Positions 1-64,000 of a stretch of DNA of 64,000 nucleotides are shown piece after piece. The position numbers and the translations under genes are program-made. The notes beneath the pieces are model-generated. The model did no database searches, was not told the DNA's origin, and saw nothing but the letters and a program-made list of their open reading frames with translations. Source of the DNA: an uncultured virus (IMG/VR IMGVR_UViG_3300024240_000003) (taxonomy: Duplodnaviria > Heunggongvirae > Uroviricota > Caudoviricetes). The stretch lies in the IMG/VR virus record IMGVR_UViG_3300024240_000003; one strand, given 5' to 3'. Within the stretch, counting starts at the first letter, position 1; each line of letters begins with the position of its first letter.

Positions 1-296
1 CATATAATATCCTCCCATTCACAAATCTTGTATCCTTATGAAAACCAAAGTAATATTCATTTACTTGTATTTCAACTATTATTTTTTTATTTGTGAACAA
101 AGGACAGTCTTTTTGATGTGAGATTTCTTGTTTAATAATAAGAGTATAAATTTTTTCTTATACCATATATTTTCAAAATAACTTATGGTACTTAATATCA
201 TCAGTCTTTGAGAAAGAACCGGTTGAAGAATGATTTTGAATTGTAAATTTTGAGAAGTGTAACTATCTTAGTGAAGTATAACTAGAAGATTATCAA

Positions 297-333
297 GCGG
301 GAGTAATTCAGTGGTAGAATGTCAGCTTCCCAA
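297..333 (+). repeat. att site (left): 5' fragment of tRNA-Gly
   Basis: GCGGGAGTAATTCAGTGGTAGAATGTCAGCTTCCCAA is identical to 62257..62293 and ends at the anticodon loop. Confidence 0.97.
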
Positions 334-462
334 TACGTTTTTTAGTAAAATTGAATTGTAATCGCCATATTTTAAAGTAACCCATTTATCAATGTTTTTA
401 GTAAGTTATACTACATTTGTTATATTTTTTATAACTAACAGATTTTAATGATTTTTAAATTT

Positions 463-482
463 TACTTGACACTCACTTGACA
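463..482 (+). promoter_or_regulatory. Putative integrase arm-type sites (tandem ACTTGACA)
   Basis: TACTTGACACT-CACTTGACA; a matching pair TACTTGACACT-TGCATGACA lies at 62194..62213 near the other att site. Confidence 0.6.
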
Positions 483-483
483 A

Positions 484-1557
484 ATGAAAAAACCTTTTAT
501 GTATGCTCGTACGGATAACGGAGTCTATACAATTGCCTACCCCGTAGGAAAGCATTGGATGTATGTTTCAACCGGTAAGAAAAATAAATCGGATGCAAAT
601 ACTTTCTATGACGAATGGAAAAGGAATAAAGGTTATGAAGTGGTAAATAAAAAAATTATCTTTAGTGAATTTATGAATGTCTATTATGATATTGTTAAAA
701 GGGATGTCGGCACGAAAGCATTAAAGAACTGCATAACCAAAGTAAAGTATTTCCTCGATTTCCTCGATGATAAACCGCTTAATGAATATTCTACAGTTGA
801 GATTGATAAATTTTTAAGCAGGCTTATCGACAAAAAGAGATCTCCCTATACCGTAGATGGCTATAGAAGGCAACTCAGCACAATTTTTAATTCGGCAGTT
901 AAATGGAAATATATTACTTCTAATCCCGTAAAAGCCACACGAGCAATAGTTCTCCCGGAACCTGAAATTAAATCCTTCACACACGAGCAGTTCAATAAAT
1001 TGATTCAGGAAATTGATATTTATAATACTAATGGACTCGAGAATAAATATAAAACTTCCCAGTGGAAACAGTACTATAAGGACCTGTTCACTTTTGCAGT
1101 TCTGAGCGGCCTGAGATTTAATGAGCTGAAGTTTCTTAAAACTTATCACGTCAGCATAGACAAAAAATTAATTAGTGTGTTTTCTGATTCGTACCATAAA
1201 ACAAAAGATAAAGAGTCCAGAAAAGTAGAGATGCATCCTGCCCTTGCTCCAATATGCAAAAGATATTCAAACCGCGAATTTATGTTTATCTCTTTCGAAA
1301 GTAAAATGATTAATCCTGATAGGATTACAAAGCAGTTGAAAAAGTTTAATAAACTTGCAGGAAATCCGCCCTATTTAAATTTTGAATCGTTCCGGAAAAC
1401 TTTCGGTGTGTGGCTCCTTGAAGGTGGCTCCTCCCTTGAGTTTGTAAGCTCCCAGCTCGGGCATGCTTCAATCGAAACAACTCAGAAGTGGTATGCCAAA
1501 CTTATTACGAAGGAATTTAAAGGCGAAATCAATAAAATAAATTATCCTTTTAAATAA
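484..1557 (+). CDS. int: Tyrosine recombinase / phage integrase
   Basis: SGLRFNEL, FESFRKTF and LGHASIETTQKWY catalytic motifs; next to att. Confidence 0.95.
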   Translation: MKKPFMYARTDNGVYTIAYPVGKHWMYVSTGKKNKSDANTFYDEWKRNKGYEVVNKKIIFSEFMNVYYDIVKRDVGTKALKNCITKVKYFLDFLDDKPLNEYSTVEIDKFLSRLIDKKRSPYTVDGYRRQLSTIFNSAVKWKYITSNPVKATRAIVLPEPEIKSFTHEQFNKLIQEIDIYNTNGLENKYKTSQWKQYYKDLFTFAVLSGLRFNELKFLKTYHVSIDKKLISVFSDSYHKTKDKESRKVEMHPALAPICKRYSNREFMFISFESKMINPDRITKQLKKFNKLAGNPPYLNFESFRKTFGVWLLEGGSSLEFVSSQLGHASIETTQKWYAKLITKEFKGEINKINYPFK

Positions 1558-1625
1558 AAGCAAGTCCTCGTATCTCTCGCCAAATATTCGGACCTGCTTC
1601 TGGAGGAGAACAAATGAAATAAAAT

Positions 1626-2390
1626 CTATTTAAAAATCCTATACCCTGCCTCGATATATACTCTCCCGCTTCCTTCATTTGATTCCATTCCGATGTCCGC
1701 ATCTACTCTGTTTAAAAATTGTAATCCCGTCCTTATCCCGGGAGATAGTTTCCCGTTCTTATAATTAAAATTATCCAGTGCACATCCGTATTTTAATTTC
1801 AGATTTACTCCGTTCCAGGTCATAAAAGGTACGGGTACAGGTTGTTCTAATTCCGATAATTGCCTCTCTTTCAAATCAATGGTGTTCTGCATCATCTCAT
1901 TCTTCTGCTCAGATAGCTCGTACATGCTCTCCGAGCGATTGTAAAGCCTTTTCGTCGAGTCCAGCTCCTTACTGCATTCCTCTCCCTCTGATAGCTTAAC
2001 GTGCATGTTCCTATCCTCAGAACTGTCGTAGCAGTATTTCTCAACTCCATGTACTGCCGTGCTATCATAGAGAATCTTCTTATTCTCCGCGTGATTCTGG
2101 TCCGCCGGCAGGCTTTTTATCCTTGCCAGCTCGTTTGTAAACTGACTTCGCATCGCCTCTATGTTTGCTTTGGTCTTAATATTCGCCATTGCGGAGTCCG
2201 CTAACTTCTTATTGAGTATATTTATCGTGTCCTGGTACATTTTTATTGTGTCCTGTATTTCTTTGTTCCTGAGCGTTGCTTGCTTCTCTGTATTGTATTT
2301 GCAGTAATTGTATCCCCCTAATACTCCCAATCCCGCCATGATTATGGATACAATGATATAAGGCACTAATTTCTTTAAAAAGTCTGTCAT
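1626..2390 (-). CDS. Membrane-anchored coiled-coil protein, spanin-like
   Basis: N-terminal TM helix, long coiled coil, amphipathic beta-rich C-terminus; at the end of the lysis region. Confidence 0.5.
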   Translation of the reverse strand: MTDFLKKLVPYIIVSIIMAGLGVLGGYNYCKYNTEKQATLRNKEIQDTIKMYQDTINILNKKLADSAMANIKTKANIEAMRSQFTNELARIKSLPADQNHAENKKILYDSTAVHGVEKYCYDSSEDRNMHVKLSEGEECSKELDSTKRLYNRSESMYELSEQKNEMMQNTIDLKERQLSELEQPVPVPFMTWNGVNLKLKYGCALDNFNYKNGKLSPGIRTGLQFLNRVDADIGMESNEGSGRVYIEAGYRIFK

Positions 2391-2401
2391 AATCGTAAAA
2401 T

Positions 2402-3010
2402 TTAGATTTCGAAAATTTCTTTTATAGTATTAATAAAAATTTGTTTCAATTCGTCTGAATAATTAAATCTTTTTTGATTTATTTCTATTGATTTAAAGAT
2501 ATCTCCGTTATTATGTCTTTCAGTTGCTGCTTTCCAATCCATTAACATTTCAAGTAAGTTGATTAATGTCATACCTTTCAAACCGATATAAGGACTCAGC
2601 CAACATTCGCAAACGCCTATACCGAGACTTTTACTGCACTCAGGACATACTTTTGGCTTTTCCTGCACAGAATTGTTTATTAATACATCCTTTTCGTTAA
2701 ATATACTTTTGCACAAAGGGCATCTCCATAATTTAAAATGTTCCGGATGATGGTCATTTCTGGAATAATGGTGGTCTAAAACTGGTTTTAATTCCTTTAA
2801 TAAACCTTTATATTCCTCACTTCCGTAAGTAACATCTTTTAAACGATAATTAAATCTATCAAATCCTTGTTTTTCCGGTGATAATAATTTTGAGTTATCG
2901 TGATCAACTGCTCTTACAATAAGTTGAACTGCACAATTATTCAAATATTTATTTACTTGGCGAATATGTTCTAAAGTTTCCTGAGTACTATCACTTCTAT
3001 TCTCTCCCAT
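2402..3010 (-). CDS. HD-like protein (DUF5662-like) with Zn-finger insertion
   Basis: HDNSKL, HHYSRNDHHPEHF and EMLMDW motifs; CPLC...CPEC insertion. Confidence 0.65.
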   Translation of the reverse strand: MGENRSDSTQETLEHIRQVNKYLNNCAVQLIVRAVDHDNSKLLSPEKQGFDRFNYRLKDVTYGSEEYKGLLKELKPVLDHHYSRNDHHPEHFKLWRCPLCKSIFNEKDVLINNSVQEKPKVCPECSKSLGIGVCECWLSPYIGLKGMTLINLLEMLMDWKAATERHNNGDIFKSIEINQKRFNYSDELKQIFINTIKEIFEI

Positions 3011-3034
3011 AACCCTATCTCCCTTAAATTAAAA

Positions 3035-3349
3035 TTATAAATAATATTTTAAATCATCCTCTACGGTTTCTAATATTGGAAGAGGTACAGTCTGATTTTT
3101 TAATTCGTGATGGCAATCACCTAAAAACTGAATATTACCGTCTTTTACAAATGAATGGCATACTGTCTGCAAAGGAATCCCGGCTCTAACCATAATGGAG
3201 GGGCTAAATGTAGGTTTAATCATATCTCCATTCCATTCCCACACAGGATGCTCTCCTTCTACTTTTACGTAATGAGGCTGTTTACATCCCGGACACCAAA
3301 ATAAATATTTATCCTGGTTACCTAATTTTTTTAATACTTCGTTTTCCAC
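3035..3349 (-). CDS. Small Cys/His metal-binding phage protein (DUF6527-like)
   Basis: FWCPGC..H, WEWNG...PTFSPS, CHSFVKDG; GTG start at 3349 with GGAG RBS, overlapping the upstream stop. Confidence 0.65.
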   Translation of the reverse strand: MENEVLKKLGNQDKYLFWCPGCKQPHYVKVEGEHPVWEWNGDMIKPTFSPSIMVRAGIPLQTVCHSFVKDGNIQFLGDCHHELKNQTVPLPILETVEDDLKYYL

Positions 3350-3534
3350 TACTGCGCTCCTTTGGAACAGGCAATCATTACGGAAACCAGAAATATAAAT
3401 ATAATTATGCCAATTATTATCGGTAAAAGCACAAGATACCAAGACCAGTTAATTATTGTTGTTAGTTTTAGAATTATAGTAATTACCTGAACGGAAATTA
3501 AAATAATGCCAATGTATTTTAGTTTGGGTAACAT
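3349..3534 (-). CDS. Small two-TM membrane protein
   Basis: 61 aa hydrophobic, LKLTTIINWSWYLVLLP motif typical of small phage membrane proteins. Confidence 0.6.
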   Translation of the reverse strand: MLPKLKYIGIILISVQVITIILKLTTIINWSWYLVLLPIIIGIIIFIFLVSVMIACSKGAQ

Positions 3535-3559
3535 AATATAAAAATTTAAATTAATAAAA

Positions 3560-4441
3560 TTAATACAAATCCGCCCATCTCACTACTGCCCATGGACACG
3601 CTCTCGTTCTCTTAAATACTCCGTAACCATCGCTTCCGCCTCCGGGATTCGTATTCCCTTCAATCGTAGTCACGTTGTTCCCTTTTTTTCCCGTTACTAT
3701 GAAAATATGACAGGCTGAACCTCTGGATGAACTGTAAACAAATCCCCAATCACCCACCTTTACGTCATCTATTTTCGGATTTTTATGCGTAATTCCGTGT
3801 TTTTTTCCCCAGTCGTCCACCTCGTAAGGTGTGTATCCGCTGTATGTTGCTTTGTATAGTAATTTTAAGTCTGCGCATCCGGTTATAAGCAAGAACTTCT
3901 GAAAATAGTCGCACCAGGGCTGCCCGCCGGATATTGCTCCGTTGCTTCCTATTTCCTGATATTCCTGTACCCTCTTTCCGTAATTATTCCCGCCGCTCTC
4001 TACTACCCCTAATTCTCCCGTAGCAAGTTTTAATACTTCGTTTATAATTGCTTGTCTGTCGTCCGGGGGGACCACTGGCTTTTCTTCGGGTTCTGTTACT
4101 TCTTCCGGCTCTACTTCAACTTTGTAGCACTCCGAAAGTTGTTCGTAGTTGTTCAGTACCCAGTGTGTGTAAAAGTCCATTTCCCCAGTGGCATCTTTCG
4201 GAAATGGTACGTCCGGGGTTGTTATTTTCTCCTCTACAATCGCATCAAGGGCTTGAGCTTGGAAGTGTACCAAACATTGCTGTGTTACTTCTCCAAAATA
4301 GCCCGTAGGCTCGTCCAAAGTTCCTACACTGCCGTCAGAAAGGAAACAAGAGGTAACCCCTAACGAAATTAGTCTCGCCTGCAGGTCTGATACCAAATCC
4401 CCTTCATCCCCGATTTTTAAAATTTTCTCAAAAGGTTTCAT
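3560..4441 (-). CDS. Endolysin: peptidoglycan-binding domain + CHAP amidase
   Basis: LKIGDEG..V..LQ..L PG-binding start; PWC...HIFIV...TIEGNT CHAP motifs. Confidence 0.85.
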   Translation of the reverse strand: MKPFEKILKIGDEGDLVSDLQARLISLGVTSCFLSDGSVGTLDEPTGYFGEVTQQCLVHFQAQALDAIVEEKITTPDVPFPKDATGEMDFYTHWVLNNYEQLSECYKVEVEPEEVTEPEEKPVVPPDDRQAIINEVLKLATGELGVVESGGNNYGKRVQEYQEIGSNGAISGGQPWCDYFQKFLLITGCADLKLLYKATYSGYTPYEVDDWGKKHGITHKNPKIDDVKVGDWGFVYSSSRGSACHIFIVTGKKGNNVTTIEGNTNPGGGSDGYGVFKRTRACPWAVVRWADLY

Positions 4442-4597
4442 TTCTCTCCCGTATTTAATTTTTTAAAATGCTCTTAATTTTCAATCTTACAAATCTTATG
4501 AATTTTCAAATTTAAAACGAGTAACGGGAGAATTACGAATAATTAAAAAATAAATAATATGAATTACATAAAAGAACAATCCCGCCGCCCTAAAATC

Positions 4598-4999
4598 TTA
4601 TTCCTTTGGTTTTTCCTCTGTGTGTGTATCAGTTGTAGTTTCCGTGTGTGTAATCGTGTCGATTTTCTTTTCTGCTGTTTGTGTAGCATTTTCCATCGCT
4701 TTTAGGAAGAGCACGTCCCAACCCCAGCCAATCGCCATATAAGCTAATATCCAGCCAACCATTTTAAATACTTCTGTCAAAATTGCTGTGTCGAAGTAAT
4801 CATCAGCTTTGATAATCAGTGCGAATAAAAAGAAAATTCCGAGAATCGCTCCGGACCATATCGATTTCTTAATATTTGTCCTTCCTTCTACTGTATTTTT
4901 GGTGTAGGGGTAGTCTTTATTAATAATATGTAAAACTATGCGTGCAAAAAACCCCACCCACATAGATACCGGTATTAATTTGAAAAGTATTGCTTCCAT
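4598..4999 (-). CDS. Putative holin
   Basis: Three TM helices, charged C-tail, directly upstream of the endolysin. Confidence 0.6.
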   Translation of the reverse strand: MEAILFKLIPVSMWVGFFARIVLHIINKDYPYTKNTVEGRTNIKKSIWSGAILGIFFLFALIIKADDYFDTAILTEVFKMVGWILAYMAIGWGWDVLFLKAMENATQTAEKKIDTITHTETTTDTHTEEKPKE

Positions 5000-5030
5000 A
5001 ATATTTTGTTATTTAATTTTAAAAAATTCG

Positions 5031-5519
5031 TCAAAAGAACTTCAGTAATATATCCTGCAACGGTGCCTTACAAACATGCACCAGTACGTAAATCGTAGTT
5101 AGCGTCGGTAATACCTTGAATATTATTAATTTCAAAAAGCCTTTCGCACCTTTATATTTTTTAAGCCGTTTCTTGATGTTGTACGCATCAACGAATATTA
5201 TAGTCGATTTGTATATCTCTATTAATAATTTGTCTTTTTCCATTTGCACCTTCTTCCCCTCGTCATCGCATATTTCAATTTTCTTCATTTCTTCCAGTGT
5301 GTTCCCGATTTTCACAAAATTGTCATAGTTTTCCTGCTTCCAGTTCGCAATGTTGTTATCCAGACTTGTCATTTTCTCGCTCATTTTACCCATCTTTTCA
5401 CCCATCCCGTTTACCGTCTTGATTAATTCCGGATGATCCCCGCAAAATGGCATTTTGATTTCCTTCATTTCTGAATTCTGGTTGTCCGGCCCACTCCCGG
5501 AAGGTTTGTTGTCACCCAT
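5031..5519 (-). CDS. Hypothetical coiled-coil protein with C-terminal TM
   Basis: ORF in the lysis operon. Confidence 0.55.
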   Translation of the reverse strand: MGDNKPSGSGPDNQNSEMKEIKMPFCGDHPELIKTVNGMGEKMGKMSEKMTSLDNNIANWKQENYDNFVKIGNTLEEMKKIEICDDEGKKVQMEKDKLLIEIYKSTIIFVDAYNIKKRLKKYKGAKGFLKLIIFKVLPTLTTIYVLVHVCKAPLQDILLKFF

Positions 5520-5540
5520 TTTTTACAATTTTTGTATTTT

Positions 5541-5957
5541 TTAACAATATAAAACATTAATTAAAATTGTTATCGCTATACCTATGAAACATTGAAATAT
5601 AAAAATCCAATTATTTATTTTGATTCTGCACAATCCAAATGGAGTAAAAAATAGCCAACTCATTTCCTTAATATTCTTAAAATTATGCATAAACCAACCT
5701 TTTTCAAACGAAGGGAATAAAAAGCAATCAATAAGTATGTCATATATGTAATATAACATATCGCATATACCGAACCACCAAAGAATGAGAAATGAAATTG
5801 AGTAGATTATTCCGATAGTATAAAGATAAATTAATATTCCAATTTGCAAAATTACTTGAAATATTCTGTAAGACCTTTCAGCTTTCGTTCCCCACAAATT
5901 GTAAAGAATGTAATCTTCAAATGAAAATAGAAACAATATAATTAATAGGTATTTCAT
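5541..5957 (-). CDS. Hypothetical integral membrane protein
   Basis: Highly hydrophobic, AT-rich, ATGA overlap with the upstream gene. Confidence 0.55.
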   Translation of the reverse strand: MKYLLIILFLFSFEDYILYNLWGTKAERSYRIFQVILQIGILIYLYTIGIIYSISFLILWWFGICDMLYYIYDILIDCFLFPSFEKGWFMHNFKNIKEMSWLFFTPFGLCRIKINNWIFIFQCFIGIAITILINVLYC

Positions 5958-6427
5958 TTAAACTTATTTTTCTCTATCTGTACTTTGTTTTCAAGATAAG
6001 ATTTATGAAAATCCATTCCTGCTTTTTGTTCGATAGCATCTAATCCCATTTTATCAACCATATAAGCATTATATTTTTTAATAAACTCATCATAATTTTT
6101 TATAAAATCATTGTATTCCTGTTCTGCTTTCTTATATTCAGTTGAATCAACCTCTTTTTGTGATTGTCCGGAACCATCCATTACTTTTGTTTTAAGTGTA
6201 TCTCCTATGTTTAAATGATTATAAGTTTCTTTTGATACTTCTTTTCTAAAGTAATTTGTATCTCTGAAATTCCCATAATCAACTCTTAATATTTCTCTGA
6301 AGTCAAAGTAGTAATGACAATCTAAAGTCAAAGGAAAATTATAACATTCAATCTTCTTATCAACTATCACCTGCGTGAATCCATTCACGCAAATTAATAA
6401 GATGATAAATAAAAATATTTTTTTCAT
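5954..6427 (-). CDS. Hypothetical protein with signal peptide
   Basis: MKKIFLFIILLICVNG signal-like N-terminus. Confidence 0.6.
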   Translation of the reverse strand: MKKIFLFIILLICVNGFTQVIVDKKIECYNFPLTLDCHYYFDFREILRVDYGNFRDTNYFRKEVSKETYNHLNIGDTLKTKVMDGSGQSQKEVDSTEYKKAEQEYNDFIKNYDEFIKKYNAYMVDKMGLDAIEQKAGMDFHKSYLENKVQIEKNKFK

Positions 6428-6438
6428 AGTTGTATTTT

Positions 6439-7743
6439 TTATGGTTTTTTGTATAAAGGAATTTGATATTGAATTCCGTTAAAAGTTATAGCCATCCATT
6501 TTACAGGATCTCCTAAAACATTAGTATTCCCACCATAATAAGCAGTAAATGTTGGAACTGAAGAGGTTAAAGATGCAGTAGTTGAATCTCCTAATGATAA
6601 ATTAAAATCCCTAAAATAGCCTCTTCCTGTTGTATCTACACTAAATAAATTAGTCCCGTTATTCTGTTTTATTGTTAATGAGGGTTTTCTTGTTATTGTT
6701 GTAAAATCCAAATTAAAAGCACTTGTGTCTTTTGTCTGCGTTATACTTTTCATAGCATAAAATCCACCCTGATTATTTATCACAAATTTTGTTTTATATC
6801 CGCCATCTGAAATCAAATCACAAGTAGTAAATATATGATTATCATATGCTCTATATGTCAGTTCATTAACTCCTCGAGCTATAGATGCATTTCCATTTGA
6901 AAATAGAATAGAATTTTGTACCCATATATTTTTATTAGGCATATATAAATAACTATCAACTAATGCTTGAGCACCAATTCCAATGTTACCTGCTGTATCA
7001 ATGTCAAATAAAGTTGTTCCATTATTCTGTTTTATTGTTAAGTTTGGCTTCTTACTTATTGTTGTAAAACCTATATAAATTGAACTTGTATCTTTTGTAT
7101 TTGTAGAACTTTGTGAAACCAAAATATTCCTTGCAAATAATTTATTCTTTAGAATTGTAGAATCTGCATCAAGATAAATTGGACTATGACCTCTAATCGT
7201 ATCTCCATTAAATACATTTGCAAATAAATTATTAGTTGAAACGGAAGTTGAAGTGATTACTGTTTGAGCCGTTAAATCCTTTATATAAAATCTTCCGGCA
7301 TTACTATTGAAATAAACGCAAGTGTCACCAATGCTATTTTTTAGTAACAATTGGTTTGATAGAAATATAAAATTGGCTATCAATGTATCGAACGTTTGTG
7401 TCTTAGTAAAATTATTTCTTTTATCTAAGAACGGTATTCTGTTTGTATCTAAAGAGTTTGAAGAAGTTGAAAACGGATTATAAAATAATTTATAAATATA
7501 TCCCGTTGATTTTTCTTTCACCATATTTCGGTACCCGGTTTTAAAATCCAGGAACGAAATAAACTTACTCGTATCAAAATTATTACTCTGATACAAATCA
7601 TAAATATATCCGGTAGATTTTTCTTTCACCATATTCCGGTACCCGGTCTCAAAATCCAGAAAAGAAGTGAGTTTGCTCGTATCAATTTGACCGTAGATAT
7701 CGAGACAAAAAAACATAAGGAAGAGCAAGAATATTTTTTTCAT
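6439..7743 (-). CDS. Fibre-like beta-rich protein with signal peptide and internal repeats
   Basis: Signal peptide; 36-aa tandem duplication; repeated TKDTS...LTIKQNNGT.LF.DT.G; GNIGIG motif; C-terminal YQIPLY typical of fibres. Confidence 0.55.
   Translation of the reverse strand: MKKIFLLFLMFFCLDIYGQIDTSKLTSFLDFETGYRNMVKEKSTGYIYDLYQSNNFDTSKFISFLDFKTGYRNMVKEKSTGYIYKLFYNPFSTSSNSLDTNRIPFLDKRNNFTKTQTFDTLIANFIFLSNQLLLKNSIGDTCVYFNSNAGRFYIKDLTAQTVITSTSVSTNNLFANVFNGDTIRGHSPIYLDADSTILKNKLFARNILVSQSSTNTKDTSSIYIGFTTISKKPNLTIKQNNGTTLFDIDTAGNIGIGAQALVDSYLYMPNKNIWVQNSILFSNGNASIARGVNELTYRAYDNHIFTTCDLISDGGYKTKFVINNQGGFYAMKSITQTKDTSAFNLDFTTITRKPSLTIKQNNGTNLFSVDTTGRGYFRDFNLSLGDSTTASLTSSVPTFTAYYGGNTNVLGDPVKWMAITFNGIQYQIPLYKKP
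7492..7685. repeat. Intragenic tandem duplication (108-nt period)
   Basis: 7492..7577 and 7600..7685 both encode DTSK..SFLDF.TGYRNMVKEKSTGYIY. Confidence 0.85.
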
Positions 7744-7756
7744 AATTAATTTTTTT

Positions 7757-9850
7757 TTAAGTTTTATTTTTTTTTAGTTCAGCCATTTTCTTTTTGTAAT
7801 TTTCCCCTGCTTTTACTACGAATTGCTCAAATTCCGGTCCCAACTCTTCTACAAAATTTCCAATCTGTAATACTTTGTTTTCTTCTTCCACTTCCTTTAG
7901 TATGTCATCCACTTCATCACACCACGGCGCCGGCATCTTTTCAAAGAATTTCCGCGGTCCTATTTCTTTGCTTTCCCTTAACTTCCAGGCTATCGAGGCA
8001 TCCTGCTGTTTGTTCTTTTCAAAATCGTATGAGAGCCTTACATTTATTAAAAATCTGTATTTATCACCTTTCGGAGAAGTCAGGTAATTCACGTATACTA
8101 TGCTCCTGTAATCTTTAGCCTCGTCCTCGTTTACCGGCAATCCTGATTCATTGTATTTGCTTATGTATATTTCAACTACATTGTTCCTTTCAAACATTTC
8201 AGACGCCGCCTGATAATCTGTGTTAGGATATGCCCTCGATAAAAATTCTTCAAATTCCCGAAGAGTAAGTGTGGCACATATCGGAATATATTTTGGGTCA
8301 TATTTGTTCGAACTGTTTATCGCTATGAAATCTTCTTGTGTGAATTTTTCGGAAACAATATGATATAACTTGATGTTTCCCTGTGTTGCTGACCAGGTGA
8401 AATTTTTGTCTATAAATCCGAATTTTCTCTGACGCAAATCCGTTAGTCCGTTTATTATCGGTCCGCTTATGTCTCCTGAATTTGGTACACTGCCCTGTAA
8501 TATCTCGTTGTTTAAAGCATGCTCTTTCATTGCTTTTTCCATTATTTCCAATACCTTGTAAGCTCCGTCCCCTAATCCGTCCGGCTTGTAAAATCCTATT
8601 CCGTTTTTTATCTCATCAACGTTGTCAACTTCCAGCTTTCCTCCCCACGCCATCCATGTGTCAAATACATCTCCGAATTTATCGGATAGTTGCTTCAGTA
8701 CGTATGCCCTAACTTTTTGCTTGTCCCTGAAGTCGTTGATTATGAGAGATTCTGTTATATCCGTCACATCCTGTATTGTCTTTAATTCTTCTGCCATTGC
8801 AACGTCGTATAGCCTTACCGAACTCTGGTCGTATATCCCGGGTATTAATTCAAATTGCCACTGGTCAGGAAGGTCCCTGTCAACATGCTCGCATACTTCA
8901 TGATGAAATACCCCCATCTTTCGATTGTAAAGCATCTTGAAGTAATATGTTTCTTTCTGTGGAATCTTTACCGGATTTCCGTTTTCGTCTTTTCTGTCCT
9001 CCAGCTCCACATCGTTTATATATGTTTTTCTGTATTCGATTGTGAAGACTGTGCAGAATTTTCCCCATAAATTTCCATCATCGCTTTGCCAGAATTGCTC
9101 AAATGTGTAATCATCATCTGCTGTTATGTCTTCCGGCTTTATTCCGTATGGCTTGAATTCCATCTCCGCCTCTTCCAGCTCTACCCTGTCCATGTAAATA
9201 ATGTATCTCGAGTTTATATGGTATTTGGAATTCATCGAGTAAGGATCTAATAGTACGTCTTTCGGATGGTATAATCTGAACATTATATCCCCGTTCTTGA
9301 GCGCACGTCTGTATGAGTCATAAAAGAATTTGTAGTAATATAATCCGTATCTAAGAATCCCTTCCATAAATGGCACCCAGAGGTTTGTCCAGAGTTGCTT
9401 TCTGTCGTCGAACTGGTCGAGGAAATTCTGAAACGCTTTTTCAATATTATTGTTCTGCATAATATTGTCGCTCTTTACAATCAATTCCTTTTTTGCCGTT
9501 GTCAAATCACCTCTTAAACCCCTGAATGCTTCTTTTATCTTGTTGTCAACAATCCAGAGCTGCCCGGTCTTTTCGTTTACTGAATTTCTGATTGTAAATT
9601 TGCTCGTATCGATAACTTTGTTAAGGTTGCTTTCACCAACTGCCTGCATTATATCGTTTTGATATCCGAGCGGAAGTGTCGTACCATCAATATATTCAAT
9701 ATCATCCTGCCAGATTTTAATCATGTTCTCGTTTTTCCGCCTGTCGTCAGATTCCGCTATCCTGTCCTCGGCAAATCTTTTCAGGTATGATTGTACCTCG
9801 TCGTTTTTTAACGCTTTGTCGTTTATATTTCTGTGGTCTATTTTTAACAT
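7757..9850 (-). CDS. Portal protein (P22/podovirus-like)
   Basis: 697 aa; HPKDVLLDP...SRYI motif, helical QD...S segment; no other portal candidate. Confidence 0.7.
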   Translation of the reverse strand: MLKIDHRNINDKALKNDEVQSYLKRFAEDRIAESDDRRKNENMIKIWQDDIEYIDGTTLPLGYQNDIMQAVGESNLNKVIDTSKFTIRNSVNEKTGQLWIVDNKIKEAFRGLRGDLTTAKKELIVKSDNIMQNNNIEKAFQNFLDQFDDRKQLWTNLWVPFMEGILRYGLYYYKFFYDSYRRALKNGDIMFRLYHPKDVLLDPYSMNSKYHINSRYIIYMDRVELEEAEMEFKPYGIKPEDITADDDYTFEQFWQSDDGNLWGKFCTVFTIEYRKTYINDVELEDRKDENGNPVKIPQKETYYFKMLYNRKMGVFHHEVCEHVDRDLPDQWQFELIPGIYDQSSVRLYDVAMAEELKTIQDVTDITESLIINDFRDKQKVRAYVLKQLSDKFGDVFDTWMAWGGKLEVDNVDEIKNGIGFYKPDGLGDGAYKVLEIMEKAMKEHALNNEILQGSVPNSGDISGPIINGLTDLRQRKFGFIDKNFTWSATQGNIKLYHIVSEKFTQEDFIAINSSNKYDPKYIPICATLTLREFEEFLSRAYPNTDYQAASEMFERNNVVEIYISKYNESGLPVNEDEAKDYRSIVYVNYLTSPKGDKYRFLINVRLSYDFEKNKQQDASIAWKLRESKEIGPRKFFEKMPAPWCDEVDDILKEVEEENKVLQIGNFVEELGPEFEQFVVKAGENYKKKMAELKKNKT

Positions 9851-10137
9851 TTTTGTATTTTAATTAATCCCGGCAGTAAGTCACCTATCTTTTTCAGTAA
9901 CTCCTTTTCGTTTTTTGCGGAGAATTTGTCGACTGAGTCTCTGTAATTCGTTCCGCCTTCTTTCCTGTTTTCTTCCCAGTTCTTCCGCACTTCGAGTATT
10001 AATGCACCGTCATTTAATACCTCAATCTCCATCCTTATCCGCAAGTTGGATATCTCTCCCGTCTTTCCTTTCTTGGGAAGGTCCAGCGCTCCCCGTACAT
10101 CTTTTACGCTTAGTTTTTCCGGAATTCCTTTTCCCAT
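9844..10137 (-). CDS. Hypothetical protein
   Basis: Probable start MGKGIP at 10137; overlaps the portal start. Confidence 0.55.
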   Translation of the reverse strand: MGKGIPEKLSVKDVRGALDLPKKGKTGEISNLRIRMEIEVLNDGALILEVRKNWEENRKEGGTNYRDSVDKFSAKNEKELLKKIGDLLPGLIKIQKC

Positions 10138-10257
10138 GTTTTTTTTTATTAAAATTTTAAAAATCTTCGTGTATCTTCTCTCTTCCTTCATACCCTTCGT
10201 GGTAGAAAGCTCTTACGCTCTTTATTCAGAATTCAGCATTCATAATTTATAATTTTT

Positions 10258-11046
10258 TTACGCTGCATCAGGTACTTTTTTTATCTTCCCTGTCGCTAAT
10301 TCATTTAATGCTTTTATTATATTTTCATCATCCATTATCATTCTTAATCCTTTCAGCGAATTTGCATCTTTGTAATTTTCTAAGTCTTTCTCTTCCCAGT
10401 TGTCCCACCAGCCGCTTTTTCCTTTTGATTTTTGGTTTCTGTTCATCCTGAGTTCACTTAATCTGGCTCTCACTTCGTCTTCATTTGCTAAGTATTGATG
10501 ATAATTATCACTTGCATCATATTTATCTTTACTGAGTAGGCTGTTTACTTTTCCTTGCATCTTGGTGTAGTTAAACTTCCCTACATATGGAGTCTCGCCG
10601 TTGAGTCCGTAGGTCAAGGCATGTGTGTATTCGTGTGCCCCGTCTTCCGCTATAGTCTCACTCGTATTGCCTTTGTTTATTTCTATGAATGGCTGTTTAA
10701 GAGGTTTTTTTGTGTTTTCATCGAGGAATTCAAATTTACCCCCCTCAGTAGTATTTTCATTAATATATTTTATAGGTACTTTTTTAATAAAATCAAGTGC
10801 CCCGGGCAGGTCTGCTCCTTTTCTTAAATATGGTTTTAATCTTTTTCCGGCTTCTTCTTTTGAATATTCTTCTGCCATCAGTTCATCGAGAGTTTTCTTT
10901 TTTTTCGGGTCGTCATCCGGACCGTCAGGTTGTGTGGGCAATGCTTCGCTTTGTAATGTAGAGAATACAGGCGACGTCTCCGGCATCACCCCGTAAGGTT
11001 TTCTCTTTAATCCGAGTAGTTCTAATATGTCAGTCTTTTGTGCCAT
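10258..11046 (-). CDS. Zincin-like metallopeptidase
   Basis: HEYTH (HExxH) plus downstream E..AR motif. Confidence 0.7.
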   Translation of the reverse strand: MAQKTDILELLGLKRKPYGVMPETSPVFSTLQSEALPTQPDGPDDDPKKKKTLDELMAEEYSKEEAGKRLKPYLRKGADLPGALDFIKKVPIKYINENTTEGGKFEFLDENTKKPLKQPFIEINKGNTSETIAEDGAHEYTHALTYGLNGETPYVGKFNYTKMQGKVNSLLSKDKYDASDNYHQYLANEDEVRARLSELRMNRNQKSKGKSGWWDNWEEKDLENYKDANSLKGLRMIMDDENIIKALNELATGKIKKVPDAA

Positions 11047-11055
11047 TTATCATTA

Positions 11056-11100
11056 ACAAAAATAGTTAATAAACTGTAATTTCCCGCTTGTTGACTTACA
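11056..11100 (-). promoter_or_regulatory. Putative phage late promoter (copy 1)
   Basis: AAGTCAACA...TATTTTTGT on the minus strand, same spacing as at 40476 and 43726. Confidence 0.6.
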
Positions 11101-11149
11101 TTTTTTATTTTATCTTACTCCCTTGTCATCCCTGAGTGCTCTACAATTT

Positions 11150-11174
11150 GTCACCCTGAACTTGTTTCAGGGTC
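11150..11174. repeat. REP-like palindrome
   Basis: GTCACCCTGAACTTGTTTCAGGGTC hairpin in an intergenic gap. Confidence 0.6.
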
Positions 11175-11210
11175 CTGTCCCGTTCTAATCTTCAATCTTA
11201 TAAATCAGCG

Positions 11211-12641
11211 TCAAAACTCAATCCCGTATTTCTTCACCTCAGCTAATTCACTCCTCAGCTCCACAAAGTCCGCACTGCTTTTATCAATGTTTGACCCAAC
11301 CGCTTTTACGCTCTTCGATATCTCCTGTATCTTTTCAATCACTTCCTCCGGAGTGTCTCCTGTTCCTATTACACTGCATATCGTAGAGGCTTTCGGTACT
11401 GCCCAGTAATTGCCCCCGTAACAACAGGCTTCCCTGAACTTTATCCATTGCCTGTTTTTCTTGTCAAATTTTATCCTCGCCCAGTTTCCTTCTTCTACAA
11501 AACTCGAATAGAAACTCGCACCGCCTCCGTATTTAGCAGTATATTCTGGAATTACTTTTTCATCATGCCCCATTCCCCAAAATACCTCAGCATAGTTTTT
11601 TATCATTTCCTGCTGCACTGCATTCGGTACCGGCGCCGCTAATCTTAAACACGGGTCAATGAAAAATCCCTTCCTCTGTTTCGTAAGTATCAGCTCTGAA
11701 CTCATCCAGAACGAATAATTTAGTTTTTTGAATACCGGTGCCATCTTGTCACTAATTAGCTTTATGCCTTCCGGCACGTCTTTATAATCATATACTTTCC
11801 CGATGTACCCCGCTCCTTTTATTTCGAATCCAACCATCGTAGGACTTACTACTTCACCTTTGTATAATATTCCGTCCAATCCCGGTTCTATTCCGTCTAA
11901 TTTTTCCTCAATCACAAAGTTTAATTCTTCTCCCTTCGGTCCCCACTCTACCTTAAGTCTTGCAATCTTTGGCTCCGAGTCTTCCCAGTCGTCCTGCGAC
12001 CAGGTTTCAACATCACCTCTGTATGTGTTGAGCTTTATTACAACTTTCTTGTGTTCCTTCAAAAATTTTTCCAGCTTTGTTAAACCCTTTACTACGTCAG
12101 TCTGTTGCGTGGGTAATCCGGCTTTTTCCTGTTCCTTCCTTCCTTTTATCCGGTCAAGCTCAAGTTCCTCAGCATCGCCTACACCCGCCACCGGATATCC
12201 TTTGTCTCTTAAAAAGTTTACTATATCCGAACAGTGTGTGTCAGGAAAAACAATCAGGTCAGCTTCATCAACGTAATCCCAGAAGTATTTTATTCTTTCC
12301 ATGTTCTCGAATCCCTCTCCAATCAGGCTCTTTATCGCCTTCGGAAATGCCTCAGTCCAGGGAACGAAATAATGTACCTTTCCGAATTTCTCTCCAAGTT
12401 TATTGGCTACTTCAGTAAATAAGCCGAAATCATATACAAGACATTTCTTATTACTCAAATCCACTTCTTCGCTCTTCTTCGTACCCTTCGTGGTATGCTC
12501 TTCGCTCTTCCTGTTACTGCCCTCTGCTCCTGCAACTGGCTCCACTTTCCCGCTCTTTCCATTCCCCTCGTTCCCAAAGTCCTCTTTGGGAACGTTTCCT
12601 GCTTTTCCTTTTATTCCTAAACTTTTTAATATTTCGTTCAT
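11211..12641 (-). CDS. ATP-grasp ligase (PurD/GARS-like fold)
   Basis: DLIVFPD, G..V.G....ELE.DR..G, VVIK, FVIEEKLDGIE and FIDPCLR ATP-grasp-type motifs. Confidence 0.7.
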   Translation of the reverse strand: MNEILKSLGIKGKAGNVPKEDFGNEGNGKSGKVEPVAGAEGSNRKSEEHTTKGTKKSEEVDLSNKKCLVYDFGLFTEVANKLGEKFGKVHYFVPWTEAFPKAIKSLIGEGFENMERIKYFWDYVDEADLIVFPDTHCSDIVNFLRDKGYPVAGVGDAEELELDRIKGRKEQEKAGLPTQQTDVVKGLTKLEKFLKEHKKVVIKLNTYRGDVETWSQDDWEDSEPKIARLKVEWGPKGEELNFVIEEKLDGIEPGLDGILYKGEVVSPTMVGFEIKGAGYIGKVYDYKDVPEGIKLISDKMAPVFKKLNYSFWMSSELILTKQRKGFFIDPCLRLAAPVPNAVQQEMIKNYAEVFWGMGHDEKVIPEYTAKYGGGASFYSSFVEEGNWARIKFDKKNRQWIKFREACCYGGNYWAVPKASTICSVIGTGDTPEEVIEKIQEISKSVKAVGSNIDKSSADFVELRSELAEVKKYGIEF

Positions 12642-15600
12642 TCTGGTATTTGGTTAATTTCTTGTTTAAATTTTGTTAATCTCTCACCTTTTATTCCCGG
12701 CTTTTCTTCCGCAAGTCTTAATATCCTCTTCCTGTCAATTTTGAATTTCCCCTCTTCATCCTCTTCAGGTTTGTATATCCATTCATTACCATCGTTTGTC
12801 TTTATTTTATATTTATCCTTTATTATAATATTTATATCATCTAATTTATCGAGAAAAGCAACCCTCTTTCCGTAATTTTCAATAGCATCGTATATTTCCT
12901 CGTCTTTATCTTTTTTCTTTTGCTTCTCCGATTTTTTCTGTAACTCCGCTCCCATTCCTTTGAACATTTCATCAAATGCTTTGTCTCTGCATATTCCTAC
13001 GAGCTCCTTCACGTACCACCTTCTGTCATTAGCATCCTCAATCTTGTTTATCGCATCTATGCTCCCCTCAAGTCCTTTCCGGATATACCCACCGCTTATT
13101 TTTACGTAGTTGTAATATTCATCATCCGTCATTGCTCTTTCTTTTCCGCCTATAGAAACAAGCTCTTTTTTATCCGGAAGAGTAATCCATGCATTATTGT
13201 CAACTATCCATTTCCACACTCTGTCGGATTTTACATCCGTTCCGGAAACTACAAACATATTCGAGTAGTCCTTTGTAACCGGCTCTCCGAGTGCGTTTAT
13301 CATAGGCTTGAGTCCAAGCCACTCCTCACCAATTCCAATGTTTTTTATAAACCTCTCCCTGAGAGTGGAAGCATCGTAATATTTATCATCCCATATTACC
13401 CTCATCTGTTTTAATATGTTCGGTACAAAACCTGTAGGTATGTCTATCGCCTGATCTGTGTAATATCTTCCAAATTCGCCTTCCGTATCACCTACTGCCT
13501 TAAAGAACCTAAGTGCTCCGCTCATAAACGATTTATCGAGTATAGAGTGCATACAGATGAATAGTGTTGAACCTATCCTGTCAGCCCAGCTTTCATCTTC
13601 CTTCTTTGAGTATTTCAGATTGTCCACTATCGTTCCAACTGCAAGTAGAGGAGTCGCAATCGTAGGAATATGACTGTAATCATACCACCTGTTGCCTATC
13701 TTTATGCAGTATGGCTTCCATCCTGTTGCTCTGAGTTCTTGTTGCTGTTTGTAACTCGAGGGTCCCGTTCCGGTTATTTCAATTAACCCTTTAAGCGCTG
13801 CCGCTCCTATCAGTCCAATAAGTGCCGTTCCTTTGAGTCCCCTCGTTATGTATCTCCAGTCTTCACCTTCTGCAAATTTCTCTCCGCCAAGCCCATTGTA
13901 GTGCCCGTATATGCCCCTGTATATCCCCCATGGAGAGTAATTAAATCCCATGTTGTATACATTTGCAACTATGTTCCGGAATGGAATCACGAAGTTGATT
14001 AGGTTTCCTACTTTCGCGCCTGGTAAAATAGGTGATGATTTCGGGATTGCCTTTTTGCTCATCCCATTCGCCGACTGCGCTATCATTCCCGCAAGTCCGT
14101 AAGGCTTTCCCTGAAATGTATTTTGTAATCCGTATTTTCTCGAAATTTCGGTTATCTTTTTGTCCCTGCTCTGCTCTACTATCTGGTTTATCCTTCTAAC
14201 CTTATCCACACCCTTCAATCCTTCCGCTTCCGCCTGTGCTTTTGCTTTTTCTCTAATTTCATCAGTAAGCCCCAGCATCTTGTTTATCGTATCATCAAGT
14301 TCTTTACCTCGTAATCCCTGCTTGCCTGCCATTCTCCGGGCTATTGCCCAGGCTTCCATCTCAGCAGTTGCATAGTGGAACATAGTTGCTCCCGCCTTTA
14401 ATGTTCTCGATACGTATTTAGCCCACGCCATCGGACTCCATGCATAGTTGCCTATCAAATCCAAAGCCCTGTTTGGTCCGTATATGTCACTTCCTGAAAG
14501 TATGCTTACCTTACCTTTCATAACAGCACTTGCCTCCGGAAGTCCTTTTTTTATACCTTCTGCATATTGCTTAATCCTTCCCGGGATTTCTTCCGGATGA
14601 CGTATATCTGCATATAAGTTGTCAACCGATAAAATAAACTCAGAAAGCCCTTTCTTTATATGTGTCGAAAGCCCCGAAAGCATCGATGCATATCTGTATC
14701 CCCAGAATCTATCACCAAAACTTATTCCCTTCTGCTTTTCAATATAATCGAATAAATCTTGAATCTCCTGTTGCTGCTGCAGGCTGTCTGCCGGAAGTTC
14801 CTGAACCTTATTCGCTCTCTTTATTATCTCTTTGCTCTGCTCATCAGTGATGAATTTCATTTTGTATTTCTGCGCGAAGAGCTGCCGGTAATCTTCAAAG
14901 TCCAAAGCTCCTAAGTTTGAGAGCTCAATAATCTTTTCATATAGTTTCTTCGCTTCTTTTGGCTTTATGTCAAGCCTGCTTTCGAGTATTTTTCTTTTTC
15001 TCTCTTCTACCTTTTTATCAAAATCTTCTTTTATGGTTTTTGCAAACCCGTCTATCCGGTTTTTTAATTCTTCATTACCGGGAGCATCCGAATCCCTCGT
15101 TCCCAAAGTCCCCTTTGGGAACGTATCCAGATCAGCTTCTTTTAAAAGTTTATCTGTTAGCGTTTCCTTGGCTTCATCAACCACAGAGAAATGTTTTTTA
15201 ACAATATCCGATAGGTTTACTTCCATTTCTTTTAAACCTGTCTTTACTACACTGCTCACTTCCTTCTCACTCCACGGATTTTCTAAGTAATGTTTGAAGT
15301 AATTATCAAGTATAGTTAGTGCCTTCTCATCCTTCCCGAATTTCTTTTTTACGATTTCCTGTGCCTTTACCCATACATCCCGGTAATCCGCTTCCATCTT
15401 TACGGCTTTTCCTACAATCTCAATAAGCTTCCTCTTTGTCATTGGTTGCTTTTCGGGCACGAGCTTGTTTTCCTTCGCCACCTGGAAGAGCGTCCTTACC
15501 ATCTCTTTTACAATGTCCGGGGGCTCGGGCTTAAGCGGAGGTTTAAGTGTGTTTATAACTTTCTTCGCGAGTATCTTACTGGCATCTTCATAGTCCTGTG

Positions 15601-18600
15601 CCTTCTGTCTCAACTCTCTTGCCGCCGTTTTACTTTTTTCCGATACTTCACCTTTGTTAATCTCGTTTACAATTCTGTCCGTTAAATCTTTCAACGAGCC
15701 TGTCACATTGTTTATAATCGTTGTTACCTTTTCAGCGTCCTCATATCCCTTCACCCTTGCTTTCAATTCCCTGATAATATATTCAGCTTTCTTATTCCTT
15801 TCCTCAAATTCACTCGTGAGTTTTTGAACGGCATCCGATAATTCTTTATTCTTTATGTTCCCTACAGCCTCCACCATGCTTTGATGCAGGTCTTCGTATT
15901 CCTTGAATAATTCTTCCTTTTCCTTATCGCTTAATTTGCCTTTTGTTTCCATCTCCGCAGAGAGTTCTACAATCTTTTTTGATAAGTCTGATATTTCTCC
16001 TCTTACACCTGCTATGTAATTATCTAATTCATCACCTTTTAAAAATTCATCCATATCATCCGCCACGTATCTTGTCACCTTTACAAGTTTCCCGCCTTCT
16101 GTTACCGTATCTTTTCCTTCAATCTGCTTTTTCGCATATCTTAAAAAGCCCGCAGGAGATAGATTCTTGAACATAGCATAAGCCTGTACACCTCTTCCAA
16201 GCAGCGTTCCGGCTTCCATTGTGTAGCCGGCTAAATCAACAGCCTTTTTATATTTTTCCTCAGCCGCAAGTATATCACCGCCTTTTTCAAGTTCTTCTCC
16301 TTCCAATGAGAGCCTCTTTATCAGGTATTCACCCATTGCTACTTTCACTTCATTCTCAATCTCTGCATCGTTCCTCTTTATCGCTTCTATCGAGTCGTCA
16401 ATACCGTAATCTTCTACGTGCTGCAAAGCCTTTTCAAGTGTAACTTTGTTTGCTATCGGTTTGTAAAATTTATTTTCCAGAGCCTGCTTTATTCTTTCAT
16501 TCACTTCATCGCTTCTTCCAATCTGCTTTCCGAATTTCCGCGGCTTCATTTTCTTTTCCCTTGCTAACTCTTCTGTAGCAACCCGGTTAACATAATCCGC
16601 ACTTGCCAGTTCGTATAGTTCTTTGTATTGATTCTCTGAAAATTTAAATGGTACTTTTTGTGATTCAAATAATCTGTCCATTGAATCCTTGAATTCTCCC
16701 TCAGTCATCTTTGGATTGTTGGATATACCGAAAGTTCCTATCTTTATTAAGTTATCTTTATGCTCGATAAAATAACTCGTGCTGGTATGCTCAAGTAACT
16801 TTGGAAATTCTTCCGGATTGTTTTTAAATTCCGATTCCAATTCTCCCGGATCCTCTTCCATTTCATATCCATCACCTTTTTCACTTATTATTCCACGCTT
16901 AAATAATTCTTCTGTCACTTTCCTTATCTCTTTTGTATCCCGACCGGATTTCTCAGCGATATCGGATACTTTTACGCTCCCGCCTTTCTTCGGAAGAGAA
17001 GAAAATATAGAATCCTTAAAATCCTCTAATCCTTTTTTTATCTCTCCAACCCCGCTTTTTATCCCTTCATCAAGATTGTAATTCGTCAGCGAACCGAATT
17101 TGTAATCACTGCTATAATCCGGCGATTCCCCTTCAGTATCTTTTTCCCTATTGACATTAATATTTTTATCACTTAAATTTGAATCGGATAAATCATCCGT
17201 TGAAATCTGTTTATTACCCTTCGGGGTTTCAGATTTCAGTTGTGATTTGCTTTCAAAGTTACTCTCGTTGGATTCGTCTGACGAGAGTATTTTATTTTCA
17301 GAATATTCTTCCGTTCCATTCAATAATGACGTTAAATCATTGGTGATATTTTTTGCTTTTACTTTGTCTTTATTAAATTTTTCCTCTTGTACTTTAACTT
17401 CATCGCTATTTAAAAAATCTTGTTTTGCTTTCTTATATCTTTCAGTAAAAATTTCATTGTATTTTAAATCAATATCTTGATGTGCATTCCGTCTTTCGTA
17501 ACTACTCCCGTAATTCTCTCCCTGCCCTGAAATAAAAGAATGCTCGTTTTGTCTCGCTTGTTTTTCCTCATCTGTTAAAAAACTGTCTCCTCCATTTCTA
17601 TTGAAAACAGGATTAAATTTTTCTTCAGGCTTTGGCAATGTAGATAGTTCTTTAACTTGTCCCTTAATAAAATCTTTATTCTTTTCGGCGTTAATATAAA
17701 ATATTTCAGGCAGTATTTCAGAATTTATTATACCCCGATTTTTTAATTCGTTTATTGTTTTTTCATCAAATCCTTGTTTTGATAATTCTATTTTATAAAT
17801 AGGTTCGTCTTTAGCGACTTTTAGATTGTTTCTTAATTCTTCTGCTTTATTTAGATTTTCTGCTGTTTCGTAATCAATCCCGCTATAATATCGGGGTAAA
17901 TTATACTTATATGTTGCATCAAACCATCCGTACTTACCATTCATTTCAACTGACGACACTATTCCGTGTTCCGGCTCTTTATCTTCTCGCTTGAATGTCT
18001 TGAATTTTGAGTTGAAGTCATCTAATTCTTTCTGTGCCTCATAAACATATTTACTTCTTACATTTTTAATATTGTTTTTCTTTTTAATGACTTCTTTTGA
18101 TTTCGTATCAAGAGCTTTAATAACATTTTTGGGAACATCTTTAAAACTTTCGATGTTGTCTAAATTATCACTACCTAATTCTTTCAATTCTGCCTCTGAA
18201 AATAAAAAGGGACTGATAAATTCATCTACACTATAAAACGGTGTTTCATTTCCATAAGAAGATGTATGATGCCACTCGTTTGTTGTTGCTAATCCTGCAT
18301 CTACCATTCTTTTTGCCCAAGTTGGAAGTTTTGAATAAGGTAATTTCCCTTCTTCATACGCTGATTCGGCTCGTTTACTCATTGAATGTCCAACATACCC
18401 ACTATTGCCCCCAAATGGTTTTCTTTTTTCACTCACCATCTCTCCAACATTAGTACCAATCTCTTCTCCAAAATATCTCCTGTAATTTGTTACCTCTCCG
18501 CCTTCCCATGGATATTCCTTTTTGTTGTCATTTCTCCAGCTCTTCTGCTTTGAGTTGTCTAAGAAGTCTACGAGCTGCTGGTCCTGAAGCATCTGCTCCA

Positions 18601-21600
18601 CGTTAGTTCTCGCAAATGGACTCAGGTTTTCTTCGTTACCCATCACCATTGCAAAGTGTGAGCTCCCCGTCTCTACTCCTATTTTCCTTAAGTATTCCAG
18701 TATATCTTCGTAATTATCCAGTAGTCCCATAGGTACTTCATGCATCGTTGTTATTTTCATCTGTGGGTCAACTCCAATCAGCGTAACCGCATTGTCGTTT
18801 CCCTGTAATTCTTTTACTATATTTTGTAATTTTTTCGAGGAGATTTTCTGTCCCATATACCCTGAGTGACTCTTCGGGTCTAATAGTGTGTCATATCCTA
18901 ATTTTAAATTATCTTCATCTGCAAAGTCATAGATATCCTGTGTTTTGAGTATCTTCTCAAATACAGAATCGTTTCTTTTTTTCGCTTCCTGCTTTATGTT
19001 TGTTATGTCCCCGAATCTTTGTTCGAAATTCAAGCGGTGAATTACCGAGTATTTTCCGTGATTGGTTACTATATGCGCCTTTATTTCCGGAATTTCCTTC
19101 ATAAATTCATAAGTCGTCTTTATGTCATCATCGCTTGCATAATGCTCCGCAGATGGATGATTGTGCGTTAATATCACTTCATCAGCTCCTAACTTGCTTA
19201 TATCACCTTTTATCAGCTCTTTCATATCCGGAGAGAATATTACCGCATTTGGCAGTCTTGAAGTTACTGTTTTGTATCCCACAATTTTACCGTCTTTCAT
19301 ATAAAACACTCTGAAGCTTTCAAACCTGGGGTCTCTGAGTACCTGTACCATATAAGCTAAATCCGCCGGTGTGTTTACTTCTTTTCCTATGAATTCAATC
19401 TGTCCGTCTTCAATCATTTTCCTTGTCTTCTCAAGGTATTCTTTGTTGTACCTTAATGGTAATTCTCCGAAGAGTCTATCAGACCCGGGTTCCTTTCCTC
19501 CGGTGCTCTCTGCTTTTCCTTCTCCGCCAATATTTCCCATCTTGCTATCTGTGTCGTTATTTCCGGTATCGGATTCGGCGGCTTCCTTACCTGTTGTTGC
19601 ATCCGGTAACTGTTCTCTTCCTGCCAGTTCGTTATAATTAAATAACCCCAGTTGTCCACTGCTAATACTGAAATCGTATCTTGCAAGGTCTCCGATGGCT
19701 TTATTGAATAAATCCAGTTGACCTGGTTCCTTACCCTCGATATTAACATTTTTAAGCCCTTCCTTTTGTAGAACTGTTATTTCTTTGTCTATCTTATTAT
19801 TTATTTCGTCTCCGTATATATCAATCTGTCCTTCAAGCGGCTGCTCGCTGTTGTATTTTTTCATAGCCGCTATCACATCTTTTGCTCTTTCCTGTATCGC
19901 TCTTAATTCTTTTGCATATTTGTAATCACCGCTTTCAGCATATAAATTTGCTATCCTGTCATTGTAATCCTGAAGTGTTTTCAGGTATTCATAAGGATTC
20001 CCAATCCCTAATCCCAAATCCCCTTTATAAGCCTCGTACTCCGCCCCCCGTTCAAATACAGCTTGTCCCTGCATTACACTTTCTTTCATAGAGGGGGTAA
20101 TGTCAAGGGAGTGGATAGGTGAACTTTCTACGTAGTTTTCTTTAATATATTTTTCTGCCTTTGCTCTTGTCAAAAAGGTTTTAATAACAAGATTGTACTC
20201 ACCATTTGGGGACATTGCTTCAATCACAAACTTATTACCCTTTTCTACTATACGTGGTTCTTTATATTGGTTATTTAATTTTGAATCATTATTTATTGTG
20301 AGTTCTTTTTCCCCTACTTTCCCGCCCCACTTCTTTGTGTATTTGTTCATAAATTCGGGAATGATTTTGTCGTAGAATCCTTTCATTCCTTCACCACCGA
20401 TTTTTAAATTATCACCCTCAATCTTACCAACCGTTTCCTTACTGTTTATTATTTTTTCTGCAATTTCCTTACCTACTAAATTAGATAATTCATTTTTCAA
20501 TACAACTTCATTCGGATTAATTACATTAAGTATTTCATTATTTTTACCAAATATTTTTATAAAATATCCGTCTGCACGTTTGTTATAAGAATATTCAATT
20601 TTGTTCACCTGCTTACTCAAATCATACCTCTCCGCCTGTTGCTCTCCCGTAGTCCAGCCAATTCCGTCATATCCGTTTTCAGTTGCGTGTCGTAATGCCC
20701 ACTTCATTCCTACTTCTTGCCAGTTCTTTTTGAATGGAAAATTCGGAACGCCTGATTTTACACTTAATTTGTCAAGTTCTCTATCTTCTTCATCGGTCAT
20801 TTTTTCAAGTAATATGTCGGGGAAACCTTGTCTCTTTTCTAAACCATATTTTTTCTTCAATTTTTCTAAATATTCATCATACAGTTTTTCATCTCCACTA
20901 TACCCCTCTTTTCTTCCCTTCTCTCCCCAGTCACTCTGTACTTCTTCAAGGAATAAGATTTTCTTGCCATCCGCAGTCGTTCTGTCGTTCATACGGAGAT
21001 GTAATGCTACGTTGGGTTCGTCAAAGTGACCACTTTTGAAAACATCGGGTCTTGTTTCTTCGCCCGTTTGTCTTAATGATTCTAACTTTTTATCTTCTTC
21101 GGGTGTAATCTCTGCTCGTAACCTTTTTTGAGATATTTCACGTGGATTTAATCCATATTTTTCTGCTAATTCATTATAATAATCTGCAAATTTTAATAAT
21201 GGTTTTCCGCTCGGTAACGTCAATAATACCTCTTTGTAGTTTTCACCGCCGGGTAATTGCCATTGTGCAAATTTGGTGTCTGCTTGCTCTTTAATTGATT
21301 TTATATCTTCGTAACTGTCTATTGCCTCGTTATGTGCTTCAACTATATCGTGATATTTGTTAATATCGTAATCCGGTAAATATTTTAGTATGTTATCAAC
21401 CGCACCACTCATTTGAGGAGAATTGAATTTCATACTGTCTAAAATATGTGTCCACTCACTTCTGTCGGAGAATGATACACCTTTTTCTTTTAACTGATTT
21501 TGTAAATCTGTGTTAGCTTCTTTATATTTATCATATATTTTATTTCTTCTAATCTCCGCATCCTTGATTTGCTGCTGTCGCTTTTCGCTTATAGTCCCTG

Positions 21601-24600
21601 CGCCCTTCGTAACTTCTTTCACCTCAACTTTATTCTCGTTGATAAAATTAAGTAAATCCTGTTTGCTTACTTTATCTTTGCCTTTCAAGAATTCATCTAT
21701 TCCTAACCAATCATATTCCGCTTGTTTTACTCCGTTGTTAAGTAATGTGCTTTTTATCTGCTCCGGCGATGCGGAAGAAGGCAATTTTGAACTTGCTATT
21801 CTCTCAAGGTTCGAGTAAAATGTCGGTTTACTATTTTCTTCATCATATCCGGTTCCTTTCTCAAATACCGCATCGTCTGGTTTCGATTCAAATATAAATC
21901 CCTTTTTCTCTCTCGACCAATTTCCACCCTGCTGTTTCATCTCTTTGTGTATCTTCCAGAACTCATCCTTACTAACTTCATTATTCAATCTCGCTACCCA
22001 AATATCTTTTTTACCTTCAGTATCTTTTTCCCTATTGACATTGATATTTTTATTTTTTAATTTAGTAGCGCTTGTATTCAGTGGATTATCAGAGTGTTCC
22101 TGCTGCTGAATGGAACGCGGACGAGACACTTCGGACGCCTTCAGTTTTTCAACTACCTCTAACTTCTTGATATAATTATCATTCACTCTTGGTTCGAAAG
22201 TTATTACATTGTATAAACCCTTATCAGCCTTACCTTTTACGGAAATTAGTGTATAGTTATTGTCCTTCCATTTTTTTGTTATATAAATTCTTTCTTCTCC
22301 GTTATGATTTGATTTGAATATACTCGTCGGCTCGATTAATGTATTTTTCAGTTTACCGTTTTTTATTGCATTCAATTTTTCCCTCGAAATAACTCTTTTA
22401 CTAAAATCTCTTTTTCTTGTTTTAGTGTCCACAGCATTTATAGTTATAAAATGTGCCAACTTCTCACCTTCGGTCTCTGTTCCGGTAGGACCTAAATAAA
22501 CTTTAATGTCCTTTCCATATACTATAGGATTTTCCTTTGAGAACTCTTTAAAAAGTGGCTTAACTATTTCTATACTGTTTATTATTTCTTCATAATCTTT
22601 TTTGTCAAATTTATTGAGTGGATTTTTTGCATCTGTTAGATCTGAAACAGAATCTTTATTATTCTCTTTTTTCTGCTCTTCTTCGCTTTTCCCCACCGGA
22701 TTCAACTTCTCATCCAGTCCCGCTTCTTGCCTTTCTTTTTGTATATCCGAATCCTGATGCTCACCCGTAGGTTGGTCTCCGAAGAGGGAAGTCTGCCCGA
22801 ATAGCGATGTCTGAGCTTCATCATATGCTGCTCCCTTGTCAAATATCACTCCCTGCTGCCTGCCTTGTATCTTCACCTGCCCTACATCTGTCATTTCATC
22901 AATGTCTTCACCTTCCTGCAGAGCCCGGGCAATTCTTATTTTCCTTTGCGTAATCACCGCCCGCCTCTCGTCGTTAATAGCATCCTGTCCCCAGATAATG
23001 TGTACATCCGCCGGAGTTACACTGTTACGCCTCGAAAGTCTATATATTTCCTGCTGAAATAAATCCCCGCTATAAGGAGAGGAAACAATGTATCCAATTC
23101 TTTCTTTTCCTCCTAACCTCTGGTTATCCAGGTCTATTCCAACTCCTCCGCTTTTCGGTGTCATCATTCCCGCATCAAATTTGTCAGCTTGAAATTTTTC
23201 AATGTCTTTTATTTTGGCATCGCTGTCACTACCGTATATCTTTGCAAAACTTATTCCGGCATTTTCAAATTTCTTCGCAAGTGCTCCTATAAATCCGGGT
23301 ACTTCTATCCCTAATGATTTTATTGTCGTGGGATTTATAAAGTCCGCACATACTATCGGAAGCCTGCCTGCCGCTATGTCTCCCGCAACAGTTTCGAATA
23401 TATGTTCAACTTTCGCCGACTCCGTTATAGCCCAGAGCTCCCGGTTCCTTGAACGCCCGTATGCCATAGCTATTTTATCAGCATCCGTTATTCCGCTGTT
23501 TAATACTCTCCTTATTCTGTCCTGCCAGTGCTGCCAGATATCGCTCTGCATTTCATAAAAGTCCGCGGAAAATGGAACAGTCACTTCTTTTATGTTTCCC
23601 CAGAATGGATATTCGCGCCTGAGCATGCTTCCGGCTTTTATAGCTTCGTTCCGGAGTGCTATTATCCTTCTTACAAGTTCACCACTATCCAGTTTTTCAT
23701 CTGCAGCGGTGATAATCTTTCCGTTTTCATATTCGAGTTTGAGTCCTAATCTGTCTGCGATATCCTGCACGGGTTTTCCTGTTATTTCTGAAAGGAAATA
23801 AATTGATGCTTTCGGTGTGTCGAGCGGAGTCGCTGTTGCAAATAGATTTCTTTCGGTCTTTACGTTTGATTGTGCTATCGAGCGGAGTGCTTCAACGTTC
23901 TTTAAATTGTGTGCTTCGTCATAAATTGCAAGTCCGTAATCTTCCTTTCCTATCTTACCTGTCCTTAAATCATCATAAGTTCCTATATCAAATTGTGAAA
24001 TCCCTATCCTTAATGCTTTTGCTTCTGACTTAAAACTTTCGTCATATACTTGCTTGTTTGGTACTACAATCAGTACCGGCTTTTTCCAGGTGTCTATAGC
24101 ATATTTAGCTATAACAAGTTCTTCCCTTGTCTTTCCTAAGCCTGGTCCGTCGGCGAGTAATCCTGATTTGTTTCCGCCCTCAAAGTTGCTTATCATTAGA
24201 TTCGCACCGAATCTCTGATGCTCGTCTAATTCACTCTTTCCGTTTATTTCGTATTTTTCGGCGGGAATGTAGTCTTTTGACGGCTGTGGTACATCTTCTT
24301 CATCAAAATATCGTAATCCGGGTCGCTGAATTCTGCTCTCTCCAGCATCTGCTCCTCGAGGCTCTCGTCCGCCCCGTACATTTGACCGTTCACCTTCACG
24401 CTCTCCGACTTCATCAGGTTTTCTAATGTCATCGGAATTGAATTGTCTGATTTCGTTTTCATTTGATAATTCGTTTTTAATTGCAGGTGAGAGTTCATAT
24501 TCTTTTGCAAATTTCTCGTACCCCGCTTTTAAATATGGTAAAATATTTTGTAAATTCCTATGTCTTAATTCATTTGCTATATCATTTATCTTGACAACAC

Positions 24601-27600
24601 CTATCTTTGCAAACCTGCTTACTAAATCCGCAACTTTATCAACTGTCTCCACGTCCTCCGTGTCATACCCCGCCCCTTTATCGAAGAGTGCATTCTGCTC
24701 TTTCGCCGCATCGAGGTATTTATCAAGTTTGTTCTGAAATCCTAACTTTTCCGTTGTTAATTGTTTTATTAAATCTCTCTTTTTTTCGAGTGCCTTGTCA
24801 ATAGCTTCATCTGTTATTTTCGGATCTGCTTTCTGCCTCATCACAAATTCATCTCTGGAAGACGCTAAATCATCCTCCGCAGCTTTTATTTCCCTGTTGA
24901 GCCTTCCAAGTTCCTTTCGGAAGTCCGCTTCCTGTATAGATTCAGCCTTGTTTTCAATGTTCAGAGGCTTCGAATAATCGAATTCCCAGTCACCTTCCTC
25001 TAAGAATTTTAGCTTTGTTTTCAGGTCATCGTATGAGAAGTCTTGCTTTTTATTCAGCCAGTTGTAAATTTCCTCTTCGTGCTTGTTCGTAAGGTCTGGA
25101 AATTCCCGTCTCGCACGTCCTACAATAGATGCCATCTTCTGCCCCCGTGCTTTATTCTCCGCACTTGCAGAGTCCATCATCTTGTAATTCTGCACAATCG
25201 AACCCTTTGGATTCAGGAATGAAAGGTTATATACATCCTGTGAGTTTTTCTTTTCTAATTTCCGCGCCTTAGATAGAATATCTTTTTCAGGTTTACCTTC
25301 TAAGCGCATATCTCTGTATAATTTTGCACTTTCGGTAAAAGATTGAGCAGTGTTTAATTTGTTGCTTTTTTCCTTACCGTAAACTTTTGCCTGCTCCTCA
25401 GTACCTTTATGGAAAATTGATGGTATTTCATCAAACCCCGGGACTCCTTCTTCTGTTAATTCCTTATATGCCTGCAATCTTGAATGATTTAAAGCATATA
25501 TTTTATTGTCTTTCGGGTCTTTCCATAGTCTCACAGAATCAAACTCTTCGGGAATAAACTCTCCGTTTTTAACAGCATTTTTTATACTGTCTACTGTGTC
25601 TCGTGAATATTCATCCTCTCTGGGTTGAAATCTTTCAAGGTCAACACTTATTTGGTTTATTGGTACTAATTTTTCTCTGCTGAAATCTTTAAATTCAGAC
25701 GGCTCTTTGCTCTTACCTTCAGTAATCTTCCTGTCCTTAGTAGTAAATAAATCTTTTCCTATTTCATCAATCTCTTTCGATATCGCTTCCTTATCAGCTT
25801 TCTTTACCGCAGTTACAATCTTTTCCGGTTTCTCTACAGGTTTCTTTTCTTCTTCTTCTTTTTCAGCACCTGTAAGAACTCTTTCTTTGCTTTCTCCATC
25901 TGCAGGGGCTTCAACGTCTTTAATTCCCTCGGCGGGCTTATTTCCTTTGTCTTCATTTTTTATCTTTTTCCTTTCTTCTTTAGGTGTTTGAAGAATTCCA
26001 CCTGTGCCAGCCTCTTCTGTGCCTCGTCCATTGACAGGTTGTTTTTCGATAGGTTCTTTCTCCCCTCGCTCTTCACCTGGTAGCCCTTCGATGTTTTCTT
26101 TATCATTTCTCGATGCCTCTTTAATTTGAAATAATGAATTTGTTTCTTTACTGTCAACTTTCTCAACTTTGAATCCCTCAGGAAGTTTTGTGTTTATTTC
26201 TTTTAAAAGTTCATTAGAATTTTCTTTGCTTATCAGTGGGTCCGCAGAAGAGATATATTTCCCGTCAGATATATCATCTTTTGCAATATCTTGCGCTAAC
26301 GGATGTTTAAGCTCATCTTTTTTTATAATTACCTCTTTCTTCATGCCCTCTGTGTCCTTAGTGGTAGAGGGTTCTCCGCTCTTCTCCACCGGCTCTATTT
26401 CACTCAATAATTCCTCAGCTCTATTTATATCAGCAGGAGGAGGAGCAGGTTCTGTGTCGACTTTAGTTTCACTTTTTTCTTGTCCCAAAAATCCCTTAAT
26501 CTTTTCCATTGGTTCTACAGTAGGAATAATGTCACTTCCTTTCATCGGTCTGTAATGAAATGCACGGAAGAGCGTGTTTGTGAGCGCATCACTTAAAAAT
26601 TCTTTTCCGTTGAATCCTTTCCCGCTCATCAGTCCCGGGACCTGTGAAGCCATAGGAGGAACGAGCGCATCGTATAATAATCCTTTGAATTGTGCCGCAT
26701 TGAATCTGTTCTGGAATATTTTTGGAATTTCATACGGAGTTTCATCTACTGCCCTCTTTATTGGCTTTTCAATTTCTCCAAGTAAATTATTCCTTAAATT
26801 CTGATATTCCGGTAATTCCATTTCTCCTTTTGCCATTGCATCCCGACCGATTTGTAATTCTTTGAATGCTTTTTCTGTGAATAGTTTTTCTTCCGGAGTC
26901 ATCTTTACTCCGCGGATTACCTTTCCAAAATCCTTGCTCGCATCTTCATATAACTTTTTAACTTCATCTCCAAATGGATTGAGTCCGAATGCCGCACCTA
27001 AGAGAAGACTATGTCCCACATCACTTGACATATCTACCGGCTGTAAATCTCCTTTTGCCATCGAAATAATATCTCTACTTATCGTGGGAAGTGTGAACGT
27101 GCCTGTCGTCTGCATTATGTTTGGTATGTGCGCGGCTAAGTAATTTCCTACTTTATCACCTAAAAACCTCGATACTGTATTCAAAGCCCCGCTAACAGTT
27201 TCTTCGTTTGCCAAACGCCTCATAACCGGCCCCATTAGCTTACTGGATGCTCCCAGTCCAACGATAACGTCAGGAATCATCTTTGATATCGATTCTACTA
27301 CCGCCTTCGGCTTAACGTCAATTCCGAGCAGTTTAAATCCTTCTTCATTATTCTTTATAGCTTCCCTCTCCAGCCTTAGCATCTTAGGTCTTAAATCCGG
27401 CAGGAATCCGAATCCGGATGTAATACTTTCAACAAGCCCCTGTTGCATCGATTCAAGGAATCCGTTTGAATTGTTTTTATACTTTTCCTGTAGGTATGGT
27501 TTCAGTACCTGCTCGTCAAATATGTTTTCGGCTTCTTCCGTCTTCCGCCCTTCTTCACCTTGCAGAAGAGATTTTCCAATCCTGTAAGCCCATTGGTTCG

Positions 27601-28180
27601 GAAGTATAATCTCACCGATATTCTTTGGCTTTAATACTTCTGTTAATTTTTGTGGCTTCTGCTGGTCCAATGCTTCTTTTATTTTGTCAAATCTTTCGTC
27701 AAGCATTGCCTTTTCCTGCATTATCTCACCCGCATCAGGTCTTAAATATCCCGGCTCATTTATCGTTTTGCTTATATCTGCACCTTGTGATATCTGTTTG
27801 AAGTCATCTGCACTTTTCTTTTTCTTTAATCCATCCGCAAATTCAAGCATAGCCGCCGTCTTATCCCATCCTCCTTCAGCTACAACGTCTTTCACAATCC
27901 CGGGCAATCCTAAGTTATCAGTTCCCTTGTCGAGTGCTTCCCTCCTGCTCCTGAGTCCGAGTGATTTGAGAACGTCAATCACTTCCTTGTTTACTCCCGG
28001 CTCTGTTACAGTCTCCGGCAATGGTCCCGGAAGATTCACGCCTTCGTCCTGTGCAGTTTTTAAAATATTGGAATATCGTACCTTCTTTACATCAGGTTCA
28101 ACATAATGATAAGTCTTGTCAACATCGTTTAAGAGTTCCCTTGCCTTTTTTGATATTTTGGGTTTCGGATCGTCTGCCAT
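12638..28180 (-). CDS. Giant polyvalent (DarB-like) ejected virion protein, 5180 aa
   Basis: ParB-like domain (~25000-25680); SF2/SWI2-SNF2 helicase (LADGPGLGKT, DEAH, ATATP; ~22920-24230); BECR-like RNase (~22150-22560); EEVQSDW domain (~20060-21830); JAB/RadC (THNHPS...SDDD; ~19050-19400); SMS/EWHHTS domain (~18200-18420); wHTH; LPD38-like C-terminus. Confidence 0.85.
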   Translation of the reverse strand: MADDPKPKISKKARELLNDVDKTYHYVEPDVKKVRYSNILKTAQDEGVNLPGPLPETVTEPGVNKEVIDVLKSLGLRSRREALDKGTDNLGLPGIVKDVVAEGGWDKTAAMLEFADGLKKKKSADDFKQISQGADISKTINEPGYLRPDAGEIMQEKAMLDERFDKIKEALDQQKPQKLTEVLKPKNIGEIILPNQWAYRIGKSLLQGEEGRKTEEAENIFDEQVLKPYLQEKYKNNSNGFLESMQQGLVESITSGFGFLPDLRPKMLRLEREAIKNNEEGFKLLGIDVKPKAVVESISKMIPDVIVGLGASSKLMGPVMRRLANEETVSGALNTVSRFLGDKVGNYLAAHIPNIMQTTGTFTLPTISRDIISMAKGDLQPVDMSSDVGHSLLLGAAFGLNPFGDEVKKLYEDASKDFGKVIRGVKMTPEEKLFTEKAFKELQIGRDAMAKGEMELPEYQNLRNNLLGEIEKPIKRAVDETPYEIPKIFQNRFNAAQFKGLLYDALVPPMASQVPGLMSGKGFNGKEFLSDALTNTLFRAFHYRPMKGSDIIPTVEPMEKIKGFLGQEKSETKVDTEPAPPPADINRAEELLSEIEPVEKSGEPSTTKDTEGMKKEVIIKKDELKHPLAQDIAKDDISDGKYISSADPLISKENSNELLKEINTKLPEGFKVEKVDSKETNSLFQIKEASRNDKENIEGLPGEERGEKEPIEKQPVNGRGTEEAGTGGILQTPKEERKKIKNEDKGNKPAEGIKDVEAPADGESKERVLTGAEKEEEEKKPVEKPEKIVTAVKKADKEAISKEIDEIGKDLFTTKDRKITEGKSKEPSEFKDFSREKLVPINQISVDLERFQPREDEYSRDTVDSIKNAVKNGEFIPEEFDSVRLWKDPKDNKIYALNHSRLQAYKELTEEGVPGFDEIPSIFHKGTEEQAKVYGKEKSNKLNTAQSFTESAKLYRDMRLEGKPEKDILSKARKLEKKNSQDVYNLSFLNPKGSIVQNYKMMDSASAENKARGQKMASIVGRARREFPDLTNKHEEEIYNWLNKKQDFSYDDLKTKLKFLEEGDWEFDYSKPLNIENKAESIQEADFRKELGRLNREIKAAEDDLASSRDEFVMRQKADPKITDEAIDKALEKKRDLIKQLTTEKLGFQNKLDKYLDAAKEQNALFDKGAGYDTEDVETVDKVADLVSRFAKIGVVKINDIANELRHRNLQNILPYLKAGYEKFAKEYELSPAIKNELSNENEIRQFNSDDIRKPDEVGEREGERSNVRGGREPRGADAGESRIQRPGLRYFDEEDVPQPSKDYIPAEKYEINGKSELDEHQRFGANLMISNFEGGNKSGLLADGPGLGKTREELVIAKYAIDTWKKPVLIVVPNKQVYDESFKSEAKALRIGISQFDIGTYDDLRTGKIGKEDYGLAIYDEAHNLKNVEALRSIAQSNVKTERNLFATATPLDTPKASIYFLSEITGKPVQDIADRLGLKLEYENGKIITAADEKLDSGELVRRIIALRNEAIKAGSMLRREYPFWGNIKEVTVPFSADFYEMQSDIWQHWQDRIRRVLNSGITDADKIAMAYGRSRNRELWAITESAKVEHIFETVAGDIAAGRLPIVCADFINPTTIKSLGIEVPGFIGALAKKFENAGISFAKIYGSDSDAKIKDIEKFQADKFDAGMMTPKSGGVGIDLDNQRLGGKERIGYIVSSPYSGDLFQQEIYRLSRRNSVTPADVHIIWGQDAINDERRAVITQRKIRIARALQEGEDIDEMTDVGQVKIQGRQQGVIFDKGAAYDEAQTSLFGQTSLFGDQPTGEHQDSDIQKERQEAGLDEKLNPVGKSEEEQKKENNKDSVSDLTDAKNPLNKFDKKDYEEIINSIEIVKPLFKEFSKENPIVYGKDIKVYLGPTGTETEGEKLAHFITINAVDTKTRKRDFSKRVISREKLNAIKNGKLKNTLIEPTSIFKSNHNGEERIYITKKWKDNNYTLISVKGKADKGLYNVITFEPRVNDNYIKKLEVVEKLKASEVSRPRSIQQQEHSDNPLNTSATKLKNKNINVNREKDTEGKKDIWVARLNNEVSKDEFWKIHKEMKQQGGNWSREKKGFIFESKPDDAVFEKGTGYDEENSKPTFYSNLERIASSKLPSSASPEQIKSTLLNNGVKQAEYDWLGIDEFLKGKDKVSKQDLLNFINENKVEVKEVTKGAGTISEKRQQQIKDAEIRRNKIYDKYKEANTDLQNQLKEKGVSFSDRSEWTHILDSMKFNSPQMSGAVDNILKYLPDYDINKYHDIVEAHNEAIDSYEDIKSIKEQADTKFAQWQLPGGENYKEVLLTLPSGKPLLKFADYYNELAEKYGLNPREISQKRLRAEITPEEDKKLESLRQTGEETRPDVFKSGHFDEPNVALHLRMNDRTTADGKKILFLEEVQSDWGEKGRKEGYSGDEKLYDEYLEKLKKKYGLEKRQGFPDILLEKMTDEEDRELDKLSVKSGVPNFPFKKNWQEVGMKWALRHATENGYDGIGWTTGEQQAERYDLSKQVNKIEYSYNKRADGYFIKIFGKNNEILNVINPNEVVLKNELSNLVGKEIAEKIINSKETVGKIEGDNLKIGGEGMKGFYDKIIPEFMNKYTKKWGGKVGEKELTINNDSKLNNQYKEPRIVEKGNKFVIEAMSPNGEYNLVIKTFLTRAKAEKYIKENYVESSPIHSLDITPSMKESVMQGQAVFERGAEYEAYKGDLGLGIGNPYEYLKTLQDYNDRIANLYAESGDYKYAKELRAIQERAKDVIAAMKKYNSEQPLEGQIDIYGDEINNKIDKEITVLQKEGLKNVNIEGKEPGQLDLFNKAIGDLARYDFSISSGQLGLFNYNELAGREQLPDATTGKEAAESDTGNNDTDSKMGNIGGEGKAESTGGKEPGSDRLFGELPLRYNKEYLEKTRKMIEDGQIEFIGKEVNTPADLAYMVQVLRDPRFESFRVFYMKDGKIVGYKTVTSRLPNAVIFSPDMKELIKGDISKLGADEVILTHNHPSAEHYASDDDIKTTYEFMKEIPEIKAHIVTNHGKYSVIHRLNFEQRFGDITNIKQEAKKRNDSVFEKILKTQDIYDFADEDNLKLGYDTLLDPKSHSGYMGQKISSKKLQNIVKELQGNDNAVTLIGVDPQMKITTMHEVPMGLLDNYEDILEYLRKIGVETGSSHFAMVMGNEENLSPFARTNVEQMLQDQQLVDFLDNSKQKSWRNDNKKEYPWEGGEVTNYRRYFGEEIGTNVGEMVSEKRKPFGGNSGYVGHSMSKRAESAYEEGKLPYSKLPTWAKRMVDAGLATTNEWHHTSSYGNETPFYSVDEFISPFLFSEAELKELGSDNLDNIESFKDVPKNVIKALDTKSKEVIKKKNNIKNVRSKYVYEAQKELDDFNSKFKTFKREDKEPEHGIVSSVEMNGKYGWFDATYKYNLPRYYSGIDYETAENLNKAEELRNNLKVAKDEPIYKIELSKQGFDEKTINELKNRGIINSEILPEIFYINAEKNKDFIKGQVKELSTLPKPEEKFNPVFNRNGGDSFLTDEEKQARQNEHSFISGQGENYGSSYERRNAHQDIDLKYNEIFTERYKKAKQDFLNSDEVKVQEEKFNKDKVKAKNITNDLTSLLNGTEEYSENKILSSDESNESNFESKSQLKSETPKGNKQISTDDLSDSNLSDKNINVNREKDTEGESPDYSSDYKFGSLTNYNLDEGIKSGVGEIKKGLEDFKDSIFSSLPKKGGSVKVSDIAEKSGRDTKEIRKVTEELFKRGIISEKGDGYEMEEDPGELESEFKNNPEEFPKLLEHTSTSYFIEHKDNLIKIGTFGISNNPKMTEGEFKDSMDRLFESQKVPFKFSENQYKELYELASADYVNRVATEELAREKKMKPRKFGKQIGRSDEVNERIKQALENKFYKPIANKVTLEKALQHVEDYGIDDSIEAIKRNDAEIENEVKVAMGEYLIKRLSLEGEELEKGGDILAAEEKYKKAVDLAGYTMEAGTLLGRGVQAYAMFKNLSPAGFLRYAKKQIEGKDTVTEGGKLVKVTRYVADDMDEFLKGDELDNYIAGVRGEISDLSKKIVELSAEMETKGKLSDKEKEELFKEYEDLHQSMVEAVGNIKNKELSDAVQKLTSEFEERNKKAEYIIRELKARVKGYEDAEKVTTIINNVTGSLKDLTDRIVNEINKGEVSEKSKTAARELRQKAQDYEDASKILAKKVINTLKPPLKPEPPDIVKEMVRTLFQVAKENKLVPEKQPMTKRKLIEIVGKAVKMEADYRDVWVKAQEIVKKKFGKDEKALTILDNYFKHYLENPWSEKEVSSVVKTGLKEMEVNLSDIVKKHFSVVDEAKETLTDKLLKEADLDTFPKGTLGTRDSDAPGNEELKNRIDGFAKTIKEDFDKKVEERKRKILESRLDIKPKEAKKLYEKIIELSNLGALDFEDYRQLFAQKYKMKFITDEQSKEIIKRANKVQELPADSLQQQQEIQDLFDYIEKQKGISFGDRFWGYRYASMLSGLSTHIKKGLSEFILSVDNLYADIRHPEEIPGRIKQYAEGIKKGLPEASAVMKGKVSILSGSDIYGPNRALDLIGNYAWSPMAWAKYVSRTLKAGATMFHYATAEMEAWAIARRMAGKQGLRGKELDDTINKMLGLTDEIREKAKAQAEAEGLKGVDKVRRINQIVEQSRDKKITEISRKYGLQNTFQGKPYGLAGMIAQSANGMSKKAIPKSSPILPGAKVGNLINFVIPFRNIVANVYNMGFNYSPWGIYRGIYGHYNGLGGEKFAEGEDWRYITRGLKGTALIGLIGAAALKGLIEITGTGPSSYKQQQELRATGWKPYCIKIGNRWYDYSHIPTIATPLLAVGTIVDNLKYSKKEDESWADRIGSTLFICMHSILDKSFMSGALRFFKAVGDTEGEFGRYYTDQAIDIPTGFVPNILKQMRVIWDDKYYDASTLRERFIKNIGIGEEWLGLKPMINALGEPVTKDYSNMFVVSGTDVKSDRVWKWIVDNNAWITLPDKKELVSIGGKERAMTDDEYYNYVKISGGYIRKGLEGSIDAINKIEDANDRRWYVKELVGICRDKAFDEMFKGMGAELQKKSEKQKKKDKDEEIYDAIENYGKRVAFLDKLDDINIIIKDKYKIKTNDGNEWIYKPEEDEEGKFKIDRKRILRLAEEKPGIKGERLTKFKQEINQIPE
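17151..17181 (+). promoter_or_regulatory. Antisense promoter inside the giant gene
   Basis: TTGACA-17 nt-TAAATT(TG). Confidence 0.65.
17185..17298 (+). ncRNA. Candidate antisense structured small RNA 1
   Basis: Promoter, three hairpins (two with TTCG loops), 13-bp terminator stem followed by TTTTATTTT. Confidence 0.6.
19453..19749 (-). CDS. Candidate overprinted ORF nested in the giant gene
   Basis: 98 aa in an alternative frame, AAGGAAGG RBS 8 nt before ATG, ends just before the JAB domain. Confidence 0.4.
   Translation of the reverse strand: MLISRVRNQVNWIYSIKPSETLQDTISVLAVDNWGYLIITNWQEENSYRMQQQVRKPPNPIPEITTQIARWEILAEKEKQRAPEERNPGLIDSSENYH
22035..22065 (+). promoter_or_regulatory. Antisense promoter inside the giant gene
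   Basis: TTGACA-17 nt-TAATTT(AG); lies in a 40-bp block 39/40 identical to 17130..17169. Confidence 0.6.
22070..22150 (+). ncRNA. Candidate antisense pseudoknotted RNA 2
   Basis: ATTCAGTGG/CTGCTGAAT and GTGTTCC/GGAACGC form interleaved stems; next to the BECR-like RNase domain. Confidence 0.45.
24244..24462 (-). CDS. Candidate overprinted ORF nested in the giant gene
   Basis: 72 aa alternative frame under an R/G/E-rich linker, just before the helicase domain. Confidence 0.35.
   Translation of the reverse strand: MKTKSDNSIPMTLENLMKSESVKVNGQMYGADESLEEQMLERAEFSDPDYDILMKKMYHSRQKTTFPPKNTK
25960..26106 (-). CDS. Overprinted small basic protein nested in the giant gene
   Basis: 48 aa MIKKTSKGYQVKSEGRKNL...AQKRLAQVEFFKH, resembling a stand-alone small protein family; GAGG upstream. 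Confidence 0.55.
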   Translation of the reverse strand: MIKKTSKGYQVKSEGRKNLSKNNLSMDEAQKRLAQVEFFKHLKKKGKR

Positions 28181-29643
28181 TAGTACGCTCCGATTTTTTT
28201 AAGGTATGTTTTTCTTGCACCGCTTATTTTGTCTTTGCTTTTTTCTTTCTGTTTGTAATGTTCAAATGCCATCCTCATTCTTGCGGACTTTTCCGTATTG
28301 TCGTATTTATCGTTCTTGTCAATTTCGTTTAATGCTTCCGAGAAGTAATCTTCTTCCGGATTATCATCCCCGTTGTCAGTGTTTTCCTCGTCATCTCCGG
28401 CATCAAATAAATCATCAGGTATCTTTCCCGTTTCCTCGTATTTCTTAATAGCCGAATGTATTTCATCATCTTCTAAATCAGTATTTTCTTGCATCCATTT
28501 AAAAGCCTTCTCATACGTGTCCTTGTCTTTTTCCTCCCAATCATCCCACTTCTGCCCCGAGTGCGTAAGCCCGAGTTTTGATAACGTTGCTACTGTCTTG
28601 CCTACAATCTGCTGCTCCGGTGTCTTTGTTTTTTTTCCGCCTCTTCGGCTTCTTGATGTTCCTCCAGATAATCTTTTTTCTTTTAATTGCCTGTCCACGT
28701 CTTCGTCTTTTAAACCCTGTTGGTAATCTTCCATCTCCGTAGGCGTTAGCTCTTTTATTAGCTTTTTATTCCATCCATTCTTATCCTGTGCCCACTGACT
28801 CCAGTAATATTTATCTCCTACCTTTTCTACTTCCCAGTTCTTTGGGTCCATCGTTTTATCAGGCTTCCCCGTTCCTAAGTCTATTACTTCATAATTTCCG
28901 TAACTGTCGTGCTTAAGCATTTTATCATTTCCTAAACTTGTGTAACCATATACTGTGGGAGCTTGTGGAGTTATCGTTTCAGACGCTAACCTCTGACTGT
29001 ATAAGTCCATCAGTCTCGTTCCTTCTTTACCCCGTGATATTAACCCCGGCGCTTTTTTGTATAGCATTTCCCTTATAGCATCATTATGCCCCTGTACGTC
29101 AAAGTTTGATTTTTTGAATTGTTCGTAGAAGTCTTTGTCTTCAGGAGTGAATCCTGCTTTTTCGTATACCTTCCCGCTTAATTCTTCCGGAGTGAGCGGT
29201 ACCTGTCTTTGTTTTAAAAATCCGGAATTTATTAACTCCTGCTTGTGCTCCGGATTGCTTTCAATATAATCTCTTAAGTTCTGTGGGGTTTCTTCCGGCT
29301 TTTCTTGCTTTGTTTTGTCGACGTATTCATTGTATTTTTTATATGCATTCGTGCTCATGAAGTTGTTTAAATTATTCGGGTCTTCCATATCCACGTAGTC
29401 ATATTGTCCTTCTACAGGTTTCATCATTTCGGTCTTGTCGAGGTTTGTACCTTTGTATCTGCTGTTTAATGCCATGAACTTATTATATTGCTTCCTCTGC
29501 CCACTGTACTTACCAACCTCTTTCATAGCTTCGTTATAGCTTGTCTTTTTTATAACGTCATCTAAGTTGCCGAGTATGTTTTCAATCAGCGGTTGATTTC
29601 GTATTACCTCATCGTCAAAATATCCAATTCTTCTCTCTGGCAT
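28180..29643 (-). CDS. Putative internal virion/ejection protein
   Basis: Hydrophilic 487 aa between the tail gene and the giant gene. Confidence 0.55.
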   Translation of the reverse strand: MPERRIGYFDDEVIRNQPLIENILGNLDDVIKKTSYNEAMKEVGKYSGQRKQYNKFMALNSRYKGTNLDKTEMMKPVEGQYDYVDMEDPNNLNNFMSTNAYKKYNEYVDKTKQEKPEETPQNLRDYIESNPEHKQELINSGFLKQRQVPLTPEELSGKVYEKAGFTPEDKDFYEQFKKSNFDVQGHNDAIREMLYKKAPGLISRGKEGTRLMDLYSQRLASETITPQAPTVYGYTSLGNDKMLKHDSYGNYEVIDLGTGKPDKTMDPKNWEVEKVGDKYYWSQWAQDKNGWNKKLIKELTPTEMEDYQQGLKDEDVDRQLKEKRLSGGTSRSRRGGKKTKTPEQQIVGKTVATLSKLGLTHSGQKWDDWEEKDKDTYEKAFKWMQENTDLEDDEIHSAIKKYEETGKIPDDLFDAGDDEENTDNGDDNPEEDYFSEALNEIDKNDKYDNTEKSARMRMAFEHYKQKEKSKDKISGARKTYLKKIGAY

Positions 29644-29663
29644 TTTTATTGTGATTTTTTTAT

Positions 29664-30305
29664 TTAATATCCGAATTTGAATCTGAATCCGGGCTCTTCA
29701 TCTGAATCGTTCATATCAAGTATATCGTCCATAAAATATGTTTTCTTCTTTTGCGTGTCTTTTTTTGTGGTCTTTGTTTTGTCACCTATACCTGTTCCGC
29801 CGGATTTATTACCTTTATCGTCCCCTCCTATCTGAGTAAGCATATTCGCTACACTCGAGCCTACAGAAGCTCCGGTAAATGCTCCCTGACCAAATCTTTC
29901 AAGTCCGCTGCTTGTGTTTGTACCCAAAACCGACTGCATATACACATCATCCAGTTGAGCAAGTTCCCTGTTCTTTGCCGCATCAAGGTCGTCGAGCGAG
30001 CCGTATAATGATTCGTCTAATCCTTCAACGGCATTGTAATTCAGCCCTCCCGGACTTACCACTCCCATTTCAGCCGCTCTCTGCGATGCTCCCCGAAGTT
30101 TCCCGCTCTTTTGAGTTTGATTTACGGTCATTAAATCCCTTTTCTTTTTAGTATAATCCGTGTTGATTTCGTTTTTCCGCTTGTCAATCAACGCTTTTAT
30201 TTCATCTATTTTCTTTTGCTCAGGGTCACCGCCAAGCCAGTCCGTTAAGCCTCCGAGAAGTGCGGAACCGCCTGTCATAAGTAATGCATCGTCAATTCCA
30301 AACAT
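29664..30305 (-). CDS. Putative ejection/pilot protein
   Basis: Gly-rich hydrophobic N-terminus, coiled coil, GAFTGASVG segment typical of podovirus ejection proteins. Confidence 0.6.
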   Translation of the reverse strand: MFGIDDALLMTGGSALLGGLTDWLGGDPEQKKIDEIKALIDKRKNEINTDYTKKKRDLMTVNQTQKSGKLRGASQRAAEMGVVSPGGLNYNAVEGLDESLYGSLDDLDAAKNRELAQLDDVYMQSVLGTNTSSGLERFGQGAFTGASVGSSVANMLTQIGGDDKGNKSGGTGIGDKTKTTKKDTQKKKTYFMDDILDMNDSDEEPGFRFKFGY

Positions 30306-30318
30306 GCCCTTTTCTCCC

Positions 30319-33153
30319 TTATTTAAATAATTTAAATAATAAATTTAGAAATTCTATCTTGAATGTCTTTATATTGTCCACTGTAGAAGCATCTGACTCA
30401 ATTGAAAAGTTTAAAAATTTGTTCGGTGTCCTTGTAGTGAATCCATATATTTTTTTAAATGGATTATTGTCTATCTGCTCTGTGGTTGTTAATAAATCGT
30501 CATCATCGGTTTCACTCCCCACTTTTATCTTTATATTTCCCGTAAGCCCGCTTCCCGTCTTTAATGTCATTACAGAGGCTATGTCTATCCTGTCCATTAC
30601 CTTCCAGAGAAGTGGCTGCTTCATGTTCAAAATTGTCGAGTACCCGAATGCTATCGCCGTACTTGCTTTGTCTTCGTATAGTCCTTCCCTGTCTTCTGTC
30701 ATCCTGTATATATTTGTGCCGTCGGAAAAGGTTATCCTGCCGGAAGAGTCGTGATGAAACATCTTTGGAACGTCGCTGAAATCGTATATCTTCCAGTGCC
30801 CGTAAATAAATGAGTATATGAATATATGGTTGCAAACCGGCAGGTAAAACCACATTTCTTTTTTAAGTGGAAAATAACCCGATATTAAACCCGTCTTGTC
30901 AAGGCTCTGGTAATAGTTCAGCCAGATGCTTTCTTTCTTTTCTTCGTTGAATAATAGGTTTACCGGTTTGTTTTTGTCAAATAAATATATTGAGTTGTTA
31001 TTTGCAAATCCTATTCCTCCGAATTCTTTCGCTCCGAATTCCCAGCTCGCCGTTCCCATCGCTGCGTTTTCTACGAAGGTTAATTTCACAATCGCATCTT
31101 TCGATAGTGCCCCGTAATCGTTGAATGTCCCGATTTCATCAATTACAAATAGTTCCATATCACTTACGTTCATCCATCTGCACATTGTCGATGTGAACAC
31201 AATGAATTGATATTCTACAATCGGTATCGCTTCTATTATCTCGTCTTTGACTACCGATAGTATCCTTTCCGTACTGAATACCGAACGGCAATTCGCAACG
31301 TCTACTCCTGTATGCTGTATGTTCGATATCGCTATCGCTGTCGAACCTGTGATTCCTGTCTTCTTTCCGTTCTGCTCTGAATCCGCATTGATAATCGTAT
31401 CTGATACTCCATATACAAGGGTGTTCCTGCTTCCAAATTCAAACCCTCCCTTGCATTCCATCCTTTGCGTCTTCCAGTACATCGAGTTCAAATAATAATT
31501 CAGGGATATCGCAGCCTGCTCCGCTCCTATAATCCCGCCCGTGTCACTCCATCTCCAGTATTCGTCCAATAAATATCCGCATCCATCAGCCTCACTTACA
31601 CATTTTAGCTTACTTAATACAATATAACCCGGGTATGTATCCGCCAGTAAAAATACAGGCGGTATGTCCCTGTTTTCGGATGCTATTAATCGAAATTCTA
31701 TATCCGCTTGTTTGTAAGCGCCGAAGAATAATAGTATTGCTGTTATTCTTCTGTTTAAATGCTTTCTTAAAAATATCTTGTTTTCTACAAATCTGGATGA
31801 GGAGTAACTTACTATGTTCTTTACAAATATCGTCTGGAATCCGTCAAGCTCTACGCATAATGAGTATATATTATAATCTTTTTCTCCCGGCGTGCAGTCG
31901 TATAGCCAGCTCTTTATTCCCAAACCGAGCTCAGGTATTTCCTCCGTCTTTGCATGTGCTTCACCCGATAAATCTGTGGGTACGAAGCTTATCCAGTTCC
32001 CTTTGTTGCCGCATTCAACTATGTCAAAATCAAAATAAAATCCAAACCAGTTCGGCTGTATGGCGTCTGTAAATGTAATATGCACATACTCATCATCATG
32101 CCACCCGCCAGTATAGCTTATTTTAAATTCTATAGAACCGTAGTTTATTTCGTAGAAATGTGTAAGATTCCCATCCATTGTTGTATAAGCCAGAAAAACG
32201 GACCATACCACATTATCAAAAGAATATCGAAACTGAACTGTCGAAGCTGCAACATCGCACATTATATACAAATTTGTCGGATAGTCTCCCCCTACAATGT
32301 TTATCTCACTAAGCCAATCCGCATGTGTTGGCTCACTGAAGGAGTAGGTAGGCAACCTCGCTTCAAATATTTCTCTTGCTTCGATAAATTGCACGTTCAT
32401 TATTCTTGCTCCGGATTGATATATATTTAATCCGTTTGCAAATTCAGAGAAGCTGTATGTTTTTGTTATATCGAGGAAAGATGCCGCATTTAAAAGCCCC
32501 GCCGGGAATCTTGATACCAAAACATCGGTTAGTAATGCGTAAGGCTCTATGTCAAAATAGCTGTATCCGCCGGAAGATACGCTGTCATTTACAAATCTGC
32601 TTATAGTCGCTCCCGAATCCGAAGATGCACTCCAGCCTTTAAAATAATGGTCTGCCCACACTCCTGCTGCCCTGTAATAGTAATCTTTCCCGCCTATCAC
32701 CCATGGCTCTCCGCTGTGTGCCCAGTCCAGAGGTCCCAGCGTCTCTGTCAACTCTACAAGGTCATCATTAAAACCTGCTCTCTCTCCGTAATAGTTATCA
32801 TACGTGCTGTCGGGAGAGTAATATCCTTTCATGTAGATCCTGATTTTGTTGGCTCCCGGAGTTTTATCTTTAACGATTATTAATATGCATTCCTTCGAAT
32901 TCCCGTTATTATCCGAAAATTTTTTCTGGTAGTATGCAACCACTTCGTATAGGAATGAGAAAGTTGGAATGTTGCTTTCGTTTAATATATAAGGATTTCT
33001 TCGCCTGTCACCGTCGTTCCCAAAGTCCATATTCTTGCCTCCCGATATGGCAGCAAGGGGAAAAGTCCTCTTGTCAACATCTCCATCCATCGTACTTTTA
33101 AATCCAAGTAGATGCGGACCAATAGTAATATTGTCTGCTTTAAATCCTTTCAT
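30319..33153 (-). CDS. Tail tubular/nozzle (stabilisation) protein
   Basis: ~944 aa beta-rich; GYFP...EMWF...IYSF...WK propeller motif; start coupled by TAATG to the upstream gene. Confidence 0.65.
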   Translation of the reverse strand: MKGFKADNITIGPHLLGFKSTMDGDVDKRTFPLAAISGGKNMDFGNDGDRRRNPYILNESNIPTFSFLYEVVAYYQKKFSDNNGNSKECILIIVKDKTPGANKIRIYMKGYYSPDSTYDNYYGERAGFNDDLVELTETLGPLDWAHSGEPWVIGGKDYYYRAAGVWADHYFKGWSASSDSGATISRFVNDSVSSGGYSYFDIEPYALLTDVLVSRFPAGLLNAASFLDITKTYSFSEFANGLNIYQSGARIMNVQFIEAREIFEARLPTYSFSEPTHADWLSEINIVGGDYPTNLYIMCDVAASTVQFRYSFDNVVWSVFLAYTTMDGNLTHFYEINYGSIEFKISYTGGWHDDEYVHITFTDAIQPNWFGFYFDFDIVECGNKGNWISFVPTDLSGEAHAKTEEIPELGLGIKSWLYDCTPGEKDYNIYSLCVELDGFQTIFVKNIVSYSSSRFVENKIFLRKHLNRRITAILLFFGAYKQADIEFRLIASENRDIPPVFLLADTYPGYIVLSKLKCVSEADGCGYLLDEYWRWSDTGGIIGAEQAAISLNYYLNSMYWKTQRMECKGGFEFGSRNTLVYGVSDTIINADSEQNGKKTGITGSTAIAISNIQHTGVDVANCRSVFSTERILSVVKDEIIEAIPIVEYQFIVFTSTMCRWMNVSDMELFVIDEIGTFNDYGALSKDAIVKLTFVENAAMGTASWEFGAKEFGGIGFANNNSIYLFDKNKPVNLLFNEEKKESIWLNYYQSLDKTGLISGYFPLKKEMWFYLPVCNHIFIYSFIYGHWKIYDFSDVPKMFHHDSSGRITFSDGTNIYRMTEDREGLYEDKASTAIAFGYSTILNMKQPLLWKVMDRIDIASVMTLKTGSGLTGNIKIKVGSETDDDDLLTTTEQIDNNPFKKIYGFTTRTPNKFLNFSIESDASTVDNIKTFKIEFLNLLFKLFK

Positions 33154-33704
33154 TATTGTGTTTGTATCATTCCTTCCGCTATTTTTACTGCCTCTTGTAA
33201 AATAATTGACCTCATGTATGTCTTTTCCGGTATGTCTGTCCCGCTTCCTGTGTAGGTCACTTCCACCGGACATCTTATGTATAGAGCCGTTACTGTCGTC
33301 GGCTGTGAACTTAATTTCGAAAAATATAATGCATTTCCAATCTGCTCGAATCCGTTGAAGTTGCTGTAATTCCCTCTCGCCGTTATGAACTTACCTACCG
33401 GTATGGGCTCGTATGTTACATTGCTTACTGTGGCTTTGAGTACTACATGAACACTGTCATCAAGCGCCGCGGCAGTCTGTGATGTGTATATCAAATAATC
33501 CGGGAATAGTTCTGCAAATTTATGCGGGTCCTGTATCTGTGCATAAATAGAGAGAAATGCATTGTACCTGCCTCTCGTTATGGCTTCGCTCCTCTGTACA
33601 AACGTGAGTCTCTTTCCGTCTGTCGTGGCAGTCGCAACATCATCGCTCATCTCGTGCGCCAATGCTAAATGCAGAGCCGCTAATTTTGGTTGTGTTTCCG
33701 GCAT
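33153..33704 (-). CDS. Putative head-tail adaptor
   Basis: Position and Y...P.....D.P C-terminal adaptor-like motif. Confidence 0.5.
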   Translation of the reverse strand: MPETQPKLAALHLALAHEMSDDVATATTDGKRLTFVQRSEAITRGRYNAFLSIYAQIQDPHKFAELFPDYLIYTSQTAAALDDSVHVVLKATVSNVTYEPIPVGKFITARGNYSNFNGFEQIGNALYFSKLSSQPTTVTALYIRCPVEVTYTGSGTDIPEKTYMRSIILQEAVKIAEGMIQTQ

Positions 33705-33710
33705 AGTGTT

Positions 33711-34691
33711 TTATCCTTTATCGCCTCTGTCCTGCATCAGGGCAAGGTATTCTTCGTCAGAGGCTTTCTTCATCGCCGCAAGCTGAGTTTCGGCACTCTT
33801 GAGTTCGGTTGGTATCGGAACTTTCAAAGTATGCAAGCCGTCGAGCATGCAGAGTTTTGTAAGTAAATCATCGTATGAGTCAGGAATATCGAGTAAATCA
33901 GCAAGCACTAATGAAGGATATGGGTTTCTTGAAAAATATGCTGTCCTTACTCCGTAACTGCTTACAGATGCTCCTTTGTCGAAATATAAATATTCACCGT
34001 CCCGGGTCCAGATAATCTGAAATTTTGCATTGTATGGAAGGCTCTTTTGTATTCCCCTGTAATCTGAAATTGTTTCACACTTCCTGCATTCATCATTTAT
34101 GGCTGTGGAATATATAGAAAGTATCTGGTCTATGTATTTGTAACTCGATAAGCCTCCTAAGTATATACTGTCGGAAGTCAGCCCAACCATAACCAGTATA
34201 TCAAATAAAGAGATATCGTCATCCGGCGTTGTCTCCGGGAATAAATCCCTGTCAAGTATTACCGCAGTCGCACTGCTGCTTGCTGCCACTTTAGCTATCC
34301 TGAAGTATTCTCCGCCATTTTCCGCTTTTAATATTACAGTTGAACCTATCGGAATTGCATTTGCTGTTGCGATGTGAGGAGAATTATTTCCGGAGAATGC
34401 ACCGCTTGAAAAGGTAAGTAGCTTGGTTGATTTTTTGAATTTCGGCTTACTGCTCCCGCTGTCATAAAAATCTATAACTCCATCCTGTCCCGTTGAGGAA
34501 TCTGTTAGTACCTCCCTGTCACGATATATAGCTCTGTCGGCAATACCGAGAGCCGCATGAATTGAAGATATTTTGTCATTTACAATCTCCAGCCAAAGGC
34601 CGTCGGTTAATTCTTTCGAAACATAACTTTTCAATCTATCGGTTATATTTGCTATTAACTGCCCGGTTATTTTTGTTCCTAATCTTACCAT
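33711..34691 (-). CDS. Putative adaptor/tail structural protein
   Basis: YFSRNP...DLLDIPDSYDDLL adaptor-like C-terminus. Confidence 0.5.
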   Translation of the reverse strand: MVRLGTKITGQLIANITDRLKSYVSKELTDGLWLEIVNDKISSIHAALGIADRAIYRDREVLTDSSTGQDGVIDFYDSGSSKPKFKKSTKLLTFSSGAFSGNNSPHIATANAIPIGSTVILKAENGGEYFRIAKVAASSSATAVILDRDLFPETTPDDDISLFDILVMVGLTSDSIYLGGLSSYKYIDQILSIYSTAINDECRKCETISDYRGIQKSLPYNAKFQIIWTRDGEYLYFDKGASVSSYGVRTAYFSRNPYPSLVLADLLDIPDSYDDLLTKLCMLDGLHTLKVPIPTELKSAETQLAAMKKASDEEYLALMQDRGDKG

Positions 34692-34716
34692 CTTTTTAAA
34701 GTTTTAAGTTTTAAAA

Positions 34717-35340
34717 TTAAAATTGCATTCTTCCAAGCACATTTCCACTCCCGCTTGTGAATCTGGATTTCCTTCTGATACTGTTTGCGTGCTCTTCCAC
34801 TGCCTTTTTGATATCTTCAATCTTGTCAAACCTGTTTGAGCGCGGGTCCCTGAATTTGGAAAGTACCGCATCGATGAGTTTGTTGTTATAATATTCATTC
34901 CCGCTTGTAAAATCTTCTATCACAGGATCTTCATCTTCATCAATCTTCCCCGTGGGAATCACGTAACATCTTGCATATATAAGATCACCTTCTACGGGAT
35001 TATCAAAAAGTACAAGTTTGTCCCGCCTTTCATCATATTTTCCGCGGTATATGTGATGTGCGTTGCTCTCGCCAGGCTCGAGTTTGTATATGGTTTTTGC
35101 TTTTACCTTGAGTGTTGTTGTCTGGTCCCCGAATGATAAGCTGTATTCCTTTACCCCTGTAAGTAGATTTATAGTCGCATCCATAGCAGTTGTATCATAA
35201 TTTGTCATGAATTCAACCTGGTATGCTGAAAGCCATCTGTATACAATACCTCTGTTCTTGATGATTTTCTTTGCGTTGTCATCAAGTTCGTCGAGTATCT
35301 TAGATACCATTTCTTGAGATTTTGCACCTGCTGTCGGCAT
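34717..35340 (-). CDS. Putative head-tail adaptor
   Basis: GVKEYSL motif; position downstream of the capsid gene. Confidence 0.5.
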   Translation of the reverse strand: MPTAGAKSQEMVSKILDELDDNAKKIIKNRGIVYRWLSAYQVEFMTNYDTTAMDATINLLTGVKEYSLSFGDQTTTLKVKAKTIYKLEPGESNAHHIYRGKYDERRDKLVLFDNPVEGDLIYARCYVIPTGKIDEDEDPVIEDFTSGNEYYNNKLIDAVLSKFRDPRSNRFDKIEDIKKAVEEHANSIRRKSRFTSGSGNVLGRMQF

Positions 35341-35444
35341 TTTTTAAACTCCGCTTTTTTTGTTTGTTTAAAACACTCTAAGGATGAACAGGCAGGCAAG
35401 GGGAAGCATGCCCACCCGTATCATCCTTAAAGCAGAATTTAAAA

Positions 35445-36536
35445 TTAACCGGTCTTAATTGAACTTGTTTTGTCCCCGCCGGGGTATCTTACAAATCCAA
35501 TCCAGTCCGCAGAGCTTCCCACGCCGAAAGCCACATAGAACATTCCTGTTTCTGCAGTTGTGTCTACGTATATATCACCTATCTTCCCTGGTGTGGTCCC
35601 TGGTGCTCCCGCTCCGGAGGAGATAGACGGTACTTGTGATGCGAGCGGTAATTGATACCAGTCACCAACAGCAGATGTCCCTATCGATACGTATAGCTTT
35701 ACCGTAGGAGGTGTTACGTCACCGCCCAGAGCCGGTGTACTGACGTAAACATAAATCATTCCCGTTGTTGGCGGAGCTACAGCTACATCACTGCTGCTTA
35801 CTATGACGTTAGCTATTTCTGTCCAGTTACCCGCACTTGTGCCCGTTGACCTGTATGCTTTGTTAGCTACAGTGTCAATATATATATTCCCTACCTTCGC
35901 CGGTGTAACTGCTACAGGTGCCACAGTACCCGTAACGAGCGTAGGTGCTTTGGCTTTAACAAATGTCCCAACCGCCTTCTGCGTAGGAACTTCAAGATCC
36001 GAGTCATCCGCAAACGTCCCGTCAGTCGAGTAGGTTTTGTAGCCTTGCTGAATAATGTTCCAGTTTGCCCCTACAGCCGCTTTTGTGCCTGCTACGGAGC
36101 CGTCCACGGTACACATCAACATATCACCCACCTCTACAGGATCTCCCGATGCTCCGCCGATCTTTCCGGCTACGGATACCTTGTATAGATGCCCTGCATC
36201 TGCCGCCGGGTAGTTTGGATTTGTCCTGCAATCAATAACTCCTTTGTAGTTAGCAAGGTCGGTTTCAAGTGTGGTTATTACGTGAACATTCCCGTCAGAG
36301 TCTTTGAATTTAAAGTCATTAGTGTCTTTATCTTCAAATATGCATCCATCCGGCGCCGTTTCATCTGTTATAGCTTTATGTACAAATCCGTATCCGTCTG
36401 CATTATGCCCGAACATTGTTTCGAGTTCTTCTTCCGTTGTGCCCGGCGTTCCGCCAAGCCACCTGTACAGATTCTCAGGCATTCCAACAAATATTTTTAA
36501 CGCTAATTCTTTCAGTGTCATTTTTTTTCCTTTCAT
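35445..36536 (-). CDS. Virion fibre/decoration protein
   Basis: Repeated G..AP..TP.K.GDIY.DT units; YKVSVAG...VGD..I motif. Confidence 0.6.
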   Translation of the reverse strand: MKGKKMTLKELALKIFVGMPENLYRWLGGTPGTTEEELETMFGHNADGYGFVHKAITDETAPDGCIFEDKDTNDFKFKDSDGNVHVITTLETDLANYKGVIDCRTNPNYPAADAGHLYKVSVAGKIGGASGDPVEVGDMLMCTVDGSVAGTKAAVGANWNIIQQGYKTYSTDGTFADDSDLEVPTQKAVGTFVKAKAPTLVTGTVAPVAVTPAKVGNIYIDTVANKAYRSTGTSAGNWTEIANVIVSSSDVAVAPPTTGMIYVYVSTPALGGDVTPPTVKLYVSIGTSAVGDWYQLPLASQVPSISSGAGAPGTTPGKIGDIYVDTTAETGMFYVAFGVGSSADWIGFVRYPGGDKTSSIKTG

Positions 36537-36577
36537 TTCATAGCTTCTCGCTATGATTATGAATTTAAAAAATTGTT

Positions 36578-37201
36578 TTAATCTTTAATACCGTAAGCGT
36601 CTTTAAGCTTTTTGTAGAGTAAATATTTCGGAGCTTTCGCGCTTACTTTTATTCCAAATTTCTTATCGAGCGTCTCTGCAATATCCTCAGACTTTAGCTC
36701 ATTCATCGGAGGAAGTACCATCTTTTCACTCACCTTTTCTTTTCCTGCAGACTGGTTACTTCTGGCTTCATCTCCGCTTATCTTGAATTCCAGCATTTCA
36801 AATATGTTCGTTTTTACATTGTTCCAGTCTTCTTCGCTAAAGGCTTCGTCAAGTTGAATGAGTTCGTCTTTAGTGAAGAACTTGTCAAACGGATTAGGCT
36901 TTAAGTTTTTCCGGATTTCCTCTTTTATTGCTGCCGTTTCTTCAACGTTGGTCTCTACAAAGGGATATATAATCCCGTTTTTGTAAAAACTGCTTTTAAG
37001 AATCGTCTGCTTTTCCTTGTCTGTCTTGCAAAAAATGTATCCGTTCGCTACTTTAAATGGTCCGAAGAATCCGCTCTTTTGCTTCGAACATACAAATATT
37101 CCGTCTTTTATTGTGTCCGGAGGTACCCAGCTTTCATTTGCCCTCTGCTTCTCAATAAATTTCTCCCGCTTTTTTTCGAGAGAGTCTTCTTTTTTCCCCA
37201 T
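36578..37201 (-). CDS. Hypothetical protein (paralog of 37241..37477)
   Basis: Shares C..QKSG..G.F...N motif with its neighbour. Confidence 0.6.
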   Translation of the reverse strand: MGKKEDSLEKKREKFIEKQRANESWVPPDTIKDGIFVCSKQKSGFFGPFKVANGYIFCKTDKEKQTILKSSFYKNGIIYPFVETNVEETAAIKEEIRKNLKPNPFDKFFTKDELIQLDEAFSEEDWNNVKTNIFEMLEFKISGDEARSNQSAGKEKVSEKMVLPPMNELKSEDIAETLDKKFGIKVSAKAPKYLLYKKLKDAYGIKD

Positions 37202-37240
37202 TGCTTTAAGGTTTTAATTTTTAAAAAATTTGTTTAACAT

Positions 37241-37477
37241 CTATTTCTTTTCGTCCTGTATTAACTCAAATTCAACCTCGTAAAACTTTTTGTTGAATAG
37301 TGTGGATGATTCTATCTTTTTTACATCATCCTGAGTCCGCGCTAATATCAAATGGTTTTCAATCGGGAAGCTTCCCATTAATCCCGATTTTTGCGAAGGA
37401 CATCTGTAAACTTTTGTTACTCCCTTCGGAGCAAATATCTTTTCTTTAGCCAACTTCGTATTCTTTATTGTTATCAA
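37241..37477 (-). CDS. Hypothetical protein (paralog of 36578..37201)
   Basis: CPSQKSGLMGSFPIEN; TTG start uncertain. Confidence 0.55.
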   Translation of the reverse strand: MITIKNTKLAKEKIFAPKGVTKVYRCPSQKSGLMGSFPIENHLILARTQDDVKKIESSTLFNKKFYEVEFELIQDEKK

Positions 37478-37481
37478 AATT

Positions 37482-37506
37482 CCCTGCCGTTGAATAAGCG
37501 GCAGGG
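37482..37506 (-). terminator. Hairpin after the capsid gene
   Basis: CCCTGCCG...CGGCAGGG stem. Confidence 0.55.
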
Positions 37507-37527
37507 TTAAATTCTAATGCGTATCTT

Positions 37528-38973
37528 TTATGACACAAACACAGGTTCTGCCGGATAAAATAATCCATGGTATGGTGTTGCCGCATTGTGTAATAAGTAG
37601 CTCCATGTACCTCTGAATTCGTCTTTATATCCCGTAAAGTCCGTTTCCTGTATGTTTGTAAAGAGTGAATCCGGTTCCAGTACGTAAGGCTGAATCATAG
37701 GCCATGTCAGCGCCATGCAGTATGGCTGGTACCTGTTGTTGTAGAGTTCCGATATGCTTCTGTGGACAATCATATCCATTGTTGCAGTGCCTACCATAGC
37801 ATCAAGATGAATAGTCCTTACTCCGGGAATTCCAATTTTGTCGTTATCTTCAATCTTAATTCCGGGATGACGTACCTTTAATTGTGTTAGATATCTTACA
37901 AATGCCTGATTGCATACTCCTAATCTTCTCTTTGCCTGGTCGGATAGTCCCGGGTCATACAAGCTCCAGAGCCAGTATTCCAGTGCAGTGTAAAACGCAT
38001 CGTCCCTGATGTCGTTTTCGTATGCTTTTATTGCCGGTCCGCCACCGTTGAGTAACCAGTATTCTAACCCTTTTCCTTTTACCATTACTTCAGATGGTCC
38101 GAGTGGAATAACATTCGGATCGGAAGAGTATTCAACTTTATGTACATATTCATTGCCGCCCCAGATGATTTCCTTGTCCTTAAGCTCGAGGAATGCAGAC
38201 TGTGCATCTTCGTTCTTTTCCATCTTTTTGGTCTTTGGCTCTGTGAAGAGTTTCATTCTCTTTTCAGTGTTGTCACCTTCATAAGGCCATTTCGAATATG
38301 TTACAAAGTTGTTGATTACAAATGGATGCCATGACACCGAAGTTACGCTTCTCGTCGCAGGTCCGAATATAGCGGATAAACAGTTCATTACAATTCCGCT
38401 TGCAACGGTATCTCCATTTTTGGAGTCTGTTCCAGTATATCCTACTCCAATTAGTAATTCCGGATTAATTGCTTTTACTTTTATGGTCGTTCTTGTTGTA
38501 CTTACTTTGTCGGATACATATACATCTCTTGTGTATAATTCCCCGTGATGGCTCAGGTCAGCATTGTAAAGGAGTTGTATATGCTGATTCTTAATCATGT
38601 TGTTCTTTTCATCGACTGCAAGCGTCAGTATCACTTCACCACCGGCTTCGGATGGAATCTGAGAAGCAAATGATGCTGTCGTTACGTGAACTGTCTTTAT
38701 TCGCTTTTTGTCGAATCCTCTTACTTCATCACTTTCAAGCTGTTTGTATTTTAATTTTTGAAGGAGTGAATGGATTGGTGCAAATTTCTCTTTGTTGTCG
38801 TATATCTTTTTGTCGTACGTAACCTGTATTTGCTGTGGTCCGTACACACCTGTTGTTGTAGCTCCTTCATAACTTATTGTATATTCAGGCGCATCTACAC
38901 CGCAGACTAATTTGTCGCTGAATATATAAAGAAGTGTGAAAATCGCTAAGAATAGAGATTTTAATTTTGTCAT
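37528..38973 (-). CDS. Major capsid protein
   Basis: 481 aa directly after the scaffold; N..T..K, KEIIWG, GLEYWL and D.TGYKDEF motifs seen in HK97-fold capsids. Confidence 0.7.
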   Translation of the reverse strand: MTKLKSLFLAIFTLLYIFSDKLVCGVDAPEYTISYEGATTTGVYGPQQIQVTYDKKIYDNKEKFAPIHSLLQKLKYKQLESDEVRGFDKKRIKTVHVTTASFASQIPSEAGGEVILTLAVDEKNNMIKNQHIQLLYNADLSHHGELYTRDVYVSDKVSTTRTTIKVKAINPELLIGVGYTGTDSKNGDTVASGIVMNCLSAIFGPATRSVTSVSWHPFVINNFVTYSKWPYEGDNTEKRMKLFTEPKTKKMEKNEDAQSAFLELKDKEIIWGGNEYVHKVEYSSDPNVIPLGPSEVMVKGKGLEYWLLNGGGPAIKAYENDIRDDAFYTALEYWLWSLYDPGLSDQAKRRLGVCNQAFVRYLTQLKVRHPGIKIEDNDKIGIPGVRTIHLDAMVGTATMDMIVHRSISELYNNRYQPYCMALTWPMIQPYVLEPDSLFTNIQETDFTGYKDEFRGTWSYLLHNAATPYHGLFYPAEPVFVS

Positions 38974-39073
38974 AGGTCTTCTAAAGAAATTAATTTTTTA
39001 TAATTTTGTTAATTAATCTCCCGAAAAGATATCCTCTGACTGTTGTGAACTCACATTAGAGTAGGCTTCCCGT

Positions 39074-40432
39074 CTACGGAATATCGTTTATCTTGTATTC
39101 CTCGTATCCGGTGCCTTTAACAGATTTGGATTTATCTTCACTCGTCCGACTCACATTAGAGCCACCTCCACCGGGAGGAGGAGGATTTTTGGACTGTCTT
39201 TCTCTTGCTTTTTTTATTATATCATCAATGTTGTCAGCTCTTACTTCTTTTAATGTTTTCCTGCTCTTCACTCCGGCAGCAGGTACCGGGTACATGTCTC
39301 TTTCAAGTTCAAACCATTTGTCAATCGGTCTTTCTTCCCGCTCTTCTTCCGGTACGTCGTCTAAATAATCCTGAAGTATCTTGTTTACAATCTTCGCCTT
39401 CGTGTATTCTTCTTTCTCAACATCAATTCCATGCTTCGCCTTGTAACGGATTATGTAAGTTTGCTCTATCGTCTCTAATTCGGGAAAAGCCTTCTGCAGT
39501 TGACTGCATAGCGCCAGTGCCTCTACTGTCTCCGCTTCTTCTCTCATTCCTTCAAGCCTCTTCTCGTATTGCTTTATCAGTTCCTCATTGTCTTCCTTCC
39601 TGATTTCGGCTTTGAGTTGTTGCTTTTTAAGGTCTTCGGTCTTTGCTTCCGTAGGCTCGTCATCAGGTTTCTTCTCGAGAAGTGTTGTTAACTCTTCATT
39701 TTTCTGCTTTAATTCTTTAATCTTATCCTGATATGTCTTTTCAAATTCTTGTGCTTTGGCTTGTCTTGCATTAAAACTCTTTATTTCTTCGTCTAACTTT
39801 CTCTTTTCCTTTGCAACCTGCTGTGATTTCTCCTGCCTCGTTTTTGTTTCGATGTCCAGGTTTAACCTGTCCTGTAAAACTTTTATCTTTAAATCTTTCG
39901 GAAGTTTTTCAAATGCTTCTTTCCCGTAATGCTTTTCTGCCTTCTCGGTTAAATCGGCAAGTTCCTTCTGCGTGAGTGTTTGGTCACCTAATTTAATCTC
40001 CTCGGTTTCTTCATCCGGTTCGATTTTAAACTTCTTCATTAACTCTTCCTTGGTCTGCTCCTGCCCGTCAATTTTCTTCTTCTCCCCGTCCTTCATTCCT
40101 TTCACAAGTTCCGTAGCTTCTTCAAGAGAGTATTCCGTTTCATCAAGTTTAAATTTGTCTTCCCCGGCTTCTGCTCCCGCTTCTTTTTTCTCTCCGCCTT
40201 CCTCTTTCCCGTCATCATCACTCTTGTCTTTCACCTCTACTTCTTTCTGCACCCCGCCGTTCCCCTTTTCATCGGGAGGTATGTATTCACCACCGTAGTC
40301 ATTTACTATATCATCCGGAATTTTCCCGTTGTCCCCTAATACGAATCTTTCTGAAAAAATAAAAAGCACACTCAGGATATTTCCGAGTATGCTTTTGAAA
40401 CTTGCTGCTTTATAGGATGAGTTTTTTTTCAT
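39074..40432 (-). CDS. Scaffolding protein
   Basis: Acidic coiled coil with PPPPGGGG tail, between terminase and capsid. Confidence 0.7.
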   Translation of the reverse strand: MKKNSSYKAASFKSILGNILSVLFIFSERFVLGDNGKIPDDIVNDYGGEYIPPDEKGNGGVQKEVEVKDKSDDDGKEEGGEKKEAGAEAGEDKFKLDETEYSLEEATELVKGMKDGEKKKIDGQEQTKEELMKKFKIEPDEETEEIKLGDQTLTQKELADLTEKAEKHYGKEAFEKLPKDLKIKVLQDRLNLDIETKTRQEKSQQVAKEKRKLDEEIKSFNARQAKAQEFEKTYQDKIKELKQKNEELTTLLEKKPDDEPTEAKTEDLKKQQLKAEIRKEDNEELIKQYEKRLEGMREEAETVEALALCSQLQKAFPELETIEQTYIIRYKAKHGIDVEKEEYTKAKIVNKILQDYLDDVPEEEREERPIDKWFELERDMYPVPAAGVKSRKTLKEVRADNIDDIIKKARERQSKNPPPPGGGGSNVSRTSEDKSKSVKGTGYEEYKINDIP

Positions 40433-40475
40433 ATTTTTTTTATCATAATTATATTTTAGTTTTTTCCCTGCATAT

Positions 40476-40520
40476 ACAAAAATAATTTCTGTTTTCCGAA
40501 ATTCTGTTTGTTGACTTGTA
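40476..40520 (-). promoter_or_regulatory. Putative phage late promoter (copy 2)
   Basis: TACAAGTCAACA...TATTTTTGT upstream of the scaffold. Confidence 0.6.
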
Positions 40521-40540
40521 TTTTTTTTCTGAACTGAAAT

Positions 40541-42166
40541 TTATACGTACCTGTTTCTTCCTCTTTCTTCAATTTCTTCTGCCGCTCTTTTTTGTTCTTC
40601 CGGACTGGTTGAAATGTATCTGGAGTCCGTCAGAGCAAGTATTCCGTGCTTGAGTCCGTCATAAGGGTTGTCAATTTTTTTCGAAGATAATATCTTTGGC
40701 ACTTCATAGTCTTCATCATTATTTTTATCTGTCTGTAGCTCCACAAATGCTCTTATCAGGTGTTTATTTTTTTTAGATACGAATAAGTGTGGACGCTTTA
40801 TGAACATTCCGTTGTTATCAAGTCTGTAATCGAGCAAATCTTTTATATACCTGTTACAGCTTACTCTGAACTTCTTGCTGTCACTCATGTTCCATCCTAA
40901 ACTCCCTTTCTTTTTCGATATGCATTCAATACGGAGTCCCTCACTCCTGAAGTACTGCGCACTCATCGGCAGATTCATGCCGTATTCTTTTAACTTCGAA
41001 AACATATTTGTGTCGGAAACCGTTAATGCATTCAGCATCCCTAAATCCCTCAGCCACCTTTTGTAACTCCGCGCTTTCTCCTTTCCTTCCAGCCCAATTT
41101 CAAACCATTCTCCGAATGCATAAAATGTCTTCGTCTTTTCATTTAAGAATGTCCGCTCTGCTATTGTCATGTCTCCGTAATCCATTCCGAAGAGAGTCTT
41201 CCACGTTTCCGGTACTTCAAATTCATCTATGCAGTGAACGTCTCTGTTGAATATCTTGAAGAATTGCCCTTCAAATATGTCCCAGCTCCCTTCAAGAAAT
41301 CTTTTCCTGTCCAGTGCATTCATTCTTTTCAGCCTCTTTATGTATCCCGGGTCGTTTTCTGTCACCTTCGGATTGTCCCAAATCCTTGCCGGAATGAAAC
41401 AGGCTGTCTCTGGAAAGTATTCCGATGCCATGTCTGGAAACTCTTTGTCGAAATCTTTATCGATATAATAACTTTTAACGTGCCTGTGCGCTATGCTTCC
41501 CGGATTTGTCGCTCCCGCAAGGTATGGAATAAATCCCCCTCTCGTAGTCCTTAACCTCGAACCGATAGCAATTGTAAATTCAAATGGAATAGTTGTTTCT
41601 TCATCCAGCAATATAATGTCCCATTCCGAACTTAAATATTGCTCCATGTCTCTTATATGATCTCCGTATCCGAATTGAAGTATTGAATTCGTAGGCTTGT
41701 ATATTACTCTCTTTTTCCCCTCATTATATCTTATTATTTCTCTTGGCAAATCTGTTCTTATCTTGAGCAGATGCGTTTTTTCAAGTTCTGCAAAGCTGGT
41801 CCTGATTAAAAGTATTTTTAGCTCATGGTATCTTAATCCTTCATAATGCGCCTGCCAGCGTAGTCCCGTGCTTTTCCCCGGGCCCGCCGCTCCGCCAAAG
41901 AGAAAGTCAGTGAATCCGTTTTCCGCCCGATGCTCTATAAGCCAGTGGAAGAGAGATTGCTTCGGCATCGATTCGTATTTCACATCACCATTAATCGAAA
42001 TTACAAGCGGCTTTATCGTCTTTAAATCGTATTTCTTGCCTTCAACCTCCGCGATGTCAGTGTTTAAGCCTGCTCTTGTATAGGGGTTTTTAAGTTTTAA
42101 ATCTTCTATTGTTTGGATTGCAGCGTAATTTTGAGGTGTGCTCTGTATGTAAGGAGTTATTATCAT
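40541..42166 (-). CDS. terL: Terminase large subunit
   Basis: GGAAGPGKS Walker A, LLDEET Walker B, ATNPG, GMDYG nuclease motif. Confidence 0.93.
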   Translation of the reverse strand: MIITPYIQSTPQNYAAIQTIEDLKLKNPYTRAGLNTDIAEVEGKKYDLKTIKPLVISINGDVKYESMPKQSLFHWLIEHRAENGFTDFLFGGAAGPGKSTGLRWQAHYEGLRYHELKILLIRTSFAELEKTHLLKIRTDLPREIIRYNEGKKRVIYKPTNSILQFGYGDHIRDMEQYLSSEWDIILLDEETTIPFEFTIAIGSRLRTTRGGFIPYLAGATNPGSIAHRHVKSYYIDKDFDKEFPDMASEYFPETACFIPARIWDNPKVTENDPGYIKRLKRMNALDRKRFLEGSWDIFEGQFFKIFNRDVHCIDEFEVPETWKTLFGMDYGDMTIAERTFLNEKTKTFYAFGEWFEIGLEGKEKARSYKRWLRDLGMLNALTVSDTNMFSKLKEYGMNLPMSAQYFRSEGLRIECISKKKGSLGWNMSDSKKFRVSCNRYIKDLLDYRLDNNGMFIKRPHLFVSKKNKHLIRAFVELQTDKNNDEDYEVPKILSSKKIDNPYDGLKHGILALTDSRYISTSPEEQKRAAEEIEERGRNRYV

Positions 42167-42209
42167 AGGGTTTTTGTATAAGATAATCTCTTATATCGCA
42201 TTTATGAGG

Positions 42210-42656
42210 CTATTTCTTCATCTCAGGCACGCTTATATTTATCGTTATTCCAGCCTCCACCGGTGCCGTGTCATCGGTATATATATGTAAGCATTTAGCC
42301 ATATTGTTTAATCCGGAGTTTGCCCCGGCCGCATTGAATTCACATAACATTTTCTTTCTTTTCCCTTTTATCTTCACTTCCACCGATTCTGTCTGCATGC
42401 ATCTGTCAATAACTTTCTTCTGCGTCCTCATCCACCAGGCAACGTCAACTCCGGATTTCTCTATCACTTTATGCGAGAGTTCTTCAAGGTATTTCATTAC
42501 ATATTTCTTTTTAAGCAGTTGATATCCCATTTGTCTCGCATTCTTTTCTGTGTATCCTGCCGCTATAGCCGCCCTGGATGCGTTGGAGTCTTTTGCGTAT
42601 TCTTCACAAAACTTTATCTGCTGTGCCGTTAGGTTGTTTAAATCTTCTTTTGCCAT
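42210..42656 (-). CDS. terS: Terminase small subunit
   Basis: LTAQQIKFCEEY...NASRAAIAAGY. Confidence 0.92.
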   Translation of the reverse strand: MAKEDLNNLTAQQIKFCEEYAKDSNASRAAIAAGYTEKNARQMGYQLLKKKYVMKYLEELSHKVIEKSGVDVAWWMRTQKKVIDRCMQTESVEVKIKGKRKKMLCEFNAAGANSGLNNMAKCLHIYTDDTAPVEAGITINISVPEMKK

Positions 42657-43183
42657 TATTTTATTTTTTTATCTAACTGCTTTTCTTCAATCATTTTATT
42701 AATTCCACCTACCTGCTCATCTATATCCTTTCCTGAAGCAATGTACCAGAAGTTCATAACCTGATTCGTCTCAATTGCAAATACCATCTTAGGGTCTTTT
42801 TCTAAATAACTTTTTATCAACATTGCATACAACTTCTTACGGTCTCTTGCTAAAAACCTTTTTATCACTTCCTTATCATATTTACTAATTCTTCCGTCGC
42901 CGGAGAGATGCGTGTGCCATATCCCTATAACTTCATACCCTCTTATCAAATAAGGCAAACACTTAAAAAGTATTACCAACATATTCGGAGGCTCGTATTT
43001 TACTTTCTTCTCTCTTGCTTTATTTCTTAAATTTATAAATTTGTAAAAATAATATTTTGCCCTTGCTCTCTTTTTCTTGAATTTGTAATATCTGAGCCCG
43101 GGTCTCATTTGGAAATTCCCAATTATTACACCCCCGGTCTCTTTCCTTTTATCCCGCTTTATGACAGGTGATTTTTTTATCAT
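42656..43183 (-). CDS. JAB/MPN domain protein
   Basis: ETGGVIIG...IGIWHTH......S..D JAMM motif. Confidence 0.7.
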   Translation of the reverse strand: MIKKSPVIKRDKRKETGGVIIGNFQMRPGLRYYKFKKKRARAKYYFYKFINLRNKAREKKVKYEPPNMLVILFKCLPYLIRGYEVIGIWHTHLSGDGRISKYDKEVIKRFLARDRKKLYAMLIKSYLEKDPKMVFAIETNQVMNFWYIASGKDIDEQVGGINKMIEEKQLDKKIK

Positions 43184-43184
43184 A

Positions 43185-43421
43185 TCAATAAGGTAGTATC
43201 ATTCCGGACACAGGAAGACAGCCTCCGTAACTAAGAAGATTAGAAAGAAGAACTCCCCACTCATCTGAATCCGAAATAGATTTCTCAACCAGTATTCTTT
43301 TCTCAGGTTTTTCTTCTTCAAAATATATCGTTCCGCAATAAGTGCATTTATGTTCCCCGGGTCCCACCGCTTCCAGCTCCGAAGCTCCGCAGTTGTCACA
43401 TTGGAATTTATTGAACTTCAT
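43185..43421 (-). CDS. Zn-ribbon protein
   Basis: CDNCGA...CTYCG. Confidence 0.6.
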   Translation of the reverse strand: MKFNKFQCDNCGASELEAVGPGEHKCTYCGTIYFEEEKPEKRILVEKSISDSDEWGVLLSNLLSYGGCLPVSGMILPY

Positions 43422-43710
43422 CTTTCTCCTCCTTTGCCAGTATATCAGGCTCTCTTAACATTAAATAATTATTCCCTTCAAATTCAATCTTCGTAGCAAC
43501 GTATTCTTCAAATATTACTACATCTCCTACGCCTACTTCCATTATCATCAGTTGTCCTTTGTCATTAACAAACCCCGGACCTACGGCAATCACTTCCCCT
43601 CTCGTCGCCTTCTGAGCTCGCTCTGGTATGATAACTCCTCCCTGACTAATATTTTCTATAATTGGTTTCACAAGTATTCTGTCTGATAATAGTTTTTTGA
43701 TTTCCGGCAT
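43408..43710 (-). CDS. groES: Co-chaperonin GroES
   Basis: LSDRILVK...GGVIIP...GEVIAVGPG...VGDVV...LREPDILA. Confidence 0.92.
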   Translation of the reverse strand: MPEIKKLLSDRILVKPIIENISQGGVIIPERAQKATRGEVIAVGPGFVNDKGQLMIMEVGVGDVVIFEEYVATKIEFEGNNYLMLREPDILAKEEKDEVQ

Positions 43711-43725
43711 ATATTATTTTTTAAT

Positions 43726-43770
43726 ACAAAAATAATTATAATTATCATTTTATCTGTCTGTTGACTTGTA
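43726..43770 (-). promoter_or_regulatory. Putative phage late promoter (copy 3)
   Basis: TACAAGTCAACA...TATTTTTGT upstream of the groES-terminase operon. Confidence 0.6.
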
Positions 43771-43891
43771 GATTTGTATAGTAGATGTAAAGCCCCCGAA
43801 GAGTCGCCTTCACTCCCTTGCGTATAAAATATGATTTTTGCAGCCGAATAAAAGGATTTCTTGAATCTTGATTTGCTTTACATTTTGGAAT

Positions 43892-43927
43892 AAAAAAAGC
43901 AGCCGAACCGAGGGAAAGTTCAGCCGC
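43892..43927 (-). terminator. Intrinsic terminator separating early and late regions
   Basis: GCGGCTGAAC/GTTCGGCTGC stem followed by T7 on the minus strand. Confidence 0.75.
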
Positions 43928-43962
43928 TTGAGGTTGTTGATAGAAGAAACTTTATTTAAAAC

Positions 43963-44334
43963 TTATATATTCTCCTTTAGAAATATTCTCAAATTACTCA
44001 TTACTTCTCTTCCTAAATCGGATAACCAGCCAGGAACACTACTGCCATGTTCTGTAAATCCTTTTTCAGAAAAATAATACCACATAAAAAATTCACTACC
44101 AGATTCGGGGAATAATTCTCTACCTTTTTTTTTCCAATCTTTATAATCCATTTCATCTCTCAAGGCTAAGTGCTTAAAACACTTATATATATATCTCAGG
44201 CTCTCGCCCGGATTACCACAACAACAGAAATTGAAATATACACTATGCAATAAGTTTTCTAAATCATCATAATATAATCCATTATAAAGATAGTCGTCTT
44301 TAGTTTTGATAACTTTTTTACCCTTAATTTCCAT
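43963..44334 (-). CDS. Hypothetical phage protein
   Basis: FCCCGNP...EHGSSV.GWL...G motif. Confidence 0.6.
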   Translation of the reverse strand: MEIKGKKVIKTKDDYLYNGLYYDDLENLLHSVYFNFCCCGNPGESLRYIYKCFKHLALRDEMDYKDWKKKGRELFPESGSEFFMWYYFSEKGFTEHGSSVPGWLSDLGREVMSNLRIFLKENI

Positions 44335-44352
44335 ACTATATTTCTTTTAGAA

Positions 44353-44622
44353 TTAGTTTAAAATTGTCTCTTTTTCTATTTTAATTTCAACAGGTTGAAT
44401 CTCTCTTAATATTAGTTTCCCCTGTAAATATCTTAGAGGATTATACCATTTCCGTTTAATTATTATTCTGAATCCCGGAATTACTATGCCCGGTAATATT
44501 GATATAATTCCTCTTTCTTTAAATTCCTTATAAGTTTGTTTTTGTAAGCGCTCAATATCCCCGCTATATAGCCAGTCCTCAAATAATTTATCTGTCCATT
44601 CTTTTGTAATATTTTTTACCAT
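44353..44622 (-). CDS. Hypothetical protein
   Basis: ORF in operon context. Confidence 0.5.
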   Translation of the reverse strand: MVKNITKEWTDKLFEDWLYSGDIERLQKQTYKEFKERGIISILPGIVIPGFRIIIKRKWYNPLRYLQGKLILREIQPVEIKIEKETILN

Positions 44623-44683
44623 TTCTTTATTTTTGCTTTTTATTCAGAATTCAACATTCATAATTCAGCATTATGAAAAGTTC

Positions 44684-45739
44684 TTACCTCACCAAATCCG
44701 ACGGCAAAGGCATTTCCTTAAAATCTCCCAAAAGTTCCCTTGGCAGTAGCTTAGTTTTAAATATCATCGCTCTGCTGTTCCCCACCGCTTCATATTTCTT
44801 TGCAATAGCCTCTAAATTCATCTCCTTGCTTGCGTACAGGCTCACTGTCCAATCTTTTCCGCTGAAATAGTAGTTTATCATTAACTCGTGGCGAGCTTCA
44901 ACATAGACGCTCTTAAAGGCTTCTAAACTCATCCTGTCGCTGTTGACTACAATAGCCGCATATCCTTCAAAAAGAGTCTCGTACGCCCCCTTGCATTTGT
45001 CGAAGTTTAATCCTACCTGGTATCCTATTATGTTCTTTCCCATAAATAGCATATTCATAAAATATGAGTAGTCGCTTTGTGATTTTTCAATCACACCTAC
45101 AAACTCCGATACTTTACTACCTTCGTGCATCTTTAATCTGTTGTAATTCCAAACCCTCATTGCGTATTGAATCGGGACTATTATTTCCTCCCAGTCTTTT
45201 TTATCTTCATTCCTGTAACTTTCCCAGCTTCCTATCGCTGAGACCATCGGGGAAGAACTTGCCCGAGGAAATAAATATTCCCACGCTATCTCCGAACATC
45301 CGGCATTGGGATTCGTGAGTGCAATAAGGTTACTTAAATTTAAATCATTTACCCCGAGCTCGATGTTCTTTACATCTTCTGCAAACTTCTTTATATCCGG
45401 CTCTTTGTTGTCTATCCAGACGGTTAATCCGTCCTCGCTCATCTTCTGCAGTTCTATTAAACTAATAGAGAATATTACAAAGAATAATATTTTCTCTCTA
45501 TCAACATTATCCAGTTTTATATTTCCGTCCATCGAAAAGAAATCTCCGTCTTTCTTTACATTATGCATTTCCGCCTGGTGAAATCTCATCTTCACTACCG
45601 CCGCCGCACAGAGGCTGTCAAGATTTTCAGAGTTGTAAATGCATATCACCCTTTCCCAGTTCTTTTCTATTCTTTCTTTGAAGTGTTCTTTGAACTCAAT
45701 ATTTTCCGCAGGCACTTCCTGCACTTTGTCTTCTTCCAT
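44684..45739 (-). CDS. DHH/DHHA1-fold protein with degenerate catalytic motifs
   Basis: IYNSENLDS.CAA, WIDNK, GCSEIAWEYLF, WTVSLY and IAKKY resemble phage DHH phosphoesterases. Confidence 0.65.
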   Translation of the reverse strand: MEEDKVQEVPAENIEFKEHFKERIEKNWERVICIYNSENLDSLCAAAVVKMRFHQAEMHNVKKDGDFFSMDGNIKLDNVDREKILFFVIFSISLIELQKMSEDGLTVWIDNKEPDIKKFAEDVKNIELGVNDLNLSNLIALTNPNAGCSEIAWEYLFPRASSSPMVSAIGSWESYRNEDKKDWEEIIVPIQYAMRVWNYNRLKMHEGSKVSEFVGVIEKSQSDYSYFMNMLFMGKNIIGYQVGLNFDKCKGAYETLFEGYAAIVVNSDRMSLEAFKSVYVEARHELMINYYFSGKDWTVSLYASKEMNLEAIAKKYEAVGNSRAMIFKTKLLPRELLGDFKEMPLPSDLVR

Positions 45740-45811
45740 ACAATTATATTTTTAATTTTTAAAAATTCTTTGTGGTATAGCTCTTCCGCTCTTAATCTTC
45801 AATCTTACGAA

Positions 45812-46432
45812 TCATATCTTAAATATTTCTTCAAAAAATTTTTCCCTTGCTTCCCTTTGTATCAGGTTTCCGGAGTTGTTTATATACTGTGTAATTACTT
45901 TGTCGTGGAATCTTATCCTGTCATCAACTCCGTTTAAGCTGTTAAGCTTTGCCTTGTACTTCTGTTTTTGTGAATCCGAGAGTATTCCCCTCGAGTCCAG
46001 TGTCAAATCTTTCTTTATTTTCTGTACCAAGTTGCATTTTTCGTTGTTCATTCCGTTCTGGTCTCTGTGGTATATCCTGTATGCCGGTCCTTTGTATTCC
46101 TTGAATGCGTATAATATCAAAAAATCTATTGCAAAACTCCGGGGATATATCCTGTCTTTGTAACATTTATTCATTGCTTTTTCCTGAAAATATAAGTTCA
46201 CCCTTGAGTTGTTTACCCTGCTGCAGCTCTTCACCGGCACAAGCTTCCTCAGAATCCCGCAAAAGAGTGAATAAATGTCCCCTTTGTCATCTGCAAAATA
46301 TCTGTGTACCATTCCTTTCATTCTTATTTCCCTTATGTCCTTGTTGTAAATCCCAGATGTAAACATCAGAGCTGATATTTCAGCCCGCTCTTTGAAGTAT
46401 TGCTCTGATAGCCTCTTCTTCCTTTTCCTCAA
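45812..46432 (-). CDS. NUMOD4/HNH-like protein
   Basis: Y..DDKGDIYS...L; IYHRDQNGMNN..CNL. Confidence 0.55.
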   Translation of the reverse strand: MRKRKKRLSEQYFKERAEISALMFTSGIYNKDIREIRMKGMVHRYFADDKGDIYSLFCGILRKLVPVKSCSRVNNSRVNLYFQEKAMNKCYKDRIYPRSFAIDFLILYAFKEYKGPAYRIYHRDQNGMNNEKCNLVQKIKKDLTLDSRGILSDSQKQKYKAKLNSLNGVDDRIRFHDKVITQYINNSGNLIQREAREKFFEEIFKI

Positions 46433-46467
46433 TTTTTCCCTCCGGAGTTTTTAAAGGTTAAATAAAT

Positions 46468-46818
46468 TTATTTCCGCTTGTCATCCCCGAATGTGCGTTC
46501 TTTGCATCCCGATGTTCTGTATATCGGGACTCTTGTCGGGTCGCTCTTTATTCTTGATCCCGACTTGTCGGGAGATCCCCTGCCCTTTAATGCTTTTGTA
46601 ATATTTATGTAATCAACTAATGGTCTCAGTGGATTCTTCACGTTGCTCTCGAAACATCCCCAGTCACCCCGAAGTAATCTATTTCTCTGGTTTTCCGAAA
46701 CACGAAGCCTATTCGCGTATTGTTCTCTCAATTTATCAAATTTTTCCCAGGAGAATTTTATAAGCAGCCATTTCCAGTAACGTTCCTGAGTTTCACCCCA
46801 ATTTCTTTTATATTTCAT
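46468..46818 (-). CDS. Hypothetical protein, C-terminus built from palindromic repeats
   Basis: ORF; repeats at 46494..46529 and 46541..46584. Confidence 0.45.
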   Translation of the reverse strand: MKYKRNWGETQERYWKWLLIKFSWEKFDKLREQYANRLRVSENQRNRLLRGDWGCFESNVKNPLRPLVDYINITKALKGRGSPDKSGSRIKSDPTRVPIYRTSGCKERTFGDDKRK

Positions 46819-46819
46819 C

Positions 46820-47260
46820 TTAAATATTATTTAATATTTCGTTTACTCGCCTGTTCCCCATTAAAAGCCATCTCACTTCATCAGGTAATTCCTCTACAGA
46901 ATAGCCGGCGGGGGATATACTTCCAATGTATAACGTATCAATTTTGTGCATTAAATAACCAGATCTTGACATTAGTAACCTTTCATCTCTTATCTCTTCC
47001 TGCGGTGGTATATTCTTTGATAAATTAGTCTCCCAAAAATCAATTACCTCATTTAATAATTTCTTACTCTCGCACACCGTACAATATTTGATGTACTTAA
47101 TGCCGTCGAGGGGATAGTGATAATACTGATGTTTTAAACAAATCCCGGTCTTCCTCCAAATCCATCTTAATATTTTTATTTTCTTCTTTTCTCGATCTGC
47201 TCTTTTCTTCATCTTCTCAAGATCCTTCCCCGTACATCCGCCGTTATACCTTTTTATCAT
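46820..47260 (-). CDS. Hypothetical protein
   Basis: ORF in operon context. Confidence 0.5.
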   Translation of the reverse strand: MIKRYNGGCTGKDLEKMKKRADREKKKIKILRWIWRKTGICLKHQYYHYPLDGIKYIKYCTVCESKKLLNEVIDFWETNLSKNIPPQEEIRDERLLMSRSGYLMHKIDTLYIGSISPAGYSVEELPDEVRWLLMGNRRVNEILNNI

Positions 47261-47447
47261 TTTCTTTTTATTAAAATTAATAAAAGTTCTTTTTCAACTC
47301 CTGATTCTTTTTCACCGTTTGTGCGTTTGCTTTCTGCATTTTTAAGTTCAATTTCCCGCCTTTTGTTACCCGGGATTTATCCTTCAAAGCATTTTTCATA
47401 TCCCCGTATATCTTACCCATTACATCTGCCATTGCTTTTACCCTTTG

Positions 47448-47936
47448 TTATAAATTTAATGAATTTTCCGTAAATAAGATTTTTATATTTTCCTTTTCAA
47501 ATAACTCAATATCAGCCATAATTAAACCATTACCAATATTCTGAAAAGCTATATTCGTACAAATGGAAAAATTTCCATTTTTTTGAGTGCTTTCTTCTTG
47601 CGTAATTAGAACTCTGGGAATTTCCTTTTCGACGTGCTTCGGTTTTATTTTCTTTTCCTTTACGATTTTTACTTTCGGTTCTTTTTCTTTTTTCTCTCCA
47701 GGAATAACTATATCGACTCGTGACCCGACATATCCTTTTTCCTTGCAATATTCTGTGACGAGTTTACCGGGAGACCCAACCTCACAAGCGGCGATAAAAA
47801 CATAATTGCCGTGACCTTTCTTATATTCCCTTTTCGCTCTTTCATCTTTGAGACGGTAAATCATATCCTTTTTTCCGTTCTCAAAAATGTAATCCAGTGT
47901 TTTTTTTGCTTCCTCAGACAGTTCGGTGATTTTCAT
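47448..47936 (-). CDS. Hypothetical protein
   Basis: ORF with AAGGA RBS. Confidence 0.55.
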   Translation of the reverse strand: MKITELSEEAKKTLDYIFENGKKDMIYRLKDERAKREYKKGHGNYVFIAACEVGSPGKLVTEYCKEKGYVGSRVDIVIPGEKKEKEPKVKIVKEKKIKPKHVEKEIPRVLITQEESTQKNGNFSICTNIAFQNIGNGLIMADIELFEKENIKILFTENSLNL

Positions 47937-48190
47937 TTTATTTTCCTTTCGTTAATTAACTTTTAAAACAAGCGGGGTTCTCCGAGTGCTAATCTTTCCC
48001 CGCTTGCGTGGTTGATAATTTTACAAAAATAAATAACATACTTTGTATCTTTCATAAGGTCTATTCTATGAATTACCGCCTTCAGGTTCCGTTTACCTGC
48101 GCGTCATAGTTGCCATCCACCCCTGGCAGAAGAGAGTGAATGAAAATCTTTACTCCGCGAATGTAAAGTAGTATTTTTCTTCTGTACATA

Positions 48191-48853
48191 TTATTTTTTA
48201 CCAATCCCTAAAGTTTCGCAGTAATAATTCGCAATTTTAAAACAATTTATCTCAAAAGATCCTTTACCGTCATATTCCTTAAAACCTGACATTATTTGCT
48301 CGTCTAATATTATTCCGCCGTCCATAGGCATGCCGGTAAAGCAGTTAAGCTTCATGCTCTTTTCTTCTGTATCTACCTCCAGTGAACACGCATCTCCATC
48401 CGGACAAATGTATAAAGTCGAATAATATTCCGTTTTGCTGTCTTTACTCGCACTTTTCATCCAGCCACACTTTTCGTCAACTAAATCCTTAATTTCCTTA
48501 CCCAATTGCCCAAAATCTAAAATAGCAGCAGCATGTTGAATGTCCTTTATTGTAAAATATTTAAACTTTCGCAAGAAATATTCGAAATGGAATTTATTAA
48601 ACACAAACATCGTGTTGAGAATTTTATCGTGATCCATAACAGATACTGCAACCGGACAATTGAATTCTTCCAATGCTCTGCTGTTTATTAAAGCATCAAT
48701 ATCTTTAAAACATTTTCCCACCTCATTATCGGGTCTCTCCAATAAATAATTCCCTGCCGGAATCTTAATCGTATTCCCATTCGGCAGCATATAAAAAGGA
48801 AATTCGTCAGTTCTCATATTTTTATTATTTTTATTTTTATAAAAACCCTTCAA
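48191..48853 (-). CDS. Hypothetical protein
   Basis: ORF; true start may be the MRTDEF ATG. Confidence 0.55.
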   Translation of the reverse strand: MKGFYKNKNNKNMRTDEFPFYMLPNGNTIKIPAGNYLLERPDNEVGKCFKDIDALINSRALEEFNCPVAVSVMDHDKILNTMFVFNKFHFEYFLRKFKYFTIKDIQHAAAILDFGQLGKEIKDLVDEKCGWMKSASKDSKTEYYSTLYICPDGDACSLEVDTEEKSMKLNCFTGMPMDGGIILDEQIMSGFKEYDGKGSFEINCFKIANYYCETLGIGKK

Positions 48854-49064
48854 ATAGCATTTTCACTCTCCCACACTTCTTGCAAGTTGCATTCGGCTCA
48901 TCAGCCAGCCCTTCGCTTTCATTCACCTTTATTTCCGCATCGGCTTTCACAAACCGCCCGCACTTCTCACATACGGGAATGAATACAGCTCCGTAACTGT
49001 CCTCAGTTGCCCCGTAACTTATCCTCCTTGCCCCTTCATAACTGTAATCCATTGAATGTGCCAC
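48837..49064 (-). CDS. Small Zn-finger protein
   Basis: CEKCGRF...CKKCG. Confidence 0.55.
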   Translation of the reverse strand: MAHSMDYSYEGARRISYGATEDSYGAVFIPVCEKCGRFVKADAEIKVNESEGLADEPNATCKKCGRVKMLFEGFL

Positions 49065-49065
49065 G

Positions 49066-49308
49066 TTATACCTTTTTCTTTAAAATTCTTATCTGATATT
49101 CTTCCCATTCCGCAACATTCATATTTTCCATACCTTCAAATACTTCATTCAGGTACTCCTCCGCTTCCTTATCTATATCAAACCAATCTATGTTCCGGAG
49201 CGCCCATACAACATATTTATGGTCCTCCTCGATTAATGTCTTTAAATCCAGTCCCTTGTATTTCCCAAAAGTTATTTTGTCCTCTAATAATATTTTTTTA
49301 TTACTCAC
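49066..49308 (-). CDS. Small FGKYKG-motif protein (DUF3820/ExoX C-terminal-like)
   Basis: ITFGKYKG....L....Y..W. Confidence 0.6.
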   Translation of the reverse strand: MSNKKILLEDKITFGKYKGLDLKTLIEEDHKYVVWALRNIDWFDIDKEAEEYLNEVFEGMENMNVAEWEEYQIRILKKKV

Positions 49309-49370
49309 GTTTTATCTGTTTTTAAAATTAAAAAATCATAGCTCTTTCATAACAATCATAAAAATCAGTG

Positions 49371-49823
49371 TCAAAAAGTTCTTATTTTTATTAATTTAAT
49401 TTCTTCCGGTGTTAATCTTCTGAGTCCGAGCGACCCCTTCCAGGGAATTGGTTCTATTTCTGTTACATCTTCAAATATCCAGCTGAACAAACCAGGGAAA
49501 TAAGTAACAAATGCTTTCTCCGAATCCTCCGGGCGCATAGGACGGCAATTTATTAAATCTCCGATTGCAAACGCTGTCCCAGGGCGTTCCAGAACATCAA
49601 GATTTATAACTTCATTAAATATTTTTTCATAAACCTCATATCCGGAGATGTCTATGATATCATTTGAATTATAACTTTTTTTACTTGCCGCCATTAATAT
49701 CGGTCCACGGTAATCCGTTTCCCAGACTCTTGTTTCGATTTTATTATGAGGCGGCAACATTAAACTTCCGAATGGTTCCTTCCAGCTGAGAACTCTTATT
49801 TCTTTTCCGATTAACTCAATCAT
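49371..49823 (-). CDS. ASCH domain protein
   Basis: LSWKEPFGSL...K.IETR.W...YRG.I...A; P..KGSLGL. Confidence 0.85.
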   Translation of the reverse strand: MIELIGKEIRVLSWKEPFGSLMLPPHNKIETRVWETDYRGPILMAASKKSYNSNDIIDISGYEVYEKIFNEVINLDVLERPGTAFAIGDLINCRPMRPEDSEKAFVTYFPGLFSWIFEDVTEIEPIPWKGSLGLRRLTPEEIKLIKIRTF

Positions 49824-52138
49824 TTTACTCCTTTCGCTTTTTTCTTCTCTTCTTTCTTCGGCTCCAATAATTCCAGTTGCTCTTTTTCCGCTTTCTTTAT
49901 ATCGATGTTGAATATCTTTGCGAATGATTTTATCGGGTCGTATTCCAGCGCATCTGCTTTTACGCCCCTGTCATAAAATTCTACTTTCTGCCATAGTACC
50001 AATTTGAAATAAAATTTAATCAAATCATCCGGTTCAACCTTTTTTAATTGCTTATACACAAATCCGTCGTAATCCCTGTAATTTGTATTAAAAGTACCGC
50101 CTTCTGCCGGTACTTCCCATTTATTGAATTTGCAAATCTTAACTAAGCTATCGTGACTGATTTGCATTATTGCAATCTTGCAGAGAATAAAAAGCCCCTC
50201 CGGAAAGAGTAAATCTCTATCCTTGAATAACATCGCCGCTTTCTCTGATACATCTTCAATCACAGTAAATCTTGCATTGAGTTCTGCCTGCTCTTTTCTT
50301 GTATCAGCTCTCTTTTTTTGTAAATCTTTTTTTCGTTCCTCTGACTGTGAACCAGGTGCATCCTTCGCCGTGCTTATATATACCACATTTCCAAGTTTCT
50401 TTTTATCGATATCATAATTATTTATATCTACTATGAGTGCTTTCTTTGCTCCCGGGTCGGTTTTCTTGCAAATTGTATAATGATTCGTATCAATAATTCC
50501 TTTGTCCTTTAAATCCTTATCGATTTGGTGCGCTGTAGATATCGGTATGAACTCTTCTTTCTTGTCAATTAATTTTTTTGTTTCTGCCGCAAGATGTAAT
50601 TTCATTTTTTCGTTAAAACATTTCGGGTCCGTGCAGAATTTATCTTTCGAATATTCCGGGAAGAGCTGATTGCTGCATGCAGTATTTTTATGACAGTCCA
50701 CACATGCTGCAGCTCTGACATCTAACTTTGCATCTTTCAAATCAAACGGTGCATTCTTTAAATCCTGATAAACATTATCCTTTATGAATTCTTCAATCGT
50801 GGATGGATTTAGTGACTTCAAATCTTCTTCTTCCATGTCCTTAATATTATTCCAATTATCACCTTCAAATTCATCATAGATCTTTTTCTGGAATTCTTTT
50901 GTTTGTCTGCAGATTACACGGGCAACCGCAAATGTAATTAAATCCTTTTCAAACAATTCCACGAATTCATTAATCAGTTGATTCAAACGCAATCGCGTAT
51001 ATACATACTTCTCTGATTTCCCAATTTTTTCCGCTAAAGCCTCAACTGTATATTTACCGGAGTTTAAAAGCGACTGGTAACCGATAGCCTCATCCATCGG
51101 ATGAATATCCTTCCTCTGTAGATTTTCAATTAACTGTACTTCCATAACCTGCTCATCTGTAAATTCCCTGATGAGTACCGGTACCTTATTCAAACCTGCA
51201 ATCTTCGCCGCTCTTAATCTTCGCGCTCCAAATACCAGTTCATATTCTGATGCCGGATTTAATGAATTCTTTCTTATCGTTAGTGGTTGCAATATTCCGT
51301 AGCTCTTTATGCTCTCAGCAAGCTCTTTAATTTCCGTTTCATTAAAATTCCGCCTCTGGTTTGTCCGTGACTCAGTAATCTTTGAAATATCAATAAACTG
51401 AAAAACTGACGAAGATATCTTAATACTTGATTGTTTCGAGACTGTCATCCCGTGGTGATCCTGCACGATCGCTCTTTGCTCTTGATCCCGACTTGTCGGG
51501 AGATCTCCTGCCACTGCTCTTCGCTTCCCTGCGTCCGCAGCCTTGCATTCATTTATTAATTTCTCATTTTCTGCCGTCACCTTCACAATCACAAATTTCT
51601 GATTCTTACTCCTTATTCCCTCAATCCCGCAGGTCATGCAATCGTAAGTTACAATATCTCCATCCACCTCTTTAATATCGAAGACGTGTACTCCATCTTT
51701 TATCGCAAGAAGTTCTGTCTTATTTATTCCATCAATTATATCGTTTGGATTAGTATGAACTTCCATTCCCACCGCCGATGGCTTTACAGTTTTGGTTTTT
51801 AATGCTTCATTCGTAAATGCTTCAGGTTCTTTTTGCTTCTGCAGTTGCAATTGCTTTTTTTCCCAGTTCTTCTGGTCTTTCTCCACGATTTCTTCTATCT
51901 TTTTCCCCATGATAATTTGATTTGAATTAATTAAATATTTTTTTAAATGTGAAAAATTCTCATTTGAATTAATAATGTCATACCACGTCTTTAATCTTTC
52001 CACTTGCTCTTTTGCTGGTTGCTTTAATCCGCAGACCTGCCCGGTATTACATGGAACTTTACATTTCTTGCAACACCCATCACATTCCGAACTGAAGTGA
52101 CACATCATACATATTTCTTTTCTTGTTGGTATATGCAT
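49820..52138 (-). CDS. ParB/Spo0J family protein with Cys-rich extensions
   Basis: ELAESIKSYGILQPL...GARRLRAA...ENLQRKDIHPMDEA. Confidence 0.88.
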   Translation of the reverse strand: MHIPTRKEICMMCHFSSECDGCCKKCKVPCNTGQVCGLKQPAKEQVERLKTWYDIINSNENFSHLKKYLINSNQIIMGKKIEEIVEKDQKNWEKKQLQLQKQKEPEAFTNEALKTKTVKPSAVGMEVHTNPNDIIDGINKTELLAIKDGVHVFDIKEVDGDIVTYDCMTCGIEGIRSKNQKFVIVKVTAENEKLINECKAADAGKRRAVAGDLPTSRDQEQRAIVQDHHGMTVSKQSSIKISSSVFQFIDISKITESRTNQRRNFNETEIKELAESIKSYGILQPLTIRKNSLNPASEYELVFGARRLRAAKIAGLNKVPVLIREFTDEQVMEVQLIENLQRKDIHPMDEAIGYQSLLNSGKYTVEALAEKIGKSEKYVYTRLRLNQLINEFVELFEKDLITFAVARVICRQTKEFQKKIYDEFEGDNWNNIKDMEEEDLKSLNPSTIEEFIKDNVYQDLKNAPFDLKDAKLDVRAAACVDCHKNTACSNQLFPEYSKDKFCTDPKCFNEKMKLHLAAETKKLIDKKEEFIPISTAHQIDKDLKDKGIIDTNHYTICKKTDPGAKKALIVDINNYDIDKKKLGNVVYISTAKDAPGSQSEERKKDLQKKRADTRKEQAELNARFTVIEDVSEKAAMLFKDRDLLFPEGLFILCKIAIMQISHDSLVKICKFNKWEVPAEGGTFNTNYRDYDGFVYKQLKKVEPDDLIKFYFKLVLWQKVEFYDRGVKADALEYDPIKSFAKIFNIDIKKAEKEQLELLEPKKEEKKKAKGVK

Positions 52139-52140
52139 AT

Positions 52141-52998
52141 CTAAATTATTTTAAGCTCTTCTGGCCATTCCCTAACCTGCAAATCCTTTGGAAATTCTTT
52201 GATATCTTTATAAAGTTTTAATTTTGCATTTTTATCAAATTTATGAATCTGTTTGATAAATAAAGGTACTTTCGCCTCTTTACAATCTCTGGCAATTTGT
52301 AATATCCACCCTAAATTACAATATCTCATCTTTGGACCTGATTCTGCACCGACAATTACCCAATCAATCTTATCCATCTTGTTTTCTTCGTCTATTCTAT
52401 CGGCATCCTGGTCGTATATTTCCCCTGTTAAACAGTTAAGAATATCAATTTTATCTATCTCAATCTGTTTAAGCCAGGTTTGCCCCACCAAAGGCTCTAA
52501 GCTCAAAACCTTCTTCCCCGGTACCTGAAGAAGAATCGGAATCATCCTATCCGCATCATCCCGAGTAGATATCGATGCCCCTACAAAAAGATTTTTCAAG
52601 GGTTCATTACTGACAGGATTATAACAGGCTTTTTCATAAAATTCTTTCATTCTCTCCACACGCTTAGTCAATAAAATAAATTTATGTCTGTCATAATTTT
52701 TCCCCGAGGCTAAATGCATATGCGCATATACACTTTCAATGAATTCAAACGGCACCTTCTCGTGAAACAAATCCCCCATACTGTCCACAAACCAGACAGC
52801 AGGCTTCTTCACCTTAAGAGGAATGTTCAGCCTCTCCGGATGAACCTGCACGTCACAAAAATCCCTTTCCTTCCACATTCCCATTTTCCGTCTTGCGAAA
52901 CTCTCCGCATAACAGTTCTGACACCCCGCCGCTACCTTCGTGCATCCCGTCACCGGGTTCCAAACACTCTCCGTCCACGCTATCTTCGTTTTTCCCAT
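52141..52998 (-). CDS. Phage Gp37/Gp68 (DUF5131) radical-SAM-like protein
   Basis: WNPVTGCTKV..GCQNCYA; SMGDLFHE; WVIVGAESG. Confidence 0.88.
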   Translation of the reverse strand: MGKTKIAWTESVWNPVTGCTKVAAGCQNCYAESFARRKMGMWKERDFCDVQVHPERLNIPLKVKKPAVWFVDSMGDLFHEKVPFEFIESVYAHMHLASGKNYDRHKFILLTKRVERMKEFYEKACYNPVSNEPLKNLFVGASISTRDDADRMIPILLQVPGKKVLSLEPLVGQTWLKQIEIDKIDILNCLTGEIYDQDADRIDEENKMDKIDWVIVGAESGPKMRYCNLGWILQIARDCKEAKVPLFIKQIHKFDKNAKLKLYKDIKEFPKDLQVREWPEELKII

Positions 52999-53002
52999 AA
53001 TT

Positions 53003-53311
53003 TTATATAGCCTCTCTGTTATTTATTTCCGTAATTATTGTCGAATGAAATAAACTTAATTGTTCCTCAGAAACGTCACTGTCGGATATTTTTATTTTTA
53101 AAATAAGAGCATTTTCTTTATCTGGCTCCAAGGGTTTAAAATTTAATCCGATATTATACAATTTATCGGTATCGAATTTTATATTTTTATCGATAATAGC
53201 GGAAAATAAATCTTCGATGATTTTTACGACTTTATCATCTTTCTTAATATCAATTAATTTTACTTTGTAACTATTGTCAAGTTGTGTACTGTAAGACTCT
53301 AACTTTGCCAT
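53003..53311 (-). CDS. Hypothetical protein
   Basis: ORF in operon context. Confidence 0.5.
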   Translation of the reverse strand: MAKLESYSTQLDNSYKVKLIDIKKDDKVVKIIEDLFSAIIDKNIKFDTDKLYNIGLNFKPLEPDKENALILKIKISDSDVSEEQLSLFHSTIITEINNREAI

Positions 53312-53396
53312 TTTTCTTAATTTAAATTTATAAAAAGGTTTTTGTTCTGCTCTTCCTCTGTGTATCTCCGTGGTACAGCTCTTTATTCATAATTCC

Positions 53397-53957
53397 CTAC
53401 GCTGCCATTTTCACCGCTCTTACCACATTCTCCAGCTTCTCGTGTATCACCTTCTGTACTCTCTCATTCCTCTTTACCTCGATATCCGTAATTATTCCGC
53501 TTTCTCTCGATTCATATACAAGTATCCCCGATTCTTTTTCCATATAAAGCATATATCCCTGTATTTGAAAATATACCTTCCTCGGTATGTCACTCTTTAA
53601 CGGCAACCAGTCATCCATTAATACAGATTTTATATCCCCGGGAAAGCCGTTCATTAAAAAATCCGGATGCCCTTTTACAATCCCGCCGAAAGCCGTAATC
53701 TCTATATCTTTCTCAAATCTGGTCGTTATCTTTCCCCCGAAAACCTGCTTTAATCTTACTAACAAATCCTTCTCCATTTGATACCCTTTGTAGCATTTTA
53801 ACCGTATAATCTCAGAGTCCGTAAACCCTTCCCTGTACATTTTTATCAGTTGCCCCTCTTCCAGTCCCACATGCGAAAGCGAAATGTAATTTCTTTCTGT
53901 ATCAAAATTGCTGTTCTCCATTGTGTATTTTCTCAATAACTGTGTCACGTAACTCAT
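53397..53957 (-). CDS. PD-(D/E)xK (Cas4/RecB-like) nuclease
   Basis: GHPD......DIKS...QIQGYM. Confidence 0.7.
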   Translation of the reverse strand: MSYVTQLLRKYTMENSNFDTERNYISLSHVGLEEGQLIKMYREGFTDSEIIRLKCYKGYQMEKDLLVRLKQVFGGKITTRFEKDIEITAFGGIVKGHPDFLMNGFPGDIKSVLMDDWLPLKSDIPRKVYFQIQGYMLYMEKESGILVYESRESGIITDIEVKRNERVQKVIHEKLENVVRAVKMAA

Positions 53958-53984
53958 TTACCCTCCGAATTTTTATAATTTTTT

Positions 53985-54863
53985 TTAAATTGACTGATAA
54001 TAAACTACGTTATAATGATTCGTTAATAATTCTTTGATTTTATCCTGCTCCTCTTTCTCCAGTGTTATAAATTCAGACTTTTTTGAAAGCAAATTATTGT
54101 ATGCTTCACATTCTTGCGCATTTTTTAATTTCATAATTTCAGTTTTCAATCTCTCCCCCGTTTCTGATAATTCCGAATCTGTCGACCCATCACCCGGCAT
54201 CGTTATATATTCCCTCCAGGTATCCGGATTGAAAAAGGTTTTGCCCAGCTTTATAAATTGCCGTTGTATTTTTGCCGAATAAATGAACTTTTTGTAATTG
54301 CTCATCGCAGTAAAAAAGTCCTTCAAATCTTGCTCGGAATTAATGGATTGTTGGAAGTGCTCCCACGCTACTTTTTTTCCCATCGGATTCGGATATAAGT
54401 TCCACGCTCTTAAAAAATCTTTTTCCTGAACTATATATATATTACTTGTATTATTGTTATTAAATGTATGTAGTGAACTTTGTTCACTTTTTAAGTGAAC
54501 TTTGTTCACTTTTTTAGTGAACTTTGTTCGCTTTTTAGTTGGTTCAAATTGTGAACTTTGTTCACTTTTTATAATAGCCTTGTCATACCACTTATCAGTG
54601 ACTTTCCTGAGATGTCCTTTCTTTTCTAAAAATCCTTGAATTTCCAATTTAGCTTCAATCTTATTCACACCTTCCCGGGTGAATCCAATTAAATCGGCAA
54701 TTTTAATTTGATTGATGCTGCACCATCCGCTCTTATTCTTCGGATTGGAAGAGAGGTGATAAATGATATCCAGAACGCAATACTCATTGCACGTTAGCCC
54801 CAGTTCCTTCCTGGCTGTATGATTTATCGTTGTATAATTAACTGTAAAATCCTTTTCGCTCAT
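53985..54863 (-). CDS. Replication initiator protein (N-terminal wHTH)
   Basis: HTH, internal iterons, F..AW..YP..GK..A C-terminal domain. Confidence 0.75.
   Translation of the reverse strand: MSEKDFTVNYTTINHTARKELGLTCNEYCVLDIIYHLSSNPKNKSGWCSINQIKIADLIGFTREGVNKIEAKLEIQGFLEKKGHLRKVTDKWYDKAIIKSEQSSQFEPTKKRTKFTKKVNKVHLKSEQSSLHTFNNNNTSNIYIVQEKDFLRAWNLYPNPMGKKVAWEHFQQSINSEQDLKDFFTAMSNYKKFIYSAKIQRQFIKLGKTFFNPDTWREYITMPGDGSTDSELSETGERLKTEIMKLKNAQECEAYNNLLSKKSEFITLEKEEQDKIKELLTNHYNVVYYQSI
54472..54570. repeat. Iterons / probable phage origin
   Basis: Four copies of GTGAACTTTGTTC(A/G)CTTTT, three at a 22-bp period, next to an AT-rich tract. Confidence 0.8.
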
Positions 54864-55082
54864 AATTATTTTTAAAATTCTGTGTTTATCCTGTTAAATC
54901 CGAGTATATCATTAGCTGATTTCTCCTCCGGTCCCTGAACCTTGAATAACTCATCAATCCACTTCTTCTCTGCCTTCCTTTGCTCCTCTGTGGTAGTGTG
55001 CTTCCTCTTCCCACCCTTTATCTTTGTTCTTATCTTTTTCATTTTGTCATCCCCGCTTCAAGCTCTTAATTTTTTTAAAAAA

Positions 55083-55559
55083 TCATTTTTTATCATAAGA
55101 ATCAGCGCGATCAGCATAAAAAAATTTTAAATATCCCGTCACAACTTCAATGAATTCTTCTAAACTGTAAATTACTTTTGCTTTATATCCCGAAAAGTTT
55201 AAGTACTTTATCCATTCTTTCTGTTCCTTTGAAATCGTTCCTCCCGGTCTTTTAACTTCAATGTATAGTCCATGACATTTTCCTATTGCCGTCGGTAAAC
55301 ATAAATCAGGGACTCCCGGATTCAATCCTTCTTCTTTAAGCTTCTTTGCAGAGTTTGATATCCAGATATCTTTTTTCTTTTTTGCATCCCATACCTTGCT
55401 CTTTACCAGATTTCCTCCGTTTGGAATTGCGTATATCCATTGGAGAACAGGATAATTCCCTTCGTTCCACCTGCACCAGTCAATACAAGCACTCTGAATC
55501 GAGTGTTCATCATTATCTAAAATTTTATTATTTTTTATTATTATTTTTCTTCGACTCAT
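55083..55559 (-). CDS. VRR-NUC nuclease
   Basis: EHSIQ...AIPNGG...GVPDL...LYIEVK...Q..W. Confidence 0.85.
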   Translation of the reverse strand: MSRRKIIIKNNKILDNDEHSIQSACIDWCRWNEGNYPVLQWIYAIPNGGNLVKSKVWDAKKKKDIWISNSAKKLKEEGLNPGVPDLCLPTAIGKCHGLYIEVKRPGGTISKEQKEWIKYLNFSGYKAKVIYSLEEFIEVVTGYLKFFYADRADSYDKK

Positions 55560-55560
55560 T

Positions 55561-55800
55561 TTAAACTTGACTCCAATCATATTCTGCAAATTCTCTGCAA
55601 TCATCACACATAAAAGTATCTGTGGATGGCTTTCCGCAGCACTGACATAATGTTATCAGTGAGAGATTCTTCGGAATTGGCTCATAAAAAATATTAGAGA
55701 TATCGACCAATCTTCTTAACTCGAGTATACATGCAATAAATTTTTGTCGTCTCGAAGGTTTGTTAATTCCGCTACTCTGAAGTTGTTTGTTAAATGACAT
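55561..55800 (-). CDS. Small Zn-finger protein
   Basis: CQCCG.....MCDDC. Confidence 0.5.
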   Translation of the reverse strand: MSFNKQLQSSGINKPSRRQKFIACILELRRLVDISNIFYEPIPKNLSLITLCQCCGKPSTDTFMCDDCREFAEYDWSQV

Positions 55801-55819
55801 AATCGTTTAATTTTATGAA

Positions 55820-56899
55820 TTAAAGAACATAATCGTTAATATCAATTTCCTCAGTACCCTTTGTGGTATAAGGCTTTTCGCTTTTACCATTTGCGTTCTT
55901 TGCATCCCGATGTTCTACATATCGGGATTCCGATATGCCGGAACCCAGCAAATCATCCACACATATCTTCTCCAGCTCCTTCGTTTTCTCCGTCATATAA
56001 AATTTTATTACCTTCTTCTCCTCCTTTGAATATGTTCCGTTCGAATTGTTCAGCTCTATCCTCATACTTTCATATTCATCTTTATTGGTTATCTTCCCAA
56101 TCAATTCCTTTACCTTGATTAATTTATTTACATCTTTTCCGGAAGATTTTATTTCGAGGGTAGGTTTGCCTTCTGTAATCTCCAGTGGTATATTTCCATC
56201 TGTAATTTCAAGAGGAGCAATATCTCCGAGATCAGAAGCACCCGCTAACATCGCATTTCTGTGTTTCCCAGGTTCAAGTTTCCAGAAAGTGCATTTCTTT
56301 TCTCCGTTATATCCTACTTCTACCCATATTACCCACGGCAATCCAAGAAGAATCTTTTGTCTTAATTTTAATTGTGTCCATATATGATCACCATTATTCT
56401 TGGAAGTGGTTTTGAAGCGGATTAGATTGTTTGTTATTATTCCTCCTGTAACCGGATTTGCAATAAAAGCATAAAACTGCACATCATGCCTGCATTCACA
56501 TTTGGGCCATTGGCATTCATAATCATTTCCCGGCTCGTATATCCTGCCGTTGCCGTATGGTCCGTCATTCCCCTTTTCATCCTGCTGCTTGAATCTTACA
56601 AAGAATTTCTTACCGTCACATACTCTTTTTGTTTTATGATTGCTTCCCCATGTTACTCGGCGGTACGTAAAGAAATGTTCTAAAATATTTGAAGGAAAAT
56701 AAATTACAAGTTTATCGGGCTGATTTCCATAATGTGCTTTAATTTCCGGATATTCATCTACATTGAAATATTCGAGTGATTCACCTTCAGGAATCCCATT
56801 CGCTCTTATTTTCCCGGTCGGTCTTCCTGAAGTTATTGGTCTCCGTCTGTCAACTCCAAAATTAACGGCAATGCAGGATTCATCTAAAATTAGTCCCAT
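55820..56899 (-). CDS. Gp3-like / recombination-associated protein
   Basis: G.P..LEYF...YG.QP..L.I.FP...CDG...C..C.C...F.TTS.N pattern. Confidence 0.55.
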   Translation of the reverse strand: MGLILDESCIAVNFGVDRRRPITSGRPTGKIRANGIPEGESLEYFNVDEYPEIKAHYGNQPDKLVIYFPSNILEHFFTYRRVTWGSNHKTKRVCDGKKFFVRFKQQDEKGNDGPYGNGRIYEPGNDYECQWPKCECRHDVQFYAFIANPVTGGIITNNLIRFKTTSKNNGDHIWTQLKLRQKILLGLPWVIWVEVGYNGEKKCTFWKLEPGKHRNAMLAGASDLGDIAPLEITDGNIPLEITEGKPTLEIKSSGKDVNKLIKVKELIGKITNKDEYESMRIELNNSNGTYSKEEKKVIKFYMTEKTKELEKICVDDLLGSGISESRYVEHRDAKNANGKSEKPYTTKGTEEIDINDYVL

Positions 56900-56927
56900 T
56901 TCTTCCCCTTGAATTTAATATATCAGT

Positions 56928-57596
56928 TTAAAATGTAGAGAGTAATATCCTCTCGTTATTAGTTAATTCCCTGTGAGTTTCTTCGAATTGCTTCTTAGGA
57001 CACCATGATTCGTAAGGCTTGTTAGCTTCTATACTGTAAATAACCTGATATCCTTCCACTTCTTCTAAAATCTTGCCGCCGTTTCTATAAAATTGTTTAT
57101 TTGTCATTTCCAGCGCCGCTACAATCTTTGACCCTATATATGGATATAAGATTATTCCTGATGCAACAGGTAGAGGAATATCGAAGAATACTTGTCTGTA
57201 AGCATTTTCGAATTCTTCTTTCGGACTCCACGATGTGTAACCGCCACTGTAATTTATAAGGTATCCCGGTCGGTCTTCCCGATTTTCCGGATTCTTTGAA
57301 TGGAATTTTAACTCGCTAATCTCTCCGGCATATATAAGTTTTGTCGCAATAAAGATTCTGGGAATCGATTTTATCGCTTCTGTTGATTCGTTTACTAAAT
57401 CATCTTCGTTATCTCTTAAAATGTCAGCATCATCAAATTTTCTCATAAATGCCGGTATGTATTCTGTATCTTCGGGTTTGTCCGGAATTACCCCTGTTTC
57501 ATTATCCTGTGCCCCTGAGCCTGCTTTGATTGTATCCGGTCCCAAGCCCTGTAGACTTTTATCATTTTCGTTGGGAACTTTATTTTTTTCTTCCAT
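56928..57596 (-). CDS. Tandem GY-x-x-x-Y...SW-x-PK domain protein, candidate nucleotide sponge
   Basis: GYLINYSGGYTSWSPKEEFENAY and GYQVIY...YESWCPKKQFEETH. Confidence 0.6.
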   Translation of the reverse strand: MEEKNKVPNENDKSLQGLGPDTIKAGSGAQDNETGVIPDKPEDTEYIPAFMRKFDDADILRDNEDDLVNESTEAIKSIPRIFIATKLIYAGEISELKFHSKNPENREDRPGYLINYSGGYTSWSPKEEFENAYRQVFFDIPLPVASGIILYPYIGSKIVAALEMTNKQFYRNGGKILEEVEGYQVIYSIEANKPYESWCPKKQFEETHRELTNNERILLSTF

Positions 57597-57974
57597 AATA
57601 TTTTTATTTAAATTTTAAAAAAAGTTCTTAAACTTATAAAATGTACAGGCAGAAATCTACTAACGTTTCTCCTGTTTGCAGAGCCTCACGGTTCAAGCGA
57701 ATATTGACTCAACAAACACTGTTTCAGGCTTAAATCTAATTTTTATTTAATACTTTTTTATGTTTTCGAACTACATTTTAATATAATTGGTGATTTAAGT
57801 GACTTCTTACCTGTACCTTATTTTAAAAAACATGTATTGCTCTTAATTTTCAATTCCGAAAAAAAAAATTAATTAAACGATTATTAGAGCAATTAAGAAA
57901 AGTAGTACAACTGTCCCGAAAACTAACAAATATGGATTTCTCATAACCTCTCCTTGCGTTTTTAGTTTATAAAA

Positions 57975-58535
57975 TTAATTGCTTTGTACTTCTTCCAGGT
58001 TGAACATAGCTTTCATTTTTTCTTGTAAATCCGAACATCTCTTCCCAATTGCCTCAATTGTGTATTTTTTTTCATCCGGAGGCTCGGTACTTCTACTAAA
58101 TTCGAACTTAATCTTCCCCTCCGTCCTTAAACATTTCATCTTCATAAGTTCGAAAGGCTCTTTCACGTCCTTCATCAGTGCTTCCCCGACTCTCGATATC
58201 GCATTAGCTCTCGGAAAAAGACTCTTCTTAACGTACCTTTCAACCTTTCTGGGGTCCGGCTCTACCCAGTATCCCCGCCCATTTGCTACTAATCTTGGCA
58301 CTAAGCGGTTTTCCCTGATATAATGGATGTATTTCCTCACGTCCGTAGAGGGCAACTTCTTGCCCTTTTTCGTCTTGAATCCTAATTTAAAAAGCCCCGC
58401 CGCAATATCCTGGATTGAAATAAACTTCTCTTTACCAACATGATTTAACAGGAAAGACCGCACAATGCACGGTATCAACCGATTCTTTTCCCACTCGTCT
58501 AATGGCTTCGTTAATATTTCAAATCCTTCAAGCAT
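57975..58535 (-). CDS. Hypothetical wHTH-like protein
   Basis: VRKYIHYIR...ANGRGYW. Confidence 0.55.
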   Translation of the reverse strand: MLEGFEILTKPLDEWEKNRLIPCIVRSFLLNHVGKEKFISIQDIAAGLFKLGFKTKKGKKLPSTDVRKYIHYIRENRLVPRLVANGRGYWVEPDPRKVERYVKKSLFPRANAISRVGEALMKDVKEPFELMKMKCLRTEGKIKFEFSRSTEPPDEKKYTIEAIGKRCSDLQEKMKAMFNLEEVQSN

Positions 58536-58753
58536 TATAGCTTATTTTCCTTAATTAAATTTTCAGTTGCAAATATCGTAACTTCGTTGCCGGGCTTAAT
58601 CGTGAATCCCAGTTGTTTTAGTGCCTTTAACTCGCTTAAATTTACAGTCTTTTTCTTTGTAAGCGCGGAAATAGGTCCGGAGTGCTCAGAAGTAATGTAT
58701 ACGGATTCGCTTCCGTAATTAGACCTGACCTCTATTTTTATTGTCTGTTCCAT
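58535..58753 (-). CDS. Hypothetical protein
   Basis: NYG....Y...LTKKKT....L..LKQLGF. Confidence 0.55.
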   Translation of the reverse strand: MEQTIKIEVRSNYGSESVYITSEHSGPISALTKKKTVNLSELKALKQLGFTIKPGNEVTIFATENLIKENKL

Positions 58754-58760
58754 AAATATT

Positions 58761-58973
58761 TTAAAATATCTTTGAAAAATATCCGATTAAAAAGAATAAT
58801 ATCACAATTCCGAGCGCAATCAACTCTTTCTTATCCTTCTTCTCCTCTTCTGTCTTTACCAGCGTGATGTTCAGCGGCATTCTTATTGCCTGCAGTCTAA
58901 TACGCTCTTCTTGCTCTTTCGTAATCTCCGTAAATTTTGGAGAAAGTTCCGATTTTTTACATAGAGAAATCAT
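58761..58973 (-). CDS. Small protein with C-terminal TM
   Basis: GGAG RBS, hydrophobic tail. Confidence 0.5.
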   Translation of the reverse strand: MISLCKKSELSPKFTEITKEQEERIRLQAIRMPLNITLVKTEEEKKDKKELIALGIVILFFLIGYFSKIF

Positions 58974-59015
58974 TTCTACTCCGTTTTACTCTTACATTAA
59001 AGAAAACTATTGAAT

Positions 59016-59345
59016 TTACTTTGACCTGAACCTTATCTTTTGATTTTTAAAATCCGGAATTGAAACTCCGCATCCTTCATCATGGAAATTGTAAATACCC
59101 GTTTCGTAATCGTAATCAATACCATCAGTATTAATTGTTACCATACTTGTATCCCCGTTGTCACGCACAGTCGTTATCTCCACCTGCCACCAGGTATCAG
59201 TTGATATCTTGTGACCCGGTGTATCCGTCACCTTGTTATTCTGTGGCTCATTTGGCATGTTTTGATTGCAACCAAATATTTCTATTGTAACCATAGCTAA
59301 TACTACAAATGCTGCTAAGACCAGTAATGTTTTTTCGTATCTCAT
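59016..59345 (-). CDS. Putative lipoprotein
   Basis: Signal peptide ending IFGC; GGAGG RBS. Confidence 0.55.
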   Translation of the reverse strand: MRYEKTLLVLAAFVVLAMVTIEIFGCNQNMPNEPQNNKVTDTPGHKISTDTWWQVEITTVRDNGDTSMVTINTDGIDYDYETGIYNFHDEGCGVSIPDFKNQKIRFRSK

Positions 59346-59424
59346 TTTAAACCTCCTATTTTTTAATTTTTTTGAAAAAATTTCTTATAAAAGTCGCTAT
59401 TGCTCTAATTTGTTCTTAAAAAAA

Positions 59425-59457
59425 GTTTGCCCGCCTGACGAAGATAGGCGGGCAAAC
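59425..59457 (-). terminator. Intrinsic terminator / palindrome
   Basis: GTTTGCCCGCCT...AGGCGGGCAAAC followed by a T-run on the minus strand. Confidence 0.65.
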
Positions 59458-59465
59458 CAAATTTT

Positions 59466-59729
59466 TTAACCGTCACCGGAACCGTCACCGGAACCGGAAC
59501 CGTCACCGGAACCGTAACCGGAACCGTCACCGGAACCGTAACCGGAACCGTCACCGGAACCGTAACCGGAACCGTAACCGGAACCGTAACCGTAACCGTA
59601 ACCGGAACCGGAACCGGAACCGGAACCGGAACCGGAACCGGAACCGTAACCGGAACCGTAACCGTAACCGTCACCGGAACCGTCACCGGAACCGGAACCG
59701 GAACCGGAACCGGAATTTACTTTTCCCAT
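59466..59729 (-). CDS. Gly-Ser/Tyr/Asp dipeptide repeat protein
   Basis: ~40 hexamer units GGT-TCC/TAC/GAC; ATG with GAGG RBS overlapping the upstream gene. Confidence 0.55.
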   Translation of the reverse strand: MGKVNSGSGSGSGSGDGSGDGYGYGSGYGSGSGSGSGSGSGSGYGYGYGSGYGSGYGSGDGSGYGSGDGSGYGSGDGSGSGDGSGDG

Positions 59730-60013
59730 ACCGGTACCTCTTTTATACTTTTTTCTGCGGCAGGTGTACAATCTATTATTTCAATTGCTTCAGTCAATTC
59801 CACTCTGTCAACTTCACAAGGGAATTTGCAATTTTCAGGTTTTTTTACACCTTCCATAGCAAGCTGACTTAATGATGCTGCTCCGTCCCAGTACCATAGC
59901 CGCCTCGCTTTTTCCATTACCACTTCTTTTCCTTTCTTTGCAATAATGTATCCGGCAAATACACCTGCTGAAAATGTTCTTACAATCTGATATTTCTTTT
60001 TGCCTTTAGGCAT
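59717..60013 (-). CDS. Conserved phage protein (DUF6948-like)
   Basis: IVRT..AGVF.G...ARRLWYW.GAASLSQLA.EG. Confidence 0.75.
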   Translation of the reverse strand: MPKGKKKYQIVRTFSAGVFAGYIIAKKGKEVVMEKARRLWYWDGAASLSQLAMEGVKKPENCKFPCEVDRVELTEAIEIIDCTPAAEKSIKEVPVWEK

Positions 60014-60029
60014 GTCTTTCTCCTTTCGT

Positions 60030-60251
60030 TTATGTTTTTAAATTATTACGCCTCTGCTTCACCTCCCGGTCAATATATACCTTCGCCGCGGGATGCCTTT
60101 CTTTGTAACTTTCAAAAAATTCTATCGCTTTTTTTTCATCTTCAAAATTCCTGACTACCTTTTTTTTCTTAATCCCCGCAACTCGCTTAATCACGTACAT
60201 AATCGCTATCCTCGCCTTTAATGCTTCCAGTGTGTATACCTTTGTCTTCAT
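60030..60251 (-). CDS. Hypothetical protein
   Basis: Start MKTKVY coupled by ATGA to the upstream gene. Confidence 0.5.
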   Translation of the reverse strand: MKTKVYTLEALKARIAIMYVIKRVAGIKKKKVVRNFEDEKKAIEFFESYKERHPAAKVYIDREVKQRRNNLKT

Positions 60252-60457
60252 GCCACCCTCTGCCTCTTTGAGTTCCATTCGTTCCATGTCGTTCTTAAAT
60301 TCCTCTTGAACCATGTCGCACTCGCGTCGATTATATCCGCATCCATTAAATCCTTGAGCATCCCCTGCTCCTCCGCATTAAGCCTTACCATTACAGGAAG
60401 CTGGTCTTCTTTGGCTCTGGCTCTTCTCTTTTTTTCTCTTTGATTTTGATTTGACAT
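60248..60457 (-). CDS. Cro/Arc-like small regulator
   Basis: First gene divergent from the repressor; basic, VMVRL..EE ribbon-helix-helix-like. Confidence 0.5.
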   Translation of the reverse strand: MSNQNQREKKRRARAKEDQLPVMVRLNAEEQGMLKDLMDADIIDASATWFKRNLRTTWNEWNSKRQRVA

Positions 60458-60502
60458 TGTCAAATATTCTCTTTATGTTAATTAAAATTATTTTGTGTTA
60501 CG

Positions 60503-60549
60503 CAAAGTTAATAGAAATATTTCCATTTGTCAAGGGGATATTTCTATTA
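60503..60549 (-). promoter_or_regulatory. Lytic promoter and operator
   Basis: Minus-strand TTGACA-17-TAACTTTG; 12-bp inverted repeat TAATAGAAATAT (60509..60520 / 60538..60549). Confidence 0.7.
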
Positions 60550-60567
60550 TGTAAAAATTTTTTATTC

Positions 60568-60921
60568 ATGGATATAACGGACAGGTTAAAGGAAATTATC
60601 GGTGACTCTGATTTAAAAAAATTTGCTGACTTAATTAATGCCGACCCTTCAAGCTTAACAAAATATTTAAAAGGTACTATAAAGCCTACAACCGAGTTCT
60701 ATAGAGCATTAACAGAGAAACTGCATATTAGTATTAGTTGGCTTATTGCCGGTATTGGAAGTAAGTATATTAATGCGGATTCTTATGATACATTAATTAA
60801 GGAAAATCTATTATTGAAAGACTCGTTAAAAAAAATTACCTACTCTATTTCAAGTGAGGTGTCTAAAATTGATAAAATTTCTAAACTGGATATTCCAAAA
60901 ATTAAAAAGGTAAAAAAATAA
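60568..60921 (+). CDS. XRE-family prophage repressor
   Basis: DRLKEI...FAD.I....SSL.KY..G...P...L......WL..G.G; ATG at 60568. Confidence 0.8.
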   Translation: MDITDRLKEIIGDSDLKKFADLINADPSSLTKYLKGTIKPTTEFYRALTEKLHISISWLIAGIGSKYINADSYDTLIKENLLLKDSLKKITYSISSEVSKIDKISKLDIPKIKKVKK

Positions 60922-60922
60922 A

Positions 60923-61240
60923 ATGATTAAATTGCCTTATAAAATCTTGTCTGGTATCTTCTCACTTTTTGTAATTATTGGTGGAATTTATTTTTTATAT
61001 TTTTATAAATCAGAAAACCTTCAACCGGAGCAGAATCAAAGAACAGGTTCTGGATTTATTCAAGAAGATAATACTTTACAATCCGATGAATGTTTTATCT
61101 GCACCGGTCCAATGTCAAAACGATATCACAAAGATAAATATTGCAAAGGTTTATCCAAATGCAGTGGATATATAAAAAAAGAAAAGATAACCGAAGCAAT
61201 TTCAAATGCTCATACACCTTGTAAAATTTGTTGGTATTAG
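60923..61240 (+). CDS. Membrane-anchored protein with Cys/His metal-binding domain
   Basis: TM helix; CTG..SKRYH....C.GL..C...PCK.C. Confidence 0.65.
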   Translation: MIKLPYKILSGIFSLFVIIGGIYFLYFYKSENLQPEQNQRTGSGFIQEDNTLQSDECFICTGPMSKRYHKDKYCKGLSKCSGYIKKEKITEAISNAHTPCKICWY

Positions 61241-61302
61241 ATTTAATAATGAATAAATTCTTGATTTTACTTTGAGAACTTATAAATGAGTATTAACTTC
61301 TA

Positions 61303-61710
61303 ATGCAAAAGAAAGAAAAAATGAGAAAAGAAAATAATGAATATTTTCTCAAAAAAGACGTGTATTCCGCTTTTGCGTTTTTCGGATTTATAATGTTTGT
61401 GTTAATCTTAAGCATATTTGAAAGTGTTGAGAACAATGAGGATAGAGTAAAATTAACTGGAAAATCTTTTCCGGTTGATATTGAATGGAACTCAATTACC
61501 CAACATCAAAAGGATTCTGTAATCCTTAGATATGGAAAAATAAAAACCCGCGAGTTGTTGGATATTATTTATAAATGGAGGGAAATAAATAATTACCGCT
61601 CGGTTAATGGCAGAGATTTGTTAGACAAACTAATAGAAGCTAAATTAATCTCCGAAGATGACGTTTCGGAATATTACAAAGAAGTGATTATAGACAATGA
61701 ATCAAAATAA
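61303..61710 (+). CDS. Hypothetical membrane protein
   Basis: Single TM; in the lysogeny operon. Confidence 0.5.
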   Translation: MQKKEKMRKENNEYFLKKDVYSAFAFFGFIMFVLILSIFESVENNEDRVKLTGKSFPVDIEWNSITQHQKDSVILRYGKIKTRELLDIIYKWREINNYRSVNGRDLLDKLIEAKLISEDDVSEYYKEVIIDNESK

Positions 61711-61716
61711 AACATT

Positions 61717-62187
61717 ATGAATAAATTTTATTTTCTTATTTTCGCACTCTGCTGCCTGCTTTCCGCTTGCAGCAAAGATTCCGGCAATCCGGTGAATAAT
61801 CAAACTCCTACGGACCCAAACGGAACAGTATTATACGAGCGTCCCGGACAGGATTCCGTTTATGGCTTCATAGGTATTCATGGAGCTATTGAAGATTCTG
61901 TTTTTTGTAACTTCGATTTTACCGGCAGCGATAGTGTTATTACTATCTGTTCCGCTAAAACAAATCTGGATATGACTCCTTCACCCGTGGGAATATTCGC
62001 TACAAGCGATACATGCTTACTTACAATAATCCAGCCCCTCTATAATTCTGGCAATTTTGCAGAATATAGATGCGCTTATAAATCCCCTAAAAGAAAATTT
62101 AGTTTTGCAATACTTACTATAAATAACGGGGGGCAGGGCTTAAATTATTTTCTCGTCGTAAAAAACTTAAAAATCTATAAAAAATGA
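61717..62187 (+). CDS. Putative lipoprotein
   Basis: Lipobox LSAC. Confidence 0.65.
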   Translation: MNKFYFLIFALCCLLSACSKDSGNPVNNQTPTDPNGTVLYERPGQDSVYGFIGIHGAIEDSVFCNFDFTGSDSVITICSAKTNLDMTPSPVGIFATSDTCLLTIIQPLYNSGNFAEYRCAYKSPKRKFSFAILTINNGGQGLNYFLVVKNLKIYKK

Positions 62188-62256
62188 AAATCGTACTTGA
62201 CACTTGCATGACACAAACAATCATAAATCCTTAAAATTAATCAAATTACGCACAAT

Positions 62257-62328
<72 letters not shown>

Positions 62329-62397
62329 CACTCAATATTAAATGTTAAATGTTAAATTAAGAGCATTTTCATTTTAAATAGTTTTTTCGCAGATAAT

Positions 62398-63483
62398 ATG
62401 AAGAAAATATTTTTTACAACGGGTCCGACGCAGTTATATCCTCAAATAAAAAATTATTTGAACGAGGCTATTGATGAAAATATTCTTTCACTTCCCCACA
62501 GAAGCGAACAATTCACAAACATTATTAAAGATACTGTCTCCGAATTAAAAAATTTATTAAATGTTCCGGAAAATTTTCAGATTTTCTTTCTAAGTTCTGG
62601 AACCGAATGCATGGAAAGGATTATTGAAAATCTTGTCGAAGATTTAAGTTTTCATTTTATAAACGGATATTTCGGCGACAGGTTTTTTAATATCGCAGTC
62701 AATTTAAATAAATCTCCTGAATATATTAAATGTGAATACGGAAAAAATTTCAATTTCAAAAAACTTTTTATACCAGTCGGATATGAATTAGCCTGTTTTA
62801 CTCAGAACGAAACAAGTACGGGCGTTGCAATCGATATGAAAGATATTTATGAATTAAAGAAAAAACATCCGGAGATTATATTTGCTATCGATGCAGTGAG
62901 CAGTGTCCCGTATACAGAACTGGATTATAACTTTATCGATTGTGCATTCTTTTCGGTACAAAAAGGATTCGGAATGCCTTCCGGTTTGGGAATTATAATT
63001 ATAAATAAAGATTGTATTGAAAAAACAAAATATCTACAGAGTAAAAATATTAATACGGGAAGTTATCACAATTTTATTAACCTGTCCCGAAATGCCGAAC
63101 ATTATCAGACCGCAATGACGCCTAATATGCTTGCAATCTATCTCTGCGGAAAAGTCGCTCATTATCTCAACAAAATCGGAACAGGGAAAATACGGATGGA
63201 AACGGAGCAAAAGGCTCAGCTGCTATATGACTTTTTTGAAAAAAATAAATTCGTTTATCCAGCTGTGAAAAAACATTCCGACAGGTCTCAGACTACACTT
63301 GTTATGAATGTTAATAAAAATCCGGAAGTATTATTGAATAAACTTAATGAAAAAGGATTTGTGCTAAGCAATGGATATAAGGATTACAAAGATTCACAAA
63401 TAAGGATTGGAAATTTCCCGATGCATACAATTGAGGATGTGAAAAATTTGATAAAAGCGTTTAAATCAATTTTAAAATTCTAA
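62398..63483 (+). CDS. serC: Phosphoserine aminotransferase / class V aminotransferase
   Basis: FTTGP, HRS..F, NETSTGV, DAVSS, FSVQKGFG PLP-lysine motif. Confidence 0.8.
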   Translation: MKKIFFTTGPTQLYPQIKNYLNEAIDENILSLPHRSEQFTNIIKDTVSELKNLLNVPENFQIFFLSSGTECMERIIENLVEDLSFHFINGYFGDRFFNIAVNLNKSPEYIKCEYGKNFNFKKLFIPVGYELACFTQNETSTGVAIDMKDIYELKKKHPEIIFAIDAVSSVPYTELDYNFIDCAFFSVQKGFGMPSGLGIIIINKDCIEKTKYLQSKNINTGSYHNFINLSRNAEHYQTAMTPNMLAIYLCGKVAHYLNKIGTGKIRMETEQKAQLLYDFFEKNKFVYPAVKKHSDRSQTTLVMNVNKNPEVLLNKLNEKGFVLSNGYKDYKDSQIRIGNFPMHTIEDVKNLIKAFKSILKF

Positions 63484-63600
63484 ATAATTATTAAAGCGTA
63501 ATATCGAAATCCTATTATAATTCGTAATTAGAAAATCAGAATTTTTAGAACCCGTATTTTAATATTTAACAAGAAAATTTAGTTTCACAATTTTTTGTTC

Positions 63601-63667
63601 AACTCCTCCGGAGTTGTTATGTTCGTAGTCAATATTTTGTTACAAATATAAAACTCCTTCGGAGTTT
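63601..63667. repeat. Host REP-like palindrome pair
   Basis: AACTCCTCCGGAGTT and AAACTCCTTCGGAGTTT. Confidence 0.55.
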
Positions 63668-63744
63668 ATATTAATCTAAATTAGAAATTCAATTTCTAAT
63701 CAATTTTACATTTATCTTTATAAATTAATACTTTAATTTATTTT

Positions 63745-64000
63745 ATGGATTTGTTTGATGATAATATTGTAAAGGAAAATGTGCCGCTTTCGGAGCGGAT
63801 GCGACCGAAGACACTCGATGAATTTGCCGGACAGGAGCATCTTGTCGGAACCGGGCGTCCGATTAGATTAATGATTGAAAGGAATGACCCTGTGTCTATG
63901 ATATTCTGGGGTCCTCCGGGAGTTGGGAAAACAACACTCGCTTTAATCATCGCTAATTCGGTAAAAGCTAATTTCATACAGCTCTCCGCAGTTTCATCGG
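63745..64000 (+). CDS. rarA: Replication-associated recombination protein A (partial, 5' end)
   Basis: PLSERMRPKTLDEFAGQEHL...SMIFWGPPGVGKTTLA. Confidence 0.9.
   Translation, partial: MDLFDDNIVKENVPLSERMRPKTLDEFAGQEHLVGTGRPIRLMIERNDPVSMIFWGPPGVGKTTLALIIANSVKANFIQLSAVSS

What the first reader, a model, noticed from the sequence alone, without database searches (positions are those of the whole stretch)
17151..17298. Complete antisense small-RNA gene hidden inside the 15.5-kb polyvalent-protein gene
Seen on the + strand, opposite the CDS: TTGACA-17-TAAATTTG; hairpin CGGAT/ATCCG; a long stem TGAAATCTG/CAGATTTCA capped by ACCC-TTCG-GGGT; and a 13-bp stem TACTCTCGTTGGA-TTCG-TCTGACGAGAGTA followed by TTTTATTTT. 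The protein frame here is a Ser-rich linker (SSDESNESNFESKSQLKSETPKG), as expected if the RNA constrains the sequence. It lies C-terminal to the region carrying the SMS/EWHHTS domain. Inference: a ~110-nt sRNA acting as antitoxin, cofactor or silencer for the neighbouring domain, so that domain and RNA travel as one cassette.
Basis: partly seen in the sequence, partly recalled or inferred. Interest (0 to 1): 0.9.

Follow-up and report, generated by a model that had tools for sequence, protein, structure and literature searches.

The report
CRISPR-repeat decoy RNA inside phage gene
On the strand opposite a giant prophage anti-defence gene lies what looks like a complete small-RNA gene whose conserved core is the part of the host family's Cas9 CRISPR repeat that pairs with tracrRNA, so it is most likely a phage decoy or hijacker of CRISPR immunity and not a regulator of the neighbouring protein domain.

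Summary
Window 17186-17298 (+) is the most structured 113 nt on that strand in the 64 kb. It ends in a 13-bp hairpin plus U-run that looks like the phage's and hosts' intrinsic terminators, and it follows TTGACA-17-TAAATT.

It lies antisense in a translated linker of a 5180-aa polyvalent-protein gene of a prophage. Only one diverged homologue of the linker exists (L061). It keeps the terminator through two compensatory pair changes, the U-run and both promoter boxes.

The new result concerns the block between the first helix and the terminator (17239-17258, GTTGTGATTTGCTTTCAAAG). It equals the first 20 nt of type II-C CRISPR repeats of the host family: 20/20 to an array in G116 and 18/20 to the array beside cas9-cas1-cas2 in G001, which carries the identical prophage. 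These are the repeat positions that pair with the tracrRNA anti-repeat I found upstream of cas9.

Best reading (0.5): a phage crRNA/scaRNA-like decoy of the solitary-repeat/Racr class, unusual in being hidden antisense inside coding sequence.

Transcription is unproven, because the RNA data are unstranded contigs with no peak.

The parts
12638..28180 (-). 5180-aa polyvalent-protein gene of a prophage. The element lies antisense to residues ~3628-3677, a linker that starts where the conserved ~390-aa SMS/EWHHTS module ends (residue 3620).
   Evidence: ORF and translation. SNF2/ResIII and RadC-like JAB domains. Prophage context: integrase, endolysin, large terminase. Homology with P0002 stops at residue 3620. 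The frame is kept in L061 through in-frame indels of 27 and 6 nt.
17151..17179 (+). Promoter-like site TTGACA-17-TAAATT. The start site is inferred near 17186.
   Evidence: 10 of 12 matches. L061 has TTGACA-17-TATATT at the aligned place, while the spacer is only about 48% identical. A tRNA-Gly gene in the window also has TTGACA upstream. Such sites are at chance density overall. No transcript start could be measured.
17186..17238 (+). 5' 'guide-like' segment. GAUAAAUCAU pairs with part of the repeat handle. It encloses the long stem TGAAATCTG/CAGATTTCA capped by C(UUCG)G (17201-17239).
   Evidence: Folds. The 27 nt that make the 5' arm and the cap are missing in L061 (in-frame), leaving about 26 nt between the inferred start and the handle. 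The last 13 nt, GTT(T/A)CAGATTTCA, match at 12 of 13.
17239..17261 (+). CRISPR repeat handle GTTGTGATTTGCTTTCAAAG(TTA), in crRNA sense. It is the tracrRNA-pairing 5' part of type II-C repeats of the host family.
   Evidence: 20/20 to 74 repeats of the G116 array. 18/20 (21/23 with the next TTA) to the G001 array next to cas9-cas1-cas2. Pairs with the anti-repeats found upstream of cas9. Single copy in the window, 0.02 expected. In L061, positions 2-15 are identical.
17260..17298 (+). Intrinsic-terminator-like hairpin (13 bp, UUCG loop) and U-run TTTTATTTT.
   Evidence: -17.6 kcal/mol on the + strand against -12.8 on the - strand; in L061 -16.1 against -6.8. The phage's own intergenic terminators give -18.6 and -18.5. 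12 of 13 pairs are kept in L061, with 2 double and 2 one-sided changes. A model of it picks up ordinary host terminators.
17130..17186 (.). Copy 1 of a 57-nt direct repeat; copy 2 is at 22014-22070. The first 40 nt differ at one base. It encodes KNINVNREKDTEG and contains the TTGACA box.
   Evidence: both copies also seen in G001. Not present in L061. Its role is unknown.

Best explanation
The + strand of window ~17151-17298 is a small phage RNA gene laid antisense into a translated linker of the polyvalent-protein gene.

Its parts, in order:
- a sigma-70-like promoter;
- a 5' segment of about 53 nt (about 26 nt in the relative L061);
- the first 20-23 nt of a type II-C CRISPR repeat in crRNA sense;
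- its own terminator hairpin and U-run.

Inferred mechanism: the RNA imitates a crRNA (guide plus repeat handle). Its handle pairs with the host tracrRNA anti-repeat, and the duplex occupies Cas9 and/or uses up tracrRNA. Fewer Cas9 complexes then carry real spacers. This makes it an RNA anti-CRISPR of the solitary-repeat (Racr) / viral scaRNA kind.

Shown: the structure, its strand bias, its conservation with compensatory changes in one homologue, the identity of the handle to host-family repeats, the presence of cas9-cas1-cas2, an array and a tracrRNA candidate in the genome that carries the identical prophage, and computed pairing.

Inferred: transcription from this promoter, binding to tracrRNA/Cas9, and any effect on immunity.
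For: Structure and strand.
- z -5.5; the top + strand window of 6389.
- G.U pairs and UUCG loops make the + strand hairpin much stronger than its complement: -17.6 against -12.8 here, -16.1 against -6.8 in L061.

Conservation in L061 (67% amino-acid and 72% nucleotide identity over 440 aligned codons).
- 12 of 13 stem pairs are kept despite 7 substitutions, including C-G to U-A and G-C to A-U, while the encoded peptide changes (SSDESNES to LPDESDKS).
- In my simulation with the local substitution matrix, at most one broken pair occurs in 3.1% of trials, and in 0.95% given 7 or more substitutions.
- The U-run, TTGACA and a -10 box at 17 nt are also kept.

CRISPR identity.
- The 20-mer (up to 3 mismatches) matches in 92 of 151 related genomes.
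- 27 of these have 5 or more copies, spaced at 66 or 75-77 nt in the arrays listed or fetched. Reversed-pattern controls give 0-1 per strand.
- 74 exact copies in G116, beside cas9 (518 bits) and type II cas1.
- G001, which holds the identical prophage, has cas9-cas1-cas2 and an array whose repeat differs at 2 of 20 positions.
- In the family, the exact 15-mer occurs in 14 of 86 genomes, as 5 or more copies in 9.

tracrRNA.
- Candidates with anti-repeat, AAGGAUUAUUCCG motif and terminator lie upstream of cas9 in G001 and G116. This fixes GTTGTG... as the crRNA sense.
- Phage handle against the G116 anti-repeat gives -19.3 kcal/mol, equal to the host's own repeat.

Other viruses and context.
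- The handle occurs in 40 IMG/VR loci, against 4 for the reversed control. 34 are solitary, in 10 sequence groups.
- Solitary repeats as phage RNA anti-CRISPRs, and viral scaRNAs that pair with tracrRNA, are described in PMC10651486 (abstract, section 9, passages) and preprint 10.64898/2026.06.01.729453 (abstract, section 10).
- Polyvalent proteins are read as anti-defence weapons (PMC5512222, abstract and passages).
Against: - No proof of transcription. The four metatranscriptome runs are unstranded contigs, cover most of the gene at low depth and show no peak at 17186-17298. One contig (17209-17359) runs across the terminator.
- Only two distinct sequences carry the element among 5.8 billion protein clusters and the DNA collections searched, so covariation rests on one pair. 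The tool's shuffle control is powerless here (136 of 500).
- Against the tracrRNA of G001, the genome that actually carries the prophage, the handle has an A.C mismatch at position 7: -15.7 against -21.3 kcal/mol for the host repeat.
- No array with this handle was found in L061's genome G434 (69% complete).
- Promoter-like sites are at chance density.
- Synonymous-site conservation and codon usage in the linker are not outliers.
- None of 192 distinct spacers from 7 related genomes matches the window.
- In the predicted fold, part of the handle is paired within the RNA itself.
- No Rfam family, CRISPR-DR families included, matches.
Confidence: 0.5

Rival explanations
1. A working phage-encoded crRNA/scaRNA. 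The segment upstream of the handle is a real guide that, with host tracrRNA, steers Cas9 to a target (the cas9 promoter, a host gene or a competing phage), repressing or cutting it.
For: The layout promoter, ~26-nt 5' segment, handle, terminator in L061 is that of a minimal type II crRNA gene. The 13 nt next to the handle match at 12 of 13 between the two phages. Viral scaRNAs with truncated guides against the cas9 promoter are reported in preprint 10.64898/2026.06.01.729453 (section 10).
Against: No 3'-anchored match of 9 nt or more to either guide-like segment in the cas loci of G001 (L102, L103) or G116 (L104, L105), nor elsewhere in the window. In the window the seed CAGATTTCA is locked in the long stem. 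The 5' two thirds of the 'guide' differ between the two phages. PAM and true targets are unknown. Only two cas loci were examined.
Confidence: 0.12
2. A relic without function. A piece of a CRISPR array (spacer end plus repeat start) or a palindromic insert was captured in a tolerant linker, and the hairpins were made and kept by replication template switching, not by selection.
For: The element is rare: 2 of 5 module homologues carry it. The 27-nt indel creates an inverted copy of the adjacent 9 nt, as template switching does. Template switching can create and maintain hairpins with compensatory-looking changes (10.1101/2021.04.15.439925, search listing and abstract start only). Another palindrome, a 32-copy host repeat, also sits in frame in this gene at 15098-15123. 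No expression signal.
Against: The handle, the terminator pairing, the U-run and both promoter boxes are all kept at 72% overall nucleotide identity, while the peptide over the stem changes at 7 of 12 residues. G.U pairs keep the structure on one strand only. The retained piece of the repeat covers the tracrRNA-pairing part, positions 1-15.
Confidence: 0.2
3. One reading: an ordinary cis-antisense RNA that controls the polyvalent-protein mRNA or the adjacent domain (silencer or antitoxin), with the likeness to a CRISPR repeat being incidental.
For: It is fully complementary to the mRNA by position. It has a promoter-like site and a terminator. Lambda OOP is a precedent for a short antisense RNA over the 3' part of a phage gene (PMC5869508, search listing and abstract start).
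Against: A 20/20 match to host-family CRISPR repeats cannot be chance. Three of five homologous modules lack the element. No small toxin ORF and no tandem RNA repeats as in type I or type III toxin-antitoxin pairs. Most bacterial antisense transcripts are not conserved (PMC3419515, title and abstract start).
Confidence: 0.1
4. The signal acts on the other strand or in DNA. Either the mRNA's anti-repeat-like stretch (CUUUGAAAGCAAAUCACAAC) sponges host crRNA repeats, or the hairpins pause ribosomes or mark a recombination site at a module border.
For: The - strand also folds better than shuffles (z -5.46). The element sits exactly at a module boundary, next to a 40-nt intragenic repeat. The mRNA necessarily carries the complement of the handle.
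Against: The - strand version is not among the 12 most structured windows. In L061 the sense hairpin is weak (-6.8 kcal/mol, z -2.6). The one-sided changes (U-A to U.G) fit only the + strand. The U-run and the promoter boxes have no role in this reading. G.T pairs weaken any DNA cruciform.
Confidence: 0.08

Closest known systems
Solitary repeat units / RNA anti-CRISPRs (Racr; Camara-Wilpert et al. 2023, PMC10651486)
   Same: One CRISPR-repeat-like sequence in a prophage, not next to cas genes or other repeats, behind a predicted promoter, matching the CRISPR-Cas subtype of the host. The proposed action is competition with real crRNAs for Cas components.
   Different: The Racrs tested there act on type I-F, I-C, I-E and V-A; in the main text 'tracrRNA' occurs 0 times and 'type II' once. 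Their search was limited to intergenic regions (section 9). This one lies antisense inside translated sequence, keeps only the first 20-23 nt of the repeat, and has its own terminator. A type II mimic would have to work through tracrRNA pairing, not through Cas6 or Cas7 binding.
Viral scaRNAs and viral single-guide RNAs (Feussner et al., bioRxiv 10.64898/2026.06.01.729453)
   Same: A phage RNA that imitates a guide plus repeat and pairs with the tracrRNA anti-repeat of a Cas9 system. Sequestration of Cas9 is one of the two routes proposed there.
   Different: Reported vscaRNAs share a guide that matches the cas9 promoter and lie near Acr/Aca genes (section 10). No seed match to the cas9 upstream regions of G001 or G116 was found here, and the neighbourhood is a giant structural/effector gene. 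There is no tracr-like scaffold in the RNA, so it is not a vsgRNA.
Lambda OOP RNA and similar short phage cis-antisense RNAs (PMC5869508; general features recalled)
   Same: A short RNA with its own promoter and intrinsic terminator, encoded opposite the coding sequence of a phage gene.
   Different: OOP acts on the overlapped cII message. Here the conserved core matches a host CRISPR repeat, and nothing links it to control of the overlapped gene.
Virus-borne mini-CRISPR arrays (recalled: Medvedeva 2019 and Faure 2019; seen here only as cited in PMC10651486 and in earlier scan notes)
   Same: CRISPR array pieces carried by viruses without cas genes, relying on host Cas proteins.
   Different: Mini-arrays have two repeats and a spacer against related viruses. 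Here there is one truncated repeat and no identified target.

Membership tests
Solitary repeat unit / Racr candidate | Sequence matches a known CRISPR repeat | tested here: met
   20/20 to the first 20 nt of 74 repeats in G116; 18/20 to the G001 array; arrays in many relatives. Only the 5' 20-23 nt match; the rest of the 36- or 46-47-nt repeats does not.
Solitary repeat unit / Racr candidate | Solitary: no second repeat and no cas genes beside it, on a virus or plasmid | tested here: met
   One match in the 64-kb window with up to 3 mismatches. Prophage genes around it. No cas gene among the 24 ORFs scanned against PHROGs; cas families were not searched for specifically in the window.
Solitary repeat unit / Racr candidate | Host carries a CRISPR-Cas system of the matching subtype | tested here: met
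   G001 holds the identical prophage segment and cas9 (in three ORF pieces), type II cas1, cas2 and an array. G001 is a metagenome-assembled genome, so linkage rests on binning.
Solitary repeat unit / Racr candidate | Expressed as a small RNA from its own promoter | tested here: inconclusive
   A promoter-like site and a terminator are present and kept in L061. The RNA-library contigs give no strand, ends or peak.
Solitary repeat unit / Racr candidate | Inhibits the cognate CRISPR-Cas system | not testable with these tools
   Needs interference assays.
Viral scaRNA (vscaRNA) | Repeat-like part pairs with the tracrRNA anti-repeat | tested here: met
   Computed duplex of -19.3 kcal/mol with the G116 anti-repeat, equal to the host repeat. 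-15.7 with G001, with one A.C mismatch. Computed only.
Viral scaRNA (vscaRNA) | Guide matches the cas9 promoter | tested here: not met
   No 3'-anchored match of 9 nt or more in L102, L103, L104 or L105. Only two cas loci were examined.
Viral scaRNA (vscaRNA) | Located near Acr or Aca genes | not tested
   No Acr/Aca search was run. The element lies inside a 15.5-kb polyvalent-protein gene.
Cis-antisense sRNA with own promoter and intrinsic terminator (OOP-like) | Promoter, terminator and overlap with a gene on the other strand | tested here: met
   By sequence only.
   The overlapped sequence is a linker of a 5180-aa ORF. No tandem repeats of the RNA. The element is absent beside 3 of 5 homologues of the adjacent module.
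Any Rfam family | Covariance-model match | tested here: not met
   No match up to E 1 in 12000-29000. Only a tRNA at gathering score in the whole window.

The most novel reading that the evidence does not exclude
Phages hide complete minimal crRNA genes (promoter, guide-like segment, tracrRNA-pairing handle, terminator) on the antisense strand of translated linkers in their giant anti-defence genes. One stretch of DNA then encodes a counter-defence protein on one strand and a Cas9-directed RNA on the other. Such coding-embedded repeats are invisible to surveys restricted to intergenic DNA, so they may be a sizeable missed class. The RNA may not merely soak up tracrRNA and Cas9 but reprogram host Cas9 for the phage.
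Probability: 0.15. Interest if true: 0.8.

Novelty: new variant of a known kind. Interest (0 to 1): 0.62.

Why it matters
RNA anti-CRISPRs and viral guide mimics are recent discoveries. The published survey of solitary repeats looked only between genes (PMC10651486, section 9). A type II-C handle with its own promoter and terminator, written antisense into a translated linker, would show two things: such RNAs can be overprinted on coding sequence, and giant polyvalent counter-defence genes can carry a second weapon on the other strand. The case gives a concrete, testable example for Cas9 systems of Ignavibacteria-like hosts. It also argues for repeating solitary-repeat searches without masking coding regions.

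Tried and rejected
- **RNA evidence.** Four metatranscriptome runs (X1-X4, two studies) were laid on 14200-20200. They are unstranded contigs at depth ~0-14 over most of the gene, with no peak at the element. They can show neither strand nor ends, so nothing follows for or against transcription.
- **More homologues of the linker.** Searched in IMG/VR, JGI metagenomes, GTDB genomes, the 5.8-billion-cluster protein collection and GenBank phages. Beyond identical copies (G001, L019) only L061 turned up.
- **Covariance model R1, built from the two sequences.** It found only these two plus generic host terminators at weak scores.
- **Multi-copy palindromic element.** Rejected for the 13-bp stem, which is single-copy in G001. 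A different palindrome in the same gene is a host repeat.
- **Bacteroidetes-type -33/-7 promoter pattern** (motif recalled from memory). 1 match in the window against 1.57 expected, and not at this site.
- **Promoter region derived from the 3' part of a CRISPR repeat.** Alignment scores are reached by 12-96% of shuffles.
- **Trans targets in the window.** Matches of 11-13 nt are at chance level.
- **Guide seed against cas loci.** None.
- **Host spacers against this prophage.** 0 of 192 distinct spacers at E <= 0.001.
- **tracrRNA at G001 C111.** The match lies inside a 594-aa ORF and was rejected.
- **Synonymous-site constraint and codon-usage outlier tests.** No clear signal.
- **The tool's covariation shuffle control.** Uninformative with two sequences.
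Full report
**1. The observation**

The region lies opposite a single open frame of 5180 codons, 12638..28180 on the minus strand.

As RNA, + strand 17186-17298 folds at -39.9 kcal/mol, z -5.51, with 0 of 200 dinucleotide shuffles as stable. The complement reaches -29.8 kcal/mol, z -5.46.

In my scan of 6389 overlapping 113-nt windows across the 64 kb, this stretch ranks first on the + strand after correction for GC (z -4.73). It is not among the twelve best on the minus strand.

The 13-pair stem with TTTTATTTT is by far the best terminator-like site in 12-29 kb, where the total number of such sites is at chance (12 against 10.9). TTGACA-17-TAAATT scores 10 of 12, but promoter-like sites as a class are no commoner than in shuffles (39 against 41.6).

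No Rfam family matches.

**2. Context**

The window is a prophage. PHROGs finds an integrase (484-1557), an endolysin (3560-4441), a large terminase (40541-42166) and ParB-like and replication proteins.

The giant ORF has SNF2/ResIII and RadC-like JAB domains, as polyvalent proteins do (PMC5512222; abstract and passages read). That text mentions 'linker', 'antisense' and 'small RNA' zero times.

The element covers residues ~3628-3677. A 3069-aa relative (P0002, 67% identical) aligns from the SMS/EWHHTS motif up to residue 3620 and then continues with an unrelated module. The element therefore sits in a linker at a module border.

The linker is translated. The only relative that has it keeps the frame through indels of 27 and 6 nt.

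**3. Relatives**

Identical copies occur in a 126-kb metagenome contig (L019) and in genome G001.

Homologues of the ~390-aa module fall into five distinct types: the window, L061, L020=L021 (=P0002/P0006/P0007), L022 and L062. Only the window and L061 have the linker.

L061 comes from a metagenome-assembled genome titled Ignavibacteria bacterium. It is genome G434, in the same family as G001.

In L061 the module after the linker is an ART-PolyVal domain. In the window it is a weak winged-helix-like stretch.

Searches of IMG/VR, JGI metagenomes, GTDB genomes, 5.8 billion protein clusters and GenBank phages gave no further carrier.

**4. What is conserved**

Window and L061 are 67% identical in protein and 72% in DNA over 440 aligned codons. 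On the + strand:

- TTGACAT is identical.
- The -10 box is TAAATT against TATATT, at the same 17-nt spacing, while the spacer is only about half identical.
- GATAAATCATC is identical.
- 27 nt that form the 5' arm and the UUCG cap of the long stem are absent from L061.
- GTT(T/A)CAGATTTCA and the next 20 nt are nearly identical.
- The terminator stem has 7 substitutions in 26 nt yet keeps 12 of 13 pairs. Two pairs changed on both sides (C-G to U-A, G-C to A-U), two on one side (U-A to U.G, U.G to C-G), and the outermost is lost.

RNAalifold recovers the same two helices by itself.

The peptide over the stem changes from ILSSDESNESN to KLLPDESDKST, so pairing is kept at the cost of the protein.

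A simulation with the substitution matrix of the surrounding 440 codons gives at most one broken pair in 3.1% of trials. Given seven or more substitutions the figure is 0.95%. The tool's own shuffle control cannot discriminate with two rows (136 of 500).

The stem is much stronger on the + strand: -17.6 against -12.8 kcal/mol here, and -16.1 against -6.8 in L061. It equals the phage's intergenic terminators, at -18.6 and -18.5. A covariance model of the element picks up ordinary terminators of related genomes as its weak hits.

Synonymous-site conservation (11/13 and 12/15 same codons, against 64% overall) and codon usage are not clear outliers.

**5. The decisive finding**

The block between the first helix and the terminator, 17239-17258 GTTGTGATTTGCTTTCAAAG, reminded me of Bacteroidota type II-C repeats. 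That was a recollection, so I tested it by searching with the window's own letters.

With up to three mismatches it matches in 92 of 151 related genomes. Of these, 27 have five or more copies, spaced at 66 or 75-77 nt in the arrays listed or fetched. Reversed-pattern controls give 0-1 per strand. One of the 151, G407, is flagged unpublished and carries no claim.

G116 has 74 exact copies. Its repeat is GTTGTGATTTGCTTTCAAAGTGATATTTTTAATATC, with 30-nt spacers, next to cas9 (518 bits to TIGR01865) and type II cas1.

G001, which carries the identical prophage, has cas9 (as three overlapping ORF pieces), type II cas1, cas2 and an array at a contig end. Its repeat is GTTGTGGTTTGCTTTCAAAATTATG..., 18 of 20 identical to the phage block.

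In the family, the exact first 15 nt occur in 14 of 86 genomes, as 5 or more copies in 9. The window has a single copy, against 0.02 expected.

**6. Orientation and pairing**

Upstream of cas9 and divergent from it, both G001 and G116 carry a tracrRNA-like gene. It has an anti-repeat (UGAAGCAAACCACAAU or CCGAAGCAAAUCACAAU), then AAGGAUUAUUCCGUAGUGA, then a hairpin and U-run.

The anti-repeat pairs with repeat positions 1-15, so GTTGTG... is the crRNA sense. The window's + strand therefore carries the handle in crRNA sense.

- With the G116 anti-repeat the phage handle gives -19.3 kcal/mol, the same as the host's repeat.
- With G001's own anti-repeat it gives -15.7 against -21.3, because of an A.C mismatch at position 7.
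- L061's handle gives -19.5 and -14.2.
- Positions 2-15 are identical in the two phages.

**7. Reading**

The unit has the parts of a minimal type II crRNA gene: promoter, 5' segment, tracrRNA-pairing handle, terminator. In L061 the 5' segment from the inferred start to the handle is about 26 nt. In the window a 27-nt insert folds back on the seed.

I take it to be a crRNA/scaRNA mimic that pairs with tracrRNA and occupies Cas9. That places it in the class of solitary repeat units and RNA anti-CRISPRs (PMC10651486), close to the viral scaRNAs of a 2026 preprint (10.64898/2026.06.01.729453, abstract and section 10).

I found no seed match of 9 nt or more to the cas9 upstream regions or elsewhere. 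A guide function is therefore less likely than a decoy.

The published survey searched intergenic regions only, so an element inside coding sequence would have been missed.

In IMG/VR the first 19 nt occur in 40 loci, against 4 for the reversed control. 34 are solitary, in 10 sequence groups. Some are full-length repeat copies, and one group of 12 sits in sense inside a 218-aa ORF and may be coding coincidence.

**8. What argues against**

- Transcription is not shown. The RNA-library contigs are unstranded, cover most of the gene thinly and show no peak at the element.
- Only one diverged homologue exists.
- The handle mismatches the tracrRNA of the very genome that carries the prophage.
- No sampled spacer targets the prophage.
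- Template switching could create and maintain such hairpins without selection (10.1101/2021.04.15.439925, listing and abstract start).
- Another palindrome in this gene is simply a copy of a 32-copy host repeat.

**9. Verdict**

'A small antisense RNA gene' is plausible. 'Partner of the adjacent domain' is not supported.

The best explanation, at 0.5, is a phage RNA aimed at the host's type II-C CRISPR-Cas9. It is a new variant of a known kind because it is overprinted on a translated linker and reduced to the tracrRNA-pairing handle.

Earlier scan notes e1-3389303 and e1-5895199 describe similar Cas9-repeat decoys on other mobile elements. They are unchecked notes and add no independent support.

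Noticed in passing
window 15098-15123: A perfect 11-bp palindrome, CGTTCCCAAAG-TCCC-CTTTGGGAACG, lies in frame inside the polyvalent gene. The same palindrome (up to 2 mismatches) occurs 32 times in G001, with a reversed control of 0. 6 of 6 copies inspected lie outside open frames of 120 aa or more. Metatranscriptome contigs pile up there with many different flanks. It is a host REP-like repeat copied into a prophage coding region.
   Followed up: partly
window 17130-17186 and 22014-22070: A direct repeat inside the gene. The first 40 nt differ at one base. It encodes KNINVNREKDTEG twice, each time in a linker before a new module. Copy 1 supplies the TTGACA box of the element. It is absent from L061. 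It may be a recombination scar or a duplicated signal.
   Followed up: partly
window 59467-59728 (-): A small ORF encoding an almost pure Gly-Ser/Tyr/Asp dipeptide repeat (MGKVNSGSGSGSGSGDGSGDGYGYGSGY...). It is followed by a strong terminator hairpin (GTTTGCCCGCC...GGCGGGCAAAC TTTTTTT). This GC-rich stretch is the most structured region of the window on the minus strand.
   Followed up: no
window 35341-35453 (-) and 54461-54573 (+): Two other strongly structured stretches (GC-adjusted z -5.45 and -4.70). The first fills the gap between two minus-strand genes of the structural region.
   Followed up: no
L102 (G001 C130) 1316-5793: cas9 of the genome that carries the prophage reads as three overlapping ORFs (202, 275 and 1049 aa), and the array contains NN. 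This is either assembly error in a metagenome-assembled genome or a broken cas9 in the lysogen.
   Followed up: no
L147 (G038 C13) 1015, 1321, 1655: Three full-length copies of the same repeat family, spaced 306 and 334 nt apart instead of ~76 nt, each followed by similar sequence. This is not a normal array.
   Followed up: no
L108-L110, L112, L114, L116-L118, L125, L127, L143, L144 (IMG/VR): The G-variant of the handle (GTTGTGGTTTGCTTTCAAA) lies in sense inside a conserved 218-aa ORF in 12 viral contigs. It may be coincidence amplified by a gene family, or another coding-embedded handle.
   Followed up: no
P0001 (window 12638-28180, -), several linkers: A recurring short motif between modules of the giant protein: ALFDKGAGYD, VIFDKGAAYDE, AVFEKGTGYDE, AVFERGAEYE, and QPLFKD in relatives. 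It may be a module-border or processing signal.
   Followed up: no

What the first reader, a model, noticed from the sequence alone, without database searches (positions are those of the whole stretch)
22035..22560. BECR-like RNase domain paired with an antisense promoter and a pseudoknot-capable RNA (type III TA-like cassette)
Seen: directly after the BECR/PBECR-like domain (LAHF...TLIEP..I...YNVITF), the + strand has TTGACA-17-TAATTT. It is followed by interleaved stems ATTCAGTGG(22076-84)/CTGCTGAAT(22103-11) and GTGTTCC(22094-100)/GGAACGC(22112-18), which fit an H-type pseudoknot. Established: ToxI/AbiQ type III antitoxins are pseudoknot RNAs that inhibit RNase toxins, and polyvalent proteins carry BECR RNases. 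Inference: the RNA neutralises the RNase in the producing cell, while the injected protein is active in the next host. No clear terminator is visible.
Basis: partly seen in the sequence, partly recalled or inferred. Interest (0 to 1): 0.85.

Follow-up and report, generated by a model that had tools for sequence, protein, structure and literature searches.

The report
Phage RNase with overprinted RNA antidote
Inside a giant phage protein gene, a backwards-facing promoter and a small folded RNA sit just behind a probable ribonuclease domain; the same pairing recurs across many phages and is missing where the nuclease is absent or eroded, so these RNAs are probably an undescribed kind of antidote, though nothing has been tested at the bench.

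Summary
The antisense promoter (22035) fits the host-lineage consensus and is duplicated at 17151 ahead of a strongly folding RNA. The H-type pseudoknot as drawn is sterically impossible (0-nt loop 3); a two-hairpin loop-loop fold is more likely.

The pairing is general. A convergent promoter lies 70-160 nt behind PBECR2 domains (-10 box in 57 of 77 loci) and PBECR3 domains (12 of 22), driving covarying 80-120-nt RNAs absent from Rfam. In loci fetched by the neighbouring gene, the gap is present behind 39 of 43 tailed MuF genes and 1 of 14 short ones. It is missing in four eroded tails and in phage Mu, whose domain is described as inactive.

Best reading: RNA antitoxin for virion-borne RNases. 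It would work like type III TA but is not a member. Weak points at this locus: domain identity rests on weak evidence, the RNA folds no better than shuffles and matches neither family model, and there are no close relatives. The scan noted a MuF case before on other DNA (e1-6788319).

The parts
12638..28180 (-). Polyvalent virion protein gene, 5180 aa (ParB-like, SNF2/ResIII helicase, PBECR-like, JAB/RadC, internal-virion-protein-like C-terminus)
   Evidence: terminase large subunit at 40541-42166, integrase 484-1557
22142..22519 (-). PBECR-like (BECR-fold) putative RNase domain, aa ~1888-2013; His1910 (22451-53) and Thr1994 (22199-201) sit where PBECR has its His and Ser/Thr
   Evidence: Atlas feature hits to PBECR3/PBECR2/MuF_C clusters 0.90-0.93, recognition 2131 under the 2300 mark; PBECR profiles land on aa 1943-2005 at E 0.05-0.22 only; no Pfam or PHROG hit
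22014..22070 (+). Promoter cassette overprinted on the linker (reads KNINVNREKDTEG on the coding strand): T-tract, -35 TTGACA 22035-40, -10 TAATTT 22058-63
   Evidence: rank 6 of 15,513 + strand positions in the gene by a matrix from 77 outside promoters
22070..22149 (+). Predicted ~80-nt antisense RNA: hairpin 1 (22075-22112, 18-nt loop), hairpin 2 (22113-22142, tandem G-A pairs, ACAC loop), T-run 22145-49. Ends are inferred
   Evidence: G+C 0.52 against 0.39 for the gene; RNA-seq contigs 22088-22257 and 22091-22330, strand unknown
22092..22131 (+).
   Evidence: inferred by analogy, no covariation available for this locus
17130..17186 (+). Second copy of the promoter cassette (86% identical): TTGACA 17151, TAAATTTG 17174
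   Evidence: rank 1 of 15,513
17184..17298 (+). Second predicted antisense RNA: long stem with UUCG loop, then a terminator-like hairpin 17260-89 and T-run; follows an unnamed domain (aa ~3230-3620)
   Evidence: z -6.67, 0 of 200 shuffles; RNA-seq contigs 17209-17493 in one run, strand unknown

Best explanation
The giant protein carries a PBECR-type RNase that is probably packaged and delivered with the phage DNA (inferred from gene context). A host-sigma promoter on the opposite strand makes a small structured RNA in the lysogen or producing cell, independent of the late operon. The RNA folds into a compact junction or loop-loop shape, binds its cognate RNase and blocks it, standing where polymorphic toxins have an immunity protein. 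At the end of a MuF gene the RNA has its own intergenic slot. Where the domain is internal to a polyprotein, as here, promoter and RNA are written into the coding linker. A newly infected cell has no RNA yet, so the delivered RNase can act until the phage DNA is transcribed. Shown: position, promoter, covarying structure and co-loss at class level. Inferred: RNase activity, expression, binding, inhibition, injection, and that this locus is a working member.
For: PBECR2 set: antisense -10 box 120-160 nt past the domain in 57 of 77 loci (other 40-nt antisense bins 8-27); full promoter 22 of 77 (other bins and sense strand 0-3). RNAs fold at z<-2 in 44 of 78 against 2 of 77 controls. Three stems and the loop-loop helix covary in 39 chosen sequences (0.519 vs 0.190 shuffled, slides <=0.192); own loop pairs >=5 bp in 19 of 39 vs 6.3% of 1482 cross pairs. 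PBECR3 set: promoter 12 of 22, TTYGGRCG motif 14 of 22; 8 of 12 read-through cases have the promoter overprinted (read). A DNA-only pattern returned 3 PBECR3 domains among 40 frames scanned. Control by neighbour gene: gap >=85 nt in 39 of 43 tailed vs 1 of 14 short MuF; the 4 tailed loci without a gap have lost conserved basic or His residues. Phage Mu F and G overlap by 4 nt and its domain is called inactive in PMC5512222. Five solo hits followed by a small ORF (type II-like by eye) show no such promoter. The promoter follows the host lineage: TAnnTTTG in 8 of 19 own-phylum vs 3 of 66 other loci.
Against: At this locus: no sequence relative, so no covariation; domain profiles not significant; the RNA matches neither model; folding z about 0. 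Class level: RNA and nuclease are neighbours and kin are not independent, so matching families may be plain linkage. In L057 and L119 the model's hit lies next to gene G, 150-700 nt from the toxin. Model R1 finds only 12 of 40 held-out PBECR2 loci. In the neighbour-gene control a fixed-window folding score did not separate groups (medians -0.58 vs -0.36), and the loose -10 rule also fired in 12 of 13 loci with another gene upstream. The same promoter also drives an RNA behind a domain with no RNase evidence (17151). No binding or toxicity data.
Confidence: 0.52

Rival explanations
1. Cis silencing: convergent transcription, or pairing with the mRNA, stops leaky expression of the toxic domain in the lysogen. 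The RNA's fold serves stability or termination only.
For: The transcript is antisense by construction. Here it runs toward the domain's 3' end with only a weak terminator, and RNA-seq contigs reach 22257 and 22330 (strand unknown). Loss with inactive domains fits this too.
Against: In MuF loci the RNA mostly ends at or before the stop codon and does not overlap the toxin frame. A covarying loop-loop helix and fixed junction motifs are more than silencing needs. The RNA family changes with the nuclease family.
Confidence: 0.17
2. The RNA is a cofactor, guide or packaged partner that the nuclease needs in order to work or be loaded into the virion, not an inhibitor.
For: Co-loss and family matching are predicted equally. 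Some PBECR2 tails with RNA lack the His (alignment; tails). The loop words vary freely (17 distinct words).
Against: BECR relatives such as colicin D and RelE act without RNA cofactors and need inhibitors (own knowledge). The RNA sits in the immunity position, including after orphan C-terminal cassettes in L112 (may be a tandem duplication).
Confidence: 0.13
3. At this locus the cassette is a relic or partly chance: the promoter was copied between linkers, the domain is not an active RNase, and the stems are incidental.
For: z about 0; no model match; four other + strand sites in the gene outrank 22035 besides 17151; -10 region one mismatch from TAnnTTTG; fold not established.
Against: His and Thr are retained. 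Distance and orientation match the class. The stretch is G+C-rich (about 5 of 207 tiles as high) with interleaved stems in 4 of 500 shuffles. RNA-seq contigs from two studies begin at 22088 and 22091 (weak hint).
Confidence: 0.15
4. The antisense transcript encodes a small immunity peptide, as in the antisense mini-genes of earlier finding e1-5632776.
For: A + strand frame 22072-22170 (TTG start, 32 aa) and shorter ones exist; 32 of 78 PBECR2 RNAs hold an ATG frame of 20 codons or more.
Against: Those peptides share no evident sequence beyond close kin and 46 of 78 loci have none. Conservation is of base pairs. The window frame would start within a few bases of the transcript's 5' end with TTG.
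Confidence: 0.03

Closest known systems
Type III toxin-antitoxin systems (ToxIN; PMC8860590, passages)
   Same: An endoribonuclease with a linked small structured RNA that has its own promoter and tertiary (pseudoknot-type) pairing; proposed direct inhibition.
   Different: ToxI is a tandem array upstream of toxN in one operon, with a terminator between, cut into repeats by the toxin. Here the RNA is single-copy, downstream, convergent, sometimes overprinted on coding DNA, and the partner is a BECR-fold domain of a virion protein.
PBECR domains of polyvalent proteins (Iyer et al. 2017, PMC5512222; passages and section 19)
   Same: Domain type (His in a helix, Thr in the last strand), giant multidomain virion protein with SNF2, ParB and JAB domains, predicted injected RNase.
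   Different: The word 'promoter' does not occur in that text and the passages read name no antitoxin for PBECR. The window's domain is below all PBECR HMM cut-offs.
MuF polymorphic toxins (Jamet et al. 2017, PMC5576092; passages)
   Same: Phage head protein with a variable C-terminal effector; self-protection expected; Ct_MAD tails of unknown role.
   Different: Immunity there is a small downstream ORF. In the PBECR-tailed loci examined here the slot holds a convergent RNA instead.
AbiF HEPN RNase with ncRNA antitoxin (PMC12373285 seen as search listing only; rest recalled)
   Same: Phage-borne RNase restrained by a non-repeat structured RNA.
   Different: HEPN fold, RNA upstream of the gene (recalled), not a virion protein.

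Membership tests
Type III TA (ToxIN/AbiQ) | Promoter and antitoxin upstream of the toxin ORF on the same strand | tested here: not met
   RNA is on the opposite strand, 3' of the domain; criteria from PMC8860590
Type III TA (ToxIN/AbiQ) | Tandem array of RNA repeats | tested here: not met
   TRF on 21800-22800 finds only a 12-nt, 2.3-copy hit at 22653
Type III TA (ToxIN/AbiQ) | Toxin of a ToxN/AbiQ-type family; RNA matching ToxI/AbiQ models | tested here: not met
   No Pfam family at E<=0.01 on the domain; no Rfam hit
Type III TA (ToxIN/AbiQ) | Antitoxin folds as an H-type pseudoknot | tested here: inconclusive
   As drawn impossible (loop 3 = 0 nt). Alternative partners at 22125-31 (loop-loop) and 22133-38 (H-type, 21-nt loop) exist; no covariation for this locus
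Type III TA (works like) | RNA binds and inhibits the nuclease | not testable with these tools
   Only indirect co-occurrence and co-loss
PBECR RNases | Match to a PBECR1-5 or MuF_C profile above cut-off | tested here: not met
   own profiles E 0.05-0.22
PBECR RNases | BECR fold (helix plus 4-5 strands) | tested here: inconclusive
   Single-sequence model pLDDT 33.6. Model forced with 65 PBECR2 rows pLDDT 66.8 (circular). VIA best Z 4.7 is DcpS; colicin D Z 4.0, rmsd 3.6, 79 aligned; RelE, colicin E5 and BrnT Z 3.4-3.6. Atlas features 0.90-0.93
PBECR RNases | His in N-terminal helix and C-terminal Thr/Ser | tested here: met
   His1910 (LAHF) and Thr1994 (VITF), placed by eye and by the profile alignment; pattern
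PBECR RNases | Encoded in a polyvalent protein among virion genes | tested here: met
MuF-PBECR2 RNA (model R1, built here) | Three-way junction with closing stem and kissing loops | tested here: not met
   No hit at 22070-22150 with filters off, E<=10
PBECR3 RNA (model R2, built here) | CGU-UUCGG-ACG mini-hairpin in a junction | tested here: not met
   TTCGGACG is present (22130-37) but its 5' partner is not; no hit at E<=10 (weak 4-pair model)

The most novel reading that the evidence does not exclude
Phage virion RNases of the PBECR/MuF clades, reported in up to 26% of polyvalent proteins, form a widespread polymorphic toxin system whose immunity factors are RNAs. Each nuclease clade has its own cognate structured RNA, at least four families with none in Rfam, plausibly tRNA-shaped decoys. 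Where the domain is buried in a polyprotein, the RNA gene and its promoter are overprinted antisense on the coding linker. The delay before a newly infected cell makes the RNA acts as a timer for the injected nuclease and gives lysogens protection against the same effector. The window's second cassette would extend RNA partners to a non-PBECR domain.
Probability: 0.45. Interest if true: 0.92.

Novelty: new variant of a known kind. Interest (0 to 1): 0.8.

Why it matters
It offers an answer to how phages tolerate the RNases they pack into heads: MuF and PBECR tails have had no known immunity partner. It adds several uncatalogued, covarying RNA families and a new layout for RNA antitoxins. It gives a sequence test for whether a PBECR domain is active (RNA kept or lost), and explains the recurring ..NVN/NVK.. 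linker motif of polyvalent proteins as an antisense promoter. A two-plasmid rescue assay in laboratory E. coli tests it directly.

Tried and rejected
Relatives of the window domain: none in viral contigs, the protein database (near and longer lengths) or phages. The 50% representative library gave 2 hits to the N-terminal helix only. 116 genomes of the order gave the nearest genome plus one spurious hit. Metagenomes gave one identical copy, L264. G001 is identical over about 20475-23400, so no variation is available.

An 18-nt promoter pattern gave 4 viral loci; three look like ordinary promoters and none lies behind a long frame. Structure: the single-sequence model and its viral fold search were meaningless; Foldseek PDB had no hit at E<=0.001. 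A small PBECR2-subclade profile scored -2.4 bits on the domain against -3.3 on the reversed protein, not significant. Own-versus-cross pairing for the two-hairpin subclade was not discriminating (5.9 vs 4.8, cross max 8). RNAalifold on A6 recovered only the closing stem; the other helices were set by eye and then counted. Rfam: nothing relevant in the window, in 20 loci or in 16 loci.

RNA-seq: contigs only, no strand or level, and run X1 covers the whole gene; runs were chosen with this region, so positions cannot rank genes. Second domain: no Pfam or Atlas hit; a solo relative in L296 shows no matching antisense cassette by eye. Most hits of the promoter+TTCGGACG pattern were unrelated, several looking like tmRNA ends. 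Literature searches listed no paper describing these RNAs. The library lacks most subscription journals, and I opened no supplements (bioRxiv supplements are closed); motif tables in supplements of RNA-discovery papers could hold them.

Full report
Setting. The finding lies inside ORF 12638-28180 (-), 5180 aa, in a prophage-like region with integrase, terminase and lysis genes. The protein has ParB-like, SNF2/ResIII, JAB and internal-virion-protein-like parts, the make-up of the polyvalent proteins of Iyer et al. (PMC5512222; passages and section 19). No own genome is held; G001 carries a 99% copy. Loci from genomes ranked in the same class or phylum coincide with records titled Ignavibacteria, Chlorobiaceae and Balneola, so the host is probably in that lineage (inference).

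Observation. All motifs are at the stated places. The promoter is one of two copies of a 57-nt repeat (17130-17186 and 22014-22070), each read as KNINVNREKDTEG at the end of a low-complexity linker. TAATTT is a poor TATAAT match but fits the Chlorobaculum RpoD box TA[ATC][ATC][AT]T, related to Bacteroidetes TANNTTTG (bioRxiv 172254, passages). TTGACN-16/18-TAnnTT occurs 6 times in the window: both copies, a divergent intergenic pair at 60451/60533, and two others. By a matrix from 77 outside promoters the copies rank 1 and 6 of 15,513 positions. Interleaved 9+7 stems are rare (4 of 500 shuffles, 1 of 259 tiles), but the pseudoknot as drawn has no loop 3 and cannot form. The same loop segment can pair with 22125-31, in a second hairpin closed by tandem G-A pairs and followed by five T. 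Overall folding is at chance. The RNA behind the second copy folds at z -6.67 and ends in a terminator-like hairpin.

Domain. No relative was found by any sequence search. Language-model features point to PBECR3/PBECR2/MuF_C clusters (0.90-0.93; 10 of 10 best family hits agree; recognition below threshold). Profiles built here align to aa 1943-2005, the best or only region in 5180 aa, but at E 0.05-0.22. Structure evidence is circular or weak. His1910 and Thr1994 fit the PBECR pattern. I rate BECR identity likely (about 0.8, judgement), not shown.

Class-level test 1: PBECR2. From genome and viral searches, 124 loci were reduced to 81 at 80% identity, 77 with full flanks. An antisense -10 box lies 120-160 nt past the domain in 57 of 77 (other antisense bins 8-27; same bin on the sense strand 25). 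A full promoter lies there in 22 of 77 (elsewhere 0-3). The downstream stretch folds at z<-2 in 44 of 78 against 2 of 77 controls. I aligned 39 of the 78, picked for a clear RNA. They form a closing stem and two hairpins whose loops pair; all five helices show double-sided changes (structure set by eye, so the slide control is favoured). Own loop pairs exceed cross pairs (mean 4.6 vs 3.0; none of 10,000 permutations reach it; 17 distinct words). A model from them finds 12 of 40 held-out PBECR2 loci and 0 of 14 others: other RNA types exist.

Test 2: PBECR3 and internal domains. In 22 loci not found through the promoter, 12 have an antisense promoter 70-140 nt downstream (other antisense bins 0-4; one sense bin 7). 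TTYGGRCG lies within 140 nt in 14, as a small hairpin in a three-way junction. Of 12 whose frame reads on, 8 carry the promoter overprinted as NVN/NVK-like codons (read), the arrangement of the window. In reverse, a DNA-only pattern gave 120 stretches; of the 80 with full DNA, 65 were distinct and 40 had frames long enough to scan. Three were PBECR3 and the only other hit was a repeat protein. In the window's phylum the box reads TAnnTTTG in 8 of 19 loci (other bins 0-4), against 3 of 66 loci elsewhere and 0 of 5 solo genes followed by a small ORF.

Test 3: does the RNA follow the nuclease or its neighbour? Eighty viral loci were fetched by gene G alone. I left out 4 with little upstream DNA, 2 duplicates and 4 broken or unclear. 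A gap of 85 nt or more precedes G in 39 of 43 tailed MuF and 1 of 14 short MuF loci (Fisher P 1.2e-8, kin not independent); -10 boxes 33 of 43 vs 4 of 14. Pfam gives PBECR2, PBECR3 or MuF_C at E<=0.001 for 30 of the 43 tails, 21 above cut-off. The four tailed loci without a gap have lost the K/K/R or K..H residues kept by relatives. Phage Mu, whose MuF-C is called inactive in PMC5512222, has F and G overlapping; I looked this up after making the prediction. Against: the fixed-window folding score did not separate groups, the -10 rule fired in 12 of 13 loci with another gene upstream, and in L057 and L119 the model's hit is next to G and away from the toxin. By eye the RNA type changes with tail clade: kissing three-way junction, UUCGG junction, a CGGTGAATCTC type, and a two-hairpin loop-loop type. 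The window's RNA resembles the last in topology only and matches neither model built.

Expression. Six RNA runs from peat hold parts of the region; four were laid, all as contigs. Runs from two studies have contigs starting at 22088 and 22091, and one has contigs at 17209-17493, among 5 and 3 contigs in 17 kb. There is no strand information and the runs were selected with this region: a weak hint.

Mechanism and verdict. An RNA that comes and goes with an intact nuclease, has its own host-type promoter, keeps tertiary pairs and sits in the immunity slot is best read as an antitoxin (0.52 for this locus, higher for the class). Cis silencing, a cofactor role and a local relic remain open. It would work like type III TA but fails that family's layout tests (PMC8860590, passages). 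Jamet et al. (PMC5576092, passages) expect protein immunity and leave Ct_MAD unexplained. The 2026 BECR classification preprint (10.64898/2026.08.28.747851, passages) has no occurrence of 'antisense' or 'RNA antitoxin'. Eight literature searches and four Rfam searches found no description; supplements were not read. An earlier agent reported a convergent RNA beside MuF in another genome (e1-6788319).

Noticed in passing
window 17130-17298 (+): Second promoter copy driving a much more stable RNA (z -6.67) with terminator, behind an unnamed ~390-aa region containing a GY.G.SMS..A..AY..G..WHHT motif; solo relatives occur in phage records. A possible RNA partner for a non-PBECR domain.
   Followed up: partly
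window 12565-12599 and 15094-15128: 35-nt near-palindromic repeat (94%), one copy inside the giant ORF (read as ADLDTFPKGTLGTRDS) and one in the next gene; RNA-seq contigs break with loose ends at 12562-12598, suggesting further copies elsewhere. A REP-like element?
   Followed up: no
L112:514-3310: MuF-PBECR2 followed by orphan C-terminal cassettes; the gene and both PBECR2 fragments are each trailed by an RNA copy, like toxin-immunity arrays. Two units may be a tandem duplication.
   Followed up: partly
L293, L294, L295, L150: LPD3 or LPD3-like domains also show antisense promoter-like boxes downstream; L295 and L150 carry TTCGGACG. LPD3 may share the system.
   Followed up: partly
L331, L353, L355, L365, L370-L376 (MuF-G gaps): A further convergent RNA family (AAACACGGTGAATCTCCC ... 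GGGAG) with apparent long-range pairing; no Rfam hit in the five of these scanned; not modelled.
   Followed up: partly
L011, L012, L018, L078: A distinct conserved RNA type (GCCCC..GGCGTTAAC..CAAGGC.CGGGACTTG) behind PBECR2 tails; L011, L018 and L078 are not hit by model R1.
   Followed up: no
window vs L001 (G001): The G001 copy has several short deletions with N bases within the giant ORF, probably assembly gaps.
   Followed up: no
window 60451-60533: Divergent pair of TTGACA-17-TAnnTT promoters between two gene blocks, probably the prophage switch; tRNA at 62257-62328 may mark the attachment site.
   Followed up: no
L304-L313, L321: Mu-like loci with an ~275-aa gene, DNA methyltransferase-like by eye, inserted between short MuF and G.
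   Followed up: no

Follow-up and report, generated by a model that had tools for sequence, protein, structure and literature searches.

Why should two unrelated proteins of one phage head, the major capsid protein and the putative scaffolding protein, begin with closely similar hydrophobic peptides, and what becomes of these peptides during head assembly? The question arises in a 64-kb window (the whole stretch of DNA that was analysed, 64,000 nucleotides) that contains one complete 62-kb prophage from an uncultured virus, bounded by a perfect 37-bp repeat. The left attachment repeat lies at 297..333 and the identical right copy at 62257..62293, both on the plus strand; we take the repeat, recognized by eye, to resemble the 5' portion of tRNA-Gly. 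An integrase gene (484-1557) lies beside the left repeat and a host aminotransferase gene follows the right one. Between the repeats are also genes for lysis, for the head and packaging, and for replication, along with one for a 5,180-aa virion-type protein. A RadC-like JAB domain is found within the 5,180-aa protein. The host is probably of Ignavibacteria type, because of its many secretion-sorting-domain proteins, its Gln-rule signal peptides and a weak Atlas lead, and 17 of the 24 sequencing runs that contain half or more of the head region carry a peat or permafrost metagenome label.

The head genes

The major capsid protein (481 aa; 37528..38973, minus strand) is confirmed as a member of the SU10_MCP family with the HK97 fold. 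The capsid profile matches PDB entry 9in6 (E 1.9e-21), and Foldseek with the capsid model returns the same entry (E 5.6e-22) as well as the crAss001 capsid (5e-14); PF17236 matches 16 of the 31 alignment members, with the window capsid by itself not among them. Vibrio phage VP1 (9in6) and SU10 (7z45) have the same capsid family and fold, and the profile offset puts the start of the 399-aa 9in6 protein near the leader end of the window capsid. The alignment-based AF2 model of the capsid has a pLDDT of 82.6 (compared to 35 for the single-sequence model) and folds the leader as one helix, residues 2-22, with low confidence across residues 19-55.

Directly upstream of the capsid gene is the gene for a putative scaffolding protein (452 aa; 39074..40432, minus strand), which is acidic and Lys-rich beyond its leader. 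Its name is drawn from its position, its composition and a weak similarity to genes at the same position in five relatives (BLAST E 8e-14 to 3e-5); the protein has no Pfam or PHROG match and one weak, unrelated NCBIfam match. Farther upstream on the minus strand are the genes for the large terminase subunit (40541..42166; phrog_979, E 4e-23) and the small terminase subunit (42210..42656; PF03592, E 3e-19). The putative portal gene (7757..9850, minus strand) is located away from the head cluster and its product carries no leader; it is named from synteny, being homologous (E down to 5e-109) to a gene found between terminase and scaffold in relatives.

A leader shared by capsid and scaffold

The initial annotation described a hydrophobic leader that aligns without gaps between the two proteins, and this description holds. 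The capsid N-terminus reads MTKLKSLFLAIFTLLYIFSDKLVCG, while residues 13-33 of the scaffold (40396-40334, minus strand), the counterpart of the capsid leader, read KSILGNILSVLFIFSERFVLG. The capsid leader (residues 1-25; 38899..38973, minus strand) consists of a basic start, 14 uncharged residues (6-19), Asp-Lys and then L-V-C-G, and would be cut after Gly25; the scaffold leader (residues 1-33; 40334..40432, minus strand) would correspondingly be cut after Gly33. The ungapped 21-residue blocks are identical at 9 of 21 positions, with a BLOSUM62 score of 45 that was never matched when both 40-residue N-termini were shuffled 5,000 times, or in 200,000 in-register shuffles. Among the 1,770 N-terminal pairs formed by 60 window genes, the capsid/scaffold pair ranks second, behind two ordinary signal peptides (score 52). 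The leader block was not found in other window proteins, where the best score was 18 compared to 72-75 for the leaders themselves.

At seven of the nine identities the two genes differ in codon, two of these being Ser encoded by TCN in one gene and AGY in the other, which argues that the likeness is maintained at the protein level and does not reflect a fresh DNA copy. Starts downstream of the leaders had been raised as a possible objection, and the starts instead lie upstream. The capsid frame contains no ATG, GTG or TTG after codon 1 until codon 43, itself within the conserved core, and so an ordinary start cannot skip the leader; in the scaffold, a GTG is present at codon 22, within the leader. 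Contigs from an independent DNA run span both leaders and are identical to the window. RNA-library contigs span both leaders and the JAB gene described below, with possible DNA carry-over, and are therefore not counted as expression.

Leaders in related phages

An exhaustive HMMER search returned 38 proteins, and the window capsid was aligned with 30 that are near full length (7 fragments were omitted). A hydrophobic leader is present in 27 of these 30 relatives, the exceptions being P0026 (short), P0027 (cut) and P0029 (without a leader). Leader statistics were drawn from 33 capsids, after removal of these three and two near-duplicates and addition of locus-derived capsids. Other searches were less productive: word-indexed protein searches returned the window's own capsid and scaffold, with one extra relative found by profile, and there was no match in a single-protein locus scan of viral contigs, in GenBank phages, in a search with sub-alignment A5, or in the PDB by single sequence.

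The leaders are 19-44 residues long, and what the family keeps throughout is a hydrophobic helix and, after it, an aromatic residue with Gly or Ala. Absence of the motif from homologs had been named as a refuting condition; the homologs do carry leaders, but the exact motif is not kept across the family. In 28 of 33 capsids an [FYW]-[GA] pair occurs 4-16 residues ahead of the conserved core, compared to a mean of 7.7 and a maximum of 16 in shuffled sequences (0/2,000 reach 28). The window leaders have Cys or Leu at the aromatic position, and their ends, V-C-G (capsid) and V-L-G (scaffold), are in register with the I-F-G of the nearest relatives.

The leader end roughly coincides with the N-terminus of leaderless relatives, which include the distant SU10-family members and their scaffolds. 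The median number of residues before a fixed core column is 57 in 31 leader capsids and 31 in 27 leaderless ones, so that removal of about 25 residues would restore the leaderless length, the ordinary start of the family. Among 42 leaderless pairs, one capsid and one scaffold are as hydrophobic as the weakest leader, in a set that includes near-copies and with a threshold chosen after the data were seen. The capsids with leaders group into a single clade (SH-aLRT 100 in a quick tree). Several leaderless scaffolds open with a short F-G motif, and the aromatic-Gly pair may therefore serve structure.

Eight loci of the clade contain a complete scaffold and capsid (L106, G638 and G564, with truncated or absent scaffolds, are uncounted), and six of the eight pairs have leaders on both proteins; in L050 and L070 the capsid alone has one. 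When the six scaffold leaders were compared with the 33 capsids, the capsid of the same phage ranked 1, 1, 1, 2, 3 and 24, the last being the mismatched pair of G717. This matching within phages is rarely equalled by permutation (2/720 for the six pairs, 70/40,320 for all eight). Examples of matched ends are PKLFA/IKVFA (G728), IPLFA/LPLFA (G756) and KLFSFLFKL/RLFSFLYRL (G757). Because the two proteins are unrelated, the match within a phage argues for either repeated copying or a common recognition partner.

The leader is portable, as seen in one example. In G728, a Tad2-like anti-defence protein (PF11195) bears the same leader, with a score of 67 to the scaffold leader (31 for the next ORF), and its gene lies about 3 kb upstream of the JAB gene. 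It is the sole further match to the G728 leader in that 69%-complete genome. The Tad2-like protein of G756 has no leader, and the other seven loci revealed no further protein with the tag.

A stand-alone JAB peptidase

The candidate leader protease is a stand-alone JAB/JAMM zinc peptidase of 175 aa, encoded at 42656..43183 (minus strand) in a gene that overlaps the start of the terminase small subunit gene. The JAMM motif E...H-x-H-x7-S-x2-D is intact (E15, H90, H92, S100 and D103). The match to PF14464 is below cut-off (E 7.8e-5), and assignment to the family is supported by an Atlas feature, by structure matches to JAB proteins (TM 0.62, MPN fold) and by profile matches to JAMM1 structures at E 0.04. 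A match to the anti-phage cap2_3 model is weak, at E 5e-6 and far under the cut-off. GroES, Tad2-like and other accessory genes surround the JAB gene, and Tad2-like genes occur in the JAB region of two relatives.

A JAB gene is located between 0 and about 3.5 kb upstream of the terminase in all six testable members of the leader clade (the window, G756, G757, G758, G728 and G564), with a JAB-capsid link that spans contigs in G728 and G564 and a G564 leader deduced from the near-identical G638 capsid. This count excludes G717 and G638, whose contigs stop in or just before the terminase, and L050, L070 and L106. The Glu, the first His, the Ser and the Asp of the motif are invariant across the six proteins, and Asp replaces the second zinc His in two of them. 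No JAB was found in eight leaderless records (best E 0.11; three of the eight are complete), or in 26 leaderless records covered by a server search. The JAB profile was built from the leader clade, with leave-one-out E values from 5e-20 to 0.005, and was preferred to the server search with Pfam Prok-JAB, which missed two of three known family JABs.

By pairwise clustering, only portal, large terminase and capsid are present in 6/6 members, and other accessory genes in at most 4/6. The JABs themselves fall into two clusters of three that are united by profile and Pfam, and so other diverged genes may be undercounted as well. Because the leader capsids form one clade, the association of JAB with leader amounts to a single evolutionary contrast. 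Complex prediction of the JAB protein with capsid residues 1-45 and zinc gave scores of 0.62, 0.00 and 0.00, which weigh neither for nor against the pairing. The bacterial JAB protein Cap3 is reported to cut linear fusions after the last residue of cGAS, Gly or Ala (PMC10097602; 10.1101/2022.03.31.486616), a specificity that fits leaders ending in Gly or Ala.

Other proteases and leader types

The initial annotation saw no prohead protease gene in this DNA, and indeed no classical one was found by Pfam or PHROGs among 50 window proteins. The S78 prohead protease family PF04586 is absent from three virus records, and the two matches in the G001 host genome lie on other contigs. The annotation had also named a JAB protein, a zincin and signal peptidase as enzymes to consider; the JAB gene has become a specific candidate, and the zincin-like ORF (10258-11046) was dismissed as the cutting enzyme, since it has no BLAST match in the relatives compared.

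The leader motif differs from that recognized by the protease Prp in staphylococcal phage 80alpha, as had been claimed from the outset. Processing of the 80alpha type was rejected: Prp (PF04327) was found in none of five host genomes (69-97% complete), in a search whose controls match in 3/14, and no host L27 extension was found, the G001 L27 (one L27 read) beginning MAHKK. The window leader profile found nothing better than E 0.7 among G001 host proteins. A double-glycine or prepilin-type leader was rejected by eye, because the leaders have a single Gly and their hydrophobic part precedes the site.

Comparison with host signal peptides is less simple. The leaders share with signal peptides a basic n-region, a hydrophobic h-region and small residues at -3/-1. 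A simple rule, which admits some false members, picked the host peptides out of 318 kb of G001, with four lipoprotein-like sequences set aside; since the set was chosen on hydrophobicity, hydrophobicity was not itself compared. By heuristic site calls, Gln at +1 occurs in 0/32 leaders compared to 24/44 host signal-peptide-like N-termini. Lys or Arg follows the hydrophobic stretch in 23/32 leaders and 5/44 host peptides (two leaders have a KKKMKK or RKKR run ahead of the site). The median distance from h-region to site is 9 residues in leaders (up to 24) and 6 in host peptides, and the hydrophobic moment is 1.55 versus 1.06. The automatic call for the window capsid places the site at I-F-S, not V-C-G. 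The Q-value reported for Ignavibacterium album is 77% (PMC5837995). The Q-rule, by which most substrates in this host group have Gln at +1 (PMC5837995), is statistical and no requirement of signal peptidase I.

Proposed mechanism and alternatives

The leader is very probably a functional tag shared by the proteins that carry it, and it is probably removed; that the phage JAB protein does the removing is a reasonable candidate explanation at a little under even odds. The reading that best joins these elements, drawn from the sequences and given a probability of roughly 0.45, is that of a membrane-tethering assembly tag cut after Gly or Ala by the phage JAB peptidase. According to this model, the leader would be a portable, translated assembly tag whose helix is embedded in the inner membrane on its cytoplasmic face or is packed against other leaders, thereby gathering capsid, scaffold and other tagged proteins at the site of procapsid assembly. 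With 14 uncharged residues between charges, the helix would be too short for a normal membrane span, and the flanking basic residues would prevent export. The stand-alone JAB protein would cut after Gly or Ala during head assembly, freeing a capsid N-terminus of leaderless length. Cleavage of the 80alpha leader is reported to be dispensable (PMC5744158), which counts against a needed cut.

The leader might instead be a Sec signal peptide or a mimic of one, removed by signal peptidase I or a similar host membrane protease. This enzyme has to be taken seriously, since the basic start, the 14 uncharged residues and the small-aromatic-small end of the leader resemble the host's own signal peptides (I/L/S-F/Y-S/A); a few host peptides also end K-x-L-F-A without Gln, and signal peptides have been predicted on Porphyromonas phage capsid proteins (PMC10367356). 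Against this, the leaders lack Gln at +1, have Lys or Arg after the hydrophobic part, and are longer and more amphipathic. Signal peptidase I also works on the periplasmic side of the membrane, whereas capsid filling must happen in the cytoplasm, and removal by a host enzyme of this kind is judged unlikely. Mere chance likeness between hydrophobic N-termini, or mis-called starts, can be considered very improbable. Hydrophobic segments do score together easily, as the top-ranking signal-peptide pair illustrates (52 vs 45), and two related scaffolds have a Met immediately after the leader. However, composition-keeping shuffles never reach the observed score, leaders occur across the family and match within a phage, a comparably hydrophobic start is seen in 1/42 leaderless capsids and 1/42 of their scaffolds, and a mis-called start is refuted for the capsid by its lack of any alternative.

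A different possibility, rather unlikely on the present evidence, is that the leader is an uncut amphipathic arm, permanent or dispensable, that anchors or co-folds both proteins. The JAB protein, which lies among GroES, Tad2-like and accessory genes and so could be a counter-defence enzyme, would then act as a Cap3-like isopeptidase. The 80alpha scaffold leader is reported to be needed while its cleavage is not (PMC5744158), and Cap3 overexpression is reported to counteract CBASS (PMC10097602; 10.1101/2022.03.31.486616); the Tad2-like neighbors in two relatives, the weak cap2_3 match and the His-to-Asp change in two JABs point the same way. An uncut arm fits less well with the near-fixed distance of aromatic-Gly/Ala from the core, at the place where leaderless relatives start, or with the low-confidence or acidic residues directly after this pair, which suit a cut site, and the JAB gene is kept in 6/6 members compared to at most 4/6 for other accessory genes (by pairwise clustering). 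The assembly tag cut by JAB thus remains the preferred reading. In its fullest form, procapsids would be built from membrane-tethered capsid and scaffold and freed by JAB, a deubiquitinase-type enzyme standing in for a prohead protease, and the tag would also act as an address label that brings in cargo, for instance a Tad2-like signal sponge, for delivery with the virion; this extended version is speculative and probably does not hold in full.

Relation to known systems and significance

The leader system works like that of 80alpha and Prp, yet is distinct from it. As described for 80alpha (PMC5744158), an N-terminal leader is common to non-homologous capsid and scaffold proteins, an aromatic residue stands beside a small one at the leader end, there is no phage prohead protease, and the motif occurs on other proteins in other phages. 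The 80alpha leader, however, is 13-14 residues long and copies L27 (PMC5744158), whereas the present leaders have 19-44 residues and a membrane-type helix; and 80alpha relies on host Prp, whereas the candidate cutter here is the phage JAB protein and Prp was not found in the five host genomes.

The closest likeness in a related host group is with the 'Nixviridae' of Porphyromonas gingivalis, prophages whose major capsid proteins have signal-peptide-like N-termini (PMC10367356). The initial view of the leader as undescribed was therefore too strong, since such capsid leaders are mentioned there, in one sentence that ascribes them to phage-encoded prohead proteases. The word 'scaffold' is absent from the main text of that report (PMC10367356), whereas here the tag is common to the scaffold and a Tad2-like protein. 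Cap3 and archaeal JAMM1 are likewise stand-alone JAB domains with the motif E...HxH-x7-S-x2-D (PMC10097602; 10.1101/2022.03.31.486616), and Cap3 provides a precedent for cutting a linear fusion behind a non-ubiquitin substrate whose last residue is Gly or Ala. In contrast to Cap3, the JAB protein of the prophage comes without a detected Cap2, CD-NTase or ubiquitin-like partner, and its proposed substrate is the N-terminal leader of a structural protein.

Phage T4 offers a further comparison, because its capsid-targeting sequence, located at the N-terminus and removable, can serve to load unrelated cargo. T4 prohead assembly occurs at the inner membrane. The T4 tag differs in having no hydrophobic helix and in being removed by the gp21 protease at Glu-ending sites.

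A literature search, mostly outside subscription journals, found no report of a JAB head protease or of a hydrophobic leader shared by capsid and scaffold. The contribution of this family lies in a single-Gly/Ala, membrane-type leader tied to a JAB gene, in how that leader departs from host signal peptides, and in a Tad2-like protein that bears the tag. The leader family pairs a candidate enzyme, encoded by the phage, with a defined Gly/Ala site, and its short substrates are testable in E. coli. If JAB does cut the leaders, JAB peptidases would become a class of head-maturation proteases, and a prohead protease would be gained by many phages whose annotation shows none. If the tag tethers proteins to the membrane or loads the Tad2-like protein, it would amount to a capsid-targeting signal of compact size and would provide a path to anti-defence carried by the virion.

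Scaffold N-termini

In scaffold genes of related phages, the hydrophobic N-terminal leader looks as though it has been placed ahead of an older start. In two scaffolds (L153:5883-7286 and L134:1497-2798), a Met residue directly follows the leader, and in the G758 scaffold the residues following the leader are similar to the N-termini of the scaffolds of L050 and L070, two loci in which the capsid carries a leader and the scaffold has none. Where Met adjoins the leader, as in L153 and L134, two scaffold isoforms are possible.

Many scaffolds of leaderless loci (for example L035, L030, L122, L031, L129 and L014) open with a short F-G motif, such as MGIFG, MGFFG or MSLFG. This start is possibly a conserved scaffold signal in its own right.

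Genome organization

The putative portal gene of the window (7757-9850) lies 30 kb from the terminase and scaffold genes, past the gene for a giant protein, whereas in relatives the portal gene is found between terminase and scaffold. A DUF6527 gene is located in the lysis region of the window (3035-3442), and another lies between portal and scaffold in the relative G717 (L134:2889-3221).

The giant protein (12638-28180; 5,180 aa) combines SNF2/ResIII-like helicase and RadC-like JAB domains with internal repeats, and relatives of at least 4,000 aa are present in G756 and G757. The adjoining 476-aa protein (11211-12641), which we take to resemble an ATP-grasp ligase, has no library match, and no counterpart was found in relatives. 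The 262-aa product of 10258-11046 bears a zincin-like HExxH signature and matched nothing in the relatives compared.

Four 23-bp iteron-like repeats within the replication initiator gene (54471-54571) mark a likely origin. A 12-bp tandem array (59419-59754), adjoined by a small gene (59717-60013), codes for Gly-Ser/Tyr-Gly-Asp repeats. The 37-bp attachment repeat (297-333 and 62257-62293) presumably resembles the 5' part of tRNA-Gly; if confirmed, this would be an unusual end of the tRNA as an integration target.

Potential partners and cargo

A phage-encoded GroES co-chaperonin gene (43408-43710) lies near the gene for the stand-alone JAB peptidase, and such a gene is also present in G757 and G758; the phage GroES may aid folding of the leader-bearing capsid. 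In G728, a Tad2-like (PF11195) protein (L198:5974-6381, on G728:C1) carries the same leader as the scaffold and capsid of that phage, and is possibly an anti-defence cargo targeted to the capsid.
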